Assembly (NCBI GenBank): GCA_041484665.1
Contig: JBGPIA010000017.1
Span: 1-64,000 of the forward strand
Direction of reading: 5' to 3'
Length of the DNA stretch: 64,000 bases
From: Candidatus Krumholzibacteriia bacterium
Lineage (GTDB): Bacteria > Krumholzibacteriota > Krumholzibacteriia > JAJRXK01
Shown here: in pieces, positions 1 to 64,000 of the stretch
Position numbering within the stretch: the first letter of the stretch is position 1
How the letters are laid out: the number at the start of each line of letters is the position of its first letter
Position numbers and translations under genes: made by a program
Notes under the pieces: model-generated
What the model was told of the DNA's origin: nothing
What the model saw: only the letters and a program-made list of their open reading frames with translations
Database searches by the model: none

Positions 1-1
1 G

Positions 2-832
<831 letters not shown>

Positions 833-859
833 TCGGACCGCGGATCGAGTTGCACCGGA

Positions 860-891
860 GGCGCCGGTCGTTCCACGGGGCGGCCGGCGCC
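860..891 (+). terminator. GC-rich hairpin after groEL, possible terminator
   Basis: GCGCCGGTCG (861-870) pairs with CGGCCGGCGC (881-890) with one G-U; no clear U-tract. Confidence 0.35.
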
Positions 892-919
892 GCGTTCCCC
901 TGAGCAGATTGACGCGACG

Positions 920-2260
920 ATGCAGCGGAGGGTCCCGCCCCTGGCGAAGCGGCGCTCGTCCCGATGCCCGGTGGCGAGCGCCGATTCAAGCTTGCGCCTT
1001 CGGCCGGCCCGGTCCGCGGGGGCGAAGTTGCGCCGCTTCGCAGTGCTCGCCGGACTGGCCGCACTCGCGCTCATGGTTGGCCTGGCGGGCGTCGCCGGCC
1101 CTGCCCGCGCGCAGCTCCCCGAGCACGTTGTCGTCGTCTTCCTCGATGGACCACGCTTCCACGAGACCATCGGCCAACCCGAGCACATTCCATGGCTATG
1201 GGGGCAGCTGCGCCCCGCCGGTGCGGTGCTGACGGAGTTCTACAACCTGGGCACCACCATGACCGTCTCCGGCCACGCCAGCGTCATGACTGGCACGTTG
1301 CAGGACCTGCGCAATGACGGCAGCGAGCGGCCCCACGCCCCCACGTTCTTCGAGCTGCTCCGCATGCAGTCCGGCCTGCCTGCGGAGTCGCTGTGGGTCG
1401 TCGCGGGCAAGCGCAAGCTCGCGGCGCTCTCGCACAGCGACTGCCCTGGGTACGGCGCAGACTTCGGTGCGCGGGACAGCGTGGAGCTGGGCCCTGATCC
1501 ATCGACCTTCGCGGTGCTGGCATCGGTGCTCACAAACTGGCGGCCGCGTTTGACACTGGTGAACCTTGCGAGCATCGACCTGCGCGGGCATGACGGCGAT
1601 TGGGATGGGTACCTCGCTGCGATCACCATCGCCGACTCGCTCCTTGGGCGAGTCTGGGAGGTCGTGCAAGCGGATCCACAGCTATCGGGAACGACCACGC
1701 TGCTGGTGACCTACGACCACGGCCGCCACGACAGCCTCCACGACCAGCCACACGACGGATTCGCAAACCATGGCTGCCCGTGCCACGGCTGCCGCCACAT
1801 TGCGCTGTTCGCCCGCGGGCCGGGGATCCGCGCCGGCGTGCAGTCGCCGCTGCCACGTGACATGCGCGATCTGGGCGCGACGATCGCGCTGTTGCTGGGC
1901 GTGCAGGCGCCCACGATCCAGGGGCGTCCGATCGCGGAGATCCTCACCCTGCCCGGCATCAAGCCCGAGGGTCCTCCGCGCCCGGCGGCCTGCATCGCGA
2001 GCCTGGGCACCAACCGAGTGGCAGCCCAGCTCTCCATGACCGTGCAGCTTACGTCCGAGGCGTCCGTGGACCTGGGAGTCTACGATCTGCAGGGCGTCTG
2101 CGTCCGATCGTTGCAGACGGGCCGCTTGGCCGCGGGAGCGCGCGCCTTCGTGTGGGACGGGCGCACGCGGAATGGGCAGGAGGCCACCTCAGGCGTGTAC
2201 ACCGTACGCCTCTTCGCTCCTGGCTCGGTGGACGTGGCCCAGGGGCTGCTCGCGCGCTGA
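920..2260 (+). CDS. Exported alkaline-phosphatase/sulfatase-superfamily protein with C-terminal FlgD-type (T9SS-like) domain; true start probably downstream of 920
   Basis: Signal-like FAVLAGLAALALMVGLAGVAGPARA; VVVVFLDG, TVSGHASVMTG, DLRGH, TYDHG metal motifs; VYDLQG..VRSL..WDGR..SGVY tail. Confidence 0.75.
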   Translation: MQRRVPPLAKRRSSRCPVASADSSLRLRPARSAGAKLRRFAVLAGLAALALMVGLAGVAGPARAQLPEHVVVVFLDGPRFHETIGQPEHIPWLWGQLRPAGAVLTEFYNLGTTMTVSGHASVMTGTLQDLRNDGSERPHAPTFFELLRMQSGLPAESLWVVAGKRKLAALSHSDCPGYGADFGARDSVELGPDPSTFAVLASVLTNWRPRLTLVNLASIDLRGHDGDWDGYLAAITIADSLLGRVWEVVQADPQLSGTTTLLVTYDHGRHDSLHDQPHDGFANHGCPCHGCRHIALFARGPGIRAGVQSPLPRDMRDLGATIALLLGVQAPTIQGRPIAEILTLPGIKPEGPPRPAACIASLGTNRVAAQLSMTVQLTSEASVDLGVYDLQGVCVRSLQTGRLAAGARAFVWDGRTRNGQEATSGVYTVRLFAPGSVDVAQGLLAR

Positions 2261-2276
2261 GGAGGCGCACAGCGCC

Positions 2277-2966
2277 ATGCCCGGCGATCCCTCTTGGCTG
2301 CCGCCGGAGGAACGACTGTTCCTACCCGGTCCCGCCGGGCGCCTTTGCGCCCTCCACCGCGCCGTCGCGCCGAAGCCCGCGCCCCGCGTGGCCGCGCTGC
2401 TCTGCCACCCCCACCCGCTGCTCGGCGGGACGATGGACAACAAGCTGCTGTACCGCCTCGCCAAGCGCCTGCCCGCCGCGCTCGGTGCCCCGGCGCTGCG
2501 GTTCAACTTCCGTGGGACGGGCCAGAGCGCCGGCGCCCATGACGGCGGCCGCGGTGAAGTGGACGACGCCACTGCCGCGCTGGACTGGCTGCAGGCGCGC
2601 TGGCCCGGCGTTCCGTTGGCGGTGGTGGGATATTCGTTCGGCGCAGTGGTGGGGCTGTGCGCGGGTGCGCGGCATCCGCAGGTGCGCTGGCTGATCGGCT
2701 TGGGGCTGCCGTTGCAACAGGAGTGGTCCCTGGAGTTCCTGCGCGAAACGCGCAGGCCCCGCCTGTTCGTCCACGGCGAGCACGACGAATTCGCCAACGG
2801 GGTGGAGCTGCTGGCCTTCGTGCGCGAGCTGCCGGGCCCGGTCAGCGTGCGGCTGATCCCGGGCGCCGACCACCTCTTCAAGGGCGTGGAGGACGAGGCC
2901 GTCGCCGCCGTGGTCCGCTACCTCGGCGACGTCACCGCTCCCGACGAGAACGACCTCGATGTGTAA
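2277..2966 (+). CDS. Alpha/beta-fold hydrolase
   Basis: CHPHPLLGGTMDNK, RFNFRGTG, nucleophile GYSFG, HGEHDE, GADHLF; GGAGG RBS at 2261 before ATG 2277. Confidence 0.9.
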   Translation: MPGDPSWLPPEERLFLPGPAGRLCALHRAVAPKPAPRVAALLCHPHPLLGGTMDNKLLYRLAKRLPAALGAPALRFNFRGTGQSAGAHDGGRGEVDDATAALDWLQARWPGVPLAVVGYSFGAVVGLCAGARHPQVRWLIGLGLPLQQEWSLEFLRETRRPRLFVHGEHDEFANGVELLAFVRELPGPVSVRLIPGADHLFKGVEDEAVAAVVRYLGDVTAPDENDLDV

Positions 2967-2991
2967 CCGGAGTGCGCCGATCGCGCAGGGC

Positions 2992-3339
2992 TCAGATCGG
3001 CTCGGCGATGTCCCAGCCGCGCTCGCGCTCCTCCGCCTGGATCTGCTCGAGTGTCCGGGCGCCCGGCAGGGGGCCGGTCCGCTCCGTGATATTGCGCCCC
3101 GCGGTGAACAGCTCGGCGTTCTTCGCCGTCCACTCCTTGTACTCAGCGGGCAGATCGTCCTCGGCCCAGATGGCGTGGATCGGACACTCCGCCACGCACA
3201 ACGTGCAGTCGATGCAGGTGTCCGGATCGATCACCAGCATGGGTGGGTCGTCGGTCTCCCAGAAGCAGTCGACGGGGCACACCTCGACGCAGTCGGTGTA
3301 GCGGCACTTGACGCAGCGTGCGGTGACGATATGCGGCAT
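2992..3339 (-). CDS. fdxA: 7Fe ([3Fe-4S]/[4Fe-4S]) FdxA-type ferredoxin
   Basis: CVKCRYTDCVEVCPVDCF and IDPDTCIDCTLCVAECPIHAI; AAGGAGG RBS upstream of ATG 3339. Confidence 0.9.
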   Translation of the reverse strand: MPHIVTARCVKCRYTDCVEVCPVDCFWETDDPPMLVIDPDTCIDCTLCVAECPIHAIWAEDDLPAEYKEWTAKNAELFTAGRNITERTGPLPGARTLEQIQAEERERGWDIAEPI

Positions 3340-3604
3340 CGGAGCTGCCTCCTTGGCGAAGGGGCACGGGGTCAAGGGTCGCGCCCGAGGGGCCGGTCCG
3401 GCCAATCCCAGGCCTGGCGAGGGCAGAGGTTATCCGGCACCCCACGCGGCGTCAACGGTCGCAGCGCCTGCAGGGCGCCGGGGCGGCCGGGGCCCCCCGA
3501 CCGTGGGGCTTGAACGGCAACCCTACGCTGCTGCTATACTCTCCCCTAAGCGTTCACCTGCGCCAGCCCCCCCCCACGACACCCACATTTCGAGGCAGAT
3601 CACG

Positions 3605-5245
3605 ATGACGCACAGCAAGAAGACCCGGTCGCCGGCGGAACGTGCAGCCGCCGGGAACGGTGACGCCGTTTCCAATGCTCCATCCGACCCGTTCTTCTCC
3701 ACCCTTTCAGACAGCTCCTTCACCTCCAGCGGCGGCGAAGCGACCGACGACGGCCGGGCCAGCGTGCCCGGGGGCGAGACTGCCGAGGGTTCGGAGGCGG
3801 ACGTGGTGGAAGTGGAGATGGAGCCGGCACCTGCTGCGTCCACGGGTGACGCGGGAGCGGGCGACGGCGCGGAACCGGGAGCCGGGACCGGCGCACAAGC
3901 CCACGAGGAAGCCCTCGCGACGACCGGCGAGGTGGCGAGTACGGTCGCGGACGTCGGAGCCGCCGCAGGAGCCCCCGAGGAAGTGCCCATTGATCCGGCG
4001 ATCGCGGCCGCGCTGCACGCGGCGACGGCTGCTGCCGGTGGACCGAGCCTCAGAGTCGGCAAGCGGCTGAAGGCGAAGATCGTCCAGATCGGCGAGACCG
4101 ACTGCTTCCTCGACTTCGGCGGCCGCAGCGAGGGGACGCTGCCGCTCGCGGAGATGAAGGACGCGCAGGGTCAGCTCAAACATCAGGTGGGCGAGGAGCT
4201 GGAGGTCGCGGTCAAACAGCTGGGCGACGTGGTGCTGTTCACGCTGGCCCGCAAGGGCCCGCCCCCGATCCTGGGCAAGCTGCAGCAGTCCTTCGAGCAG
4301 GGTGCGCCGGTGCAAGGCCTCGTCCGCAAGACCAACAAGGGCGGATTCGACGTGAGCCTGCGCGGCGCCCGCGCGTTCTGCCCCATGTCGCAGATCGAGC
4401 TGGGGCACTGCACCAATCCCGAGCAGTACGTCGGGCAGAAACTGCAGTTCGCCATCATCACGTTCGAGCGCGGCGGCCGGAACATCGTGGTCAGCCACCG
4501 TAAGGTGCTCGAGGCGCAGGCCAAGGAGGCCGCGACGCGGACCCGCGAGCGGCTGGCGGTGGGCCAAGCGTTCGACGGGGTCGTGCGACGCATCCAGCCC
4601 TACGGGGCCTTCGTGGACATCGGTGGGCTGGACGGCTTGCTGCACGTCAGCGAGATCAGCCGCACCCGCATCATCAACCCCGCCGACGTGCTCAAGGTCG
4701 GACAGACGGTCCAGGTGAAGGTGATCCGCGTCGAGAGCCAGGGCACCGACAAGGAGCGAATCAGCCTCAGCATGAAGGACTTCGAGCCCGACCCCTGGTC
4801 CGACATCGCCAACCTGCTGAAGGAGGGTGAGGTCGTGAAGGGCCGCGTGGTGCGTCTGACCGACTTCGGGGCCTTCGTCCAGCTGAACGCCGGGATTGAC
4901 GGGTTGATCCACATCTCGGAGATTTCCCGCCAGCGGATCATCCACCCCAAGGATGTGCTCGCGGTCGGCCAGGAGTTGGACGTGCGCGTCCTGAAGGTGG
5001 ATCCGGAGAAGCAGCGGGTCTCGCTGTCGCTTCGCGGCCTGACCGAGGAGGAGCCGGAACCCGCCCCGCCGCCGCGTCGCGAGCTGCGCCCCCGCTCCGA
5101 TCGCGGCGAGCAGGCGGAGAGCGGTCCGCGTCGGCGGCTCCATCGCGAGGAGTCCGAGAGCGACGGTGACGGATCGGTCGCGCAGCCGATGAACTACGAC
5201 GAGAAGCTCGAGGCGCTCAAGCGCAAGTTCAACGTTCGCGCCTAG
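3605..5245 (+). CDS. S1-repeat RNA-binding protein (RpsA-like, four S1 domains) with long acidic Ala-rich N-terminus
   Basis: CFLDFGGRSEG, GGFDVSLRGARAFCPMSQI, YGAFVDIGGLDGLLHVSEIS, FGAFVQLNAGIDGLIHISEIS; GAGG before ATG 3605. Confidence 0.85.
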   Translation: MTHSKKTRSPAERAAAGNGDAVSNAPSDPFFSTLSDSSFTSSGGEATDDGRASVPGGETAEGSEADVVEVEMEPAPAASTGDAGAGDGAEPGAGTGAQAHEEALATTGEVASTVADVGAAAGAPEEVPIDPAIAAALHAATAAAGGPSLRVGKRLKAKIVQIGETDCFLDFGGRSEGTLPLAEMKDAQGQLKHQVGEELEVAVKQLGDVVLFTLARKGPPPILGKLQQSFEQGAPVQGLVRKTNKGGFDVSLRGARAFCPMSQIELGHCTNPEQYVGQKLQFAIITFERGGRNIVVSHRKVLEAQAKEAATRTRERLAVGQAFDGVVRRIQPYGAFVDIGGLDGLLHVSEISRTRIINPADVLKVGQTVQVKVIRVESQGTDKERISLSMKDFEPDPWSDIANLLKEGEVVKGRVVRLTDFGAFVQLNAGIDGLIHISEISRQRIIHPKDVLAVGQELDVRVLKVDPEKQRVSLSLRGLTEEEPEPAPPPRRELRPRSDRGEQAESGPRRRLHREESESDGDGSVAQPMNYDEKLEALKRKFNVRA

Positions 5246-5285
5246 TGCGGGCGGGTCAGCGCCCAAAGCGTGCCTTGTCCGCACC

Positions 5286-6059
5286 TTGGACGCGCCGAGC
5301 CGACGTCGTTCCCGGCCACCGGCCGCCGTCGGCCTGCACACCTCCAGCAGAAAGGCATCGCACGTGAAGGTCGCAGCACGCGCTGCCAGTCCGTCGCGGC
5401 TGGCGCTCACGATTGTCGCTTGCGCCGCGTTCGCCCTGGCGGGGCTGGGCGCATGCTCGAAGAAGTCGGCAACGGATCAGCACACCCAGCAGTCCGCGCA
5501 GGCGCCGGCCGGCGGCATGCCGGGTGCGATGTCAGGCGGGGCGCAGGGTGGTGCGTCGGGCATGCTGGGTGGCGCGCCTCCCCACGCCCCCATGCTGCAC
5601 TACAAGACACCGCAGGGCTGGATCCAGGAGCCGCCGGCAAGCCAGATGCGCCTGGCGCAGTACCGCCTGCCCCGCGCCGAGGGCGACCCCGAGAACGCCA
5701 GCCTCGCGCTGTTCTACTTCGGCCCCCAGGCGGGAGGCGGCACCCAGGCGAACATCGACCGCTGGATCTCCCAGATGTCCGGCGCGAATGGCGGCCCACC
5801 AACCAACCACGGCCTGACCCAGGCCGACGTGAACGGCTTGAAGGTCAGCACCGTGGACGTCAGCGGCACGTATGCGGGCGACAGCATGATGGGCGGCGCG
5901 CCCACGCCCAAGCCCAACTACCGCCTGCTGGCCTCGGTGGTCGAGACGCCTGCGGGCAACTACTATCTGAAGCTCACCGGGCCCGAGGCCACCGTGCAGA
6001 AGTGGCTCGCCGGATACCAGGAGATGCTGAAGAGCGTTTCGGTCGCCAGCAACTCCTGA
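5286..6059 (+). CDS. Putative lipoprotein of unknown function (start uncertain, possibly GTG ~5364)
   Basis: Hydrophobic stretch ending in lipobox LGAC; Gly/Met linker; globular part MRLAQYRLP..GGGTQANIDRWISQ..YYLKLTGP. Confidence 0.7.
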   Translation: MDAPSRRRSRPPAAVGLHTSSRKASHVKVAARAASPSRLALTIVACAAFALAGLGACSKKSATDQHTQQSAQAPAGGMPGAMSGGAQGGASGMLGGAPPHAPMLHYKTPQGWIQEPPASQMRLAQYRLPRAEGDPENASLALFYFGPQAGGGTQANIDRWISQMSGANGGPPTNHGLTQADVNGLKVSTVDVSGTYAGDSMMGGAPTPKPNYRLLASVVETPAGNYYLKLTGPEATVQKWLAGYQEMLKSVSVASNS

Positions 6060-6190
6060 GCTCGCCGCGCAGCTGACCGCGCCCCTTCGCGACGCTTGCC
6101 TGCGACGTCCCGCGGGTCCAGCCAGCGCGCCGCCGCGTCTCCTCGCAGCCCCGGCCGGCCTGCGCGCAGAACTCCGCGCCCCCCGGCCCT

Positions 6191-6280
6191 TTAGCCCGTC
6201 GCAGCGATCTCCGGTTGCTGCGGCACCTTGAGCTCGAGCATCAAGAGCGTGATGGCGATGGCCATGACGCTTCGCTGCGG
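6191..6280 (-). pseudogene. Short remnant of a TMEM175-family K+ channel gene (TM1 only)
   Basis: 6268->6191 translates VMAIAITLLMLELKVPQQPEIAATG*, resembling the TMEM175 FSDGVFAIAITLLVLEIKVP signature; FSD part disrupted. Confidence 0.5.
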
Positions 6281-6334
6281 GCCATGCGGCGATCGGTGGA
6301 GGAGAGACCGCACGTCAGGGGGCGTCGAGGTGGA

Positions 6335-6625
6335 TCACCGTGAGGGGCCGTCCGGATGCTCGATGCGAAACTCCCGGTGGGGCGCGTAGAACGGATACGT
6401 GATGGGCTCAGCGACAACGCCCGCCGCCGCCAGCGCGACCCGCATCTCGGGCACGTCGGCGCAAGAAAGATAGAACAGCACGCCCTGCTGGCTCGCGATG
6501 ATCGGCTCACGGGCCCGTGCCAGCCTGAGCTTCGCGCCGCCCGACTCCAGACAGGCCCAGGTCGGCTCGGCGTGGCCCTGCGGCGTGAAGGTGTTGCCCG
6601 CCGCGAACCCCCACCTGGGGCAGGC
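6335..6625 (-). pseudogene. Degenerate VOC/glyoxalase-family gene fragment
   Basis: WACLESGGAKLRLA..QGVLFYLSCADV..ITYPFYAPHREFRIEHPDG; no intact N- or C-terminus. Confidence 0.6.
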
Positions 6626-6744
6626 GCGACGTCGTTCTTCGAGACCCTGCGGAGCCCAAGCCGCGGGCGCAACGCAAGCGGCCTCCGCACGGGGAGTACG
6701 CGGAGGCCGCATTATGGATCGCGAGAGCTGAAACGCCGTCGATC

Positions 6745-7239
6745 CTAGTATCTCGACTTGATCATGCCCCACGTGGTCTGGTCGTCGGGAACACCTACGC
6801 AGCTGAAGCATTCCTCCTGCTCCACGATGACCTCTCCCTGAGGTCCCGTGAATTGCACGTGGTAGCAGCAGAGGACAGGGTTGTCCAGGATCATCGAGAA
6901 ACCGCTCAGCGTCCCGCCCGTACCGACGCACGCCGTCGCGGCTGTCGCCACCCAGCTCGCTCCTCCGCTGGCATCGAGCTGGCAGGCCCAGTCCGCGGGC
7001 GCCTCGCAACCGCGCACCAGGCAGCCAGCCAGCGGCGGCTGGGGCTCTGGAATCAGATGCAGATCGCAGACCGGCACCGTCAGCGAGAAGTTCACCAGTG
7101 TGAACGTCACGCGCAGGGCGTCGGATCCCGGTATCCGCTCGCACGGGCCCTGGACCAGGGCTGCGTCGGCGAGCGCCAGGCTCGGCAAGAGTGTGACCGC
7201 CAAGATCGCAATCAACGCACTCGTAGAACGTTTGGACAT
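6745..7239 (-). CDS. Small exported Cys-rich protein ending in TWGMIKSRY
   Basis: GAGGAGG RBS; signal peptide ALIAILAVTLLPSLALA; about 10 Cys; C-terminal TTWGMIKSRY. Confidence 0.8.
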   Translation of the reverse strand: MSKRSTSALIAILAVTLLPSLALADAALVQGPCERIPGSDALRVTFTLVNFSLTVPVCDLHLIPEPQPPLAGCLVRGCEAPADWACQLDASGGASWVATAATACVGTGGTLSGFSMILDNPVLCCYHVQFTGPQGEVIVEQEECFSCVGVPDDQTTWGMIKSRY

Positions 7240-7559
7240 GCGAACCTCCTCATCCGTGACATTCGGAAGAAGCCCTTCGCGCGGAGGGAGAGGCGCCGGT
7301 GGACCCCGTGCGCCCGACTTTGGCGCACGACGGACTGTACCAAGTGAACCCGGGCCCGTCGAGACCCAATCCTGGCGGGGTTCGCCGGATGCTCGCCCCG
7401 GGGATCGAGCCGGGCGCGCATGCTATCGCTCCGGGTGGGTGGGGGTTCCCGCCCGGGATCAGACGCGGACCCAGCTCGTGCCCCTCCGAGGCGTGGATTC
7501 GGCATCGAGATCAGCCCGTAGCTGACCGGAGCCTCCCCAGCGGTGGCGCGCCCAGGCCG

Positions 7560-10500
7560 TCACTCTCCGCTGGCCGTGAAAGCAGCCCAATGGAACGGGT
7601 GCGTGGAGCGGCCATCGTGACGCCTGGCGACCAGCACGGCACGGTTCGCGCAGCGCAGTGCCTGCCCGGCCGAGGTCGCGCCCGCGGCGCGGGCCGTGTA
7701 GAGCGCCCGCATCCACTCCCGCGCAGCGTCGCCCTCCACGGCCCACTGACTGGCGATCATGGTGCGTGCGCCTGCCAGGTGGAAGGCGCGGCGCATGCCG
7801 AGCGAACCGTCGCGGGACCAGCCTTGCGCCAAACCGGTGTGACAGGCCGAGAGCACCACCCAGTCGGTACCCTCGAGATCGAGGGTCACGACCTCTTCAG
7901 CGGTGAACAGCCCCTCGTTCTCATCCCAATCGTGGTCGCTCGCCTGGTTGGCGCCCGCGAGCGCGAGCCACACTCTCCGACCGACCCATGGGGAGATCCT
8001 GGACTCCGCGCCGGCCGACGCACTTGAAACGGGGCGTGCCGCCGGGCGCGCCGGCGGTGGCACCGGCGGGCCCGACGTGTGAATTTGCGCGATCGCCGAG
8101 ACGCCACCGACGCCGCGCGTCCCCCTCAGGGCGGTTGCGCAGGTGTCGCGGGCGACCACGCCATGGGTTGCCAGATGCAGGACCGCGCGTCCCGGCGCCG
8201 CGCGTTGACGGCGGATTCGCTCGCCGCGGCACCGAGGAGGAGCACGGCCTCGCGCCCGCCGCGCCTGGCACGCCACTGGCGGGCCGCGTCCTGCGACTCG
8301 GCGCCGGTTTCGGGCAGCGGCGCCAGCGCGAAGCTCCCCGTCTGCAACGATGAACACGTCTCTCACGCTGTGAAGCGGTGGAGCGATTCGATCCCAAGTG
8401 AGCCTGCGAGCCTCGCGCCCGAGCCGCCGGCAGGCGTACTCCTGCGCGCCGTCCGGGGGCGCGGCCGCCCCCGGGGATGCGGCGAGTTGCTCCCGCCACG
8501 CGTCGAGGGCGGCCTGGAGCTTTGCCGAGGGACCGAGCTCGATGCGCGCGATGTCGTTGTGTCCACCGCGCGTGATGAACGCGATCACGCGCGCGGAATC
8601 GGACCGCGAGCTGATCTCGGCGAATGAGACGAGCGCCTGACCTGCGTACGCAGGCGCTCCCGCACCTCGGGCAGCCCCACCTCAGAGGGCGCGGACTCCA
8701 GGTTGCGGCTCGCGCGGGTCCGGGCGTAGACGCGCTCGGCCTCCTCGGCCGCGGCGCGCAATCCTTCCACCGCGGATCGCGCGGTGGAGTCCCGCGGCGT
8801 CCCCGCCGCGCTCACCAGACGCTGCGCTAAGCGGTGCTGCGCATCGACCCACCGCGAGTGGGTGCCGACGATGGTCGTGTCGGACCGCAGCGTGGTCGGC
8901 AGCCGCCGCCGCGCGAGCTCGGCGCGACCAGCCCGCGCGAGCGCACCAGGCGATCCCATGCGATCGCGAGACGCTGCGGGTCGCCGCCGCGCGAGAGATC
9001 CAGGACCAGGTCGAGGAAGCGGGACTGCCGACCCGCGAGCTCGCGAGCGCGCCGATCGGGGAGGGCCTGCGCGTTGAGATGCAGGAGCTCGCGCGAACTG
9101 CGGTCGGCCTCCAGCGCCTCCGTGAAGGCCTCCGCCGCGCGGCCCAGGCGGCGAGCCGCACGGGCGCTCCAGTAGTGGACGGTCGCCCGGGTCATCGTGG
9201 AGCCGCGCGCGTACGCGTCGGCCAGCTTTACGAGCTCCGCCCGCGTGCTGTCCAGGGCGGCCAGATCCCCGGTGGCTTCCAGCACCGACATCAGGAGGTA
9301 GTGGGCGGTGGCGAGCGTCACGCCCCATGGCCTGCGCGGCTTGCGCTCGGTCTGGATGGCCCGCTCGCACGCCTGCCGCGCGGACGCATCATGCCCCTGC
9401 AGGTGAAGCACCTCCCCCTGCTAGCGCAGCGTGATCGCCAAGGACGGATCGGGCGGGCCCGGTCGAGCTGCCAGCGTCGTCTCCGCTTCGCGCAGGTACC
9501 GCAGCGCGGCCGCCGTGTCCCCCACACCGGCGCTGGCGATTCCGAGCGACACCTTCACGGCGGTGGTCCGCGAGTGTTGGAGACCGTAGTGCGACTCGAA
9601 GATGGGCAGTACGCTGGTGTAGGTCGCGCGCGCGCCCTCGTAGTCACTGAACTCCATGAGCCGATTGCCCATGTTCGCGCGCAGCAACGCGATCTGCAGA
9701 TCGTCCGGCGCGCGGTGCAAGCGCACGACGCGGATGGCTTCCTGGAGCAGATCGAGCGCGCGAGCCGAGTTCCCAGCCACGCCCTCGACCGTGGCAAGCT
9801 AGTTCAACGCTCCCTGCCGGCGGTAGGCGTCCCGCCCGAGCGCGCGAGTGTAGATGCCCACCGCGCGCTCCAGCAGTTGCCGCGCTTGGTCGAGATCGCC
9901 CAACTGCATCGTGCAGTTGCCGATCTCGGCGAGCAGGGCCGCCAGCGCGGGATCCTCCTCGCCGTGACGGCGCTCGCGGATGAACAGCGCGTGCCCGTAG
10001 GCCTCCAGCGCGGCACGGAAGTCCCTGCGGTTATGCTGAACACCAGCAAGTTGCGACCAGGTGTCGGCGACCAGCGTGTCATCCTGGGCCAGGCGCACCG
10101 TGCGGAGATCGAGCGCGCGCCGGACGTGGGTCAACGCGCTATCGGCGCGATCGGTCCCGGCCAGGATCCGGCCCATCAGTGCGTGCGCTGCTGCGACGTC
10201 AAGGTGATCGGCCCCGAGCTGCCGCTCGCGAATGCCCAGGCACCGCGCTGCGCAGCGCAACCCCACGCCGTCGGCGTACGAGGTGAGCTTCCAGCGTGCC
10301 TGGCCGATGCAAAAGAGCGCTTCCGCCATGGCGAGCGAGTCGGGCGCGGGGGCAGCCTCCAGCCGCGCCACGACTGCGCTGGCCACGCTATCGGTCGCAG
10401 CTCAGCGTTCCGCGGCCTGCAGGCGTCGTGCGGCCGCCAGCTCATCCGACACGCCGACGGCTGCCCCACTCCCGGACCCCACGGCAGCGCGCAGCGTGAC

Positions 10501-10716
10501 CCATGCCGCGATCAACAGCGCGCCCGTGAGAGCGGCCAGCCGCTGCAGCGAACCCGTGCCGCGCGCCCGGCGCTGCTGCCAGGCCCACGCGACCCCCACC
10601 TCCAAGCTGCGCTTGAACAGCGTGCGCCCGCCCCGCAGGACCCGCTCGATCCGTTTCCGCTCGAACTCGGGCCTAGAGACCCGCCGGCCGTCCGAGCTCA
10701 TCGGGTCCGCACCCAT
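7560..10716 (-). pseudogene. Decayed TPR-CHAT protease gene (CHAT1), paralog of 28884-32087
   Basis: Collinear fragments split by in-frame stops at 10402 (TGA), 9799 (TAG) and 9421 (TAG) plus frameshifts and a deletion; TPRs; LHLATHG, VVLSACHTG, HPFHWAAF. Confidence 0.85.
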
Positions 10717-10795
10717 GGCTTCCTCCTGGAGGGGATCGAGTGTACCTCGAAGGAGCGCCCCGCCGAAACGGAGGTCAGATCACCGGCCGGTGCGC

Positions 10796-12280
10796 CTATC
10801 CTCCGACCTCGATGTGCATGCCCTGGAGCGCGAAGGGCGCGGTGGAGCTCACCTGGAAGTAGAAAGTTGCGCGCATCCCTTGCTCGCCGCGCACCGTCAC
10901 CTGGAGGGCAATGGTCGTCTGCTGGGCCGACTCGACGACGACCCGTCCCAGGTCGTCGAACATTCGCCGGTAGTTCTTCAACCGCCGCTCCATCGGTGGA
11001 GCGTCGGGTCCGGCCTCGGCGTGCTCCTGAAGGAAACGCTGCATCACCGCCGGGTCGCCGCTGTTGAATGCCTCGAGGTACGCCGCGACCGTCCGGCCCT
11101 GCCCCGTGTCGGGGAGCGTGGCGCTTGCTTTGCCCCCGGTCAGGCTGCGCGGCCCGCCGTCGGGCGGCCCTGCGATCCCCAGCGCGGGCTGCAGCAGGCG
11201 CATCAACCGCTCCCCTTTCCAGTCGGCATGATTGCTCGCGATGAGCAGCTCCACCCCATTGCCGGGGAAGCGGCCGTAGAGGAAGAAGCAGACCAGGTCC
11301 GAGCCTGCGAGCACGCAAGGCTGGTCGGGAGGCAGCACCATCGCTCGGTGCGCGCGGTCACGCAGCAGGGTGGAATCGCCGAGCGCCTGGTAGAACCGGC
11401 GCATGTCGCGCACGGTGGAGACGTGGCCGCCATTGCCGCGCAGATTCCAGCCGTGGCCGTCCGGCAAGCGAGGCAGGTCGAGCATCGTACCCCGGTCCTC
11501 ATCCTCGACGTAGCCGCGCGCCAAGCGAGCGGGGTCGAAGCGCGGCAGCAAGAGCCCCGTCTCACGCATGCCCGCCGGCCGGAAGATGGCCGAATCCACG
11601 TATGCGTCGAACGCTTGCCCGGTGAGCTGCTCGACGACGGCGGCCAGCAGCGCGAAGCCCGCGTTGGAGTATTGCTCGGAGGTGCCCGGCACGAACTGCA
11701 GAGGGCGCGCGAATAGCCGCTCCAGGAACTGCCCGCGGGTCAGTGGCTCCAAGTCGAGACCGACTGCCAGCGGGAAGCCCGCCCGATGCTCGAGCACCTG
11801 CTCCACGGTGATCGCGCGCTTGTCAGCCGGCACGTCTTGGAAGAAGTGATCCAGTGGGTCCGTCAGCCGCAGCCGGCCAGCCTCCACGAGCTGCAGGATC
11901 GCGACCTTGGTGAAGTCTTTGACGCAGGAACCGATCTGGACCACGGTCGAGGGCGTGAACCGCGCGCCGGTTGCGTGGTTCGCCATGCCGTAACCCTTCA
12001 CCAGGATCTCATCATTCCCTTTCGCCACCAGCACCACACCATGGAAGCCCTGTTGCCCGGCGGCCTGGGCGATGGAGTCCAGGCGCGCCCCCAACTCTCC
12101 CCGCACCACGGATGATGCGGGGGACGGCAGCGCGCCAGCCGGCGCTTCGAGCGCGTGCGCGGTGAACGTGCCGGCCAGCGTGACGGCCAACGCGCACGCG
12201 GCGAGCTGCTGGGCGAAGGCGCCGTGCGGCCACCACCCGCGCCGCAGGATGGAAGCCTCAAGCATCCGGCACATCGCCAT
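10796..12280 (-). CDS. Exported serine hydrolase, beta-lactamase/AmpC-like family, with extra C-terminal domain
   Basis: Signal-like ALAVTLAGTFTAHA; SxxK (GSCVK), LEHRAG, YSN, GNGGHVST. Confidence 0.88.
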   Translation of the reverse strand: MAMCRMLEASILRRGWWPHGAFAQQLAACALAVTLAGTFTAHALEAPAGALPSPASSVVRGELGARLDSIAQAAGQQGFHGVVLVAKGNDEILVKGYGMANHATGARFTPSTVVQIGSCVKDFTKVAILQLVEAGRLRLTDPLDHFFQDVPADKRAITVEQVLEHRAGFPLAVGLDLEPLTRGQFLERLFARPLQFVPGTSEQYSNAGFALLAAVVEQLTGQAFDAYVDSAIFRPAGMRETGLLLPRFDPARLARGYVEDEDRGTMLDLPRLPDGHGWNLRGNGGHVSTVRDMRRFYQALGDSTLLRDRAHRAMVLPPDQPCVLAGSDLVCFFLYGRFPGNGVELLIASNHADWKGERLMRLLQPALGIAGPPDGGPRSLTGGKASATLPDTGQGRTVAAYLEAFNSGDPAVMQRFLQEHAEAGPDAPPMERRLKNYRRMFDDLGRVVVESAQQTTIALQVTVRGEQGMRATFYFQVSSTAPFALQGMHIEVGG

Positions 12281-12342
12281 GATCCTCCAGTTCGAGCGCG
12301 CGGCGGAATGCCGCCGCTCAAGGAGTGTCTACGCTGGCATTG

Positions 12343-12618
12343 TTAGCGACCTGCAAGGACTTGCCGCGCAGTGGCAGGCGCACCGTCGGGTCCCATCAGG
12401 CGGTACCCGACACCGTAGATCGCCTCGATGCGCGCCACCAGCTCGCGGGGCGAGAACGGCTTGATGACGTAGTCGTCTGCCCCCAGCTCCAGCCCGCGTA
12501 GGATTTCCGCTTCGGTGCTGCGGGCGGTGAGCAGCAGGATGGGCACCACCGAGGGGGCCGGCAGCGCGCGGCAGAGATCCAGACCATCCCGACCGGGCAG
12601 GATGATCCCCCGCGGCAT
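12343..12618 (-). pseudogene. Remnant of OmpR/PhoB-family response regulator with internal deletion
   Basis: LPGRDGLDLCR..PILLLTAR..GLELGADDYVIKPFSPRELVARI joined directly to terminal wHTH motif YGVGYRL; N-terminus and phospho-Asp missing. Confidence 0.8.
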
Positions 12619-12909
12619 GGACCTTCCATTGGGTCTGCCGTGGGACCCCGGGGTCCAAGGCGTCCGTCAGGGCGCCGCGAGAGCGAACCTTAACGACAGG
12701 TGCCCCATTCCGGGCGGTTCGACCGCCGCGCACACGCTCTCGACGCCGCCGTGGGCGGGCGGGACACGAGGACGGTGCTTCCTCTTCGTGGAGACCCGCT
12801 GACCGTAAGCCGTCGTGCGGGGGAAGGCAAATGAGTGCCGGGCGCTCGATGGTTGATGTGGCGCCGAGCCTTCTCTGCGTTGCGATCGGCGGGCTGCTCC
12901 CGCCACGCT

Positions 12910-14016
12910 TCAGTCGGCGTGCAGCACGACCACGCGCAGCGAGCCGTCGAGCTCCGCGCGCAAGTCGGGGCGCTGGACGGCCTGCGTCTCGACCTGCTCG
13001 CGAGGCAGCACGAGGCTCTCGGCCAGGAACACGGCTGCGATGTCCGCGCGCCGCTGCGCCAGGGCCTGATCCTCAGCCACGACCACCATTTTCACCGGCG
13101 AGTACGGATGCTGGCGGATGGCATCGGCCGCCTTGGTCAGCCAGTCCTTGCCCGCGTCCGTGAGCTTGCTGTCCTCGCGCAGGAAGAGCTCGCCGCCGGC
13201 GACCTCGAGCACCCGGTCGTGTCCGTCGCGGTAGTCCAGGGCCGGCACTCGGAAACTGGTACCGGCATAGTTGTAGCGGTTGGTCCCCTTGTCGGTGATG
13301 CTGAAGACGTAGCTGTAGGGATACCCCACCTGCAGGATGTCGCCGCCGTCAGCGCGCCCGTCCCACGCCAGCGCGACGGCCGGGCTGCCCTTGCCCGCGT
13401 AGCGCCGGAATGGCGCGCCACGGAAGTCGGTGATCACCAGCTCCCAGTCCTTGACCGAGTGCCCCTCGGGCCGCTCGGGTGAGAAGAGGGCCACGGGCTG
13501 CGTGGACATGTCGCGCAGCCACAAATGCGGCGTCTGGTCGCTGTGCAAGGGCTCGAGGTTGTTGAGGTGCGGCTGCAGCCCACTCACGGGGCTCACCGCG
13601 AGGGCCTCCTGGTCCATGGCCGTCGCGAACGAGTCCACCAGAGCCGCCGTGAGCTTCAGCTCGAAGGTCCCCTTCTGGATCGGCTGGCGGACCTGGTTCT
13701 GCGCCTCCACCACCATCTCGGGCAGCTGCGCGCCGTTCTGCCCCGGCTGGGTGAACTCGGAATTGGCCTTTGGGCCGCCCTTCACGGCGGTGCTGTCGCT
13801 GCCGCCCTGGGCGAGCGCGACGCGCGCCGGCGCCGGCACGGCCATGCAAAGCGCCAGGCAGAGGGCCAGCCGCAGGCCCGGGCGCAGTCCGATGTGCAAG
13901 GCTGGGCAAAGGCCGATGCGCGAGTCCGCGCGAAGGGCCGCGCGATGGACCGGCAAAGCTGCCATCCCCAGCGGATGCATCCTCCAGGCATGATGGTTGT
14001 GGTGCGGTGCGCTCAT
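12910..14016 (-). CDS. Exported protein with FlgD-like Ig domain and degenerate OmpA-like C-terminal domain
   Basis: Signal-like LALCLALCMAVPAPARVALA; WELVITDFRG..LAWDGRADGG..YSY; LFLREDSKLT..LAQRRADIAAVFL; last gene of the operon. Confidence 0.65.
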   Translation of the reverse strand: MSAPHHNHHAWRMHPLGMAALPVHRAALRADSRIGLCPALHIGLRPGLRLALCLALCMAVPAPARVALAQGGSDSTAVKGGPKANSEFTQPGQNGAQLPEMVVEAQNQVRQPIQKGTFELKLTAALVDSFATAMDQEALAVSPVSGLQPHLNNLEPLHSDQTPHLWLRDMSTQPVALFSPERPEGHSVKDWELVITDFRGAPFRRYAGKGSPAVALAWDGRADGGDILQVGYPYSYVFSITDKGTNRYNYAGTSFRVPALDYRDGHDRVLEVAGGELFLREDSKLTDAGKDWLTKAADAIRQHPYSPVKMVVVAEDQALAQRRADIAAVFLAESLVLPREQVETQAVQRPDLRAELDGSLRVVVLHAD

Positions 14017-14101
14017 GGTCTCGTGCCGGCCGCGAGCCGGCCCTCCGGTGGTTGCTGTGGCGCGGCGCGGACCACGGGTGGGTCGCCCGCGGCTCCTGTC
14101 C

Positions 14102-15436
14102 CTACTTCAAGCGGAAGACGATCGTGATGATTCCCCACTGCTCCACCGCCGCCTGACCGGGCGGCAGCGGCGCGAAGCGGAATTGGCGGATGGCCGCCAT
14201 CGCCGACTGGTTCAGGTCGCGGTGCGCCGCGGTCTGGGTCAGCAGCAGGTTGTCCTTCACGCGGCCGTCGGGCAGCACAGTGAAGCGCACGGCGACCACG
14301 CCCTCCCAGCCATTCTTGCGCGCTGCCTGCGAGTACTCGGGCGTGACGCTGGACAGGATCTTGCGTCCCTGGATCTGGCCGGAGATCGTCATCGTGATCC
14401 CTTTGCCGCCCTGTACGCTCTCGGCGTCCTGCGGCATCTGGTCGCGGTTCTTCTGTGCGTCCTGCTCCTGCCGCACGATACTGCGCGCGTCGGGCGCATC
14501 CGCGATCGGCCTGCGGGCTCCGCTTGCGCCCGCCGACCCCGCGCCACCGCTGCCGGGACCTCCAGGGCCACCGCGGCTTCCATTGCCGCGGCCGTAGTCC
14601 AGCACGGTGCGCCACCCTTCCTGCTCGGTCCCGCCGGTGGAGGCCGGGCCCTCCACGTCGGCGATCCCCGCGCCCTGGCCGCCGCGGGACAGCGGTGCCA
14701 CTTGCTGCAGCGCCGCCACCGGTCCCTGGTAGATCTTTTTGCCCGGCGCGAGTGTCCCCCCGGTGAGCCCGGGGTTGCCCTCGTCGCTGCCGCCGGTGGG
14801 GATCTGCAGGGCGAGCGCACTGCTACCGGCGCCGGCCTCCTGCACATCGAACTCCAGGTCACCGGCCGCAAGGCGGCTCTTGCGTCCCACCAGCACCTGC
14901 TCCTGCGGGTCGAACGCCTTCGCTTGCAGCCGAGCCGGGGCAGCCATGGCCGGCACCTCCGCCGAGCTGGCGAGATCCAGGGCGCGGTTCACGAAGTCGG
15001 CATCGAGCGCGGGCGCTTCGTTCTGCCGGAACGTCTTGCTATCGAGCTTGGGCGCGATGGATAGGGCCTGGGGCCGCTTGGCGTCGGGCAACGCGGGCGC
15101 CTTGACGTCGGCCAGGCCGGGCCGAGGCACGGGACTGGGTGGCGGCGCCTGCTGCTTGGTGGGCGCGAGCGCCGAGCGCGAGCTGAGCCCCTTGTCGCCC
15201 GGCTCCTTGACCACCGGCGCCGGATGCGTCTTGAGGAGCACCTTGGCCGCGATGTTCTCGCCATAGCGCGCCTGGATGTAGGAGATCTCGGTGAGCTCCT
15301 CGGGCAGGCGCACGGTGGGGCCGCGGCGCAGCATCGTCAGCGTCAGCAGCAGCAGCAGTGCGTGGATAGCGGTGCTGATGCCGAGGCTGCGCTGGGTGCT
15401 GGCGCGCCGGCTGATGGTGCGACGCATCATGGTCAT
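14102..15436 (-). CDS. TonB-family energy transducer
   Basis: N-terminal TM with SxxxH (ISTAIHALLLL); Pro/Ala-rich linker; TonB_C PEYSQAARKNGWEGVVAVRFTVLPDGRV..AIRQFRFAP; ATGA overlap with upstream exbD. Confidence 0.9.
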   Translation of the reverse strand: MTMMRRTISRRASTQRSLGISTAIHALLLLLTLTMLRRGPTVRLPEELTEISYIQARYGENIAAKVLLKTHPAPVVKEPGDKGLSSRSALAPTKQQAPPPSPVPRPGLADVKAPALPDAKRPQALSIAPKLDSKTFRQNEAPALDADFVNRALDLASSAEVPAMAAPARLQAKAFDPQEQVLVGRKSRLAAGDLEFDVQEAGAGSSALALQIPTGGSDEGNPGLTGGTLAPGKKIYQGPVAALQQVAPLSRGGQGAGIADVEGPASTGGTEQEGWRTVLDYGRGNGSRGGPGGPGSGGAGSAGASGARRPIADAPDARSIVRQEQDAQKNRDQMPQDAESVQGGKGITMTISGQIQGRKILSSVTPEYSQAARKNGWEGVVAVRFTVLPDGRVKDNLLLTQTAAHRDLNQSAMAAIRQFRFAPLPPGQAAVEQWGIITIVFRLK

Positions 15437-15846
15437 GGGCGCGCGCCCCTCAGCGTGTCGTGCTGTCGGGTGGCGATGGCGATGCGCGGGGCCTTGGCTG
15501 CCTCCACCTCTGCGATCACTTTCTTCACGTCGCCGTACATCATGCCCCGGTCGGCCTTCACCACCGCGATCGCCTGCGGGTTCTGCTCGAAGAACGTCTG
15601 CAGCTGGGTGCGCAGGTCCTGCAGCGAGATCTGCTCCTCGCCGACGAAGATGCCGCCGTCCAACGTGCAGGTGATCTCGGCGCGTTCCGAGTCGCTGACG
15701 TCGCTCGCCCGGGCGGGCGGCAAGTCGACGCCGTGTGCCGTCGGGTTGAGGTGCGGCGCCATCACCATCAGTGCCAGGACGATGATCAGCGAGACGTCGA
15801 TCAGCGGTGCAACGTTGGTCTTGCTCTGGTAGAGATAACCCTTCAT
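15433..15846 (-). CDS. exbD: ExbD/TolR family protein (copy 2)
   Basis: NVAPLIDVSLII with TM Asp; VDLPPA; VVKADRGMMYGDV. Confidence 0.88.
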   Translation of the reverse strand: MKGYLYQSKTNVAPLIDVSLIIVLALMVMAPHLNPTAHGVDLPPARASDVSDSERAEITCTLDGGIFVGEEQISLQDLRTQLQTFFEQNPQAIAVVKADRGMMYGDVKKVIAEVEAAKAPRIAIATRQHDTLRGARP

Positions 15847-16283
15847 GGTGCCCGCTCCTCCCTGCGGTCCAGCAGCGCCAGGTGCGAGGCGCCACTTGCC
15901 TTGGCGACGTCCAGCACGGCCACCACCTGGCCCAGCGCCACGTGGTCGCTGGGCACGACCACCACGGTCTTGTCGGCACGAGCGGCGAGCCGGCGCGCGA
16001 GCTCGTCTCCCAGTTCTTCCAACGTCACGGGCTGCCGGTTGAGGGTGAGTCCTTCGGGCGTGACGGCCACCGTCAGCAGCTGATCGTCATCGTCCTTGGG
16101 ACGTTGCGTCACCACCTGCGCATTCGCGCGTGCCGTGGTGGCGTTCACCTGGATGCCCTTCCACAGCACGTCGGGCATGGTGACCAGGAACACCAGGATC
16201 AGCACCGTGCAGACATCCGCCAGCGGCGTGATATTGAACTCGTTGATCCCGTGGCTGAAACCGCCGCGCTTGAGACCGGTCAT
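15843..16283 (-). CDS. exbD: ExbD/TolR family protein (copy 1)
   Basis: EFNITPLADVCTVLILVFLV with TM Asp; GQVVAVLDVAKASG; ATGA overlap with next gene. Confidence 0.88.
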   Translation of the reverse strand: MTGLKRGGFSHGINEFNITPLADVCTVLILVFLVTMPDVLWKGIQVNATTARANAQVVTQRPKDDDDQLLTVAVTPEGLTLNRQPVTLEELGDELARRLAARADKTVVVVPSDHVALGQVVAVLDVAKASGASHLALLDRREERAP

Positions 16284-16291
16284 GGCTGTAC

Positions 16292-16993
16292 CTAGCTCAG
16301 GAACCCGGCTGGAGCGGGCTCCTGCGTGGGCGCGCGCCGCGCCGGCTGGCTGTGCACCGGGCGCTCCGGGGCCGCGGTGCGCTGCGTCATCAGGCTGAAG
16401 AACTCTTCGCGCACGTCCTCCAGCTCGGCGATGCGCGTGCGGATCCGCCGCACGAAGACGTTGAAGAAGATGGTGGCGACCACGGCGATGACGATGCCCA
16501 CGGCCGTAGTGATCAGGGCCTCGGCCACGCCCATCGCCACGACCGAGCTGCCGCCCGAGCCGGTGCGCGCGATGTCAGCGAAGGCGCGGATGATTCCGAT
16601 CACCGTGCCGAACAGTCCGATCAGCGGACCGATGTTGCTGAGCGTGCCCAGCACACCGAGGTTGCGCTCCATCTCCACCTGCTCGAGCTCGATGGCGGTG
16701 TTGATGCGCTGCTGCAACTGGGGAATCGGCAGGTGGCGGTGCCCGATGGCCTGCTCCAGCACGCGCGCCGCGCTCCCCTTCTGCTTGCGGCTGATCTGCA
16801 GCGCCGCGTCGAACTCCCCGGCGAGGAGCTTCGGGGAAAGATCCTGCATGAGCCGACGCACGTTGATGGCGCTCGACCTGAAGTACAGGCCGCGCTCCAA
16901 AGCGAAGCCGAGCGTCACCACCGACGTGAGCAGCAGCACGCCCAACGTAGGCGAGACCCTCAACAGATCCATGAGTGACATGTCACCAAACAT
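16292..16993 (-). CDS. exbB: ExbB/TolQ/MotA proton-channel protein
   Basis: Three TM segments; GPLIGLFGTVIGII, GVAEALITTAVGIVIAV; GGAGAGG RBS before ATG 16993. Confidence 0.92.
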   Translation of the reverse strand: MFGDMSLMDLLRVSPTLGVLLLTSVVTLGFALERGLYFRSSAINVRRLMQDLSPKLLAGEFDAALQISRKQKGSAARVLEQAIGHRHLPIPQLQQRINTAIELEQVEMERNLGVLGTLSNIGPLIGLFGTVIGIIRAFADIARTGSGGSSVVAMGVAEALITTAVGIVIAVVATIFFNVFVRRIRTRIAELEDVREEFFSLMTQRTAAPERPVHSQPARRAPTQEPAPAGFLS

Positions 16994-17018
16994 CGGCTTT
17001 CCTCTCCGTTGTGCTGGC

Positions 17019-20000
17019 CTAGTTGCCGGCCACCTGTTGGTCCTTGATGGCCGTGATGCGCCCCTGCGCCATCTCGGTCCACTCAGGCTTGCCGTGAGCA
17101 TCGATGATGCGCTGGTAGGCGTTCGTCGCACCGGCCCAATCGCGGCGTGCCTCGAGGATCCTCCCGATCTGCGCCAGACTGGCGATCCGGTAGGGATCGG
17201 CGGCCGCGCCGCTGCCGGCCCCCTGCTCGTAGACGCGCAAGGCATCATCGAGCTTCTCTTGCTTCTCCCAACACTCGCCCTGCTTGAAGCGGATCTGCAG
17301 GAGCTGGCCCGGGTCCTGGGCGAGGGCCTTGTCGTAGGCCTCGATGGCGCGCGGGTAGTCGCCCAGCTCGTCCTGGTAAAGGGCGCCGACCTGGAGCCAG
17401 AGCCCCTTTGCCTTCTCGTGCTCGGGGTAGTCGGCCAGCACGCGCAGGAACCCGCCGATGGCCGAGGTCCAGTCCTCCACCTGCTGATAGGCCAATGCTG
17501 CGTTGTAGACCGCCAGCGGCGCGTACTGGCCCTTCGGGTACAGATCGGCCAGCGTCTCGAAGCTCTGCGCAGCCTGGCCGAAGCGCTCTAGCTTGAACAG
17601 CACCGTGCCCTCGCGGAAGTGCGCCAGTTCGGCCAGCTCGTGGTCCTTGTGGGTGGAGATGAAGTTGCGATACCCCGCCAGGGCCGGCTCGAGCTGATCC
17701 TGTTTGTAGTAGCTCTCGGCCAGGTAGAACAGCGCGCCCGGCCCGCTCTCGGAGCCCGGGTAGTCCAGCGTCACTTTCTCGAAGAAGCGCGCGGCGGTGG
17801 CGTAGTCGCCCTTGGCAAAGGACTCCTGCCCCTTGGACCAGTACACGTCGGCGGCCAGCGGGCTGTCGGGGCGGCGTGCCAGGTACTGCTCCATGTCCTT
17901 CCCGCTGCGGTAATAGCAGGACTGCACGCCCAGCTCGGCGTCCTGCGCGCGCGGGTCGTTGGGGTACGCCGCGAGGAACGCGTTGAAGGCGGCGATCGCC
18001 GCGTCGTCCTCCTTCAGGTTGTAGGCGCAGTTGGCCGTCCCGAAGCAGGCGTCGGCCGCGTGGGCCCCCTTGGGCCAGCCAAAGGAGAGCTGCTGGTAGG
18101 TGGCGCGCGCGTCCGCGAAACGGCCCAGGCCGAATTGGGTGTCGGCGATGTGGTACAGGGCGTCCTCGGCCTCGGGCGCCTTGGGGAAGCGCGCCAGCAG
18201 GTCCCGCCAGGTAGCAAGGGCCTGGTCGTAGTACTGCAGGCGGTAGCAGGCCATGCCCAGGTTGGCCATCGCCTTGGGCGCATCCGGAGAGTCCGGGTTC
18301 TTCTTCAGGAACTCGGTGAACTGGGCCAGGGCCTCCTCGTACTTGTGCTGGTTGAAGTAGATGGAGCCTACCGCCAGTGCGTTGGTCCCGCCGTCGCTGT
18401 CGGAGTTGGCCAGCGCCAGCAGGAAGCGCTCCTGCTCCTTGAGCGCCAGCTCGTAATCCCCAGCCTGGCTGAGGCTGGCCACCAGCCCCTGCAGAGCGGG
18501 CGCGGCCACGTTGCTCTTGGGGTAGCCCGTGAGCACTAGGCGGTACATGCCGCCCGCTTCCTGGTAGAGCCCCTGCGCGTAGTACGCTTCGCCCAGGTAG
18601 TAGTAGGTGCGGGCCCGCCATTGCGACGGCGTGGGCAGCAGCCGCTTGGCGATGTAGTGGTAGTTGGTGATCAGCCGGTCGTACTGCCCCCGCTGGTAGT
18701 AGGCCAGCGTAGAGAGGAACAGCGCGCGCTCCGCAACGTCGGTATTGACGTGCTTGTCCAGGACGTTTTGGAAGGCCAGGACCGCCTGATCGTGCTCGCC
18801 GAGCTCGGTGTGGCAGAAGCCCTCGAGAACCAGCACGCGCGCCGCCAGGACGTCGCCTGGATAACGCCGCAGGAACTCCTGCGCCATCTGGATCGCCTGC
18901 GCGTAGTTCCCATCCTGGGCGTAGGCAAACACGATCTTGTGCAGCGCGGCGCTGGCGACCTGGCTGTCGGCGAACTCGCGAACGACGCGCGTCCAGGCGA
19001 AGATGGCGTCGGCGCTGCGGCCCAGCGCGATGTTGCAGCTGCCGATCAGGTAGCTGGCATAAGCGCAGACCGGCTCCTTGGCGAAGGCGTCGCAGATCTC
19101 CGTTAGCTGCCGGATGCTCTCGTCGTAGTGCCCATCGTTGTAGGTGACGCAGGCCATCTTGTAGCGCGCGTTGGGCACGAAGGGGCTATCGACGTACCGT
19201 TCGATGAACTCCTTGTAGCTGCTCACCGCCACTGCGTTCTGCCCGCTGCGGTAGAACGCCTCGGCCACGCTGAAGGCCGCGTCGTCGGCCAGTGAGCTCT
19301 CCGGGTACTGGCGCAGCACCTGCTTGTAGCGCTGGATCGCCAGGATGTACTGCCCGGTGTCCTCCAGGCAGCGGCCCATGTAGTACAAGCCGCGGTCGGT
19401 GGGGACGCTCTCGAAGTGTTTCAAGGCCTCGTCGTAGGCCTTGTTGTGGTAGGCGAAGATCCCCAGCGCGAAGTGGACCTGGGGGAGGTCCTTGTAGCCC
19501 GGGCGCGCCTCCAGCAGTCGGCGATAGGCCGCTTCCAGCCGCAGCCAGTTGTCCTCGACGATGTAGGCCTGGCCGACCTCGTAGAGCGACTCGGCCAGCA
19601 GGAAGGTGTGCTCGTGCTCGTCGATCAGGCGCGTCCAGGCGGCGATGGACTCGGGGAAGCGCTTCAGGTTGAACAGACACTCGCCGCTGCGCAGCAGCAC
19701 GCTGGCTTGTAGATGGGCATCGCGCCCCTTGAAGCCATCGACGCGCTCGAACTCCTTCAGCGCGGCTTCCCAGTCGCCGATGGCGAAGTAGCACTCGGCG
19801 AGCATGTACTGTGCGGACGCCGCCCGCGGGCTGCCTTTGTAGGTGGTGACGAACAACCGGTACTGCTGCATCGCGGCCGACTTGTCCTTGCCGGCGGCGA
19901 AGGCCTCGCCGGCCTGCCGCCACAGGACGTCTTCGGCCGGGATCGGGCCCTGGGGCTGCGCTGCGCGCGCGGGTGCAATCGACAACAGCGTCGCCAGCGC

Positions 20001-20078
20001 GGCCGGCGCGGCCAGCGTCGCCAACCCGGCCAGCGCGCCACGCCGCCCTGCCGGGCCGATCCAGGAGAGAGCGCTCAT
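17019..20078 (-). CDS. Large exported TPR-repeat protein (~1019 aa, BamD/YbgF-like repeats)
   Basis: Signal peptide ending PARAA; more than 20 helical repeats such as YPESSLADDAAFSVAEAFY and FPKAPEAEDALYHIADTQF; ATGA overlap with upstream gene. Confidence 0.9.
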   Translation of the reverse strand: MSALSWIGPAGRRGALAGLATLAAPAALATLLSIAPARAAQPQGPIPAEDVLWRQAGEAFAAGKDKSAAMQQYRLFVTTYKGSPRAASAQYMLAECYFAIGDWEAALKEFERVDGFKGRDAHLQASVLLRSGECLFNLKRFPESIAAWTRLIDEHEHTFLLAESLYEVGQAYIVEDNWLRLEAAYRRLLEARPGYKDLPQVHFALGIFAYHNKAYDEALKHFESVPTDRGLYYMGRCLEDTGQYILAIQRYKQVLRQYPESSLADDAAFSVAEAFYRSGQNAVAVSSYKEFIERYVDSPFVPNARYKMACVTYNDGHYDESIRQLTEICDAFAKEPVCAYASYLIGSCNIALGRSADAIFAWTRVVREFADSQVASAALHKIVFAYAQDGNYAQAIQMAQEFLRRYPGDVLAARVLVLEGFCHTELGEHDQAVLAFQNVLDKHVNTDVAERALFLSTLAYYQRGQYDRLITNYHYIAKRLLPTPSQWRARTYYYLGEAYYAQGLYQEAGGMYRLVLTGYPKSNVAAPALQGLVASLSQAGDYELALKEQERFLLALANSDSDGGTNALAVGSIYFNQHKYEEALAQFTEFLKKNPDSPDAPKAMANLGMACYRLQYYDQALATWRDLLARFPKAPEAEDALYHIADTQFGLGRFADARATYQQLSFGWPKGAHAADACFGTANCAYNLKEDDAAIAAFNAFLAAYPNDPRAQDAELGVQSCYYRSGKDMEQYLARRPDSPLAADVYWSKGQESFAKGDYATAARFFEKVTLDYPGSESGPGALFYLAESYYKQDQLEPALAGYRNFISTHKDHELAELAHFREGTVLFKLERFGQAAQSFETLADLYPKGQYAPLAVYNAALAYQQVEDWTSAIGGFLRVLADYPEHEKAKGLWLQVGALYQDELGDYPRAIEAYDKALAQDPGQLLQIRFKQGECWEKQEKLDDALRVYEQGAGSGAAADPYRIASLAQIGRILEARRDWAGATNAYQRIIDAHGKPEWTEMAQGRITAIKDQQVAGN

Positions 20079-21379
20079 TGCTGCTTGCCCCCCGCGGCGT
20101 CCTGGTCGGCGCCGCTGACGTCGATCTTGATGGGTACCCGCGTGCGGTCGCGGAAGCCCAGCACCTCGACCGACGAGGTGTAGTCCCACGCCTCGCCCAG
20201 GTCGTCGAGAATGGTCACGGTGGCGATGTAGTTGCCATCGCCCACGAGCCGGCCCTTGTCGTCGTCGCCGGTCCAGGTCACCCCACCCGGTGGTGGGCCG
20301 TTGCCCGAGACGGTCTTCACCAGCTCGCCGCGGTGGTCGCGGATCTCCAGGCGCCAGCTCTCCACGCGGCCGCGCACGGCGGTCTTGATGTCGAAGGTGA
20401 CGTCGCGCTCGTCGCCCGAGGGGCTGAACAGCGCGCGGTCACGGTGCACCTTCACCCCGTAGGGCACGCCGAAGCGCAGCGTGGCGCTGAGCACGTTGAC
20501 CGCACCCAGCTCCTGGTTCACGAACGCGTAGTCGAGCTGCCAGTTCTCCCAGCGGAACCCGGCGCCGAAGCAAAGCTGCGCGCCCACCGTGTCGTAGCCG
20601 CCGCGCAGGCCCAGCGAGCGCGAGGGCCACACCTCCACGCCGCTCTGGAAGTCGACATCCATGCGCTCGGTCTTGGTCAGGTCGGACAGGAGCAGCAGGC
20701 GGTTGCCGAAGAAGCGCAGCGCGGTCCCCGCGCGCAGGCTGCGCGCCAGTCGCTCAGGCTGCTGATCCAGAGTGATCTCCGGGGCCAGGGCGTTCTGCAC
20801 CGCGAAGCCCAGACTCACGCTGCGCAGCGGGCGCAGATACAGGCCCAGGTCGGCGCCCACGCCCGAGCCCTTGGCCTCGCCCAGCCGCTGCGACGCCGAC
20901 TTCAGAGTGGCGCCGTAGCCCATGCGGCCGTTGCCGCGAGCGTAGCTCAGGGCAAAGACGCCCTCGCTCTCCGTGAAGGTCTCGCTCAGGTCCTCCAACA
21001 GGGTCGCCCGCTCGAAGCCGCCGCTGCGGGCGAAGGTGCCGCTGACGGCGAACGAGCCGGCGCTCTGCGTGGGGACGCCGAACGCGAAGAAGCTGTACTG
21101 CGTGTCCTCGAACAGGGTGGCACCCATGGCCGTGATCTCCATCGTGCGCAGCTGGGCCAGTCCGGCAGGATTCCAGTAGGAAGCCGCGGCGTCGTCAGCC
21201 AGCCCCATCACGGCGTTCCCCAACCCCATCGTTCGCGCGCTGCTGGCGAAGCGCAGAAATGCCCCCGGTGCGCCCGCGTCGTTGGCGGCCCGCGCCGGTG
21301 CCGCGCCCGCGAGCGCGGTCATCGCGAGCGCCAGACAAGAGGCCAAGGAATGGATGCGGCTCGTGCTGCTGCGTCTCAT
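20075..21379 (-). CDS. PorV/PorQ-like outer-membrane beta-barrel fused to C-terminal FlgD-like domain
   Basis: Signal peptide; AFLRFASSARTMGLGNA..AASYWNPAGLAQL PorV/FadL-type start; amphipathic strands to LDYAF..LRFG; then FSPSGD..WRLEIRDHRGELVKT..WTGDDDKG..DGNY. Confidence 0.8.
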   Translation of the reverse strand: MRRSSTSRIHSLASCLALAMTALAGAAPARAANDAGAPGAFLRFASSARTMGLGNAVMGLADDAAASYWNPAGLAQLRTMEITAMGATLFEDTQYSFFAFGVPTQSAGSFAVSGTFARSGGFERATLLEDLSETFTESEGVFALSYARGNGRMGYGATLKSASQRLGEAKGSGVGADLGLYLRPLRSVSLGFAVQNALAPEITLDQQPERLARSLRAGTALRFFGNRLLLLSDLTKTERMDVDFQSGVEVWPSRSLGLRGGYDTVGAQLCFGAGFRWENWQLDYAFVNQELGAVNVLSATLRFGVPYGVKVHRDRALFSPSGDERDVTFDIKTAVRGRVESWRLEIRDHRGELVKTVSGNGPPPGGVTWTGDDDKGRLVGDGNYIATVTILDDLGEAWDYTSSVEVLGFRDRTRVPIKIDVSGADQDAAGGKQQ

Positions 21380-21384
21380 GGTGC

Positions 21385-24300
21385 CTACTTCACCACCGCG
21401 ATCTTGCGGCGCAGGTCGATCCCGGCGCCGCTGACCCGGCAGATGTAGCCTCCGTTGGAAACCACGTCGCCGTTGCCGTTGCGGCCGTCCCATACGAACT
21501 GGGCCAGCTCGCCCGCCGTCACGCTGAGCTGGTGGCTGAACACCACGCCGCCGTAGAGGTCGTGGATCGTCAGGCTGACGCTGCCGGTTTGCCCCGGCGT
21601 GAACAGGATCACCGTGGGCTCGTCCCCGGCGCGGAAGGGATTGGGCCGGTTCGTGATGGGGCGGTCGGTCGTCAGCGTCGCCGACGTGTAGAGCTTCACC
21701 GAGCGCACGCTTTCGCGGACCAGCGACCGCTCCTCGGCGAAGAAGCGCAGCGTATGGACGCCGGGTTCGGCGAGCCCCAGGCCGGCGAGCGTGAACGCGC
21801 CGCCGTAGACCTGGCTGGGCACGGGCGGGTCGGCCACATCCACGTCGTAGTAGATGGCTTGGATCCCGCCGGCATCGCCGGTGGTCGCCGCCAGCTGGAT
21901 GCGCGTGTCCGGCGAAAGGTAGTAGCCGCCCGCGTAGGAGACTGCCGGAGGCGTGAAGCTGAGGACCGTCACCGGCGGCCCGACCACGTCGACCAGGACC
22001 TCGTTGGACGACAGAGCACCCGCCCGCGCGACCAGCCGGATGTCCTGCGCTCCGAAGAGCGTCACGCGCAGGAAGACCTGCGCCAGCCCGCGGCTGTCCG
22101 AGGCCGCCGCCAGCTGGATCGCACCGGCGTCGCCCAGCGTGCCGTCACCCGCGAGCACCTGGAAGGTCACATCATTGCCCGGCACGGGGTTGCCCGCGGC
22201 ATCGGTCAAGCGTACGGCCGCGCGGGCGCGGTCGCCCGAGCGCAGCGGCGTGGCCAGCGGCAAGCTGGTCAGGGGGTCCGCCGTCTGGTCGTACACCTGG
22301 AGCGCGGCCTGGCTCGCCCCCGCGGGCAGCACCACGACGTGGCCGCTGAACGCGGCCTCGCCGGTCAGCGTGTCGGTCACTGCCAGGTAGATCGTCTCGG
22401 CGCGGTCGTAGGAGACGCTCAGGCTCGCGACGCCGCCAGCGGTCGCGGCCGGGAGATAGTCCGGGCAGGTCACGTCGAGGCACCCGCGCGGGCCGTCGGT
22501 GAGCGGGTTCCACTGCGCCAGCGGGATGGGCCGCGGCGCGGAGAAGAGATCGTACGCCCGGAGCCGGAACCCGCGGTCGTCGTTGGTGACGAGCTGCCCG
22601 GTCACGATGTCCACGCGACGGACCTGTGCGGTCCAGCTCTGCCCGGCGCGCACCGTGTCCGGCGCCGTGACCGCGAACTGCACGCCTACGGGAACCACGG
22701 TGAGGACCTCGCTGAACGCCACGCGGCCGCGGGCATCACCCACGCGCAGGACGATCTGCTCGCTGACGCCGTAGGTCTCGCCGGCGATCACGGCCTCTCC
22801 GGCCACGAGCGTGCCCGAGACGATCGAGAGCGTGCCGGTGCCTGGACTGCGGTCGGGCTTGACCGCGGTGAGCGAGAACGTGTTGCCGGCGTTGATGCGC
22901 TGCCCGGTCTCGGGGTTGACCAGCCGCACCGTGACCTGGAAGGACGCGGGCGGGCCAGCCGTCACCACCGGCGGGGCGGGCACGATCACGCGATACTCGG
23001 CCTCGTTCAACGGGATGTCCACGCGGCCCGTCCCGAGCGCGGCGCGCGTCTGGTCGTTGGCGAACACCGCCACCAGGCCGGGGTTGCCGATCACGATCTG
23101 GAAGTCGCGGCTGCCGTTGATGAACGGCGCGTTCTGATCCACGGGATTGACGAGTGAGAGCGAGCTGCCCGAGCTCGACAGCACGATCACGCCGTCGTTG
23201 ACGGTGTTCACCAGGTTGAAGTACTGGTCCACCGCCCGCACGCTGATGGTGAACGGCACCTCGGCCTGCTGCGTGATCGGCGTGCCGGTCTTGCCGCTGC
23301 CGGTGATGGCGCCCGCGTTCACAGTCTCGCCTGGGGCGACGATCTGGATGCGCTTGAAGCCATCCGGCTTCATGTGGCACGTGTTGCTGATCCCGTGCAC
23401 GCCCGAGCTGTCGCTCACGTCCACGAACATGTCCTCGGCCCGCGAGTAGGTCTGGGAGATGCTGCGCACGCCCTGTGCGAGCAGCCCCTGGCGCACGCCG
23501 AGCACTCCGCCGCCCCCGAGCCCCGTGGTGGCGCTGAAGACCTGGACGTTGAACAGCCGGTCCTGGGTCGTGACGCGCTGGCCCGTGTTGCTGTCCATCA
23601 GCTGCACGTCCATGGTGAACGTGCTGGGACCGCCGACGACGGCGCTGTCGGGCAGCGCGACGGCATAGTAGAGACCGCCCGTTTGCATGTGGATGACGGA
23701 GCTGAACGCCTCGCGGCCGAAGCCGTCGCTGACGCGCAGAATGATGTCCTCGACGGTGCTGTAGCTCTGGTTGTTGAGCACGGTCACGCCGCCGATGAGC
23801 TGCGCCTGCGTAATCCCCAGCGTCCCGGTCGCCACCGCACGGTTGGGCTTGAGCGGCGTCATCGTGAAGCGGTGCTGCGCTGTGGGAACGACGTTGCCCG
23901 TGGTCGGGTCGATCAGCTTGACCGTCACCTGGAACCCCGGCACCGGACCGGTGGGAGCGGCCGCGGGCACCGTGATCTCGTACTGGTACGGCGGGTCGAC
24001 CGGGATTCCCACGGACTGGAAGGGCTTGCCGGTGTCGTCGAGGTCGTAGACAGCGACGTCCACGACGCCCTCGTCGGTCAGGAAGCCGTTGAAGGTGCGC
24101 TTCCCGTTCACCAGCGGCACGTCGTTGACGGTGGGGTTGCCCGGCAGCCCGAAGGAGTTGTCGCTGGCAACCAAGTGGATGCGCCCGCCCGCCGCCGTGT
24201 CGTCCAGATTCCAGTACTGGTCCACGGCGCGCACCGTGATGGGGAACGGCTCCCCGGAGCGCTGGCGCAGCGGTGCGCCCGACTTGCCCGCCACGGCGAA

Positions 24301-27300
24301 GCCCGGATCGCCCGCCTCCACCACCTCTCCCGGCGCGACGATCTGCAGTTTCTTGTAGCCGTCGTTGTCCACCGCGAATACCGGGCTCGAGGCGGACAGG
24401 CCCGTGGAGTCGCTGACGGCGACGTAGACGTTTTCCGCCTTGGTGTAGCTCTGCGGGAAGGTGATGTGGCCGTGGTCCAGCCGCTGGCGCGTCGCGCCCG
24501 CCGCCCCCACGCCGGCCCCGCCCAGCGCGCTCGTCATGGTGATATCGAAGTTGCGATCGTCGTCGATGAGAGTGTGGGTCTCGGTGTCGCGCAGCACCAC
24601 CGTCACGGGAAACGTCGCCGGCGGGCCGGCCTTGGGCTGCGGCACCGTGCCGACCGTCACCACGTACTGCAGGCCGTTGGGCTGCATGTGGATCGGGTTG
24701 CTGTAGCTGGCGCGGCCCGACGTATCGGAGATCTGCAGGACGATGTCCTCGACGGTGTCGTAGGCCTGCGTGTTGAGGGTGACCGTGCCCCCGTTGAGCT
24801 GCGCCTGCGTCACCTGCAACACGCCGCTGGAAGGTTCGAGGTTGCTCCGCAGCGCGCGCAGCGTGACCCAGTTGTTGGCTGCCGCGAGCGGCTGACCGCT
24901 GCTGTCCACCAGGCTGATCGACATGCTGAAGGCGCTGGGCGGGCCCACGCGCGCGCTGTCGGGTGTAGCGATCTGGTAGGCCGCCCCCTGCTGCACGTTG
25001 ATCGTCACCGCCTGGCCGGTGAGGTCGGTGTTGTTCAGCGCCGAAGCCGCCAGCGTGATGTACCCCGTGTTGATCAGGAACAGCGGGAAGATGATCTCAC
25101 CGTTGACCATCTGCTGATTGTTGTTCAGCGGATTGGTCGGCGTGATGGAGTTGTCGTCGCTGGCGATGTGGATGTGCTCGGTGCTGTTGTCCACCTGGTT
25201 CCAAAACTGGTCGACCGAGCGCACGCGCAGGTTGAAGGCCAGGCTGGCAGTCTGTGGCGCCGGGCTGCCTGTCTTGCCGTCGGCCTCGGGCCCCCCCGGC
25301 TGCGGCGTCTCGCCCGGCGGCAGGATCATCAGGCGTGCGAAGCTGTCCGGCCCGATCAGGATCCTGCTGGTGTCGGTGCGCGCCGGCCCGATCAGGTCGC
25401 TGACGGCCAGCCGCTGCAGCGTGGCCGTCCTGAAGAACAAATCGAAGTTCGAGGCCCCGCCGGGGTCCAGCGGCTGGTTGTTCGCCGAGATCATCTGGAA
25501 GAAGCTGCTGCTCTCGAAGTGCACCGCTGGCTGATTGGATACTGGGTTCCACCAGGCGTCGGTCGCCAGCACGCGGGCCACCACGGGGGTTCCCGCCGTG
25601 CGGGGCAGCGGTGTGCCCACCTTTCCCGGCACGATGCCGGGGGTGTGCGTCTCGCCGTTGAGCAGGATCAGCAGGTCGGCGTAGGGCCCGGCGAACACGG
25701 TGAACACGTTGCTGCTGTCGGTGCGCGCGAAGACGTCCTCACGGGCGAACAGGCGCACGCCGGCGCCCGCCTTCGTGATGCGGATCGGGCCGCGCCAGCA
25801 GCCCCGGTAATTGCCCGTCCCGAAGCCGTCGCCCATGGACACCCGCGTCGGTGTCAGCACGCCGGTGCCGTTGTTGACGTAGATGGTCACGCTGTCCTGG
25901 TAGTCGGCGACGTGGTTGTTGAAGATGTCGCGCGCGATCACGGTGACGTTGGGCAGGAACGAACCGGCCTGATGGTTGGGGATGGGCTGCAGCACGTCGG
26001 CCGGCGTGGGATTGGCGCGGTTGTTAATCCCGATGTCGAAGTGGTGGATGACCCCGGCCTTCAACGGGATGGTGGTGAAGGCAAAGACGGCACTGCCGTT
26101 GTGGTCGACGCGGATCGTCTGCTGGTTGGGGTCGGCCAGCGTGCGCAGCGTCACCAAGAACTGGGCGGTATTGTCGTTGAGGACCTGCGGGTTGGTGGGC
26201 AGCACCGCCGCCAGGTCGCTGCTGCTGAAGTCCGCCGAGAGCGGCAGCACGGGGTCGACATCCTGCACGGGGTTCCAGTAACCGTCCGTGGCGTAGACGT
26301 GCACGTTGAACGCCACGCCCGCATCCTGGATGGATGGCTGGCCGATCTTCCCGTCGTTCTCGATGGAGTCGAAGATGCCGGGTGCGAGCTGCTCCCCGGG
26401 CGCCTCCACCACCATACGGGCGAAGGCAGCGGGGGACACCAGCAGCGGACTGCTCAGATTGGGCGCCACGCCGCTGGCGGAGGCCTGCAGCAGCTGGTTC
26501 TGGTAGGTGCGAAAGATCACCTGCACGTCGACCGGATTGTTCAGCGTGATCAGGTTATTGGGGAACGCCGGCAGCTGGAAGTAGCCGGTCGGGCAGCTGA
26601 TGGTGACGTTGCGCAGCCCGGGGACGATGTTGGCGTACTTGTCCACCGGCCGGATCGTCACCGGGAAGACCACCTGGCCGGCCGTCACACTGTTGGGCAC
26701 GCCCAGGTTGCCGCTGAAGTTCTCGTCGTTGAGCCCCGGTACCCAGGTCTGCCCGGGATACGTGATCAGGATGCGGTGCAGAGGCCCCGAGTTGACCTGG
26801 AACGCCCCCGAGACGCCCACCACGCCCGAGTTGCTGTCGATGATCAGCCGAGCGATGAACGCGCGCTTAGTCACCTGGACGAGGGCGTTGAGCTGCCCGT
26901 TGACGAAGGTCCGCGTGTTTGCGATCAGGTAGTCTTCACTCTCGTCGGCAGCGCCGATGCGCACCCGCATGGTGACGGCGCCGTTGAACGGGAACGGGTT
27001 GTTGTTGATGTCCTCGGCGCGCACGCGCGCCTGGAACGGGATGGTGGTCACCTGGATGTCGGTGGTGTCCCACACCGCGTAGTCGAACACGAAGTGGTGC
27101 AAGCCCTCGGGGTTGATCACCACGTTGCTCTGGCTGCTGGTGTTGATGGGACCGCCGCCGGTGGCAGTCACGCGGCGCAGCCCGGCGGTGATCAGCGTCA
27201 GCGAGTTGTCCAGCGAGGCGTTGCCAGCCATGGGACCGGCCGCGGGCAGGATGACCCCGAGGCTGGGATCGTCGGTGGACCAGGAAAGCGTGGGAAAGGG

Positions 27301-28215
27301 CCCCGCCTCGACGGGGTTCCAGCGCTGGTCGGTGGCGTAGACGTTGACGCCGTTGAAGGCGTTCCCCGAGACGCGCGGCAAGGGGAGGCCGGTCTTGCCG
27401 GGGCTCACGCCAGGTGTGTGCGTCTCACCGGGCAGTAGCAGCAGCACTTTCGCCAACGGCCCCGGACGCAGTGGCGCGATCACGGCGCTGCCGGTGGCCG
27501 GCGTGGGTTGTCCGGGATAGGACCGCGTGTTGGTCGCGGTCAGCGTGTTGTCCCGGTTGACCGGATGCGTCCCCCAGAACACCACGGGCACGGTGACCTG
27601 GCCCAGGTTGAAGCTACTGCCCGCGACGGTGATCGTGGGCCCCACGTCGAAGTCACCGATCAGCGCATCCAGGACGACGTCATCGCGGAAGTTGAGGACG
27701 GTCTGTCCAGTCTGGTCGATGGCGGTGATCGTCGTCGGGACGCTCTGGTCCACGAACTTGTCGCCGGGCGGCACGCTGATCACGAACTGGCGGACGTAGT
27801 TGTAGCAGTCGATCAGGATCTGGGCGTGAGGGACCGAGGCGTCGTCGAAGTCACGCACCTTGAGTCGCACGGGCTGGCCGGCCGCCAGGAAGCGCACGTT
27901 GTCGAACTGGTGCTCGCCGCTCTGCAAGTACTGGCGCGCGGGCAACACGGCCGGAACGTCGGGGGAGTAGAGCTCGGCGTGGACGAAGTCCGCGTTGACG
28001 TCGGTGGTGCCGTCCAGGTTGACGGCGCGCACCCGCACGCTGAAATCGACCTCCACGGTGGCCGTGGGCCTGCCCTGGACGATCTGGGGATTGACGACCG
28101 TGATCTCGAGATGGTCGAACGCGGCGGCCACCGAAGGGAGCGCAGCGGCGGGTGCGAGGGCCCACGCCAGCGCGATGAAGGTGCCGCGGCGAGACTGCCG
28201 GCGGAAGCGATCCAT
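21385..28215 (-). CDS. Giant (~2276 aa) exported Ig-repeat surface protein with invasin-like Big domain and T9SS-like/FlgD CTD
   Basis: Signal peptide MDRFRR..LPSVAAA; two repeated module types; LTDAAGNPVPGNDVTF..SDSRGLA; CTD NRPNPF..IHDLYG..WDGRNGNG..GGY..RRKIAVVK. Confidence 0.88.
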   Translation of the reverse strand: MDRFRRQSRRGTFIALAWALAPAAALPSVAAAFDHLEITVVNPQIVQGRPTATVEVDFSVRVRAVNLDGTTDVNADFVHAELYSPDVPAVLPARQYLQSGEHQFDNVRFLAAGQPVRLKVRDFDDASVPHAQILIDCYNYVRQFVISVPPGDKFVDQSVPTTITAIDQTGQTVLNFRDDVVLDALIGDFDVGPTITVAGSSFNLGQVTVPVVFWGTHPVNRDNTLTATNTRSYPGQPTPATGSAVIAPLRPGPLAKVLLLLPGETHTPGVSPGKTGLPLPRVSGNAFNGVNVYATDQRWNPVEAGPFPTLSWSTDDPSLGVILPAAGPMAGNASLDNSLTLITAGLRRVTATGGGPINTSSQSNVVINPEGLHHFVFDYAVWDTTDIQVTTIPFQARVRAEDINNNPFPFNGAVTMRVRIGAADESEDYLIANTRTFVNGQLNALVQVTKRAFIARLIIDSNSGVVGVSGAFQVNSGPLHRILITYPGQTWVPGLNDENFSGNLGVPNSVTAGQVVFPVTIRPVDKYANIVPGLRNVTISCPTGYFQLPAFPNNLITLNNPVDVQVIFRTYQNQLLQASASGVAPNLSSPLLVSPAAFARMVVEAPGEQLAPGIFDSIENDGKIGQPSIQDAGVAFNVHVYATDGYWNPVQDVDPVLPLSADFSSSDLAAVLPTNPQVLNDNTAQFLVTLRTLADPNQQTIRVDHNGSAVFAFTTIPLKAGVIHHFDIGINNRANPTPADVLQPIPNHQAGSFLPNVTVIARDIFNNHVADYQDSVTIYVNNGTGVLTPTRVSMGDGFGTGNYRGCWRGPIRITKAGAGVRLFAREDVFARTDSSNVFTVFAGPYADLLILLNGETHTPGIVPGKVGTPLPRTAGTPVVARVLATDAWWNPVSNQPAVHFESSSFFQMISANNQPLDPGGASNFDLFFRTATLQRLAVSDLIGPARTDTSRILIGPDSFARLMILPPGETPQPGGPEADGKTGSPAPQTASLAFNLRVRSVDQFWNQVDNSTEHIHIASDDNSITPTNPLNNNQQMVNGEIIFPLFLINTGYITLAASALNNTDLTGQAVTINVQQGAAYQIATPDSARVGPPSAFSMSISLVDSSGQPLAAANNWVTLRALRSNLEPSSGVLQVTQAQLNGGTVTLNTQAYDTVEDIVLQISDTSGRASYSNPIHMQPNGLQYVVTVGTVPQPKAGPPATFPVTVVLRDTETHTLIDDDRNFDITMTSALGGAGVGAAGATRQRLDHGHITFPQSYTKAENVYVAVSDSTGLSASSPVFAVDNDGYKKLQIVAPGEVVEAGDPGFAVAGKSGAPLRQRSGEPFPITVRAVDQYWNLDDTAAGGRIHLVASDNSFGLPGNPTVNDVPLVNGKRTFNGFLTDEGVVDVAVYDLDDTGKPFQSVGIPVDPPYQYEITVPAAAPTGPVPGFQVTVKLIDPTTGNVVPTAQHRFTMTPLKPNRAVATGTLGITQAQLIGGVTVLNNQSYSTVEDIILRVSDGFGREAFSSVIHMQTGGLYYAVALPDSAVVGGPSTFTMDVQLMDSNTGQRVTTQDRLFNVQVFSATTGLGGGGVLGVRQGLLAQGVRSISQTYSRAEDMFVDVSDSSGVHGISNTCHMKPDGFKRIQIVAPGETVNAGAITGSGKTGTPITQQAEVPFTISVRAVDQYFNLVNTVNDGVIVLSSSGSSLSLVNPVDQNAPFINGSRDFQIVIGNPGLVAVFANDQTRAALGTGRVDIPLNEAEYRVIVPAPPVVTAGPPASFQVTVRLVNPETGQRINAGNTFSLTAVKPDRSPGTGTLSIVSGTLVAGEAVIAGETYGVSEQIVLRVGDARGRVAFSEVLTVVPVGVQFAVTAPDTVRAGQSWTAQVRRVDIVTGQLVTNDDRGFRLRAYDLFSAPRPIPLAQWNPLTDGPRGCLDVTCPDYLPAATAGGVASLSVSYDRAETIYLAVTDTLTGEAAFSGHVVVLPAGASQAALQVYDQTADPLTSLPLATPLRSGDRARAAVRLTDAAGNPVPGNDVTFQVLAGDGTLGDAGAIQLAAASDSRGLAQVFLRVTLFGAQDIRLVARAGALSSNEVLVDVVGPPVTVLSFTPPAVSYAGGYYLSPDTRIQLAATTGDAGGIQAIYYDVDVADPPVPSQVYGGAFTLAGLGLAEPGVHTLRFFAEERSLVRESVRSVKLYTSATLTTDRPITNRPNPFRAGDEPTVILFTPGQTGSVSLTIHDLYGGVVFSHQLSVTAGELAQFVWDGRNGNGDVVSNGGYICRVSGAGIDLRRKIAVVK

Positions 28216-28343
28216 AGGGTCCCCACGCGGAGGGTGTCTGGCCTTCGATGCAACGCAGAGGGCGGTGGTGCGCGATCGCGGCTGCCGCCTGCGGGGAACG
28301 ACCACGCTCGCTGCGCGACGTTCCCCACCGCGCGCGTTACAAC

Positions 28344-28358
28344 GCAAAGCACATGCCA
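28344..28358 (-). promoter_or_regulatory. Putative sigma54 (-24/-12) promoter for the giant-protein/PorV/TonB operon
   Basis: Minus strand TGGCATGTGCTTTGC = GG-N10-GC, matching TGGCAC-N5-TTGC at all but one position; ~130 bp upstream of ATG 28215. Confidence 0.6.
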
Positions 28359-28883
28359 CGGGCGTCTGCGGTGCCAGCGTGTCCGAAGAGGGCACCGACT
28401 TTCTGGCTCTCCCTGGACGAGGAGGCCCACTGCGCGCTTCTGCAAGGCGCAAGGCGGCACAAGAGCATCGCGGTCGGCGCAGGGGTACGCGCATTGGGAT
28501 GAGGAGCGGGGTGGCGGCAGCGACGCTGCTCGTTGCCAGGGATTTCCCGCCGTCCTTCGGGCACGCTGCTGGCGAGTGGGTGGCGTGTGAGTCGCCGGCT
28601 GCGCTCCTCACCAAGCGCGAGAAGCGCGATCGGGTCCCGGGCGTCGATCTCGGGGCAGGAGGCCGTGCAGACGGATCCGCGTGAGGTCGGCGAGTGTCTC
28701 ACGAGTCAGGGACCCCGTAACGGGGACCATGGACTCGTGCGGAAACCGATCGACGCTGCCGCCGCGCATTCGACACTTTGCTACGCGGTCAGCCCAGTGA
28801 GCGCAGCCTGCGGCAGGCCGGGGCTGCCCTTCCCCGCACCTTCCCACTTCGCAGCACCCCGGCGCAGCCGCCATTCTGGACTC

Positions 28884-31800
28884 TCAGATTCCGTTGGCTA
28901 CGAACGCCGCCCAGTAGAAAGGATGCGTCGGCCGGCCCGATCGCCGGCGGTCCTGGAGCACGGTGCGGCTCGCTGTGCGCATCGCCGCGAAGGCTCGGGT
29001 CTCACCGCGGGCCCGCGCGCCGTAGAGCGCCCGCATCCACTCGCGCGTTGCCTCGTCCGCGATCGACCACTGACTGGCGATCACCGTGCGCGCGCCGGCG
29101 AGCCGGAACGCGCGCCGCATGCCAATCGACCCTTCGCGCGGCCATTGCTGGCCGACGCCCGACTGACAGGCCGACAGCACGACCCAGTCGACGCCGCCCA
29201 GATCGAGCGTCACCACCTCTTCCGCCGTGAGCAGCCCATCGTTCTCGTCGAGACCGCCCGACTGCGCGCGGTTTGCCCCCGCGAGCGCGAGCCACACCTG
29301 GCGACCCCGCCACGGTGACGTAGCGGGGGGCGGCGCCGACGGCGCGGCCTTCGCCGACGGGGCAGAACCCGACCCTGCACCCGGCTGCCCGGCAACCGGC
29401 TCGACTCCACCGACGCCCCGCGTTCCGGCGTGCACCGGCGCGCATGCATCGCCCCAGACGATGCCGTGCGTCGCGATGTGCAGCAGCTTGCACCCCGGCG
29501 CCTCGGCCTTGAAGGCCTCTTCCGAGGCTCCTGCGCCCACGCGTCGCTCGGCCGGTACGTCCGAGTGGGTGGCGTCCCAGGCTCGGGCGACCTCCTCGAT
29601 TTCGCGCCGGGCGCCCGGCAGCGGCGGGAGCGCGAGGTGCTCGGGCGCACCGCAGTCCCCGAACGGCCCACGCATCGCCACGACCTGCACGCCAGCCGCG
29701 GGTGCGGGCCGGTCACCCGTCGCATTGAAATCGGGGTCGCCCATGGCCAGCAAGCCCCCACTGCGCTCCACAGCGGGCGCGAGCAGCTCGCGCTCGGCTC
29801 CGGGAAGCTGGATCGCGGGTCCGGTCTCCACGAGGTAGCCGTCGCGGCCGTCGGGCAGCGCCTGCCAGGGCAAGTCCGCCAGCGCGCCGTCGGCGACGAG
29901 GACCACCTCGCGCGCAGTGCCGATGGCCAGTCGGAACCGGTCCCAGGTGGCAGCACGCACTTCCTGACCGAGGCGCTGGCAGATCCGTTCCGCTTCCCGT
30001 TCGTGCCCGGGCGCTGGCGGCGCAGCCAGCGCCGTGCGCCATGCAGACAGCTTTGGACCAAGCTCGCTCGATCGCCCGAGGTCGATCCAATACAGCGCGC
30101 CCCGGGGACCGGTAGTCGCGAAGGCTACAAACCGGGCAGGATCGCCGCGCGAGGCCAGCTCCACCACAGAAATCAGTGCCTGATCCGCACGCAGCGCTGC
30201 GCGGACGTGCACAAAGTCCGCATCGCCCGTGCCTTGGGCAATGCCGCGCGCGGCGGTCAGCGCGACGTAGCGCCCCTCCGCTTCTTCCGCCGCTGTGCGA
30301 GCGCCCTCGAGACGGGCGGCCGCCACGGAATCGCCAGTCGCACCTCCGTTGGCGACTTCCAGGCGTGCGCTGCGCCCACGCGCCGCGAGCCAGCGCGAGT
30401 GCGCCGCAAACAGCGCGGTGTCCGCCGCGGCCCCGTGGGGCTGCCGGCGCCCCGTAACTTCTGCAGCCACCATGCCACGCCAGTGCACGAGGCGGTCCCA
30501 GGCGGTCGCGATGGCCTCGGGCCCGCCGGCGCGGGCCAGCGAGACCACCAGATCGAGGGGCTCGGCCAGGCCCTCAGCGAGCTCGAGCGCGCGCCGGTCG
30601 GCAAGCGCGCGGATGTTGAACAGCAATCGCGCGCGCTCGATTCGCTCGGCTTCCAGTGCGTCCCTCCACGCGAGATCATGCTCGCCTCGCCACGCTTCGG
30701 TCCGCGCGCGCATGCGGCAGTAATTGGCGTAGGGGATGGTGTTCCGCAGCGAAGGGTCACCGACCACCACGGCCATCTTGCGCAACGTGCTGTCGGCGCC
30801 CGCCGAGTCCCCCGCTGCGATCTGCACGGTGATCAATCCCTCGGTGAGGATCGACATGACGGGGAGCGTGGGACGGCCGCTCGCCTCCTCGCGCGCGAGC
30901 GCGACCTGGAGCACCTTTCGAGCCGCGGCGAGCTCACCGCGTTTCAGTAGCAGCTCTCCGTACCAACGATCGGCATAGTTCAGCGTGTGGCCGGCGTCGA
31001 GTGGCTTGCGGCCGAGCGCCTCGCGCGCCTTCGTCAGATGGATCATCGCTGCCGCGGTGTCCCCCATCATGGTGGACGCCAGGCCGATCTCCATGCGGAT
31101 CGACTCCGTTCGCGTATTCCCGTCGCCGAAAGCCGCCCGCGCCGGCTCGAGCAACGCTTCGAACCGCGCTCGCGCGCCGGCGTAGTCCCCGAAATCGAAG
31201 AGACGCAGCGCGATGTTGTAGCGGAGCGGCACAATGCGCGCGCTGGTGGGACCCTCGTCTTTCTCGCGGATGGTGACCGCGCGCTCGAGCGTCTCGATCG
31301 ACCCCGCGATGTCACCGCACAGATACTGCACGTTCGCCAGCTGGCTCAAGGGCGTCGTGAGTTCGGGCCGCATCGGGCCGAGCGATCGTTCGAGCAGCCC
31401 GATGGCACGCTCGAGGTGGGAGCGCGCATCGTCGACGCGGTCCATGACTGTGTAGGTGGCGCCCAACTCCGCGAGCGCGGAGGCCACCCGCGGGTGCTCA
31501 GGGCCGTTGCGGCGCTCCGCCAAGCGTCTCGCCGTTTCGAGGGCCACGAGCGCGGAGTCGGGCTGTCCGCTCCTGCGGAACGCGCGTCCCGTGACCATCC
31601 ACAGGTCGAGCAGCATCGAGTCCGACCCGGCAACCGTAGGCAGGCACAGCCGACGCGCACGCTCGAAATGGACCAGCGCCGAATCCGACCGATCCTGCTC
31701 CATCAGCACGCGTCCGAGCAGCGTGTGCGTGGCGACCCACAACGCGGTATCGGGATGGGCAAGCCGCTGCAGGATCGCCAGACTGCGGGCGGCGCCCGTC

Positions 31801-32087
31801 GCCGCGAGCGAATCCCGGAACTGTGCCTGCGCAAGGCGCACGGCGCTGCGCAGCTCGAGCGCGCGCGCCATTGCGCTCGAATCCGGCGGCTGGGATCGCT
31901 CGGCGCGCTTGAGGACGATGACCGCCGCACTATCGCACGCGGACCAGCGGCCCGCGACCCACAGCCGCTTGGCTTCGCGGAGTGCCTCGGAGCTCGGCGT
32001 CTCCCGCGGCGGGGACGCCGCGATCGCCCACGCCGCGAGGGTGGCGAGGAACAGCGCACGGAAAGGCATTGCGGCAACCCGTCGCAC
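28884..32087 (-). CDS. Intact exported TPR-CHAT (caspase-like) protease (CHAT2)
   Basis: Signal peptide; TPR array; catalytic His LHIATHG and Cys VVLSACQSG; ASQWSIAD; HPFYWAAF. Confidence 0.92.
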   Translation of the reverse strand: MRRVAAMPFRALFLATLAAWAIAASPPRETPSSEALREAKRLWVAGRWSACDSAAVIVLKRAERSQPPDSSAMARALELRSAVRLAQAQFRDSLAATGAARSLAILQRLAHPDTALWVATHTLLGRVLMEQDRSDSALVHFERARRLCLPTVAGSDSMLLDLWMVTGRAFRRSGQPDSALVALETARRLAERRNGPEHPRVASALAELGATYTVMDRVDDARSHLERAIGLLERSLGPMRPELTTPLSQLANVQYLCGDIAGSIETLERAVTIREKDEGPTSARIVPLRYNIALRLFDFGDYAGARARFEALLEPARAAFGDGNTRTESIRMEIGLASTMMGDTAAAMIHLTKAREALGRKPLDAGHTLNYADRWYGELLLKRGELAAARKVLQVALAREEASGRPTLPVMSILTEGLITVQIAAGDSAGADSTLRKMAVVVGDPSLRNTIPYANYCRMRARTEAWRGEHDLAWRDALEAERIERARLLFNIRALADRRALELAEGLAEPLDLVVSLARAGGPEAIATAWDRLVHWRGMVAAEVTGRRQPHGAAADTALFAAHSRWLAARGRSARLEVANGGATGDSVAAARLEGARTAAEEAEGRYVALTAARGIAQGTGDADFVHVRAALRADQALISVVELASRGDPARFVAFATTGPRGALYWIDLGRSSELGPKLSAWRTALAAPPAPGHEREAERICQRLGQEVRAATWDRFRLAIGTAREVVLVADGALADLPWQALPDGRDGYLVETGPAIQLPGAERELLAPAVERSGGLLAMGDPDFNATGDRPAPAAGVQVVAMRGPFGDCGAPEHLALPPLPGARREIEEVARAWDATHSDVPAERRVGAGASEEAFKAEAPGCKLLHIATHGIVWGDACAPVHAGTRGVGGVEPVAGQPGAGSGSAPSAKAAPSAPPPATSPWRGRQVWLALAGANRAQSGGLDENDGLLTAEEVVTLDLGGVDWVVLSACQSGVGQQWPREGSIGMRRAFRLAGARTVIASQWSIADEATREWMRALYGARARGETRAFAAMRTASRTVLQDRRRSGRPTHPFYWAAFVANGI

Positions 32088-32283
32088 GGTTCGCTCCGGT
32101 CCGAGGTCACCAGGGCGTGGACCGCATTTCAGCCCCCCAGCGTCCGGGGGCCGCGCGTCCCACCCGCGGATCGGCGGATACGGATTCTATCCGCCCGCCC
32201 TCCACGATACACCTCACCGGTCGCGGCGTCCCGAGGCCTGCGAGCGCCCCCAGGCCGGCGTTCTCGTGGGGCACGAACCTGGT

Positions 32284-33045
32284 TCAGCCGATTCCTTGGA
32301 GGATTGCCAGGGTGGCGCCCGTCGGATCGAGCAGAACTGCGGCCCGACCGACCTCCGGGATGTCCATCGGCGGCGCGGCGATCGTGCCTCCGAGCTGTTG
32401 CGCGCGCGCGGCCGTCCCCAGCGCGTCGTCAACGGCCACATAGGACAGCCACAGCGGTGGGTGGGGCGCGTCGGCAGGCATCTTCATGATTCCGGCGATC
32501 GCACCGTCGCCGCGCAGCAAAAGCGTGTACTTGCCTGCCGGCCCCCTGTCCCGCTCCTTGCTTCCCCAGCCGAAGAGCGAGGTGTAGAAGCTCTTCGCCC
32601 CGTGGACATCGTTGGTGAGAAGCTCGTCCCAGCAGAACACGCCCGCGCGCACCGGCGTCGCGGGCTCGGCAGGGGCGGCGCCTTTGGGAGTGAAGGGTGA
32701 GAAGAGCGCCTTTTGCGGGTCGTTCACCAGGGCGAAGCGTCCCGGCGGGATGTCAGTGGCGCCGAAGCATACGTCGCCTCCCAGCTCGTGGATCCGCTTG
32801 CAGCAGTCCTCGACACTCTCGACGTACACGTACGGCACCCAGTGCGACGGGTACCCGTGGCTCTTGTCGAACGGCATGATCGCGCCCAGGACCTGCGCCC
32901 CCACGGAAAGGCGCACGACGGTGAATCCCATTACCTTCAGTTGGCTCGTGTGCCATCCGAACAGCTCGCCGTAGAACCGGGTCCCGGCGGCGATGTCGGT
33001 ACACATCAGGTCGTGACGGATGAAGCGGCCAGGTGAGGTGCCCAT
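32284..33045 (-). CDS. Two-domain VOC/glyoxalase-family protein
   Basis: Duplicated FY..LFGW, WVPYVYVESV / WLSYVAVDD, DIPPGRFA..DPQ / DIPEVGR..DPTGA. Confidence 0.9.
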   Translation of the reverse strand: MGTSPGRFIRHDLMCTDIAAGTRFYGELFGWHTSQLKVMGFTVVRLSVGAQVLGAIMPFDKSHGYPSHWVPYVYVESVEDCCKRIHELGGDVCFGATDIPPGRFALVNDPQKALFSPFTPKGAAPAEPATPVRAGVFCWDELLTNDVHGAKSFYTSLFGWGSKERDRGPAGKYTLLLRGDGAIAGIMKMPADAPHPPLWLSYVAVDDALGTAARAQQLGGTIAAPPMDIPEVGRAAVLLDPTGATLAILQGIG

Positions 33046-33295
33046 CGCTTCTCCTCGTAGCGGGGAATGTAGAGGCTACCATGGGAGCTTCCGCCGTCGC
33101 CACTGTCAGGCGCGAGCCCTTCACGATCGAGGAATCCCGCGCCCCTGGCTCGCCGTCCATCCCACCACAGCGCAGCAGACACGCACAGCCCCGACGCGGG
33201 CAGACGGCCGGCTGGTGGGCTATCATCCGGTCAGTCCTGGGCAGCCCGTGGCCCAGGCCACCCGCTCACCCACTCGCCCTCCCCGAGGTGTCGAC

Positions 33296-34270
33296 ATGCC
33301 CAAGGCGATGCGCATCCACAAGACAGGCGGCCCCGAGGCGCTGACCTGGGAAGAAGTCGAGCTGAAGGCGCCCGGGCCCGGCGAGGCGCTGCTGCGCCAC
33401 ACTGCCGTGGGCCTCAATTTCGTCGACGCCTATCACCGCAGCGGACTCTATCCAAATCCACTCCCGTTCATCGTCGGCGGCGAAGGTGCTGGCATCGTCG
33501 AGGCGGTGGGTCCTGGCGTCACGGAGGTGCAGGTCGGGGATCGCGTCGCGTACGGCAGTGCGCCGATCGGCTCGTATGCCGAGCAACGCCTCATCCCGGC
33601 GGGGCGCCTCGTCAAGCTGCCGGGCAGCATCTCCGATGAGCTGGCGGCCGCGATCATGCTCAAAGGCATGACCACCTGGTATCTGATCCGGCGGACCTAT
33701 CCGGTCAAGGCGGGCGACACCATCCTCATGCACGCGGCGGCGGGCGGCGTGGGCCTGCTGCTGTGCCAGTGGGCCAAGGCACTGGGCGCTACCGTCATCG
33801 GCACCGTGGGCAGCCGCGAGAAGGCGAACCTCGCCCGGGAGCACGGCTGCGACCACGTGATCCTCTACCGTGAGCAAGATGTCCCCACCGAGGTGAAGAT
33901 GCTCACCAAGGGCGCCGGCCTGCCGGTGGTCTATGACGGTGTCGGCAAGGACACCTTCATGGGTTCGCTCGACTGCCTCGCTCCGCGCGGCCTGATGGTG
34001 AGCTTCGGCAACGCATCCGGCGTGGTGCCTCCGTTCAGCATCGGAATCCTGTCGCAGAAGGGGTCGCTGTACCTGACGCGGCCCACGTTGCATAGCTACG
34101 TGGCGCGTCGAGAGGACCTGCTGGCGGCGGCGAGCGAGCTGTTCGAGGTCGTGGCCAGCGGCGCCGTCAAGGTCGAGGTCAACCAGTCCTACGCGCTGAA
34201 GGACGCGGCACAAGCGCACCGCGACCTCGAAGCCCGCAGGACCACCGGTTCGACGGTGCTGATCCCGTGA
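33296..34270 (+). CDS. qor: NADPH:quinone oxidoreductase (zeta-crystallin/MDR family)
   Basis: GGPEAL, AVGLNFVDAYHRSGLY, HAAAGGVG, VVYDGVGKDTF, KGSLYLTRPTL, RRTTGSTVLIP; GAGG RBS. Confidence 0.93.
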   Translation: MPKAMRIHKTGGPEALTWEEVELKAPGPGEALLRHTAVGLNFVDAYHRSGLYPNPLPFIVGGEGAGIVEAVGPGVTEVQVGDRVAYGSAPIGSYAEQRLIPAGRLVKLPGSISDELAAAIMLKGMTTWYLIRRTYPVKAGDTILMHAAAGGVGLLLCQWAKALGATVIGTVGSREKANLAREHGCDHVILYREQDVPTEVKMLTKGAGLPVVYDGVGKDTFMGSLDCLAPRGLMVSFGNASGVVPPFSIGILSQKGSLYLTRPTLHSYVARREDLLAAASELFEVVASGAVKVEVNQSYALKDAAQAHRDLEARRTTGSTVLIP

Positions 34271-34610
34271 GGCCCGCGGCCTCCCGCAGGCTGCCTTCCA
34301 GCATCCCTTCCCGCGATGCACGGCTCTGGCGGAGCGCCGCAGGGTTCGCTGGCGCCGCTCTCCGCCACGCCGGATGCCACGATTCGGGATTCCGCCCGCG
34401 AATCGTTGCCTCCTGCCGCACGATCGTGTACAGTCCCCAGCGCTAGCCTGGTTCGCATGGGTCCGGTTCCAGCACCTGCATCCTGCCTGACATCCGACCA
34501 CCGGCTGCGCTGCGGACCCAATCCGGCCGGGCCGATCCCGCGCAGTGGAGTCACGCTCCATCAGCTCTGCCGCGCTCAACTTCGGACATCGCTACGTTGG
34601 AGGTTCCACG

Positions 34611-34991
34611 ATGAGGATCACGCGTCATCGCCTATCCAAGGTGTATGTCCTGCTCACGATCGCCGCGTTGCTCGTGCCGAGCGTATCGATGGGCACGGTG
34701 CTCTTCGGGCACGCGTACGCCATGTACTACAACCGGGTGCCGGCGACGCCCAACTTCGACACGGGCATCATCTACATGTGGAACGGGATGGTCTACGTCG
34801 GCTCGGCCACCATCCCGGGAATGGCCGCCGGCGGGCCCATCAATCTCGAGATCTGGGAGACGATACGCGAGGGCATGAACAACAGGAGGTTCACGATCCT
34901 GTTCACCAACGCCAACCCCATCAACGCGTGCCCCTTCTGCAACGATGGTTCGACGGGAGTCCTCGACGCCTTCGTGGTCACGATCTTCTAA
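34611..34991 (+). CDS. Small exported hypothetical protein with CPFC motif
   Basis: GGAGG RBS before ATG 34611; hydrophobic signal VLLTIAALLVPSVSMG; coding-like codon bias. Confidence 0.7.
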   Translation: MRITRHRLSKVYVLLTIAALLVPSVSMGTVLFGHAYAMYYNRVPATPNFDTGIIYMWNGMVYVGSATIPGMAAGGPINLEIWETIREGMNNRRFTILFTNANPINACPFCNDGSTGVLDAFVVTIF

Positions 34992-35001
34992 GGCGTCCGA
35001 A

Positions 35002-35811
35002 ATGCGCTGGCTCCACTCCTTTCTCGCCGGTGCGCGTGCGGGCGCGCCCGACCGGGGCCTGGCTCCGCAGGGCGTGGCCCTGCTGAGCGCGGCCGCATTG
35101 GCCATGGCACCGTCGGCCACCGCGCTCGTGTGCGGCTGCGGCTCACGCGAGCCGCAGGGCGCCGTGCAAAACGGCGCTCGCACTGCCACGCAAGCGACGT
35201 CACCGCACCCCTCCCAGGTGATGCCCGCCTTCTTCCCCGCCGACGCGCTGCGCCTGGACGGTCCGGGCGACGTCGTGCTCGTCGAGGGAAAGCACGGCAT
35301 CCGGCTGACCGTGGGCGAGTACAACGCGCGCACCGAGGACGAGCGCATCATGAGCGGCCTGGACACGCTCGCGGCTCGCCAGTCGCTCCTGGACCGGCTG
35401 ATCGACTTCAAGGTCGCCGCTGTCGAGGCGCGCCTGCGCGGGTACACCGCGACGGCGGCCGCCAACACGTTCGAGGAGGAGCGCGAGCTGGCGCAGCAAA
35501 TCCTGCAGCGGTCCATCCAGGACGCCACCAGCATCGGTGACGAGGAGGCGCGCGCGTTCGCGCAGTCCCACGCCGACCGCCTTCCGCAGGCCACGCCGGA
35601 GCAGCTCTCAGACCCAGGGTTCCTGATGCACGTGAAGTACATCATGCAGGACCAGCGTCTGCGCGAGCGGCTTACGACCTGGCAAGCGCGTGAGGAGGTC
35701 ACGGTCCGTCGCGACCGTTTCGAGGCGCTGGGGCGCGGCGCCCCGCCTTCCGCGCACGCGGCTGCGGCGGCCGACCCGAAACCCGAATCCACGAAGGAGC
35801 CTCGACCATGA
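35002..35811 (+). CDS. Putative lipoprotein with SurA/PrsA N-terminal chaperone-like helical domain
   Basis: Lipobox-like LVCGC; LTVGEYN..RQSLLDRLIDFKVAAVEARLRG..IGDEEARAF; no parvulin motif seen. Confidence 0.6.
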   Translation: MRWLHSFLAGARAGAPDRGLAPQGVALLSAAALAMAPSATALVCGCGSREPQGAVQNGARTATQATSPHPSQVMPAFFPADALRLDGPGDVVLVEGKHGIRLTVGEYNARTEDERIMSGLDTLAARQSLLDRLIDFKVAAVEARLRGYTATAAANTFEEERELAQQILQRSIQDATSIGDEEARAFAQSHADRLPQATPEQLSDPGFLMHVKYIMQDQRLRERLTTWQAREEVTVRRDRFEALGRGAPPSAHAAAAADPKPESTKEPRP

Positions 35812-36581
35812 GAGCCACACGAAGCCGCGCCCGGCCACTGCTGCTGCTGTTGGCAGTGCTGGCGGTGGCCGCGAGCGCCCTTGCCCTGGCGACGGGGCCG
35901 GATATCACGCCCCCACCGGGACTGCTCTATCGCCCGCACTTCATCGATCGCGAGGGGAACGTGCTCGTGCCTAGCCTCGAGCCACCCCCGGGCGTCGACA
36001 CACGGACGGTGTTCATCGACCGCGACGGCACGGTGCGCGAAACCCTGCTGGTGCCACCCGCGGGCATCGACCAGCGACCGCTGTTCATCGACCGCGACGG
36101 CCACCTGACCCAGACGGAGCTGGATCCTCCGCCCGGGCTAGTGAGCGCTGGGCCGTTCATCAAGCGGGACGGGACCATTGACCGCACGCTGGCGGACTTG
36201 CTACCGGTGCCGCCGGGACTCGACCAGAGACCGCCCTTCATCGGCCGCGACGGAGAGCTCCTGCAGACCGGCAGCGCTGCGCCGCCGGCAGAGGGCAAGC
36301 TGCTGAAGCTGCAGTTGCAGGGGGTCTATCCGAACCCCTTCAACCCCGCCGTGGAAGTCAGCTTTCGTTTGCGCGCGCCCGCGCGGGTGCAGGTTGCCGT
36401 GCTGGATCCGCGCGGTCGCCTGATCCGCGTGTTGCAGGACGGCGCGCTGACGGCCGACCTGCACGTGCTGCGCTGGGACGGCCGCGATGCCGCAGGCCGA
36501 CCGGTCGCGGCAGGGAGCTACCTGTTCCGGGTGCGCGCCGACGGCGAGGAGGTCGTCGGGCGCGGCGTCCTGGTGAAGTAG
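35808..36581 (+). CDS. Exported protein with five ~24-aa PPxG..FIxRxG repeats and FlgD-type CTD
   Basis: Signal peptide; repeats visible in translation; YPNPFNP..WDGRDAAG..GSY..GVLVK; ATGA overlap. Confidence 0.85.
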   Translation: MRATRSRARPLLLLLAVLAVAASALALATGPDITPPPGLLYRPHFIDREGNVLVPSLEPPPGVDTRTVFIDRDGTVRETLLVPPAGIDQRPLFIDRDGHLTQTELDPPPGLVSAGPFIKRDGTIDRTLADLLPVPPGLDQRPPFIGRDGELLQTGSAAPPAEGKLLKLQLQGVYPNPFNPAVEVSFRLRAPARVQVAVLDPRGRLIRVLQDGALTADLHVLRWDGRDAAGRPVAAGSYLFRVRADGEEVVGRGVLVK

Positions 36582-36589
36582 ATGGACCC

Positions 36590-36724
36590 GACGATCTGGA
36601 CGAAGCAGACGAACCCGACGACTCGGGCGAACTAGACGAGCCTGACGGACCAGGCAACGCAGACGAAACACACGAAGCCAACAAATCAGACGAAGCGGAC
36701 AACTTCGTCAGCGGGGACGAAGCG
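36590..36724 (+). repeat. Degenerate 9-bp tandem repeat, ~15 units, consensus GACGAAnnn
   Basis: gacgatctg gacgaagca gacgaaccc gacgactcg ggcgaacta gacgagcct ... gacgaagcg. Confidence 0.7.
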
Positions 36725-36762
36725 GGAGCGCGCCATTCCGATGGCCGTGCGATCGCGCAAGA

Positions 36763-36794
36763 GAGAGCGCCCGGGCAAATGCCCGGGCGCTCTC
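36763..36794. terminator. Perfect 14-bp hairpin between convergent genes
   Basis: GAGAGCGCCCGGGC-AAAT-GCCCGGGCGCTCTC. Confidence 0.65.
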
Positions 36795-36799
36795 CTGTG

Positions 36800-38320
36800 G
36801 AGTCTTTGACCCGCGCGACTGCGGCCCCTCGGTATCCCACGAGGAATGAAGCCACATCGGGCTCCTGTGTGGCCTTCGAGACGGCCCACAAACTGATCCC
36901 CTCGAGCGTCTGTGGGCCAGGTTCCGCGGACCCCCGGTGAAGTTCGGCGCGCGGTCCTTGAAGAATGCCTCGACATCGGCCCAGTGCGCCTCGGCGCAGA
37001 ACGCCCAGCCCTCGAACGGGAGGTAGGCCCCGGAGTCGCGCGGGAACTTCGTTACGATGACGTCGAAGTTCTGCTCGACGAAGGCGTAGACGATCAGTCG
37101 GGACGTCTCGTCTTCGAGGTCGGCAAACAGCAGCGCGATTGCCTCCCGAGCGTCGAACTCGTCGGTCAAGAAGATCGCGAGCGCCTGCTTCTCGATCGTG
37201 GGGTTCCGGAACGAGCCCATCGCCGAGAGCAACTTGCCGCGATCCCGGCGCTCCGTCGCTTTGATTGCCTCGACGAGGTATAGATCGAAGAGCTCCTGCT
37301 CTCCCTGCGCGGCCGCCACGTTGAGCACGGTGCAGGCCATGTCGGCTGACACCGCCGTTCGATCCTTCAGCCACGTTCGAGCAAGCCGATCGGCTGCGGT
37401 CCGCAGCTGCGGGTCTTCTCCATTGTCCGCGACCAAACCCACCACCGTCTGACGCAGCAGCCGCGTGTCGTCGTCCTCCCCCCCGCTTGGCGATGTAGCC
37501 GAGCAAACGGGCCTTCTCTCCAAACATCTCCCGGATGAAGCGCGCGTAATTCGGCCCCAGCGCGGTCAACACGAGATGACCCCGGACGTAGCCGGCGATT
37601 CCGGCCATCGCGTCGACGATCTCGCGATTCGGGTCGTGGGCGAATCTCGGAACCAGAGCCGGCGCCTCGCCCATCGGGACGGCTCCACCCATCGCGAGCG
37701 CGCTGACATCGCGCAGGACACCCACCCTCTCCGGCAGACTGAGCGCCTTCCCGTCGTCTCGCAACGGATGCTGAAGCAGCTCGCCGCGATAGAGCGTCCG
37801 GTAGTAGCCCGCCTCGCCGTCATTCGCGAGAACCCAGTCACAACAGCCCGCCATTCCGTAGAGCTCGATCTCGGCGCTCTGTGCAACAACCAGCCGGCAG
37901 GTCCGATTCTCCTGGCCGCCGATGCTCCAGCGGATGCAAACCGGGATCTTCCAGAGCTGTTCCGCGGCGCCCTGCGAGCCCATCGGAAGGAACCGCTTCT
38001 GCGACACGACGAGACGCGCCGGCTGCTTGTCCGCGCAGCGAAGCTCGGACGAGACGACCGGTGCTCCCGCCTGATCGAGAAACGTCGAGAACGCGCGAGC
38101 GACTCCTGGACCACCTTCGGCTTTGAGCGCGCCGAGGAAATCCTCCGCCGTGGCGCTGCTGTGGGCGTGCGCCGTCAGGTACCGCTTCACACCGGTCTGG
38201 AACTTCTGCTCGCCCATCCACAACTCGAACATCCACCGGACCGTGGCGCCCTTCCCGTAGGTGATCCCGTCGAATGCGTTCTCGATGTCATGATTTGAGA
38301 TGGTCGGCACCGGATCCTGC
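36800..38320 (-). pseudogene. 5'-truncated, frameshifted M1 aminopeptidase with ERAP1-like C-terminus
   Basis: ENAFDGITYGKGA, LWKIPVCIR, GYYRTLY; HExxH/GAMEN half absent; frameshifts at the C7 run 37478-37484 and near 36910. Confidence 0.8.
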
Positions 38321-38395
38321 TGATTCCGGGCGGTAACATCTCTTCATGTGCTCCAGAACGATCTCAAGGTCCGCGCCTGGATCGTGGATCGCCCC

Positions 38396-39502
38396 TCAGA
38401 GATTCGCCAGGAGAGCCTGGAAGCGCGGTTCGTCGCGGATCGCCGCCAGGTCGGGATCGTTGGCGTAGGACCACTTTACGCGATAGCCAGCATCGGCGGC
38501 CTTGATTGCGGCGTCGATGGCCTTGTCGCGTTGCCCGGTCAGCGCATACTCACAGGCCAGATTGTAGAGCGCTTTCGCGCGCTGGGACGCTGTCTTCGCC
38601 GCTTCCTTGTTGGCGGCGATGGCCTCGTCATACCGCTTCAACCCATGCAACGCCCGGCCCAGGTTCAGCCAGGCTTCAGCATCGTCGTGATTCGACGCGA
38701 GGAGCGAACGGTAGACCGCGATCGCGGCCTCGGGATTGTGCTCGCGCAGGGAGATCGCGCCCTGCTGCAGAGCGCGCCCGCGATCGTCAAGCTGCGGATT
38801 CAGCTGGGTGTACTGTGATGACAGGAAGGATTCCGGCGACCACTTGTACTCCATGTACTCGGCGGTGCGGTCGGCGACGTAGCGCCCCAGGAGCCGGGCG
38901 ACCAGATGGAGCGATCCGTCGATTCCCGCCGAGACACCCGCTGTGGTGATGATCTTCCCGTTGTCGATGAAGCGCCGCCCAGGTTGCACCCGTGTGTTGG
39001 GGAACTGCTTGGTCAGAGCTGGGATGGCGTTGTACCAGGTCGTCGCCTCGACGCCATCGAGGAGACCGGCCTTGCCGGCGATGAAGGCGCCCGTGCAGAC
39101 CGTCAGGACGTGCTCGGCGTCGCGTCCGCAGGTCTTGACCCACTCCATCCAGGCCGCGTCATCGATCACGCTTTGTGAATTGCCGCCCGGCAAGACCAGT
39201 ATGTCGGGCTTCGGGCTGTCGTCGATGGAGTAGTCGGGGGTGATGTCAAGGAACCCCTGACTGACCAGGGGAGATCGGCTGCGCGAGACCGTGAAGACGT
39301 TGAAGCCGTCCTGCGTTCCGTTCGAGCCGTAGCCCGACGCGGACTCGAATACCTCCGCGGGCCCGGCGAAGTCGAGAACCTCGACGCCCTCGTACAAGAC
39401 GATCGCGACGTTCTTCGTGTACGGCTTCGATTCCGTCGTGGCGGACGCTCCAAAGGAGGCGAACGTAAAGAGGATCGCAGTGACGACGACCTTCTGGATC
39501 AT
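38396..39502 (-). CDS. Exported DJ-1/PfpI-family protein with C-terminal TPR domain
   Basis: Signal peptide; GVEVLDFAGPAEVF, LVLPGG, nucleophile VCTGAF, TAGVSAGID; AWLNLGRAL, ALYNLAC..DPDLAAIR. Confidence 0.9.
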   Translation of the reverse strand: MIQKVVVTAILFTFASFGASATTESKPYTKNVAIVLYEGVEVLDFAGPAEVFESASGYGSNGTQDGFNVFTVSRSRSPLVSQGFLDITPDYSIDDSPKPDILVLPGGNSQSVIDDAAWMEWVKTCGRDAEHVLTVCTGAFIAGKAGLLDGVEATTWYNAIPALTKQFPNTRVQPGRRFIDNGKIITTAGVSAGIDGSLHLVARLLGRYVADRTAEYMEYKWSPESFLSSQYTQLNPQLDDRGRALQQGAISLREHNPEAAIAVYRSLLASNHDDAEAWLNLGRALHGLKRYDEAIAANKEAAKTASQRAKALYNLACEYALTGQRDKAIDAAIKAADAGYRVKWSYANDPDLAAIRDEPRFQALLANL

Positions 39503-39765
39503 GATCGTGCCCCTTTCACCGAGGACCATGTCGCGCCGTAGCACCCGTAGCATGCCACTCACCGCTTCCCCCAGGCCGTTACGGGGCAGGTCGATGGCCG
39601 CGCCGTGCGCTGCCCTACGTCGAAGGCCGCCTCTGGGTTGCGAGCCCACCTGCGTCGGCGGCCGCGGACCGCTCGGTCCGCCCGAACCCACGCCCCGCAT
39701 GGGTCACAGGGAGGCTGGACGCGGCCGCCCGGAGACGGTGGCCACGGTGAGCGCCGGGGCCGATC

Positions 39766-42700
39766 TCAGCGCCAGTCGCCCGTCGCGATGAAAGCGGCCC
39801 AGTAGAACGGACGCGACGACGCTCCGCTGCGCCGCCGCGCCTGCAGCACGCGCAGGCTCGCCTCGCGCGCCGCCTCAGGCGTAGATTTCCCCTCCGCGAG
39901 ACGCGCTTCATACGGCGCGTGCATCCACTGGCGCGCAGCTTCATCCTCCACGGACCACAAGCTCATGATGAGCGTACGCGCGCCGGCGACCGCGAAGGCA
40001 CGGCGGAAGCCCAGCACGCCCTCACCCGCGCGCGTTACGCCAACGCCTGTGTCGCACGCCGAGGAGACCGCCCACTCCACCCCGCTGAGATCCAGTGCGG
40101 CCACCTCCTCGACGGTGAGGATCCCGTCCTCGTCATCGGGACCCGCCTCCCCGCGGTGGTTGGCGCCGGCGAACACCAGCTCGGAGAGCAGCAGCGGACT
40201 TTCCAGCCCAAGAGCCGCTCGCGCAGCCATCACCGTCGCCGGTGGCGCTGGGGTAGGCTCTGCCCCGGCCGCTGCCACGGCCATGGCAGGCGCCGACGAC
40301 GACGGCTCCCCGATCAGGCCGCCGATCCCGCGCTCCCCGGCCGCCCGGATCGCGCATCCCTCGCCCAGGAAGAAGCCGTGCGTCGCCACGTACAGGGCGC
40401 GGTGGCCGGCCACCTGCGTCTTGAAGGCCGCCTCGCTCGCCCGCGCTCCGGTCAGCTGCAGGACTGAACCACCGGCGCCATGGGGCGGCTGCGGCGTTGT
40501 GTGGCTGCGCCCCGGTCCGTGCTTCTTCCACAGATGGGTGGCCTCCTCGATCTCGCGTCCCGTCTGGGGAAGGCGCGACCAGCGCACCTGCGCAAACAGA
40601 GCGCAGGGGACGCGCGGTCCCCGGGGCGAGCTCCACGCGGCCAGCAAGGGTGTTTGCGTGGACAGCGCAGACTAGGACGCGGCGGGTGGCGCGGCCGGGG
40701 ACGCAGCGGGCGGCGAAAACGGGGACGCAGCGGGCTTTGCCGCGGCCAAGGCCCAGGCGGCGTCGTAGTCGGGATCGCCCACGGCCAGGAGTCCCTGACC
40801 CAATGGGTCCTGTGACAATGGAGGCACGAGGTCGCGCTCGGCGCTCAGATAGTGCATCAGGGGCCCGCGTTCGATGAGATAGCTCGTGGCGTCGGCGGGC
40901 AGCGCCGCCAAGTTCACCAGGTTGAGCTCGGAATCCGGAACCAGGAACGCGCGCTGCGCCCCGGCGACGAGGTCGGCCAGGGGGCTCCAGATCCGCTGCG
41001 CCAACGCTGCGCCGGCCTGCCGGCAGTCCGCCTCGGCGCTGGTGGCCTCACCTGCCACGGGGGGCTGCCCGCAGCGCTCACGCCATGCGCCCACCAGCGA
41101 GTCGATCGGCGCGGCATCCCCCAGCGGCACGGCGACGGGTTGCCCGTTCGCGCCGCGCAGCACGAACGCAACGTAGGAGGATGCTTCACCCGGCGCGGTG
41201 CCCGCGCGCGCCGTCGATGGCCGGAGTGGGTCGAAGCGCGCGTACGCCACCAGCACGTCAGCGGTCGAGAGCGTCGCGGCGACCTCCTTCAGCCCGATCG
41301 CGTGGCGTGCCGATTCGGCACGATACGCGGCGCTGGCCGAGAGCAGCGCCTGCTCGGCTGCCTCGGCCTCCGCGCGGGCCTCGTCCAGCAGGGCCCGGTA
41401 CTGGTCCGCCGCAGATCCGTCGGGACCGCGCACCGCGAGGTTGGCCAGGCGTTGCTGAGCCCGCGCGTGGGCGGTGGACAGCTGGGCGAGCGCCGGGTCC
41501 GTGCCCGCCCGGGCCGCTCGGTGCCGGGTTGCCATCTCGTCGAGGGCCAGCGCGCGCGATCGGATGAGGGCGTCCCAGCCGCAACCACAGCTCTCCGCGT
41601 CCCCACGCAACGGTCCCGCGGCAAGTGCCAGCGCCGCGCTCAGCCCGGAGGCGCGCATCGCTGCGTACGCGAGCGCCTGTCTCTCGGGGAGCGAACGCGC
41701 GGTCAGGCGCAGACTCTCCCGCCCCACCTCCTCGGCGCGCAATGCCAGCCGCAACGCACCGGCTCCATCACCCAAGTCGCCGTAGGCCGCTGCCAGCTTT
41801 GCGAGGGACGCGGCCACCAGGGGGTAGTCCGGGCCGAATGTCTCCTCGCGGATCGCCAGAGCGCGTTCGATGAGTGGCTTGGCCCGCTCCGGCTCACCAC
41901 GGTCGAGCCACAGGCCACCGAGGCCGTTGAGCACGAGCGCAACGTCCGGGTGCTTGGGCCTTTCGCTCTGCTCGAAGATGGTCAGGGCACGTTCGTAGAG
42001 CTCCTGTGCCTGGGCGAACTCGCCGAGCGCCTACGCCGCGTTGGCCAGGCTGTTGAGGCTGTTGGCGACCGCGACGTGCTTGGGGCCATACGTCTTCTCG
42101 CGGATGGCCAGCGCGCGCGCAAAGAGCGGCCGCGCCGCGCGCAGGTCGCCCATCTCGAAATCGAGGACGGCGAGGTTCATCATTGCCGCCGCCAGGCGCG
42201 GATGGTCGGGCCCCAGGTTCTTCTCCAAGATCGTTAGCGCGCGCTCGTAGAGGCCACGCGCTTGCGCCCGCTCACCCATCTCCGCGAGCACGTTTCCCAG
42301 ATTGCCCAGCGTCAGCGCGATGTTCTTGTGCTCGGGCCCCAGCGTCTTCTCCGAAATGGCCAGCGCGCGCGCGCGAAGCGCTCGCGGGCCTTCGCAAAGT
42401 CCCCCGTGTTGTAGGAGATCGCGCCCAGGTTGCTCAAAAGCCCGGCGACCTGCGGCGACTCTGGCCCTTTCGTGCGCTTGCGGATGGAGAGCGCACGCAA
42501 GTACTGGCGCTCCGAGGCAACGAAGTCCCCCCTCCCCGTGAGCACGGCGACCAGGCTGTTCAGGCTGTAGGCCACCTCGTCATGGTCGGGTCCGTAGAGC
42601 TTCTCCTTGAGCGCGACGAGACGCTCCGCCAGCGCGCGGGCGGCCGCGGCGGCCGCTTCGCCACCCTGCCACAGGGCCTGCACGAGGGCGTCGAGTGCGG

Positions 42701-43010
42701 CGGCCACCTCAGCGCTCTGCGCACCCGTGGTGCGTTCGGTGTCCGCCAGCAGCGAGCGTGCCATGCCCTGTGCGTCAGGATAGCGCCCGTCCTTGATAAG
42801 AGCGCGAACACGCTCGAGCGTTGGGGACTCCTGCTGAGCATCCGGAGCGGGCGACTGCTGCGCGGACGAAGGCGTCGCAGACTGCGCGAGCGCGGGCGCC
42901 GGCGCTGCGAGCAGCGGGGCGGCAGCCACGAGGATGGTCAGCAGGATGCAGTTTCGCACCCGGGGGCCGACCGCCGCGGAAAGCCGCACGGCGGGCTTTG
43001 CGATGGTCAC
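39766..43010 (-). pseudogene. Disrupted TPR-CHAT protease gene (CHAT3)
   Basis: Signal peptide and GPDHP-type TPRs; frameshift near 42375; in-frame TAG at 42031 and 40672; LYVATHG, SSACDTG, PFYWAAF. Confidence 0.85.
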
Positions 43011-43188
43011 GCTTCCTTCGTTCCGGTGGATGCGTCCATTCTACTCGCAGCCCGTCCCACGTCGATACTGCCCGGCGCGGATCGTCATCCCGGAATCCGT
43101 CGCCGCGTCTTGCAGCAGGCTCCCGCTGATGAGGCGAAGGTGGGCGCGCTTGCGGCGGCGTGATATGGTCCGCGCATGAAGGCTGGTC

Positions 43189-43845
43189 ATGCCGACGCCT
43201 GAACCAACCACGCCTGCGCGAACCCGGGATGATCCCGGCAACGAGGAACGACTCGTCGCCGGTCTGATCGCCGGGGACCGGAGCGCCATCGCCGAGTTCC
43301 TGGAACGGACCCACCACGCCGTCTACGGCCTGGCCATCCGAGTCGGTGGCGACCCGGAAACACGACGCGATTGGACGCACGAAGCGCTGCTCGGTCTGTT
43401 GGAGGACCTCCGCCGCGGCCGTTTCGTCTACCGGGGGCCGGGCAGCTTCTGGGCCTGGTTCCGCAAGCGTGCCTATTTCCGCGTGCTCGACGAGCGACGA
43501 CGCTGCCGGCGGCGTCGGGAGCGCGAGGGGCACGCGGCGACCGACGAGGACGGCGACATCGATCTCGACGGCTACGCCGGGACGGAGGATCCCCTTCGCG
43601 AGCTCGAGCGCGTGGAGATCCGCGCCGCGATCGAGGCGTGTCTGGACAAGCTGCCGAGCGCCGATCAGCGCCGCGCCCTGTGGCTTCTCTACGCGGAAGC
43701 CAGGCCCTACCAGGACATCGCCGACACCATGGCCTCGTCACTGAACACGGTGCGCTCCTGGATCCGGCGCGGCCGCATCCTGCTGCGCAAGTGCCTGATG
43801 GTCACCCTCGATCTCGCCGCCCCGCCGGACGGTCTGGACGCCTGA
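43189..43845 (+). CDS. ECF-type RNA polymerase sigma factor
   Basis: Region 2 DWTHEALL..SFWAWFRKRAYFRVLDERR; region 4 CLDKLPSADQRRAL..YQDIADTMASSLNTVRSWIRRGR. Confidence 0.92.
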   Translation: MPTPEPTTPARTRDDPGNEERLVAGLIAGDRSAIAEFLERTHHAVYGLAIRVGGDPETRRDWTHEALLGLLEDLRRGRFVYRGPGSFWAWFRKRAYFRVLDERRRCRRRREREGHAATDEDGDIDLDGYAGTEDPLRELERVEIRAAIEACLDKLPSADQRRALWLLYAEARPYQDIADTMASSLNTVRSWIRRGRILLRKCLMVTLDLAAPPDGLDA

Positions 43846-43917
43846 GGCGGGTGCGGTGCAACTCTCGCGGCGGCGAGATCCGTTCTTGCTGCGCGGGCCG
43901 AACCAAGGACGGGGCAG

Positions 43918-44796
43918 GTGGAGCGAGAACACGATCGCTGGCGGGAGCTGATCCTCGCCCACGAGGACCTCGGAGTGGACGAGCGGGCCGCTGCGGACGA
44001 CCACCTCGCCGCGTGCGAGGACTGTCGCGCGCTGTTGGCGCGTCTGCGCGAGCTGGAGAAGGCGGCGGCGCCGCGCGGGCAGCTCCCCCCGCTCGACACC
44101 GTCGCGCCGGCGCTCTCGCCACCGCTGCAAGCGGAGGCGGACGCGAGCCTGCATACGCTGCGGGCGCGCCTCGGCCTGGAGCAGGAGCGGACTGCGGCGC
44201 AGGGAGAGACCGCCCGGCACTCGGCCGGCCGGCGCGCTCCGCTGCGCCGTCTCGGCGTCCCGCTCGCGCTCGCAGCTGGCTTGGTCTTCGTCGCAGTGCT
44301 CGCCCGTACCGATCGCGAGCAATCAGTCGTGCGCGGCCTGCGGATCCTGCCGTTCTCGGCCGACCGGGGCGGGGCCCAGAGCACTGCCACCACGCCGCGC
44401 CCCGTCTGGCATACGGGGGACGCCTTCGTCCTGGCGTTCGATCTCACGACGGACTCGTACCCGGCGGTGTTCCACGTCGGCCCGTCGGGTGAGGTGTCGC
44501 TTCTCCATCCCATGGACGCGAGCGCGCCCCTGCCGCGTCTGGCCGCCGGTCGCGGCCGCGAGCTGCCGCTCGCCGGCGAGCGGTCGGTGTGGGCCCTCGA
44601 AGGGGCGCCTGGACCCGAGACCTTCCTGGTCGCCGCCGGGAAGCGCCCCGATCCGGGCCTGCCGGAGGTCCTCGCCGACGCGCAGACGCTGGCGCAGACG
44701 ACGCCGCGGCGACAGGAGGTGCTGGCGGGGCTCGTCCGACTCCTCACCGTCCGGCTGGGGCCGGTGCAGACCGTCGAAGTCGAGCATCTGCCTTGA
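43918..44796 (+). CDS. Zinc-finger (ZAS) anti-sigma factor with TM helix and extracytoplasmic DUF4384-like domain
   Basis: HLAACEDC (HxxxCxxC); TM LGVPLALAAGLVFVAVLA; TGDAFVLAF..VFHVGPSGEVSLLHP..GAPGPETFLV. Confidence 0.82.
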   Translation: MEREHDRWRELILAHEDLGVDERAAADDHLAACEDCRALLARLRELEKAAAPRGQLPPLDTVAPALSPPLQAEADASLHTLRARLGLEQERTAAQGETARHSAGRRAPLRRLGVPLALAAGLVFVAVLARTDREQSVVRGLRILPFSADRGGAQSTATTPRPVWHTGDAFVLAFDLTTDSYPAVFHVGPSGEVSLLHPMDASAPLPRLAAGRGRELPLAGERSVWALEGAPGPETFLVAAGKRPDPGLPEVLADAQTLAQTTPRRQEVLAGLVRLLTVRLGPVQTVEVEHLP

Positions 44797-44809
44797 GCCG
44801 GGAGCGCGT

Positions 44810-47800
44810 CTATGGGACTCGCTCGCCCAGCAGCACGAACGGCGCCCAGGCGGCCGGCACGGACGAGCGCCCGTCCAGCGAACGCCGGCCGACACCGCGC
44901 GTCTGCGGGGCGAGTGGCTCCCCGGCGCCGCCGTCCGCCCCCTCCAGCGACCGCAGCGCGGCGGTCTTGGCCCCGCGCAGCGCCACGGCCGGAGGCTGGC
45001 CTTCGGCCAGTCGTCGGTAGAAGGCGGCCATGAAGCGCATGGTCGCGGCGTCGTCGACCTTCCAGAGGCTCACCACGAGGTTGCGCGCCCCCATCAGCCG
45101 GAAGGCCCGCGCGAGGCTCAGCAACCCTTCGCCACGCAACAGTCTCCCCGCGCCGGTCTCGCAGGCCGACAGCGTCACGAGCTGCAGATCCTGACTGTGC
45201 TCGGCGATCTCCTGCGCTTGCAGGATGCCGTCGTCGGTGCCATCACCCGCGGGATCCTTGGCAGGCGACAGCACGATGCCGGAGAACTCGGGGTGCCGGT
45301 CGTCCACGAACGCGTGGGCCGCCACGTGGACCATACCCGCACGGGCGGTCTCCTCCCAGAAGCGGCGCTCGGTTGCTTGCTCGCCTACGAACACGCGCGC
45401 GCCGGGGACCAGACCGGGCAGGGCCTCGACCTCCCGTCGCGCGTTCGGCAGCGGGCGCAGCGCCGGAAGCCCATCGCCCGACGCGACGCCGGGAGTGCCC
45501 GTTCCAGCCTCCCCAGCCACGAGGGCCGGGTCGCCGAACGCCACAAGCGGAGCAGTGTACGATTCGTCGCGGCCGGGCGCGGGCGGTCGCGCGGGATGAA
45601 GCAGCAGCGTGGCCGAGCTCGCGTAGACGACCGGCGCTCTCTCCAGCAGGCATACACGTCCGTCCCCTCGCCGGTCGCCGACCAGGAGCGCTTCGAACGG
45701 CAGCAGGTGCAGGGCGCCGTCCGGCAGGATGTAGAGTGCCCGATCGGTGGCTCCGGCCAGGGCCCTTCCCCCGAGCAGCGTGTCGGCGAGCGCGGCGGCC
45801 GCCGCTCGCCAGGCGTCGGCCGGACCGTCGCGCAGTGCGGCCACGAGGTCCGCCACGCGACGCCCCAGACGCGCTTCACCCCAGGGGATCTCCGCCACCG
45901 CCAGCTCCTTTGGCGCGACGGTGAAGACCAGCGTGGCATCCACGCCGACCAGGTAGGCGACCAGACGCTCACCGGGCCGCAGAGCCGCCTGGACCTCGCG
46001 CGCGCCGACCACCGGGAGACGGCCGACCTGGCACGCGAAGCCCGGTGCCTCGTGCTCCACGCGCAGAGCGAGGTCGCTCCAAACCGTCTTCAGCGAATCC
46101 ACCCGGCGCTCCAGGCTGCCGAGCGCCGGGGAGCGGTCGGTCGTCTCCGGCGAGTGCTCTTCGCGCAGAGCGGACTGGAGCCCGGCCAGCTCCGTCTCGA
46201 CCGCCCTGAGGCTCTCGCCCAGCACGCCCGGCACCCGGGCCCGTAGACCGGTGGCGCCCAGGGAGAGGGCCTCGCGCAGGCTACGTCCCCGCCCGCGCTC
46301 GAGTGCGGCGAACGCGGCCTCGGGTTGCCCGAGGGCAACGTGGGCGCGCGCGAGATCGGCGTAAGCGCTGTACCACGCTGCGGCGAACCCCGCGCGCTCG
46401 CCCGTGGCGGTGAAGGATGAGCGGATCTCCTCCAGTCCTCGCAGACCCGATTCGAGCTCGACGACGGCCTCCCGCTCGCGTCCGGCCGCGCGCAGGCAGC
46501 TGCCCAGGGCTAGTCGCGTTTGCGCGGTCTCCGCCGGGCCGTGCAGCTGCCGGAGGATGGCCAGGCTGCGCTGCAGCAGCGGCAGCGCCCGGGCCGGCTC
46601 GCCTGCGCTAGCCCGGATCTGGCCCTGCAGGCGCAGCGTGACCGCCAGCTCGAGCGTGTCCGGCATCGTGCCGAACAGGGCTGCCGTCGTGTCGAGAAGC
46701 GCCTCGGCCGCGGGTCGCCGGCCGAGGGCCTCGAGCAGGCCTGCCTCGCGGCGCATCAGGTCCCACTGCAGTTGAGGCACCCCCTCGTGCGCGAGCCTCC
46801 GCCCCGTGCGTGCCGCGTCGAGAGCGGCCTCGTCGCGCCCCAACTCCTGAAGCGCGCGCGACTGCAGGAGCAAGAGCGAGATCTGCTGGCGGCGATTGCT
46901 CGCGCCCGCCGCCGCGGCGATCCCCTCCTCCGCGACCGTCAGCGCGCGTTCCGGGTTGCCGGTGTCGAGGTGCAGCTGCGCCAGGTCGGCGAGGATGGCC
47001 GGCACCCGGATCTCCAGGCCGCGCGTGCGACAGACGGCCAGCGCCTCCTCGTACCGCAGGCGCGCGTCGCGATAGTTCCCCAGCCGGCACTCGGTGGAGG
47101 CCAGGCCGTCCAGGATCAGCGCCTGGAAGCCCGGATCACCCCCGGTCGGGCCGAGACCGCGCAGCCCCTCCGTGTAGGCTTCCTTCGCCTCCCGGTAGCG
47201 GCCCATGTCCCTCGCGAGATTCCCCAGGTCGCCGTAGCACCTGGCGAGGATGTCATTCTCGCGAAGCGCACGCGCCATGGCCACCGCCCGGATCTGCTGT
47301 TCGCGCGCCCGGCTCAGCGCTCCCTCGGCCCTGTCCAGATGCGCCAGGGCGCGCAGCGCCATCAACTCCTGGCGCTGATAGCCAAGGGACTGCGCCAGTT
47401 CGAGGGCGCGCGCGCCGTGGCGGCGCGCGGTCGTCAGATCACCGAGCGTCTTGTAGGCGTTGGAGAGCTGGCGGAGGCATTCGATGAGCTGATGACCGGG
47501 GGGCCGGTTGGAAAGCAGGGCCAGGGCCTCGATACGGGTCTGAAGGGCGGTCCGCGCGCTCTGCCGATATTCGATCTCGGCCCGAGTGAGCAGGACGTCG
47601 GCCAGGGCGTCCGGGTCGCCCAGCGCGCGCGCTGCGGCCTCGGCGTCCTGGAGATCACGCGTGATCTCCGGGACGACCTGGGACCCGCGTCGCAGAACCA
47701 ACTTCCAGAAGAGCGCACGGCAGGCGTCGGACCGCCGGCCAGCCGCGGCGTAGGCATCGTGTGCACGTTGCAGGGACGTGCGCGCGCGCGCCACGTCGCC

Positions 47801-48241
47801 GCGCGCGAACAGCATGGTCGCCGCGGTCACTTGCACGCCCGCGCGGCCGGGCTCCTGTTCGGCTTGCGTCAACAGCTGCCGTCCCGCGGCAGAGTCGGCC
47901 GGGGTCGTGACGAGCAACTGACCGCGCAGCCACGCGGCAAGGAAGTGATCGGGATCCGCGCTCAGCCGACGTGACGCTGCCGCAGATGCGGAGTCTGGGC
48001 TTTCGCGCCACAGGTCGCGCAAGCGAACGTACTCGTCCCCAAAGCGGGGGGCCTGTGACTTCAGGACCGGCTCGGCGGGCAAGGTCGCGCCCGCAGCCAG
48101 GGCCATGAGCGCGCTTCCCAGGATCGCGGCCGTGGCAGCAAGGAGGCGCCGCAAGGGGACGGTTCCGCGGAAAACTCCCGCGCGTCGCGCACTTGACGGC
48201 CCCGCTGCGACTCGCGGGTAGATCCGGCCGGTCGGCGACAT
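44810..48241 (-). CDS. Intact exported TPR-CHAT protease (CHAT4)
   Basis: Signal-like LLAATAAILGSALMALAA; TPRs; ILPDGALHLLPFEAL, VHVAAHA, LVTLSACETG, VSLWKVDD, WAPFVL. Confidence 0.9.
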   Translation of the reverse strand: MSPTGRIYPRVAAGPSSARRAGVFRGTVPLRRLLAATAAILGSALMALAAGATLPAEPVLKSQAPRFGDEYVRLRDLWRESPDSASAAASRRLSADPDHFLAAWLRGQLLVTTPADSAAGRQLLTQAEQEPGRAGVQVTAATMLFARGDVARARTSLQRAHDAYAAAGRRSDACRALFWKLVLRRGSQVVPEITRDLQDAEAAARALGDPDALADVLLTRAEIEYRQSARTALQTRIEALALLSNRPPGHQLIECLRQLSNAYKTLGDLTTARRHGARALELAQSLGYQRQELMALRALAHLDRAEGALSRAREQQIRAVAMARALRENDILARCYGDLGNLARDMGRYREAKEAYTEGLRGLGPTGGDPGFQALILDGLASTECRLGNYRDARLRYEEALAVCRTRGLEIRVPAILADLAQLHLDTGNPERALTVAEEGIAAAAGASNRRQQISLLLLQSRALQELGRDEAALDAARTGRRLAHEGVPQLQWDLMRREAGLLEALGRRPAAEALLDTTAALFGTMPDTLELAVTLRLQGQIRASAGEPARALPLLQRSLAILRQLHGPAETAQTRLALGSCLRAAGREREAVVELESGLRGLEEIRSSFTATGERAGFAAAWYSAYADLARAHVALGQPEAAFAALERGRGRSLREALSLGATGLRARVPGVLGESLRAVETELAGLQSALREEHSPETTDRSPALGSLERRVDSLKTVWSDLALRVEHEAPGFACQVGRLPVVGAREVQAALRPGERLVAYLVGVDATLVFTVAPKELAVAEIPWGEARLGRRVADLVAALRDGPADAWRAAAAALADTLLGGRALAGATDRALYILPDGALHLLPFEALLVGDRRGDGRVCLLERAPVVYASSATLLLHPARPPAPGRDESYTAPLVAFGDPALVAGEAGTGTPGVASGDGLPALRPLPNARREVEALPGLVPGARVFVGEQATERRFWEETARAGMVHVAAHAFVDDRHPEFSGIVLSPAKDPAGDGTDDGILQAQEIAEHSQDLQLVTLSACETGAGRLLRGEGLLSLARAFRLMGARNLVVSLWKVDDAATMRFMAAFYRRLAEGQPPAVALRGAKTAALRSLEGADGGAGEPLAPQTRGVGRRSLDGRSSVPAAWAPFVLLGERVP

Positions 48242-48441
48242 GGTCAGCCCCCTCCCGGTGTGGTGCGCCGCCTCAACCCCGAGCGACCGTGTTGCGATCC
48301 AGGATTGCCGAGACGCGGATCATAGCACGACCCGCAACTTTCCGCGCCACGACGGCCGTGTTCTCTCGCGTCCGTCCCCCGTCATGCCAGCCGGACCGCG
48401 CGAACGGCGATGATCCAGACCACACACCGGGAGGTCGAGTC

Positions 48442-48921
48442 GTGCCCAGCCAGTTGCGTCTCCGAAACATGATCGTCCTGCTCGCCGGCTCGCTGGCTCT
48501 GATCGGCACCGCCGGCGCAGCCACGGCTCAGGACGCCTTAGACCCGGCGGCGGCGCCGGACGCGGCGCTGACCGTGGCGCAGACACCAACTGCCCTGGCC
48601 CTGGAGCTCTCAGCCGTGCTGCAGGACGAAGCGGCGCGCCTGCGCGAGCTGGAGGCGAGCTTCGGCGCGGCCGCGGACGCGAGCAGCGCCCTCGCCGTGG
48701 AGCGGGAGATCGCAGCGGTCAAGTCGGTCACCGAGATCCGGCTCATGCGCGTGCAGGCACGCCACGCCCGCGAGGCGGGACGACTGGAGGCGGCCGTGCG
48801 GATCGAGGCTGCCATCGCCGAGCTCACGACGGCGAGCGCGCGGCCCGCGACACCGCCGCCGATCACCCCACGGGCCGAGCCGCGCGACGACGGACAGCGG
48901 CGCGAAGGAGGCCCGCGATGA
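48442..48921 (+). CDS. Small exported alpha-helical hypothetical protein
   Basis: GGGAGG RBS before GTG 48442; signal IVLLAGSLALIGTAGA; coiled-coil-like; ATGA overlap with next gene. Confidence 0.7.
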   Translation: MPSQLRLRNMIVLLAGSLALIGTAGAATAQDALDPAAAPDAALTVAQTPTALALELSAVLQDEAARLRELEASFGAAADASSALAVEREIAAVKSVTEIRLMRVQARHAREAGRLEAAVRIEAAIAELTTASARPATPPPITPRAEPRDDGQRREGGPR

Positions 48922-51900
48922 GAAGCGTGCAAGTCTGTTCCCGATTGGGCGGCGCGCTGGCGCTGTTCATGGCGGTCGCGGGTGATGTGCTCGTGGCGCC
49001 GTCGCTCGCCGCGCCGCCGCCCGCGGCGTCGCTCGCGGCGCCGCTCTCCGCGGTCGGCGCCCCGGCCGCCATCGCCACCTCGGCCGGCGCCGGGATTGGC
49101 GCGACAGTGCCGCAGTCCCGCCACATCCGGATCCGCGGGAGGGCCATGACCCTGCGCCCGGATGGCCAGACGGTTCCGATCATGAAGGCGTCGGTCGACA
49201 TGGAGGATGAGGACTGGGGACTGTTCTCCCCGACGTACGAACCTCTGAGTTGGACCTATACCGACGCCGACGGCTACTTCGACACGACATTCCTGTGGAA
49301 CCCCGGGCTGTTCGATGACACCGAACCGGACATCGTGGTCACCATCTTGTCCACCTACTCCCCGCTTCCCAACCAGGTGACCATGGTGGATCCTGACGTC
49401 CACGCCGGTGATCTGGAGTGGTACACGCTCACGATTGCGACCATCGACGACTACTCAGGCACCGACCTGGATACCGGCACCATCCTGGCAGGCACGCAGC
49501 GCAAGCAGGAAGCGTTCTACGCCTACACGCAGATCATGCGGGCCCGGGAGTGGATCATCGACCACGTGGCGCCCTCCTTCCTCTCGGAGCGCCTGGTGAT
49601 TTCCTACCCCACGAACCACTCCGGCGCCGAAATCCCAGCCTCGGACCTCCTGGAGATCCTGGAATCGGAGGCCTTCGACGACCACGCGGTGCTGCGCGAG
49701 CTCGCCCGCAAGTGGCACAGGGTCAACGGTCAGCATCTTACTCCCGACCTTGTCAACGGGGTTTGCGACGGGACCGGACACGGCTATTGCCTCTGGTGCG
49801 CCGAGAACGACCATGATGCCTGGGAGCAGGGCTTCTGCTACTGGTTCGCCGACGTGCTGGTCAACCAATTGGCGACGATCTACGGTGAGCCCCCGCTCTC
49901 CTCCGAGAATCTGGAATCGCTGGCCACCTGCTCGGGCGTGCTGAACGACCCCCTGACGACGGCCGGTTTCGTCGCGGCGCTGCTGCACGACATCCAGGAC
50001 AGCGAGCAGGATGACCATCTGCAGTACGCCTCCGGGCTCGACGCGTTGTCCCTGGGCTACAACGAGATCCTCACCGTCGTCGACGCGGACGAGCCCGCCA
50101 CGGTGGCGGAGTTCATCGACGCTTTCCACGCCCGCTATCCGCAGTGGTGCGAGGAACTGTGGCAGACGGCGAAGAACTGCGGCTACGACCGCGACGTGTC
50201 CGCCCCCGGCGCGCCGACAAGTCTGACATCGCCCAGCCACGCGCAGTTCAGCACCTCGCCCGACGCGACCGTCCAATTCACCTGGACCTCGCCATCGGAC
50301 GACATGTCCTGCATCGATGGCTATGGATTCTCCGTCACTGCCGACGGCTTCGCGATCCCCACGGCCGTCAAGGACATGGAACAGGTCACCAGCTACACGA
50401 CTGCGCCGCTGGCGCCGGGCACCTACTACTTCAATCTCCGCGCGGTCGACAATGCGGGGCGGTGGAGCGCGACCTACGCGACCTACGGGCCGTTCACGAT
50501 TGCCGCGCCGGAGCCAGCCAACCTGGTCTACGAGCTCCCACTGGATTGGGCCAAAGTGCTCGTGCCGCGCGCCACCGGCGACGCGACGGCCAACAGCGTC
50601 ACGGCGCCGACGACGCTGACGGGCAACGTGGCGGCTACGTACTGGAACGTGGCCGGCCGCAACGCGGGCGCGTTGGCGACCTCCAGCAGCTTCAGCGTGC
50701 GCCTCTACGTCGACGGCATTTTCAACAGCTCCACGACCGTTTCTTCCACGGCCGGGGGCGCTAGTTTCAACCGGATCAACCGCGGGCCGATGACCGTCAG
50801 AGGCGGGCGGCACACCTACGAGGCACTGCTGGACGGCGGGGAGCAGATCGCCGAGACGAGCGAGACCGACAACCGCTGGGCTGAGCAGTGGATCTGGACT
50901 CCCTTACCGCTGGCGGACGGCGTGCCGATCACGCGCAACGCCCCCCCCGATCGCACGGCCGGCTGGGACGCCATCGGCCCCGGGCCGGCGCTCTACTACA
51001 ATTGCGACGGCCTGCGCCTGACGACCACGGGCTGGTGGAACGCCGTCACGGTCCATGCGCTCAACGACGCCGACGACTACGACTGCCGCCTGCACGCTGC
51101 CTCATCGTCTGCCCTGCCCGGCGCGGGAGGATTCGGCGCCAACGCGGGCTACTCCGCGCGCGGCGCGGGCGGCGTGGACGCCGTGCTGGTCAACCGCAAC
51201 GTGACGGGCGCTGGCGACTGGGACGTGGGCGTGCTCAACAGCAGCGGCGGCGCCAGCCAGTACATCGCGCGACACGTGACCAGCCAAACCCACCCCTTCG
51301 GTACCCGCGTGACAGTGCCCATGGTGCAGGACCAGACGATCCTGCTGCGCGAATTCCATGTGGGCCCGACCGACGTCGGCTGGGTGGACATCCTCGTCGA
51401 CGTGGCGCCGCAGGATGGCCCGGTCTCCGTGCTGTTCCTGGACGAGACCTTCTCCACCGGCGACCTGTTGGACTTCGACGGCTACCAGAAAACTGGCCTG
51501 ACGGGCCAGGCGCGGCTGGAGACGAACATCTCCTCCGACGGCTACAACTGCGTCGCGGTATATCGCGATCCCAAGGACGGGACCGGTCCGATCAACGTGA
51601 CAATCGAGATCGGCAAGACGCCTCCAGACTTCAGGCCCCACCTGAGCGCTGGATGGTACGCCCCTGTGGTGCCGCGCTCCGCCGGTGACGCCAACGCGGG
51701 CGCGACAGCGGCGCCGCTCACGCTCACCGGAAACGCCGCAACGACCTGGATGAACCTGGCCGTGATCAACGACAGCCCGGCCGGCGCCACGGCGACCCTC
51801 CCGGCACGTCTCTACCTGGACGGGACGCCGATCGAGGTCGGCAACTTCGGTATGCTCGCGGCCTACCAGATCAACCGTGCGAACAACGAAGGGCCCTACA

Positions 51901-53054
51901 CCGTCGCGGGTGGGCGCCATACCCTGTACCTGCGCCTCGATCCCGATCTACTGCAGCGCGAGATCAGCGAGTCGAACAACGCCTACGGAGAGCAGTGGAT
52001 CTGGTCGCCGCTGCAGCTGTCCCTCGACGCGCCGCAGTCGCGCCCGGCGCCGCCCTACGCAGAGGCAGGATTCGAGTACGTGCGCAGCGGTGAGCCGCTC
52101 TACTTCGACTGCGACGGGCTGCGCACCCCCGTCTTTGCCTCCAGCGGCGCCAACGGATACTGGGGCGCGGTCGCAGTGATGCCAGGGACGGCGAACAATG
52201 TGGATCTGCGCCTGCACCGGCTGTCGACCGGTCCCAAGGACGGCTTCGCGAGCAGCCTCGCGGAGTCCTTCTGGCCCACCGGCCAGAGCGACTTCGTGCT
52301 CGTGGACTTCAATAGCGTGCCCTTCGCCGCCTTCGACGCTGGTGTGCTGAATGGCATCGGCGCCGAGCCCTACACGGTGGAAGTCACAAGCTCCCATCAC
52401 CTCGGCCTGTTCCCCAACGGGACCTTCGGGCCGTACACGATGGGGGCGAACCAGATCGTAGACGTGCACGAAGCGTGGCTCGCTCCGGGCGTCTACATCT
52501 GCCGGTTGGAGAACGTGAGCGGCAGCGTCGATTGGGGCTTCAGCCTCTATCCCACCGGGGTCGCCTACCACGCAAAATCCGATGTGGTTCAAGGCGGTGC
52601 GAGCTGGCTAGGCGGTCCGGGGGAGATGGAGCCGTTCCAGGTCCAGATCGGGCAGGCCGGTTACTACGCCTTCGCGGCCTGGAAGGTCCGCAGCGCGGAT
52701 CTGGGCGCGGAAGGCAGCTACCAGCTGGTGATCCACAGTGGCGCCACTGACGTTCCGGAGGTCCATCCGGGCGTGCTGCGCACGGCGATCGCCTCGGTGT
52801 GCCCGAACCCCTTCAACCCGCGGACGACGATTGCCTACGAGCTGCAAAGTGCGAAGGAGGTCCAGGTCCGGATCGCCGATACGCGCGGCAAGATCGTGCG
52901 GACCCTGGCGCGGGGATACGAGACGGCAGGGCGGCACGAGCTCGTCTGGGACGGCACCGACGATGGAGGACGCGTCGTGGCCAGCGGCGTGTACGTCCTG
53001 CGGTTGACTGCCGGCGCGGTGGCGGACGCGCGCAAATTGATCCTCTTGAAATGA
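48918..53054 (+). CDS. 1378-aa exported multidomain protein: peptidase-like N-domain, Fn3-like domain, two ~370-aa CARDB-containing repeats, FlgD-type CTD
   Basis: Signal peptide; GTYYFNLRAVDNAG; GGRHT..ETSETDN / GGRHT..EISESNN; CPNPFNP..WDGTDDGG..SGVY..KLILLK. Confidence 0.85.
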   Translation: MRSVQVCSRLGGALALFMAVAGDVLVAPSLAAPPPAASLAAPLSAVGAPAAIATSAGAGIGATVPQSRHIRIRGRAMTLRPDGQTVPIMKASVDMEDEDWGLFSPTYEPLSWTYTDADGYFDTTFLWNPGLFDDTEPDIVVTILSTYSPLPNQVTMVDPDVHAGDLEWYTLTIATIDDYSGTDLDTGTILAGTQRKQEAFYAYTQIMRAREWIIDHVAPSFLSERLVISYPTNHSGAEIPASDLLEILESEAFDDHAVLRELARKWHRVNGQHLTPDLVNGVCDGTGHGYCLWCAENDHDAWEQGFCYWFADVLVNQLATIYGEPPLSSENLESLATCSGVLNDPLTTAGFVAALLHDIQDSEQDDHLQYASGLDALSLGYNEILTVVDADEPATVAEFIDAFHARYPQWCEELWQTAKNCGYDRDVSAPGAPTSLTSPSHAQFSTSPDATVQFTWTSPSDDMSCIDGYGFSVTADGFAIPTAVKDMEQVTSYTTAPLAPGTYYFNLRAVDNAGRWSATYATYGPFTIAAPEPANLVYELPLDWAKVLVPRATGDATANSVTAPTTLTGNVAATYWNVAGRNAGALATSSSFSVRLYVDGIFNSSTTVSSTAGGASFNRINRGPMTVRGGRHTYEALLDGGEQIAETSETDNRWAEQWIWTPLPLADGVPITRNAPPDRTAGWDAIGPGPALYYNCDGLRLTTTGWWNAVTVHALNDADDYDCRLHAASSSALPGAGGFGANAGYSARGAGGVDAVLVNRNVTGAGDWDVGVLNSSGGASQYIARHVTSQTHPFGTRVTVPMVQDQTILLREFHVGPTDVGWVDILVDVAPQDGPVSVLFLDETFSTGDLLDFDGYQKTGLTGQARLETNISSDGYNCVAVYRDPKDGTGPINVTIEIGKTPPDFRPHLSAGWYAPVVPRSAGDANAGATAAPLTLTGNAATTWMNLAVINDSPAGATATLPARLYLDGTPIEVGNFGMLAAYQINRANNEGPYTVAGGRHTLYLRLDPDLLQREISESNNAYGEQWIWSPLQLSLDAPQSRPAPPYAEAGFEYVRSGEPLYFDCDGLRTPVFASSGANGYWGAVAVMPGTANNVDLRLHRLSTGPKDGFASSLAESFWPTGQSDFVLVDFNSVPFAAFDAGVLNGIGAEPYTVEVTSSHHLGLFPNGTFGPYTMGANQIVDVHEAWLAPGVYICRLENVSGSVDWGFSLYPTGVAYHAKSDVVQGGASWLGGPGEMEPFQVQIGQAGYYAFAAWKVRSADLGAEGSYQLVIHSGATDVPEVHPGVLRTAIASVCPNPFNPRTTIAYELQSAKEVQVRIADTRGKIVRTLARGYETAGRHELVWDGTDDGGRVVASGVYVLRLTAGAVADARKLILLK

Positions 53055-53203
53055 TATGGGGCGGCTGGTGTCAACCGCCGCGGAGGCCTTTTTACCGGAG
53101 AATCGAGGCAAGGGCGGGAGATTCTGGAACAGCGACGTGCGCCTTGCGCTCTGCCCGGAGAATAGGGGACAATTGAAGCAAGGTTTCCGGGAGGTGACCG
53201 TCG

Positions 53204-54067
53204 ATGACACCAGAGATGACAACTCTTGCTTGGAACAACGTCCGGCGCAACCCCGGCCGAGCACTCGTGACCATTGCAGCAACCGTAGCAGTCACAGCCA
53301 CTTGGCTGGGCGCAGCGGGCCCGGCATGGGCAACGTCGCACTCCAGCCACAACCCCGCGATCGTCGGCTCATGGGCCGTCCATCTCGACGCCGCGGCGAG
53401 CGGTGCCAGATATGACAACGCGAGCAGCCCCGCTCTCGTTGGATTCTGGGGCGTGGGCAAGGGCAACAGCCCCGCTCGCAGATCCAATCCGGCGCTGGTC
53501 GGGGGTTGGGGCGCCGACTCGCCGAACGCGAGCGCGAGCCTGGCGCGGCGGGGCAATCCGGCGCTGATCGGAGGCTGGACGTTCGCGCACAGCGGCGAGC
53601 AGGTCGTTCACGGCGTGGATCCATCCGCGAAGATCGCCCCGGAAATCAGGGGCGAGGCGCGGTCTCTTCTGATCACCGAGCGACAGGCGGAGCGCCCGGA
53701 CCTCGGGATGGAGTGTCTGCAGCGCATCTACTTCGACTCGGCCATGGCGCTACCCCGCCTCGGATCCGGACCCGCGCTGGACGAGGTCGGCCAGACCCTC
53801 ACGCAGTCGCCGCAGATGAAGTTGGAGGTGGCGGGTCATGCCGACGGTCAAGGGAGCGACGCCTTCAACGACATTCTCTCCCGGGCGCGGGCCCAAGCGG
53901 CGCTGGACTATCTCACCGAGAAGTTCCCCCCCATCCGCCCCGACCGGGTTACCGTGTTCGGCTACGGCGAGAGCCAGCCCGTCGCCAGCAACGACACATA
54001 CGCCGGCCGGGCACGCAACCGCCGGGTGGAGTTCAAGGTGCTCCACGCCGAGGTCTCCAGGAGGTAG
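53204..54067 (+). CDS. Exported OmpA-like peptidoglycan-binding protein with N-terminal short repeats
   Basis: LEVAGHADGQG..NDILSRARA..GYGESQPVASND..RARNRRVEF; four NPALVGxW-like repeats. Confidence 0.8.
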   Translation: MTPEMTTLAWNNVRRNPGRALVTIAATVAVTATWLGAAGPAWATSHSSHNPAIVGSWAVHLDAAASGARYDNASSPALVGFWGVGKGNSPARRSNPALVGGWGADSPNASASLARRGNPALIGGWTFAHSGEQVVHGVDPSAKIAPEIRGEARSLLITERQAERPDLGMECLQRIYFDSAMALPRLGSGPALDEVGQTLTQSPQMKLEVAGHADGQGSDAFNDILSRARAQAALDYLTEKFPPIRPDRVTVFGYGESQPVASNDTYAGRARNRRVEFKVLHAEVSRR

Positions 54068-54223
54068 CGCACCTCGCAGTAGCGGCCCACGCGGCCACCC
54101 GGTCGCGCAGCATGCAGAGGGCCTCCGTTCCACGCGGAGGCCCTCTTGGCGAGCCACTCTCTCCACGCCATCGCACGACAGAGGCGGCACAACGTCGTCA
54201 AGATCGACGCCTCTGCGAGATCC

Positions 54224-55984
54224 CTAATCCAGCAGGACCATCTTGCGTGTGGCCACCACGCCGGCGCATTCCAGCCGTGCGTAGTACACGCCAGAGGCGG
54301 CCGGCTCTCCCGAAGCGTCATGCGCGTTCCATCGCACGACATAACGGCCTGGCTCGCGATGCCCATCGACGAGCGTTGCGACGGCAGCACCACGAACGTC
54401 GTACACAGTCAGCCGTACGTCTCCCGCCAGGTCGACCTCGAACTCCAAGAGCGTAGCCGGATTGAACGGGTTTGGCCGCGCCGGATACAGCCGCGACCGA
54501 GCTCCCAGCGCAGGCGCCGCAGTCGACTGGGTGGGGACCGGGACCAGCTCGCGTACGAAACCATCCTGTTTGGTGGTGACGTAGAGGCGACCCGCGGCGT
54601 CGTTGCTGAAGCGCAGGTCCGCGCGCGGGATTCCGGGGTTGCCGAGCGCAGCGCGCACGACGTCGAGGAGCGTTGATTCCACGCCGCCGCGAAGTAGATG
54701 GAGTTGGTAGACGGCCGCGGTCGTGGCAGGGTTACCGTCGTTGGCCGCGAGCATCTCTGCCACGTCGGCATAGAACATACGCCCACTCACGATGTCGCCA
54801 AACACGAACTTCCCTAGCAGGGCGCTGGGCGGGCCTGCGCGCACGGCGAGCCCACCGGCAATCGCAGAGCCCTCGTCGTGGTCGTACTGCGCAACCGGAT
54901 AGGTGAAGCCAAAACTCGAATCGTTTCCAGGCAGTGGGAGCACGGTCTCGGGGTCGACGCTCACGTCGAGCGCGAAGGTGCCCTCCCGCCGGGGCCAACC
55001 GTGGTTCGAGCCCGCCGTGGGCAGGTTCACCTCCTCGACGTTGCCCTGGCCGATTTCGGCGACGAACAGCGAGCCGACTCCACCCCGATCGAAGTGGAAG
55101 TTCTCGGGATTGCGGAAGCCGAACGCGAAGATCTCGCCGAAGGTATTCGGATCCCCGTCGTTGGCAAACGGGTTCGTGGGCGGAATGCCGTAGGGAAAAC
55201 TAGTCCCACCGCGCACAAATGGCTCCCCCAACGGATCGATGCGCAGCAGACAGCCATAGACCGTGTCCAATCGCAGGAGCTGCCCCGGCTCGTTGCGCTC
55301 GATCGACCCGAAGTCCCCGGCCGCGATGTAGAGGAGCCCGTAGTCGGGATCGGTCGGCCTAAGGTTGGGATCGAATCCGATGTTGCCCAAGTTGTGGAAC
55401 GAGTGCGGAGAGGCGATCCGCATCAGTTCGCGCGATGTTCCGCTGAAGACGTTTGCAGCCGGATCGCTCGCCTGCCACTCGGTCACGACCGCGTGGAGGA
55501 TGATCGGCGCCGGGATCGCGGGCCCGAGGTTTGGAGGCGTCGCGCCCGCGTTCTCGCTGTGGGCGGTATAGAACCGGCCATTGCGCGCAAAGTCCGGGTG
55601 GAAGGCGAAGCTCATAAAGCCCAGCTGGAGGTTCCCACTATTGAGCGCCGGGCGTAGCACCCGCAAGTCCATGTAGGTCTGCACCGTTCCCCCCTGGATC
55701 ACGAAAAGGGGGCCGCGCAGATCGTTGGCGAACAAGCGCCCCGAACCGTCCGGCGCCTCGCGCAGCATGGCCACACGGGCCCGGGGGGGCGAACCGGCTG
55801 TGGCCGGGAGTTGGATCACGTCCTGCAGTTCCGCCGCGACGCCTTCGTCACGGATCGGACCCGTGAGCGTTCCGGCCGACGCGTCGCTGGCGGCAAGGAG
55901 CAACGCCCACAGTATGGTGGCGCCCAGGACAGCCCTCGCGCACGGCTCCACGCCCCCCTCTGCTCTGGCTATCGCTTTTCGCAC
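54224..55984 (-). CDS. Glucose/sorbosone-dehydrogenase-like (PQQ-type) beta-propeller with FlgD-type CTD
   Basis: DGSGRLF, AFHPDF, LYIAAGDFG, EIFAFGFRNP, EEVN..NHGWPRREG; RPNPFNP..SGVY..KMVLLD. Confidence 0.85.
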   Translation of the reverse strand: MRKAIARAEGGVEPCARAVLGATILWALLLAASDASAGTLTGPIRDEGVAAELQDVIQLPATAGSPPRARVAMLREAPDGSGRLFANDLRGPLFVIQGGTVQTYMDLRVLRPALNSGNLQLGFMSFAFHPDFARNGRFYTAHSENAGATPPNLGPAIPAPIILHAVVTEWQASDPAANVFSGTSRELMRIASPHSFHNLGNIGFDPNLRPTDPDYGLLYIAAGDFGSIERNEPGQLLRLDTVYGCLLRIDPLGEPFVRGGTSFPYGIPPTNPFANDGDPNTFGEIFAFGFRNPENFHFDRGGVGSLFVAEIGQGNVEEVNLPTAGSNHGWPRREGTFALDVSVDPETVLPLPGNDSSFGFTYPVAQYDHDEGSAIAGGLAVRAGPPSALLGKFVFGDIVSGRMFYADVAEMLAANDGNPATTAAVYQLHLLRGGVESTLLDVVRAALGNPGIPRADLRFSNDAAGRLYVTTKQDGFVRELVPVPTQSTAAPALGARSRLYPARPNPFNPATLLEFEVDLAGDVRLTVYDVRGAAVATLVDGHREPGRYVVRWNAHDASGEPAASGVYYARLECAGVVATRKMVLLD

Positions 55985-56123
55985 GCCGGGCTCCTTCGAC
56001 TCAGCATCCGCCGAGGTGACCAGTTCGATCAGGGCAGACCTATGACACCAGTCCTTACTTGGAGACCGAGGCCTGGTTGATCTTCAGCGACTCGGCCAGC
56101 TGCTACTGCGTGAGCTCGCTGGC

Positions 56124-58049
56124 CTACCTCACCTGCACCACCCTGCCGCTGGCCGAGGCGCTGCCGTCGCCGCTGCTGACCCGCACCCAGTACACGCCGC
56201 TGGCCACACGCGCCCCGCCGGCATCGCTCCCGTCCCAAAGCAACGCGTGATCGCCCGCGCCCAGAGCGCCGGCACGCAGCTCGCGCACCAGCCGCCCGCG
56301 CAGATCGAAGACCGTCACCCAGGCCTCGCCCGCCGTAGGCAGCGAAAACTCCAGGCGGATCGGGCCCGCCGCCGGATTGGGGAAGGCCGTGATCGTGCGT
56401 GCGCCCGGCGGGCCCAACACCAGCGCGCCGGGCTCGACGCCGGTCGCGTTCGCCGGCAACGACACCAGCGCCAGCCCCTCCCAGCCGATGCTGTTGGTGA
56501 GCACGGCGACTGGCGTCGCCACCTGCGTCGCAGGATCGATAGAGTACAAGGTCGTGGTGGGGAAATTGGCGATCCCCAGCAGATGGCCCGAGGCGGGGTC
56601 GAAAGCGAGCCCGCGGATGTGCGGCAGATTGGCGGGTGGCAACAGCGTCTGCTGGCCGGTGTCGCGGTTGATGCGGACCAGCTCGGTTCCGCCAACCACG
56701 CCATAGATGAAGTGATCGACCGAGTCGAAGGCGATGTCCTCCAGGGGCGAGGTCTGGTTCGGCAACATCGACTCGTTGCCCGTGAGCGGATCGATCACGT
56801 GGATGCGGGCGCCGTTCACCACCTGCTCGGCGCCATAGAGCACGTCCCGGTCGGTGTCGTACGCCATCCCCCAGATGCCCACCGGGCCGGTGGCGTCGAT
56901 CAGCGTCGCCTCGCCCAACAGCGGCGAGAACGCCCACAGTGTCCCCACGCTGAAGTCGTATCCGTAGACCCGGTTGTCGACCGTCCGGTAGTCGATTCCG
57001 AAGATCCCATTCGGAACGGTCCCCGTGCCCGGCGACAGGTCTTTCCATAGGGGAAGGTTGCACCCCGGCGTCGGCATCTGTAGATATGCCTGGTCGCTGC
57101 CGGTGCCCACCAGATACCCGGTCGCTGCCTGGCTGGGGATGCGCACCCACACCTGCGCTACGCCCTTGTCGTTGTCCATCAGGTAGAGGTTGCCCGTAGC
57201 GGGGTCGATGGACAGCCCCGCGAAGGCTGCGAGCTTCACCCCCGCAGGCAAGCCCTGCGTGCTCCAACGGAAACGGTCGACGAACGCGCCGTTGGAATCG
57301 ACCACCTGGATCCCGCTGTGCTCGAGAGCGATCAGCAGCAGCCCCTGCGCGAAGGGGGCGCTCGGCGGCACCCACACGATGTCGTCGACCAGCGCGTCGG
57401 GATCGGCGTCGAGATGCGCCACCAGATCCGTGGACTTCGAGGACTTCACCGGGACACCGGTGCGGGTGAACTTGAACCACTCGTTGGAGGCTAGCGCGCC
57501 CGGGACCGGGCCGGCATCAACGACGTAGACGAACTGGGTGTCCACGGCGATCCCGCGCACCGACTCCAGCGTGTCGGGGCCCGAGCCGGGAACGTCGAAC
57601 CGCAGCGGGATAGTGAAGACCGTGTCGACGAGCGCCGCTCCGTTCCAGCGGCGGACCACCCGGTCCCCGGTGATCTGCCAGTAGTAGCCCGACGTGGCAT
57701 CCCACGCGAGGCCGGGATACTCGTCGGGACCGGCGGAGACGAAGTTCGCGCATAGGTCGTAGATCTTCGCCTGGCTGGCGATCTGCTGATGGACGGGATC
57801 GAACGCCACCGACTCGAAACCCGGGGCCCCCCGGCACACTGCGAACCGCTGCCCCATGAACTGCAGTACCGGACCGCCAGGGCTCACGGTGGGCGCTGCG
57901 GCGGGACCGCTGCGGAGTCCGGTGGTGGAGGCTGCCGCAGGGAGGCCGACGGCTGAGGTGGGTCCGGTCGAGCCCGTGGTCGCCAGGAGTGCTATGGAAA
58001 GGACGATCAGGGCCGCCGCATGCCCACGGCGACGCGGAGCGGATGGCAT
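56124..58049 (-). CDS. Exported beta-propeller protein with FlgD-type CTD
   Basis: GGAGG RBS before ATG 58049; signal peptide; repeated GLAWD/GIAVD/GLSIDP/GMAYD/DIAFD/GLAFDP blades; FPNP..WDGSDAGG..SGVY. Confidence 0.82.
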   Translation of the reverse strand: MPSAPRRRGHAAALIVLSIALLATTGSTGPTSAVGLPAAASTTGLRSGPAAAPTVSPGGPVLQFMGQRFAVCRGAPGFESVAFDPVHQQIASQAKIYDLCANFVSAGPDEYPGLAWDATSGYYWQITGDRVVRRWNGAALVDTVFTIPLRFDVPGSGPDTLESVRGIAVDTQFVYVVDAGPVPGALASNEWFKFTRTGVPVKSSKSTDLVAHLDADPDALVDDIVWVPPSAPFAQGLLLIALEHSGIQVVDSNGAFVDRFRWSTQGLPAGVKLAAFAGLSIDPATGNLYLMDNDKGVAQVWVRIPSQAATGYLVGTGSDQAYLQMPTPGCNLPLWKDLSPGTGTVPNGIFGIDYRTVDNRVYGYDFSVGTLWAFSPLLGEATLIDATGPVGIWGMAYDTDRDVLYGAEQVVNGARIHVIDPLTGNESMLPNQTSPLEDIAFDSVDHFIYGVVGGTELVRINRDTGQQTLLPPANLPHIRGLAFDPASGHLLGIANFPTTTLYSIDPATQVATPVAVLTNSIGWEGLALVSLPANATGVEPGALVLGPPGARTITAFPNPAAGPIRLEFSLPTAGEAWVTVFDLRGRLVRELRAGALGAGDHALLWDGSDAGGARVASGVYWVRVSSGDGSASASGRVVQVR

Positions 58050-58321
58050 GGCGCGCAACCTCCAGGGGGCGAAAGGCGTGTCGTGCAAGCGAGGTGAGCG
58101 GGCGCGGATGGCGCAGAACCCCTGGATTCTAGCCCCCACGGCGGGGGAAAGTCCATGCCCTGGGTCGCCGGCGGACCTGCTCGCGCGTCAACTGCCGCGG
58201 CGGCGGCATCGGGCGCAAAGCACTCCCGCTCGCGCCGCGCCCTGCAACTGCGGCGCGCGTACCACGCGAAGTCACCCACCATGTGCTGGCGCAGAGACGG
58301 GATCTGCGACACCCGCAGGGC

Positions 58322-61036
<2,715 letters not shown>

Positions 61037-61595
61037 GGGGACGACCGTACGGTCAGGCCTCGCTACGGTCAAGTCGGCTCACCTGGCGCCGCTGCGCGGG
61101 TTTCCCCGGGAAGTTTCGCAGCCGGCGGCGCCCGCGCGACAGACGAGAGCGTCCGTGGATCAAGCGGGCCGTTGGCGTGCGAGCGTCGCGCGCATGATGA
61201 CGAGGTGCCCCCTGGCTGGACACCAGACCCTTCTGGAGCCGGTCCACTCCGGCCGGCGACGACGGGAGCCCTCTGGGAACCCCCGCAGAGTGTTAGAATG
61301 AAGCGAATCGTGCCCCACGCGGCCGGCCGCGTTAGCCGGTCGTGCAAGGGCATCCGGGGTCAGTTACCCTTCGCGCCTGGCTGTGCGTCTGCCTGCAGCC
61401 GGTCCTGGATGAACTGCGTCACGCGCCTGACCCGCGCCGCGTGAGCATCGTTGGAGTCCTTCGACACGATAGGATCGTGCGTTGCCGTTGTCCGTCGAAT
61501 TGTGATGCTCCGCTACCGTTGCGGGGTTTGCTCGCGTGCGCCAGTCGCGCCCGCTGGTGCTCTGGGATCGCCAGGTGAGAGGGCCATGGGGGCTG

Positions 61596-62180
61596 TCATT
61601 TCGGAGGGATCGCCCCGGCGGCGGGCCAGCTGGTATCACCCGCTCGAGTGAGATTCATCTCGAAGAAACGGACGGGATCCTTGCCTTCCATGATCCGGTC
61701 GCCGACCTCCCGCCACGCGCCACCCTTGATGACCGCCGTGTAACGGATGGTCGTGGGGCCCGCTGGGATCTCCCAGAAGTAGCCGTCAGCCGTCGGCGTG
61801 AGGACGAAATCGCCGACGTTCCCCATTGCATACGAGTGCAGCGTGTAGGCGCGCGTCGCCGGGCTGTACGAGATGGTGCCGAACGCATTGAAGCCGACCT
61901 TGCCATCTGCATCGTAACCCCGGCCTTCGATGACCTTGATCGACCCGTCCAGGAATGGCCCGATCCGCTCGGTCTGCGTGATGTTGTGCTTCTCGCCGGA
62001 GGGCAGGATGGTCCAGGCGGGGCCTCTCCAGACCCCGTCCATGTTCGCAAGTCGCGCCATGCCCTCGCGCTGAGCCGCGATCAGCGTCGCCGGGTCCGGG
62101 CGTTCTTGCCCCGAGGCAACCGACGACACGGCCACCGTCGTGATCAAGACCGCAAGCACCGGGAGTCGATGTCGGAGCAT
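61596..62180 (-). CDS. Exported DUF1579-like hypothetical protein
   Basis: GAGGAGG RBS; signal peptide; MDGVWRG..QTERIGPFLDG..WREVG..FFEMNL. Confidence 0.65.
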   Translation of the reverse strand: MLRHRLPVLAVLITTVAVSSVASGQERPDPATLIAAQREGMARLANMDGVWRGPAWTILPSGEKHNITQTERIGPFLDGSIKVIEGRGYDADGKVGFNAFGTISYSPATRAYTLHSYAMGNVGDFVLTPTADGYFWEIPAGPTTIRYTAVIKGGAWREVGDRIMEGKDPVRFFEMNLTRAGDTSWPAAGAIPPK

Positions 62181-63399
62181 TTCCAGTCCTCCTCAAGTGG
62201 ATCCTTCGCTGGGTGTCAGGTCGGGGCAAGTCCCGGGTGATCCAGGCTCCAGGCACTCGCCCGCGTCCCCGATGCCCGCACTTCGGGAATGGGGGCGTCA
62301 GCCCCCACCTCAGACGATACACTCTGCACGGATACGTGTCTGCCCTCCAGCACCCGCTTGCGACGACCTCGAGCCAATCACCGAGCTCTGGGCGTGGAGC
62401 GCGGATGACGCCTCTGCCGGCTTTCGTCAGGCCTCCTCGGTCCTTGTCAGCCTTCGCCCGCGTGCGTCGGCCCCGTCCGCTACTGCGCGCCTGCGCCCGC
62501 GACGAGCCCTCGTTCACCCGCGAGCCTAGTCGTGGCGCGCGCCTTCGGAGATCCAGATCCTGAGCTCGGAGTTGAAGGTCGGGTCGGACGCCACGCCTTT
62601 CGGCATCCGCTCCCCGCCGCCGCGCACGGCTGCGCGAGGTGATGAAGGGCGAGGACTACGCGAAGGCGGGCATCGTCGCCGGCCAGTGGGCCGCAAGCAA
62701 ATGCCGGCCGATCCCAAAATCGAGTTCGACTGAGCAACCCGGCGGACAATGGCGCGGGTCCACGGGCGTCCGCATTACCAGTGCCCGGTGGTTTCCCACA
62801 CAGCGTCCGGTGCCTGCGGAGCCGGCGAGCGGGGGGGCGGCAGGATCGGCGCCTCAACGCTCGCATTCCACGTCGGCCCTTGACGCAGCGTGGACGAGCA
62901 GCCAGTCGTTCACGGTTCTGCTGAGCCCGGCGATCTTCGCGCGATACTCGCGCGTGGGGTACATCCCGGCACGCAGATCGACGCGCACCGGGGGGAGGGC
63001 GGCGAGATTGCGGGAGAGAAAGCCGGCGATCCAGGGATAGCGCAGGGTTCTGTCGCTGGGCTATAGTCCGAGCGTCGATTCCTGCCAGGCCGATTGTTCC
63101 GCATGCTGCGCCTTCGGACACGATCGGCGGCTGGGCCAACTCGGTCTGCCACTTGGAGCGATCCCCCTGCGTCCTGGCCGATTGGACGGACCCGGAGCGA
63201 CAACAGCAGGGACCGATCTCAGGCCAGTACCGCACCGTTGCGGGTGGCCGGCAGAGCGGCCTCCATCGGTGCACCCGCCGTGTCCTCTAACTGGGGGATG
63301 CCGCCGCTCCATTTCGTCGCCCGGCTCCGTCGATAGGGTCGAGCCCCGCTCCGGCATGCTTCGCTCTGACACGCCAACTTCACCCTCAGAGGTCACACC

Positions 63400-64000
63400 A
63401 TGATGGAGCTCGCCGTCCCATCGCAGCTCGATCGAGAGGCCGTCGCGTGCGCGCTGCGGCCGAGCTCCCGCTGCCGGATCCTCCTCCTGCTTCTCGTGGC
63501 CCCTTGGCTTCCAATGGTTGCTTCTCCCCACCCTGCCTCCGCTCAAGGAGTGTGCGTGCCGACCCCCGCCGCAAAGTGGTGCCCGGTGGGTGGCAGCGTC
63601 GACATCGCGGTGTACTTCCACCCGAGCATTCCCCACAGCATCCTCAACAAGGACTACGCAGCCTTCTCGGCCGCGATCCAGGAATGGAACCTCGAGAACC
63701 TCGGCACCGGCTACCACCTGGTGGACATGGGAGCTTGCTCAGGACCCTGCGACGGCGAAGGGGACGGCGACTTTCCTGCGCGTGGGATCGTCATCAAACT
63801 GGCCCCGCTTGGGATCGCCACGTGCACGGGGATCGGCGGGCGCACCACGCTCATTCCGGGAGACCGTGCGCCCGGGGCAGTCATCGATCCGATCGTCAAG
63901 GCCTATGTCCGGTTGAACTCGCAGATGGATTGGAGCGCGAACGATCGGCTGACCACGGCGCGCCATGAGCTCGGACATGCCCTGGGCATGGGTCACCTGG
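63400..64000 (+). CDS. Exported metzincin (matrixin-like) zinc metalloprotease, 3'-truncated by window edge; absent from ORF track
   Basis: Open frame from ATG 63400 (AGAGG RBS) to the end: ILLLLLVAPWLPMVA signal, AAIQEWN, HELGHALGMGH at 63964-63996. Confidence 0.85.
   Translation, partial: MMELAVPSQLDREAVACALRPSSRCRILLLLLVAPWLPMVASPHPASAQGVCVPTPAAKWCPVGGSVDIAVYFHPSIPHSILNKDYAAFSAAIQEWNLENLGTGYHLVDMGACSGPCDGEGDGDFPARGIVIKLAPLGIATCTGIGGRTTLIPGDRAPGAVIDPIVKAYVRLNSQMDWSANDRLTTARHELGHALGMGHL

Follow-up and report, generated by a model that had tools for sequence, protein, structure and literature searches.

Motors of the ExbBD, TolQR and AglRQS families have known roles in import, envelope stability and gliding, and T9SS cargo is energised by GldLM. 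Ton import couples ExbB-ExbD-TonB to a TonB-dependent transporter, while the Tol-Pal system consists of TolQ-TolR-TolA-TolB-Pal-CpoB. For the Bacteroidota PorE-PorP-PG1035 complex, one account sets out a wall-bridge model (PMC9143113), and the Agl-Glt model has the TonB-like domain of GltG pairing with a strand of GltF, a protein that is disordered over most of its length (PMC11761067).

Within the window (the whole 64,000-nt stretch of DNA that was analysed), eight ORFs on the minus strand, with GC3 of 0.78-0.91, encode an Ig-repeat stalk, a PorV-family barrel, a TPR protein, ExbB, two ExbD proteins, TonB and a protein with FlgD and OmpA folds (gene 8, ORF8). The initial annotation described eight co-oriented genes with three ATGA overlaps, and recomputation from starts and stops gave exactly that arrangement: from gene 1 to gene 8, the junctions are a gap of 5 bp, an ATGA overlap, gaps of 25 and 8 bp, two further ATGA overlaps and a gap of 85 bp. 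The block was also said to lack a TonB-dependent receptor, which Pfam and NCBIfam searches of the eight genes bear out; eight plug-domain genes lie elsewhere in the host genome (G000) and none among these eight. No sigma-70 promoter was found in 12000-29200, and the eight terminators in that interval are no excess over the 5.7 expected.

As in the PorE-PorP-type-B-CTD anchor and SprB-SprF (PMC9143113, PMC10202324), the cargo ends in a CTD-like domain, its gene adjoins that of a dedicated barrel of the 14-strand family, and TPR and OmpA-like domains face the periplasm. The operon departs from these systems in that its barrel is of the PorV_fam kind and carries a FlgD-like tail, in place of PorP, and in having TPR and OmpA-like parts that are separate non-lipoproteins, and a full ExbB/ExbD/ExbD/TonB motor in a host without detectable GldLM. 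In common with Agl-Glt (aglRQS, gltD, E, G and C; partial texts of PMC3169522, PMC11761067 and PMC9946355) are one TolQ-like and two different TolR-like subunits, a TonB-like transducer, a long TPR scaffold and an outer barrel carrying a surface protein, but here TonB_C replaces the AgmX/PglI tail, a PorV-family barrel replaces GltABH, a CTD cargo replaces the lipoprotein CglB, and the OmpA-like partner is extra. All Glt orthologue profiles scored far below cut-off in the operon (GltC 27.4/450, GltE 25.9/225, GltG 13.4/650, AgmX/PglI tail 26.9/40). Tol-Pal, in the available description (PMC12204202), likewise has a motor and a transducer that work on a soluble partner in the periplasm, itself linked to a domain that binds the wall, and a TPR protein assists; the operon, however, lacks the TolB propeller and a lipidated Pal, has two ExbD/TolR subunits and adds a barrel and surface cargo. 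Ton import likewise uses these motor families, TonB_C and a target strand of the TonB-box kind, whereas the operon has no plug or barrel transporter and its box-like strand is on a periplasmic protein.

The phyla carrying the operon run a T9SS-like pathway. In the host genome, SprA (TIGR04189, 484.5 vs 200) is encoded on contig C3, unlinked to the operon, and PorU (NF033707, 494.7 vs 420) adjoins a PorV_fam gene scoring 185.5. There are eight PorV genes, and 9/14 PorV-like genes, as judged by eye, stand directly behind a gene with a CTD-like end. GldL, GldM and GldN were not found in this genome (93.65% complete) by searches that had no positive-control match, and GldK reached 51 bits against a cut-off of 350; across 208 genomes of the phylum, GldM was found in none and SprA_N in 160. 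This pattern of SprA with no GldL, GldM or GldN match agrees with the initial proposal of T9SS-style cargo served by a motor other than GldLM.

Gene 1 (21385..28215) encodes the secreted stalk, most likely from the ATG at 28215 (2276 aa), where a signal peptide and the homologues begin. Repeat spacing suggests about 20 Ig-like domains. The model of residues 32-600 is all beta, with tandem Ig-like domains (pLDDT 92.9), and its best fold match is FdeC (Z 11.7, rmsd 9.7 over 291), an Ig-like stalk fold as in FdeC/invasin. The CTD-like end (residues about 2189-2276; 21388..21651) scores barely above cut-off for FlgD_ig (27.6 vs 27), matches the PorU model weakly, in its CTD region, and, by BLAST, matches the C-termini of many host proteins; at E<=0.05 the type-A CTD families TIGR04183 and PF18962 gave no match, and FlgD_ig alone did. 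In the label 'giant CTD adhesin', the adhesive part is not supported: Pfam and NCBIfam gave no lectin, VWA or catalytic domain, the modelled residues 32-600 are Ig-like, and the stalk is as conserved as the barrel, with mean identities of 58% and 60%. Where the cargo resembled complement, nuclear-pore or S-layer proteins in fold, the similarity was rejected as generic to Ig arrays (TM about 0.2).

Gene 2 (20075..21379; 434 aa) encodes an outer-membrane barrel of the PorV/PorQ family with a C-terminal FlgD-like domain. Its earlier description as PorV-like was upheld: it exceeds the NF033709 PorV_fam cut-off (120.2 bits vs 90), and its closest solved structure is PorV (6h3i_F, E 1.1e-15). It falls below the PorV equivalog NF033710 (36.7 vs 250), as does the host PorV beside PorU (127.1 vs 250). 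FadL was rejected, with no Pfam match to that family and no FadL among the 26 PDB matches at E<=1. The FlgD-like tail is homologous to the Ig domain of ORF8 (probability 98.1). Gene 3 (17019..20078; 1019 aa) encodes a TPR protein with a signal peptide and matches to many TPR families; a lipobox was found neither in it nor in its homologues (0/31). Its match to PorW/SprE is weak (98.9 bits vs 250) and of a generic TPR kind, and it exceeds the YbgF/CpoB cut-off through its TPR repeats.

ORF8 (12910..14016; candidate start codons at 14016, 13980, 13965 or 13845) has no Pfam or NCBIfam match. Modelling and alignment suggest a signal peptide, a TonB-box-like strand, a low-confidence linker, a FlgD/CTD-like Ig domain (Z 9.5, rmsd 2.4 over 83) and an OmpA_C/MotB-like domain (Foldseek E 1e-6; Z 13.9, rmsd 2.8 over 116 residues), so the OmpA-like fold initially assigned to the last gene is supported by the predicted structure. 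Because GHTD, which we take to be the usual motif of OmpA_C domains, is missing and the conserved Arg occurs in just 36/66 homologues, the predicted wall binding is uncertain; a lipobox pattern occurs in 2/31. The TonB-box-like strand (residues 98-106; 13699..13725) was recognised in 51/66 ORF8 homologues and missed in 15/66, against 5/593 control proteins of the host genome, though the 51/66 is partly circular, the ORF8 alignment itself having supplied the pattern. A similar, looser pattern is present in 3/8 host TonB-dependent receptor genes. With no such strand in the barrels (0/30) or the TPR proteins (0/31), the earlier suggestion that TonB acts on one of these gives way to ORF8 as the candidate target.

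The motor is encoded by genes 4 to 7. Gene 4 (16292..16993; 233 aa) belongs to the ExbB/TolQ/AglR family, with three hydrophobic segments and 99.4 bits for MotA_ExbB (PF01618), below the TolQ and ExbB equivalog cut-offs. Genes 5 (15843..16283) and 6 (15433..15846) encode ExbD/TolR-family subunits (PF02472, 61.9 and 73.1 bits), both with the transmembrane Asp. This residue is kept in 53/53 aligned copies of gene 5; among 45 aligned copies of gene 6 the position is Asp in 26 and Asn in 19, the latter being the 19 other long-cargo copies aligned. Gene 7 (14102..15436) encodes a TonB-like transducer with a single N-terminal transmembrane helix carrying S-x3-H, a long linker and TonB_C (59.8 bits; TIGR01352 above cut-off), and its C-domain (residues about 349-444) is a separate conserved family. 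The AglRQS-like layout that had been proposed is evident, and a sister copy of the motor sits in a Glt-like operon of the same genome: the ExbB proteins of the two are sisters (100/97), and the TonB of the Glt-like operon shares its N-terminal part with gene 7 and has the C-domain swapped for an AgmX/PglI tail.

Many uncultured bacteria share the gene order: it is kept in all 40 loci fetched from the phylum, 34 of them complete, and beyond the phylum as well, in keeping with the conservation anticipated at the outset; since the flanks vary, this linkage is more than chance. In the FCPU426 group (FCPU426/Firestonebacteria), 14/14 loci have the same order as far as their contigs extend, and rearranged variants also occur. 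Loci L101-L105 keep the operon's order, L106 has the motor without adjoining cargo or barrel, L107 is rearranged with the TPR and ExbB genes absent from view, and ORF8 precedes ExbB in L112-L116. Single-chain barrel-FlgD-OmpA proteins (L117, L118 twice, L120) link genes 2 and 8; barrel-OmpA fusions occur in L112 and L115, the barrel of the fusion proteins being named with a profile built in this analysis. ORF8 occurs in 27 genomes without an SprA_N match, a figure tempered by weak SprA_N scoring and by the incompleteness of many of those genomes. Atlas clusters (0.96-0.97) suggest that the operon may also occur in Elusimicrobiota and WOR-3. A metagenome scan with query P0082 gave no match, and a word search for relatives of P0147 found none. 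The ORF8 tree is a quick tree with long branches and serves only to see groups.

We tentatively read the operon as a single machine spanning the envelope: a PorP/PorE-like anchor with a motor, whose TonB would pull ORF8, through putative binding, and so clamp, release or move the barrel-bound surface stalk. The Ig stalk would cross the outer membrane through the separately encoded SprA of the host, and its uncleaved CTD may stay bound to its own PorV-family barrel, by analogy with PorZ-PorQ and type-B cargo-PorP pairs. The periplasmic FlgD-like tail of the barrel and the TPR scaffold could together hold ORF8, whose OmpA-like domain would contact peptidoglycan, so that the TPR protein and ORF8 would stand in for PorE. 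Using the proton gradient, the ExbB-ExbD1-ExbD2 motor would have TonB grip and pull the box-like strand, and this pull might release or reset the clamp, following Tol-Pal logic, leaving the stalk positioned, moved or shed. The operon would then be an optional module beside a GldLM-less T9SS-like pathway rather than its general engine. At the level of sequence, the conserved order, the barrel-FlgD-OmpA fusions, the homologous Ig domains, the box confined to ORF8, the kept motor residues, the PorV-like genes that follow CTD-like ends and the host's SprA, PorU and PorV appear to support such an anchor, and the PorE-PorP wall-bridge and GltF-GltG models offer precedents. Against it stand the loci that depart from the unit (L106, L107, L112-L116), the ORF8-bearing genomes with no SprA_N match, the altered OmpA-like motif, the homologues in which the box pattern is missed and the narrow margin of the CTD-like end over the FlgD_ig cut-off.

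Alternatively, the motor may drive the barrel-bound stalk along the cell in gliding or surface motility, as an Agl-Glt-type motor joined to a SprB/SprF-type adhesin. One TolQ-like and two different TolR-like subunits, accompanied by a TonB-like protein and a long protein of TPR repeats, match the Agl-Glt core (PMC3169522), and the sister ExbB and the sigma-54 control of long-cargo loci are consistent with this, but we consider it unlikely: a wall-binding partner suits fixed rather than mobile cargo (a postulate in PMC9143113), a cytoplasmic FHA domain, GltJ and a lipoprotein are all missing from the block, PMC3169522 regards the Agl-Glt core as not enough by itself for motility, and Pfam, NCBIfam and the model of residues 32-600 revealed no adhesive domain. 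Similarly doubtful is a private export energiser that would pull its own cargo through SprA, or strip the barrel, and so take GldLM's role for one substrate. The Gld results in the host and phylum and the PorW/SprE match lend this some appeal, even though those searches had no positive-control match and that similarity is generic. Against it, one operon type serves cargo of 1000, 1800-1900 and 2250 aa, and host CTD proteins of 2944 and 2948 aa have adjoining barrels and no motor. Moreover, ORF8 is absent from 29/105 high-quality SprA-positive genomes, so that the operon is not a general secretion motor, a role the initial annotation had left room for.

We regard it as rather improbable that the operon is a second Tol-Pal-like tether, with the Ig protein as a structural coat or surface layer and the motor cycling an outer-membrane-to-wall link. 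Although the cargo is conserved in the manner of a structural part, Foldseek ranks the S-layer protein SbsB first for it (at a TM of just 0.17) and the TPR protein passes the YbgF/CpoB cut-off, a tolQ-tolR-tolA-tolB-pal-cpoB-like cluster, assigned by sequence and gene order, stands apart in the host genome (C2:309-314 kb), 39/125 good genomes lack the operon, and no TolB propeller or lipidated Pal is in the block. Every motor part comes from common families, as would be expected of an ordinary Ton import set lying beside a cargo-barrel pair by chance, but this is very improbable: the conserved gene order, kept across phyla, contradicts it, receptors and other Ton sets sit elsewhere in the genome, and the C-domain of gene 7 forms its own family.

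The anchor reading and its rivals alike concern a small, defined gene set in which a complete Ton-type motor is hard-linked to a barrel and cargo of T9SS style; it occurs in at least two phyla that gave no match for GldM or GldN. Literature searched by title and abstract yielded no description of the operon; the supplements of PMC12204202, which cover many force-transducer operons, may hold it unnamed. There is a slim chance that it represents a third route to gliding or surface force: phyla that have SprA and lack GldLM would use a Ton/Agl-type motor to move or retract the stalks that their T9SS secretes. If so, the Myxococcus and Flavobacterium machines would be connected by a living intermediate, which might reveal how T9SS-like systems drew their energy before GldLM.

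Upstream of gene 1 lies a site (28344..28358, minus strand) matching GG-N10-GC, presumably the sigma-54-type -24/-12 consensus. After five loci without an anchor were dropped, a strict-site scan found such a site in 18/22 long-cargo loci (shuffled mean 0.24, opposite strand 1), 0/10 short-cargo loci and 0/7 FCPU426-group loci. The host genome has an RpoN-box gene at C3:144423, and position 28358, where the region had earlier been taken to end, is the first base of the site.

The eight genes on the minus strand very probably form one functional unit. They encode an Ig-repeat stalk, the cargo (gene 1, 21385-28215, 2276 aa), a PorV-family barrel (gene 2, 20075-21379, 434 aa), a TPR protein (gene 3, 17019-20078, 1019 aa), ExbB (gene 4, 16292-16993, 233 aa), two ExbD proteins (gene 5, 15843-16283, 146 aa; gene 6, 15433-15846, 137 aa), TonB (gene 7, 14102-15436, 444 aa) and ORF8 (gene 8, 12910-14016, at most 368 aa), with junctions as initially annotated: a gap of 5 bp, an ATGA overlap, gaps of 25 and 8 bp, two further ATGA overlaps and a gap of 85 bp. 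Position 28358, initially taken as a gene limit, is not a gene start; a GG-N10-GC site of the sigma-54 type begins at this base. Among 22 long-cargo loci, 18 have a strict site 170-310 bases ahead of the mature start, against a mean of 0.24 in shuffled sequence and 1 on the opposite strand; such sites occur in 0/10 short-cargo and 0/7 FCPU426-group loci. Five loci lacking an anchor were left out. An RpoN-box gene is present in the host genome.

Conservation of gene order, on which the initial annotation staked its proposal, holds in 40/40 phylum loci with differing flanks, picked for long contigs and score spread from 139 genomes with an ORF8 match; 34 carry all eight genes, a contig end truncates 3, and the other 3 have one gene inside a fused frame. 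Operon genes are split over several frames in L055, L069, L048, L057 and L074, which could reflect sequencing errors or decay. Outside the phylum, the order is kept, as far as contigs reach, in 14 loci (nine with all eight genes) labelled FCPU426, Firestonebacteria, Goldiibacteriota or uncultured. Five of these genomes contain a SprA-like ORF of 2130-2220 aa, one above cut-off, and a GldN search of four of them gave no match. Near-full-length ORF8 (E below 1e-40) occurs in 28/61 genomes of the FCPU426-group phylum, from which 20 further loci were fetched: L101-L105 are complete, with homologous cargo of 1800-1900 aa; L108-L111 retain barrel to ORF8 with a different upstream protein and a small ORF (in both L108 and L109 the former has Ig-domain matches and the latter HAMP); and L106, L107 and L112-L116 show a partial or rearranged operon. 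Single-chain barrel-FlgD-OmpA proteins also occur (L117:5579-7918; L118:5738-7999 and 12563-15148; L120:5098-7518), and ORFs of this type, 590-900 aa, are numerous per genome in the FCPU426 group. In L119 (130-18118, genome G208), two extra large ORFs of 1809 and 2152 aa precede the cargo gene, the latter ending in CHU_C. In a metagenome locus (L121) the order survives with two inserted genes, one of them a VWA gene, and Atlas clusters suggest occurrence in Elusimicrobiota and WOR-3.

The gene 1 product carries a signal peptide, repeats internally at ~100-115 residues and ends in an FlgD_ig match barely above cut-off; TIGR04183 and PF18962 were not among its listed family-model matches. Residues 32-600, the part modelled, are predicted to be all beta (pLDDT 92.9), with tandem Ig-like stalks as closest folds (FdeC, Z 11.7, rmsd 9.7 over 291). 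Cargo comes in two sizes in the phylum, ~2250 aa and ~1000-1100 aa, with the same repeats, and two genomes (G104, G026) hold both. Since mean identity to the window in long-cargo loci is 58% for cargo, alongside 60% for barrel, 62% for TPR and 60% for ORF8 (ExbD 50-56%, TonB 40%), the cargo does not behave as a variable antigen. The barrel was correctly called PorV-like: gene 2 passes PorV_fam (120.2 vs 90), and the top solved-structure match of its profile is PorV (E 1.1e-15). Its near homologues carry Krumholzibacteria source labels. Its FlgD-like C-terminal domain would be periplasmic if the strand number is even, as usual.

ORF8 returned zero family-model matches, and its predicted structure (pLDDT 79.5) contains an Ig domain of FlgD/CTD-like type (Z 9.5 against PorU 1068-1156), homologous to the gene 2 tail (probability 98.1), and an OmpA_C/MotB-like domain (Z 13.9), in keeping with the OmpA-like assignment made initially. 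The usual wall-binding motif of OmpA_C-like domains is altered, its Arg being present in 36/66 homologues. A conserved TonB-box-like strand follows the signal peptide in 51/66 homologues, a count that is partly circular because the pattern was derived from ORF8 itself; the pattern occurs in 5/593 control proteins, 0/30 barrels and 0/31 TPR proteins, and a looser version finds a comparable strand in 3/8 host receptor genes. Gene 3 is TPR along its entire length, with a lipobox in 0/31 homologues. Family models identify genes 4-7 as ExbB, ExbD, ExbD and TonB. The transmembrane Asp of ExbD1 is retained in 53/53 aligned copies; at the same position ExbD2 has Asp in 26/45 and Asn in 19/45, all Asn copies coming from long-cargo relatives (L045-L069), while the window ExbD2 has Asp. 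With the proton-accepting Asp lost, these relatives would run a motor in which only one axle helix is acidic; such a motor may work by a stroke rather than by continuous rotation.

In the 93.65% complete host genome, the initially proposed search for sprA/sov, gldKLMN and porU found SprA above cut-off, on a contig separate from the operon, and PorU adjoining a PorV (genes of a T9SS-like pathway, seen phylum-wide, with SprA, PorU, PorV and FlgD_ig CTD-type matches, C3:123955-131133 and C2:447223-452517), with eight PorV_fam genes above cut-off and at least 150 FlgD_ig matches. No match turned up for GldL, GldM or GldN, and GldK reached 51 vs 350, in a search run without a Gld-positive control genome, so that absence is not proven. 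Among 208 phylum genomes, SprA_N occurs in 160, GldM in 0 and ORF8, by profile, in 134 (86/125 of high quality); 107 have both SprA and ORF8, 53 SprA only, 27 ORF8 only and 21 neither. Since 9/14 PorV-like genes of the host, judged by eye, come after a gene with a CTD-like end, cargo-barrel pairing is habitual there; what is distinctive of the window operon is the attached motor and ORF8. Two giant CTD proteins of the host, 2948 aa (C1:389690-400581) and 2944 aa (C3:199693-210557), each have a longer PorV-like gene behind them (650 aa, with TPR, for the former; 677 aa for the latter) and no motor genes. A second PorV-motor neighbourhood (L005:5377-15712; C3:74377-84712) contains a TonB-dependent receptor, a CTD protein, PorV, a GWxTD protein, ExbB and two ExbD genes; a TonB gene was not seen there.

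From these parts, folds, linkage and motifs, we tentatively favour, as a predicted binding arrangement, a motorised PorP/PorE-like anchor. The stalk would be exported by SprA and retained on its cognate barrel, as described for PorZ-PorQ and type-B cargo in PMC10202324 and PMC9143113; the TPR protein and ORF8 would act like PorE, which the latter source describes as bridging PorP to the wall; and TonB may pull on the ORF8 strand. This last step may be comparable to the pairing of a GltF strand with the TonB-like domain of GltG in a published Agl-Glt model, as outlined in PMC11761067. Alternatively, the motor could privately energise export of the stalk, which we consider unlikely; as a general export motor the operon is not borne out, since ORF8 is missing from 29/105 high-quality SprA-positive genomes and the operon is thus not needed for the general pathway. 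A second Tol-Pal-like tether seems more doubtful still, and ordinary Ton function is highly improbable. By membership tests, the operon belongs to neither Tol-Pal nor Ton import.

A motility machine with a motor of Agl-Glt type is about as unlikely as private export. The operon is likewise no member of Agl-Glt, as that machinery is described in PMC3169522, PMC9946355 and PMC11761067, and it fails the Glt family models. The host has a non-myxobacterial Agl-Glt-like operon with a sigma-54-like site upstream (L004:3229-14890; C1:250229-261890), encoding an SH3+barrel protein, two unknown genes, TPR proteins of 1680 and 312 aa, a small ORF, and ExbB/ExbD/ExbD with a transducer bearing an AgmX/PglI tail (86.1 vs 40). 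Its barrel is of myxobacterial type (TIGR04565, 57.5 vs 60), and one of its genes is present in 11/41 related genomes. Its ExbB is the host's closest to the window ExbB (66%) and is sister to it (100/97) within the long-cargo clade of a 44-row tree, which has no Myxococcus sequences among its rows; its transducer matches the N-terminal part of the window TonB family (54.7 bits), not the C-domain. The window motor family can thus plug into a Glt-like outer module.

On the favoured anchor reading, it would work like a motor of the Agl/Tol type coupled to a PorP/PorE anchor. No description of the operon was found in the literature searched, most subscription journals excepted, and the main text of PMC12204202 makes no mention of PorV; this is a real and conserved envelope machine, apparently undescribed, built from known parts.

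Elsewhere in the window, four CHAT-TPR genes lie within 64 kb (28884-32069; 44810-48106; 7560-10716; 39766-43010), two whole and two in pieces, one of them next to genes for an ECF sigma factor and a DUF4384 protein (43189-44796). Four further FlgD_ig-tailed secreted proteins (1043-2260; 48945-53054; 54224-55951; 56124-57857) have no barrel gene behind them in any case. Downstream of the operon, 10796-12618 encodes a fragment of 91 aa resembling a response regulator, along with a serine hydrolase of the beta-lactamase family that scores far under class C cut-offs.
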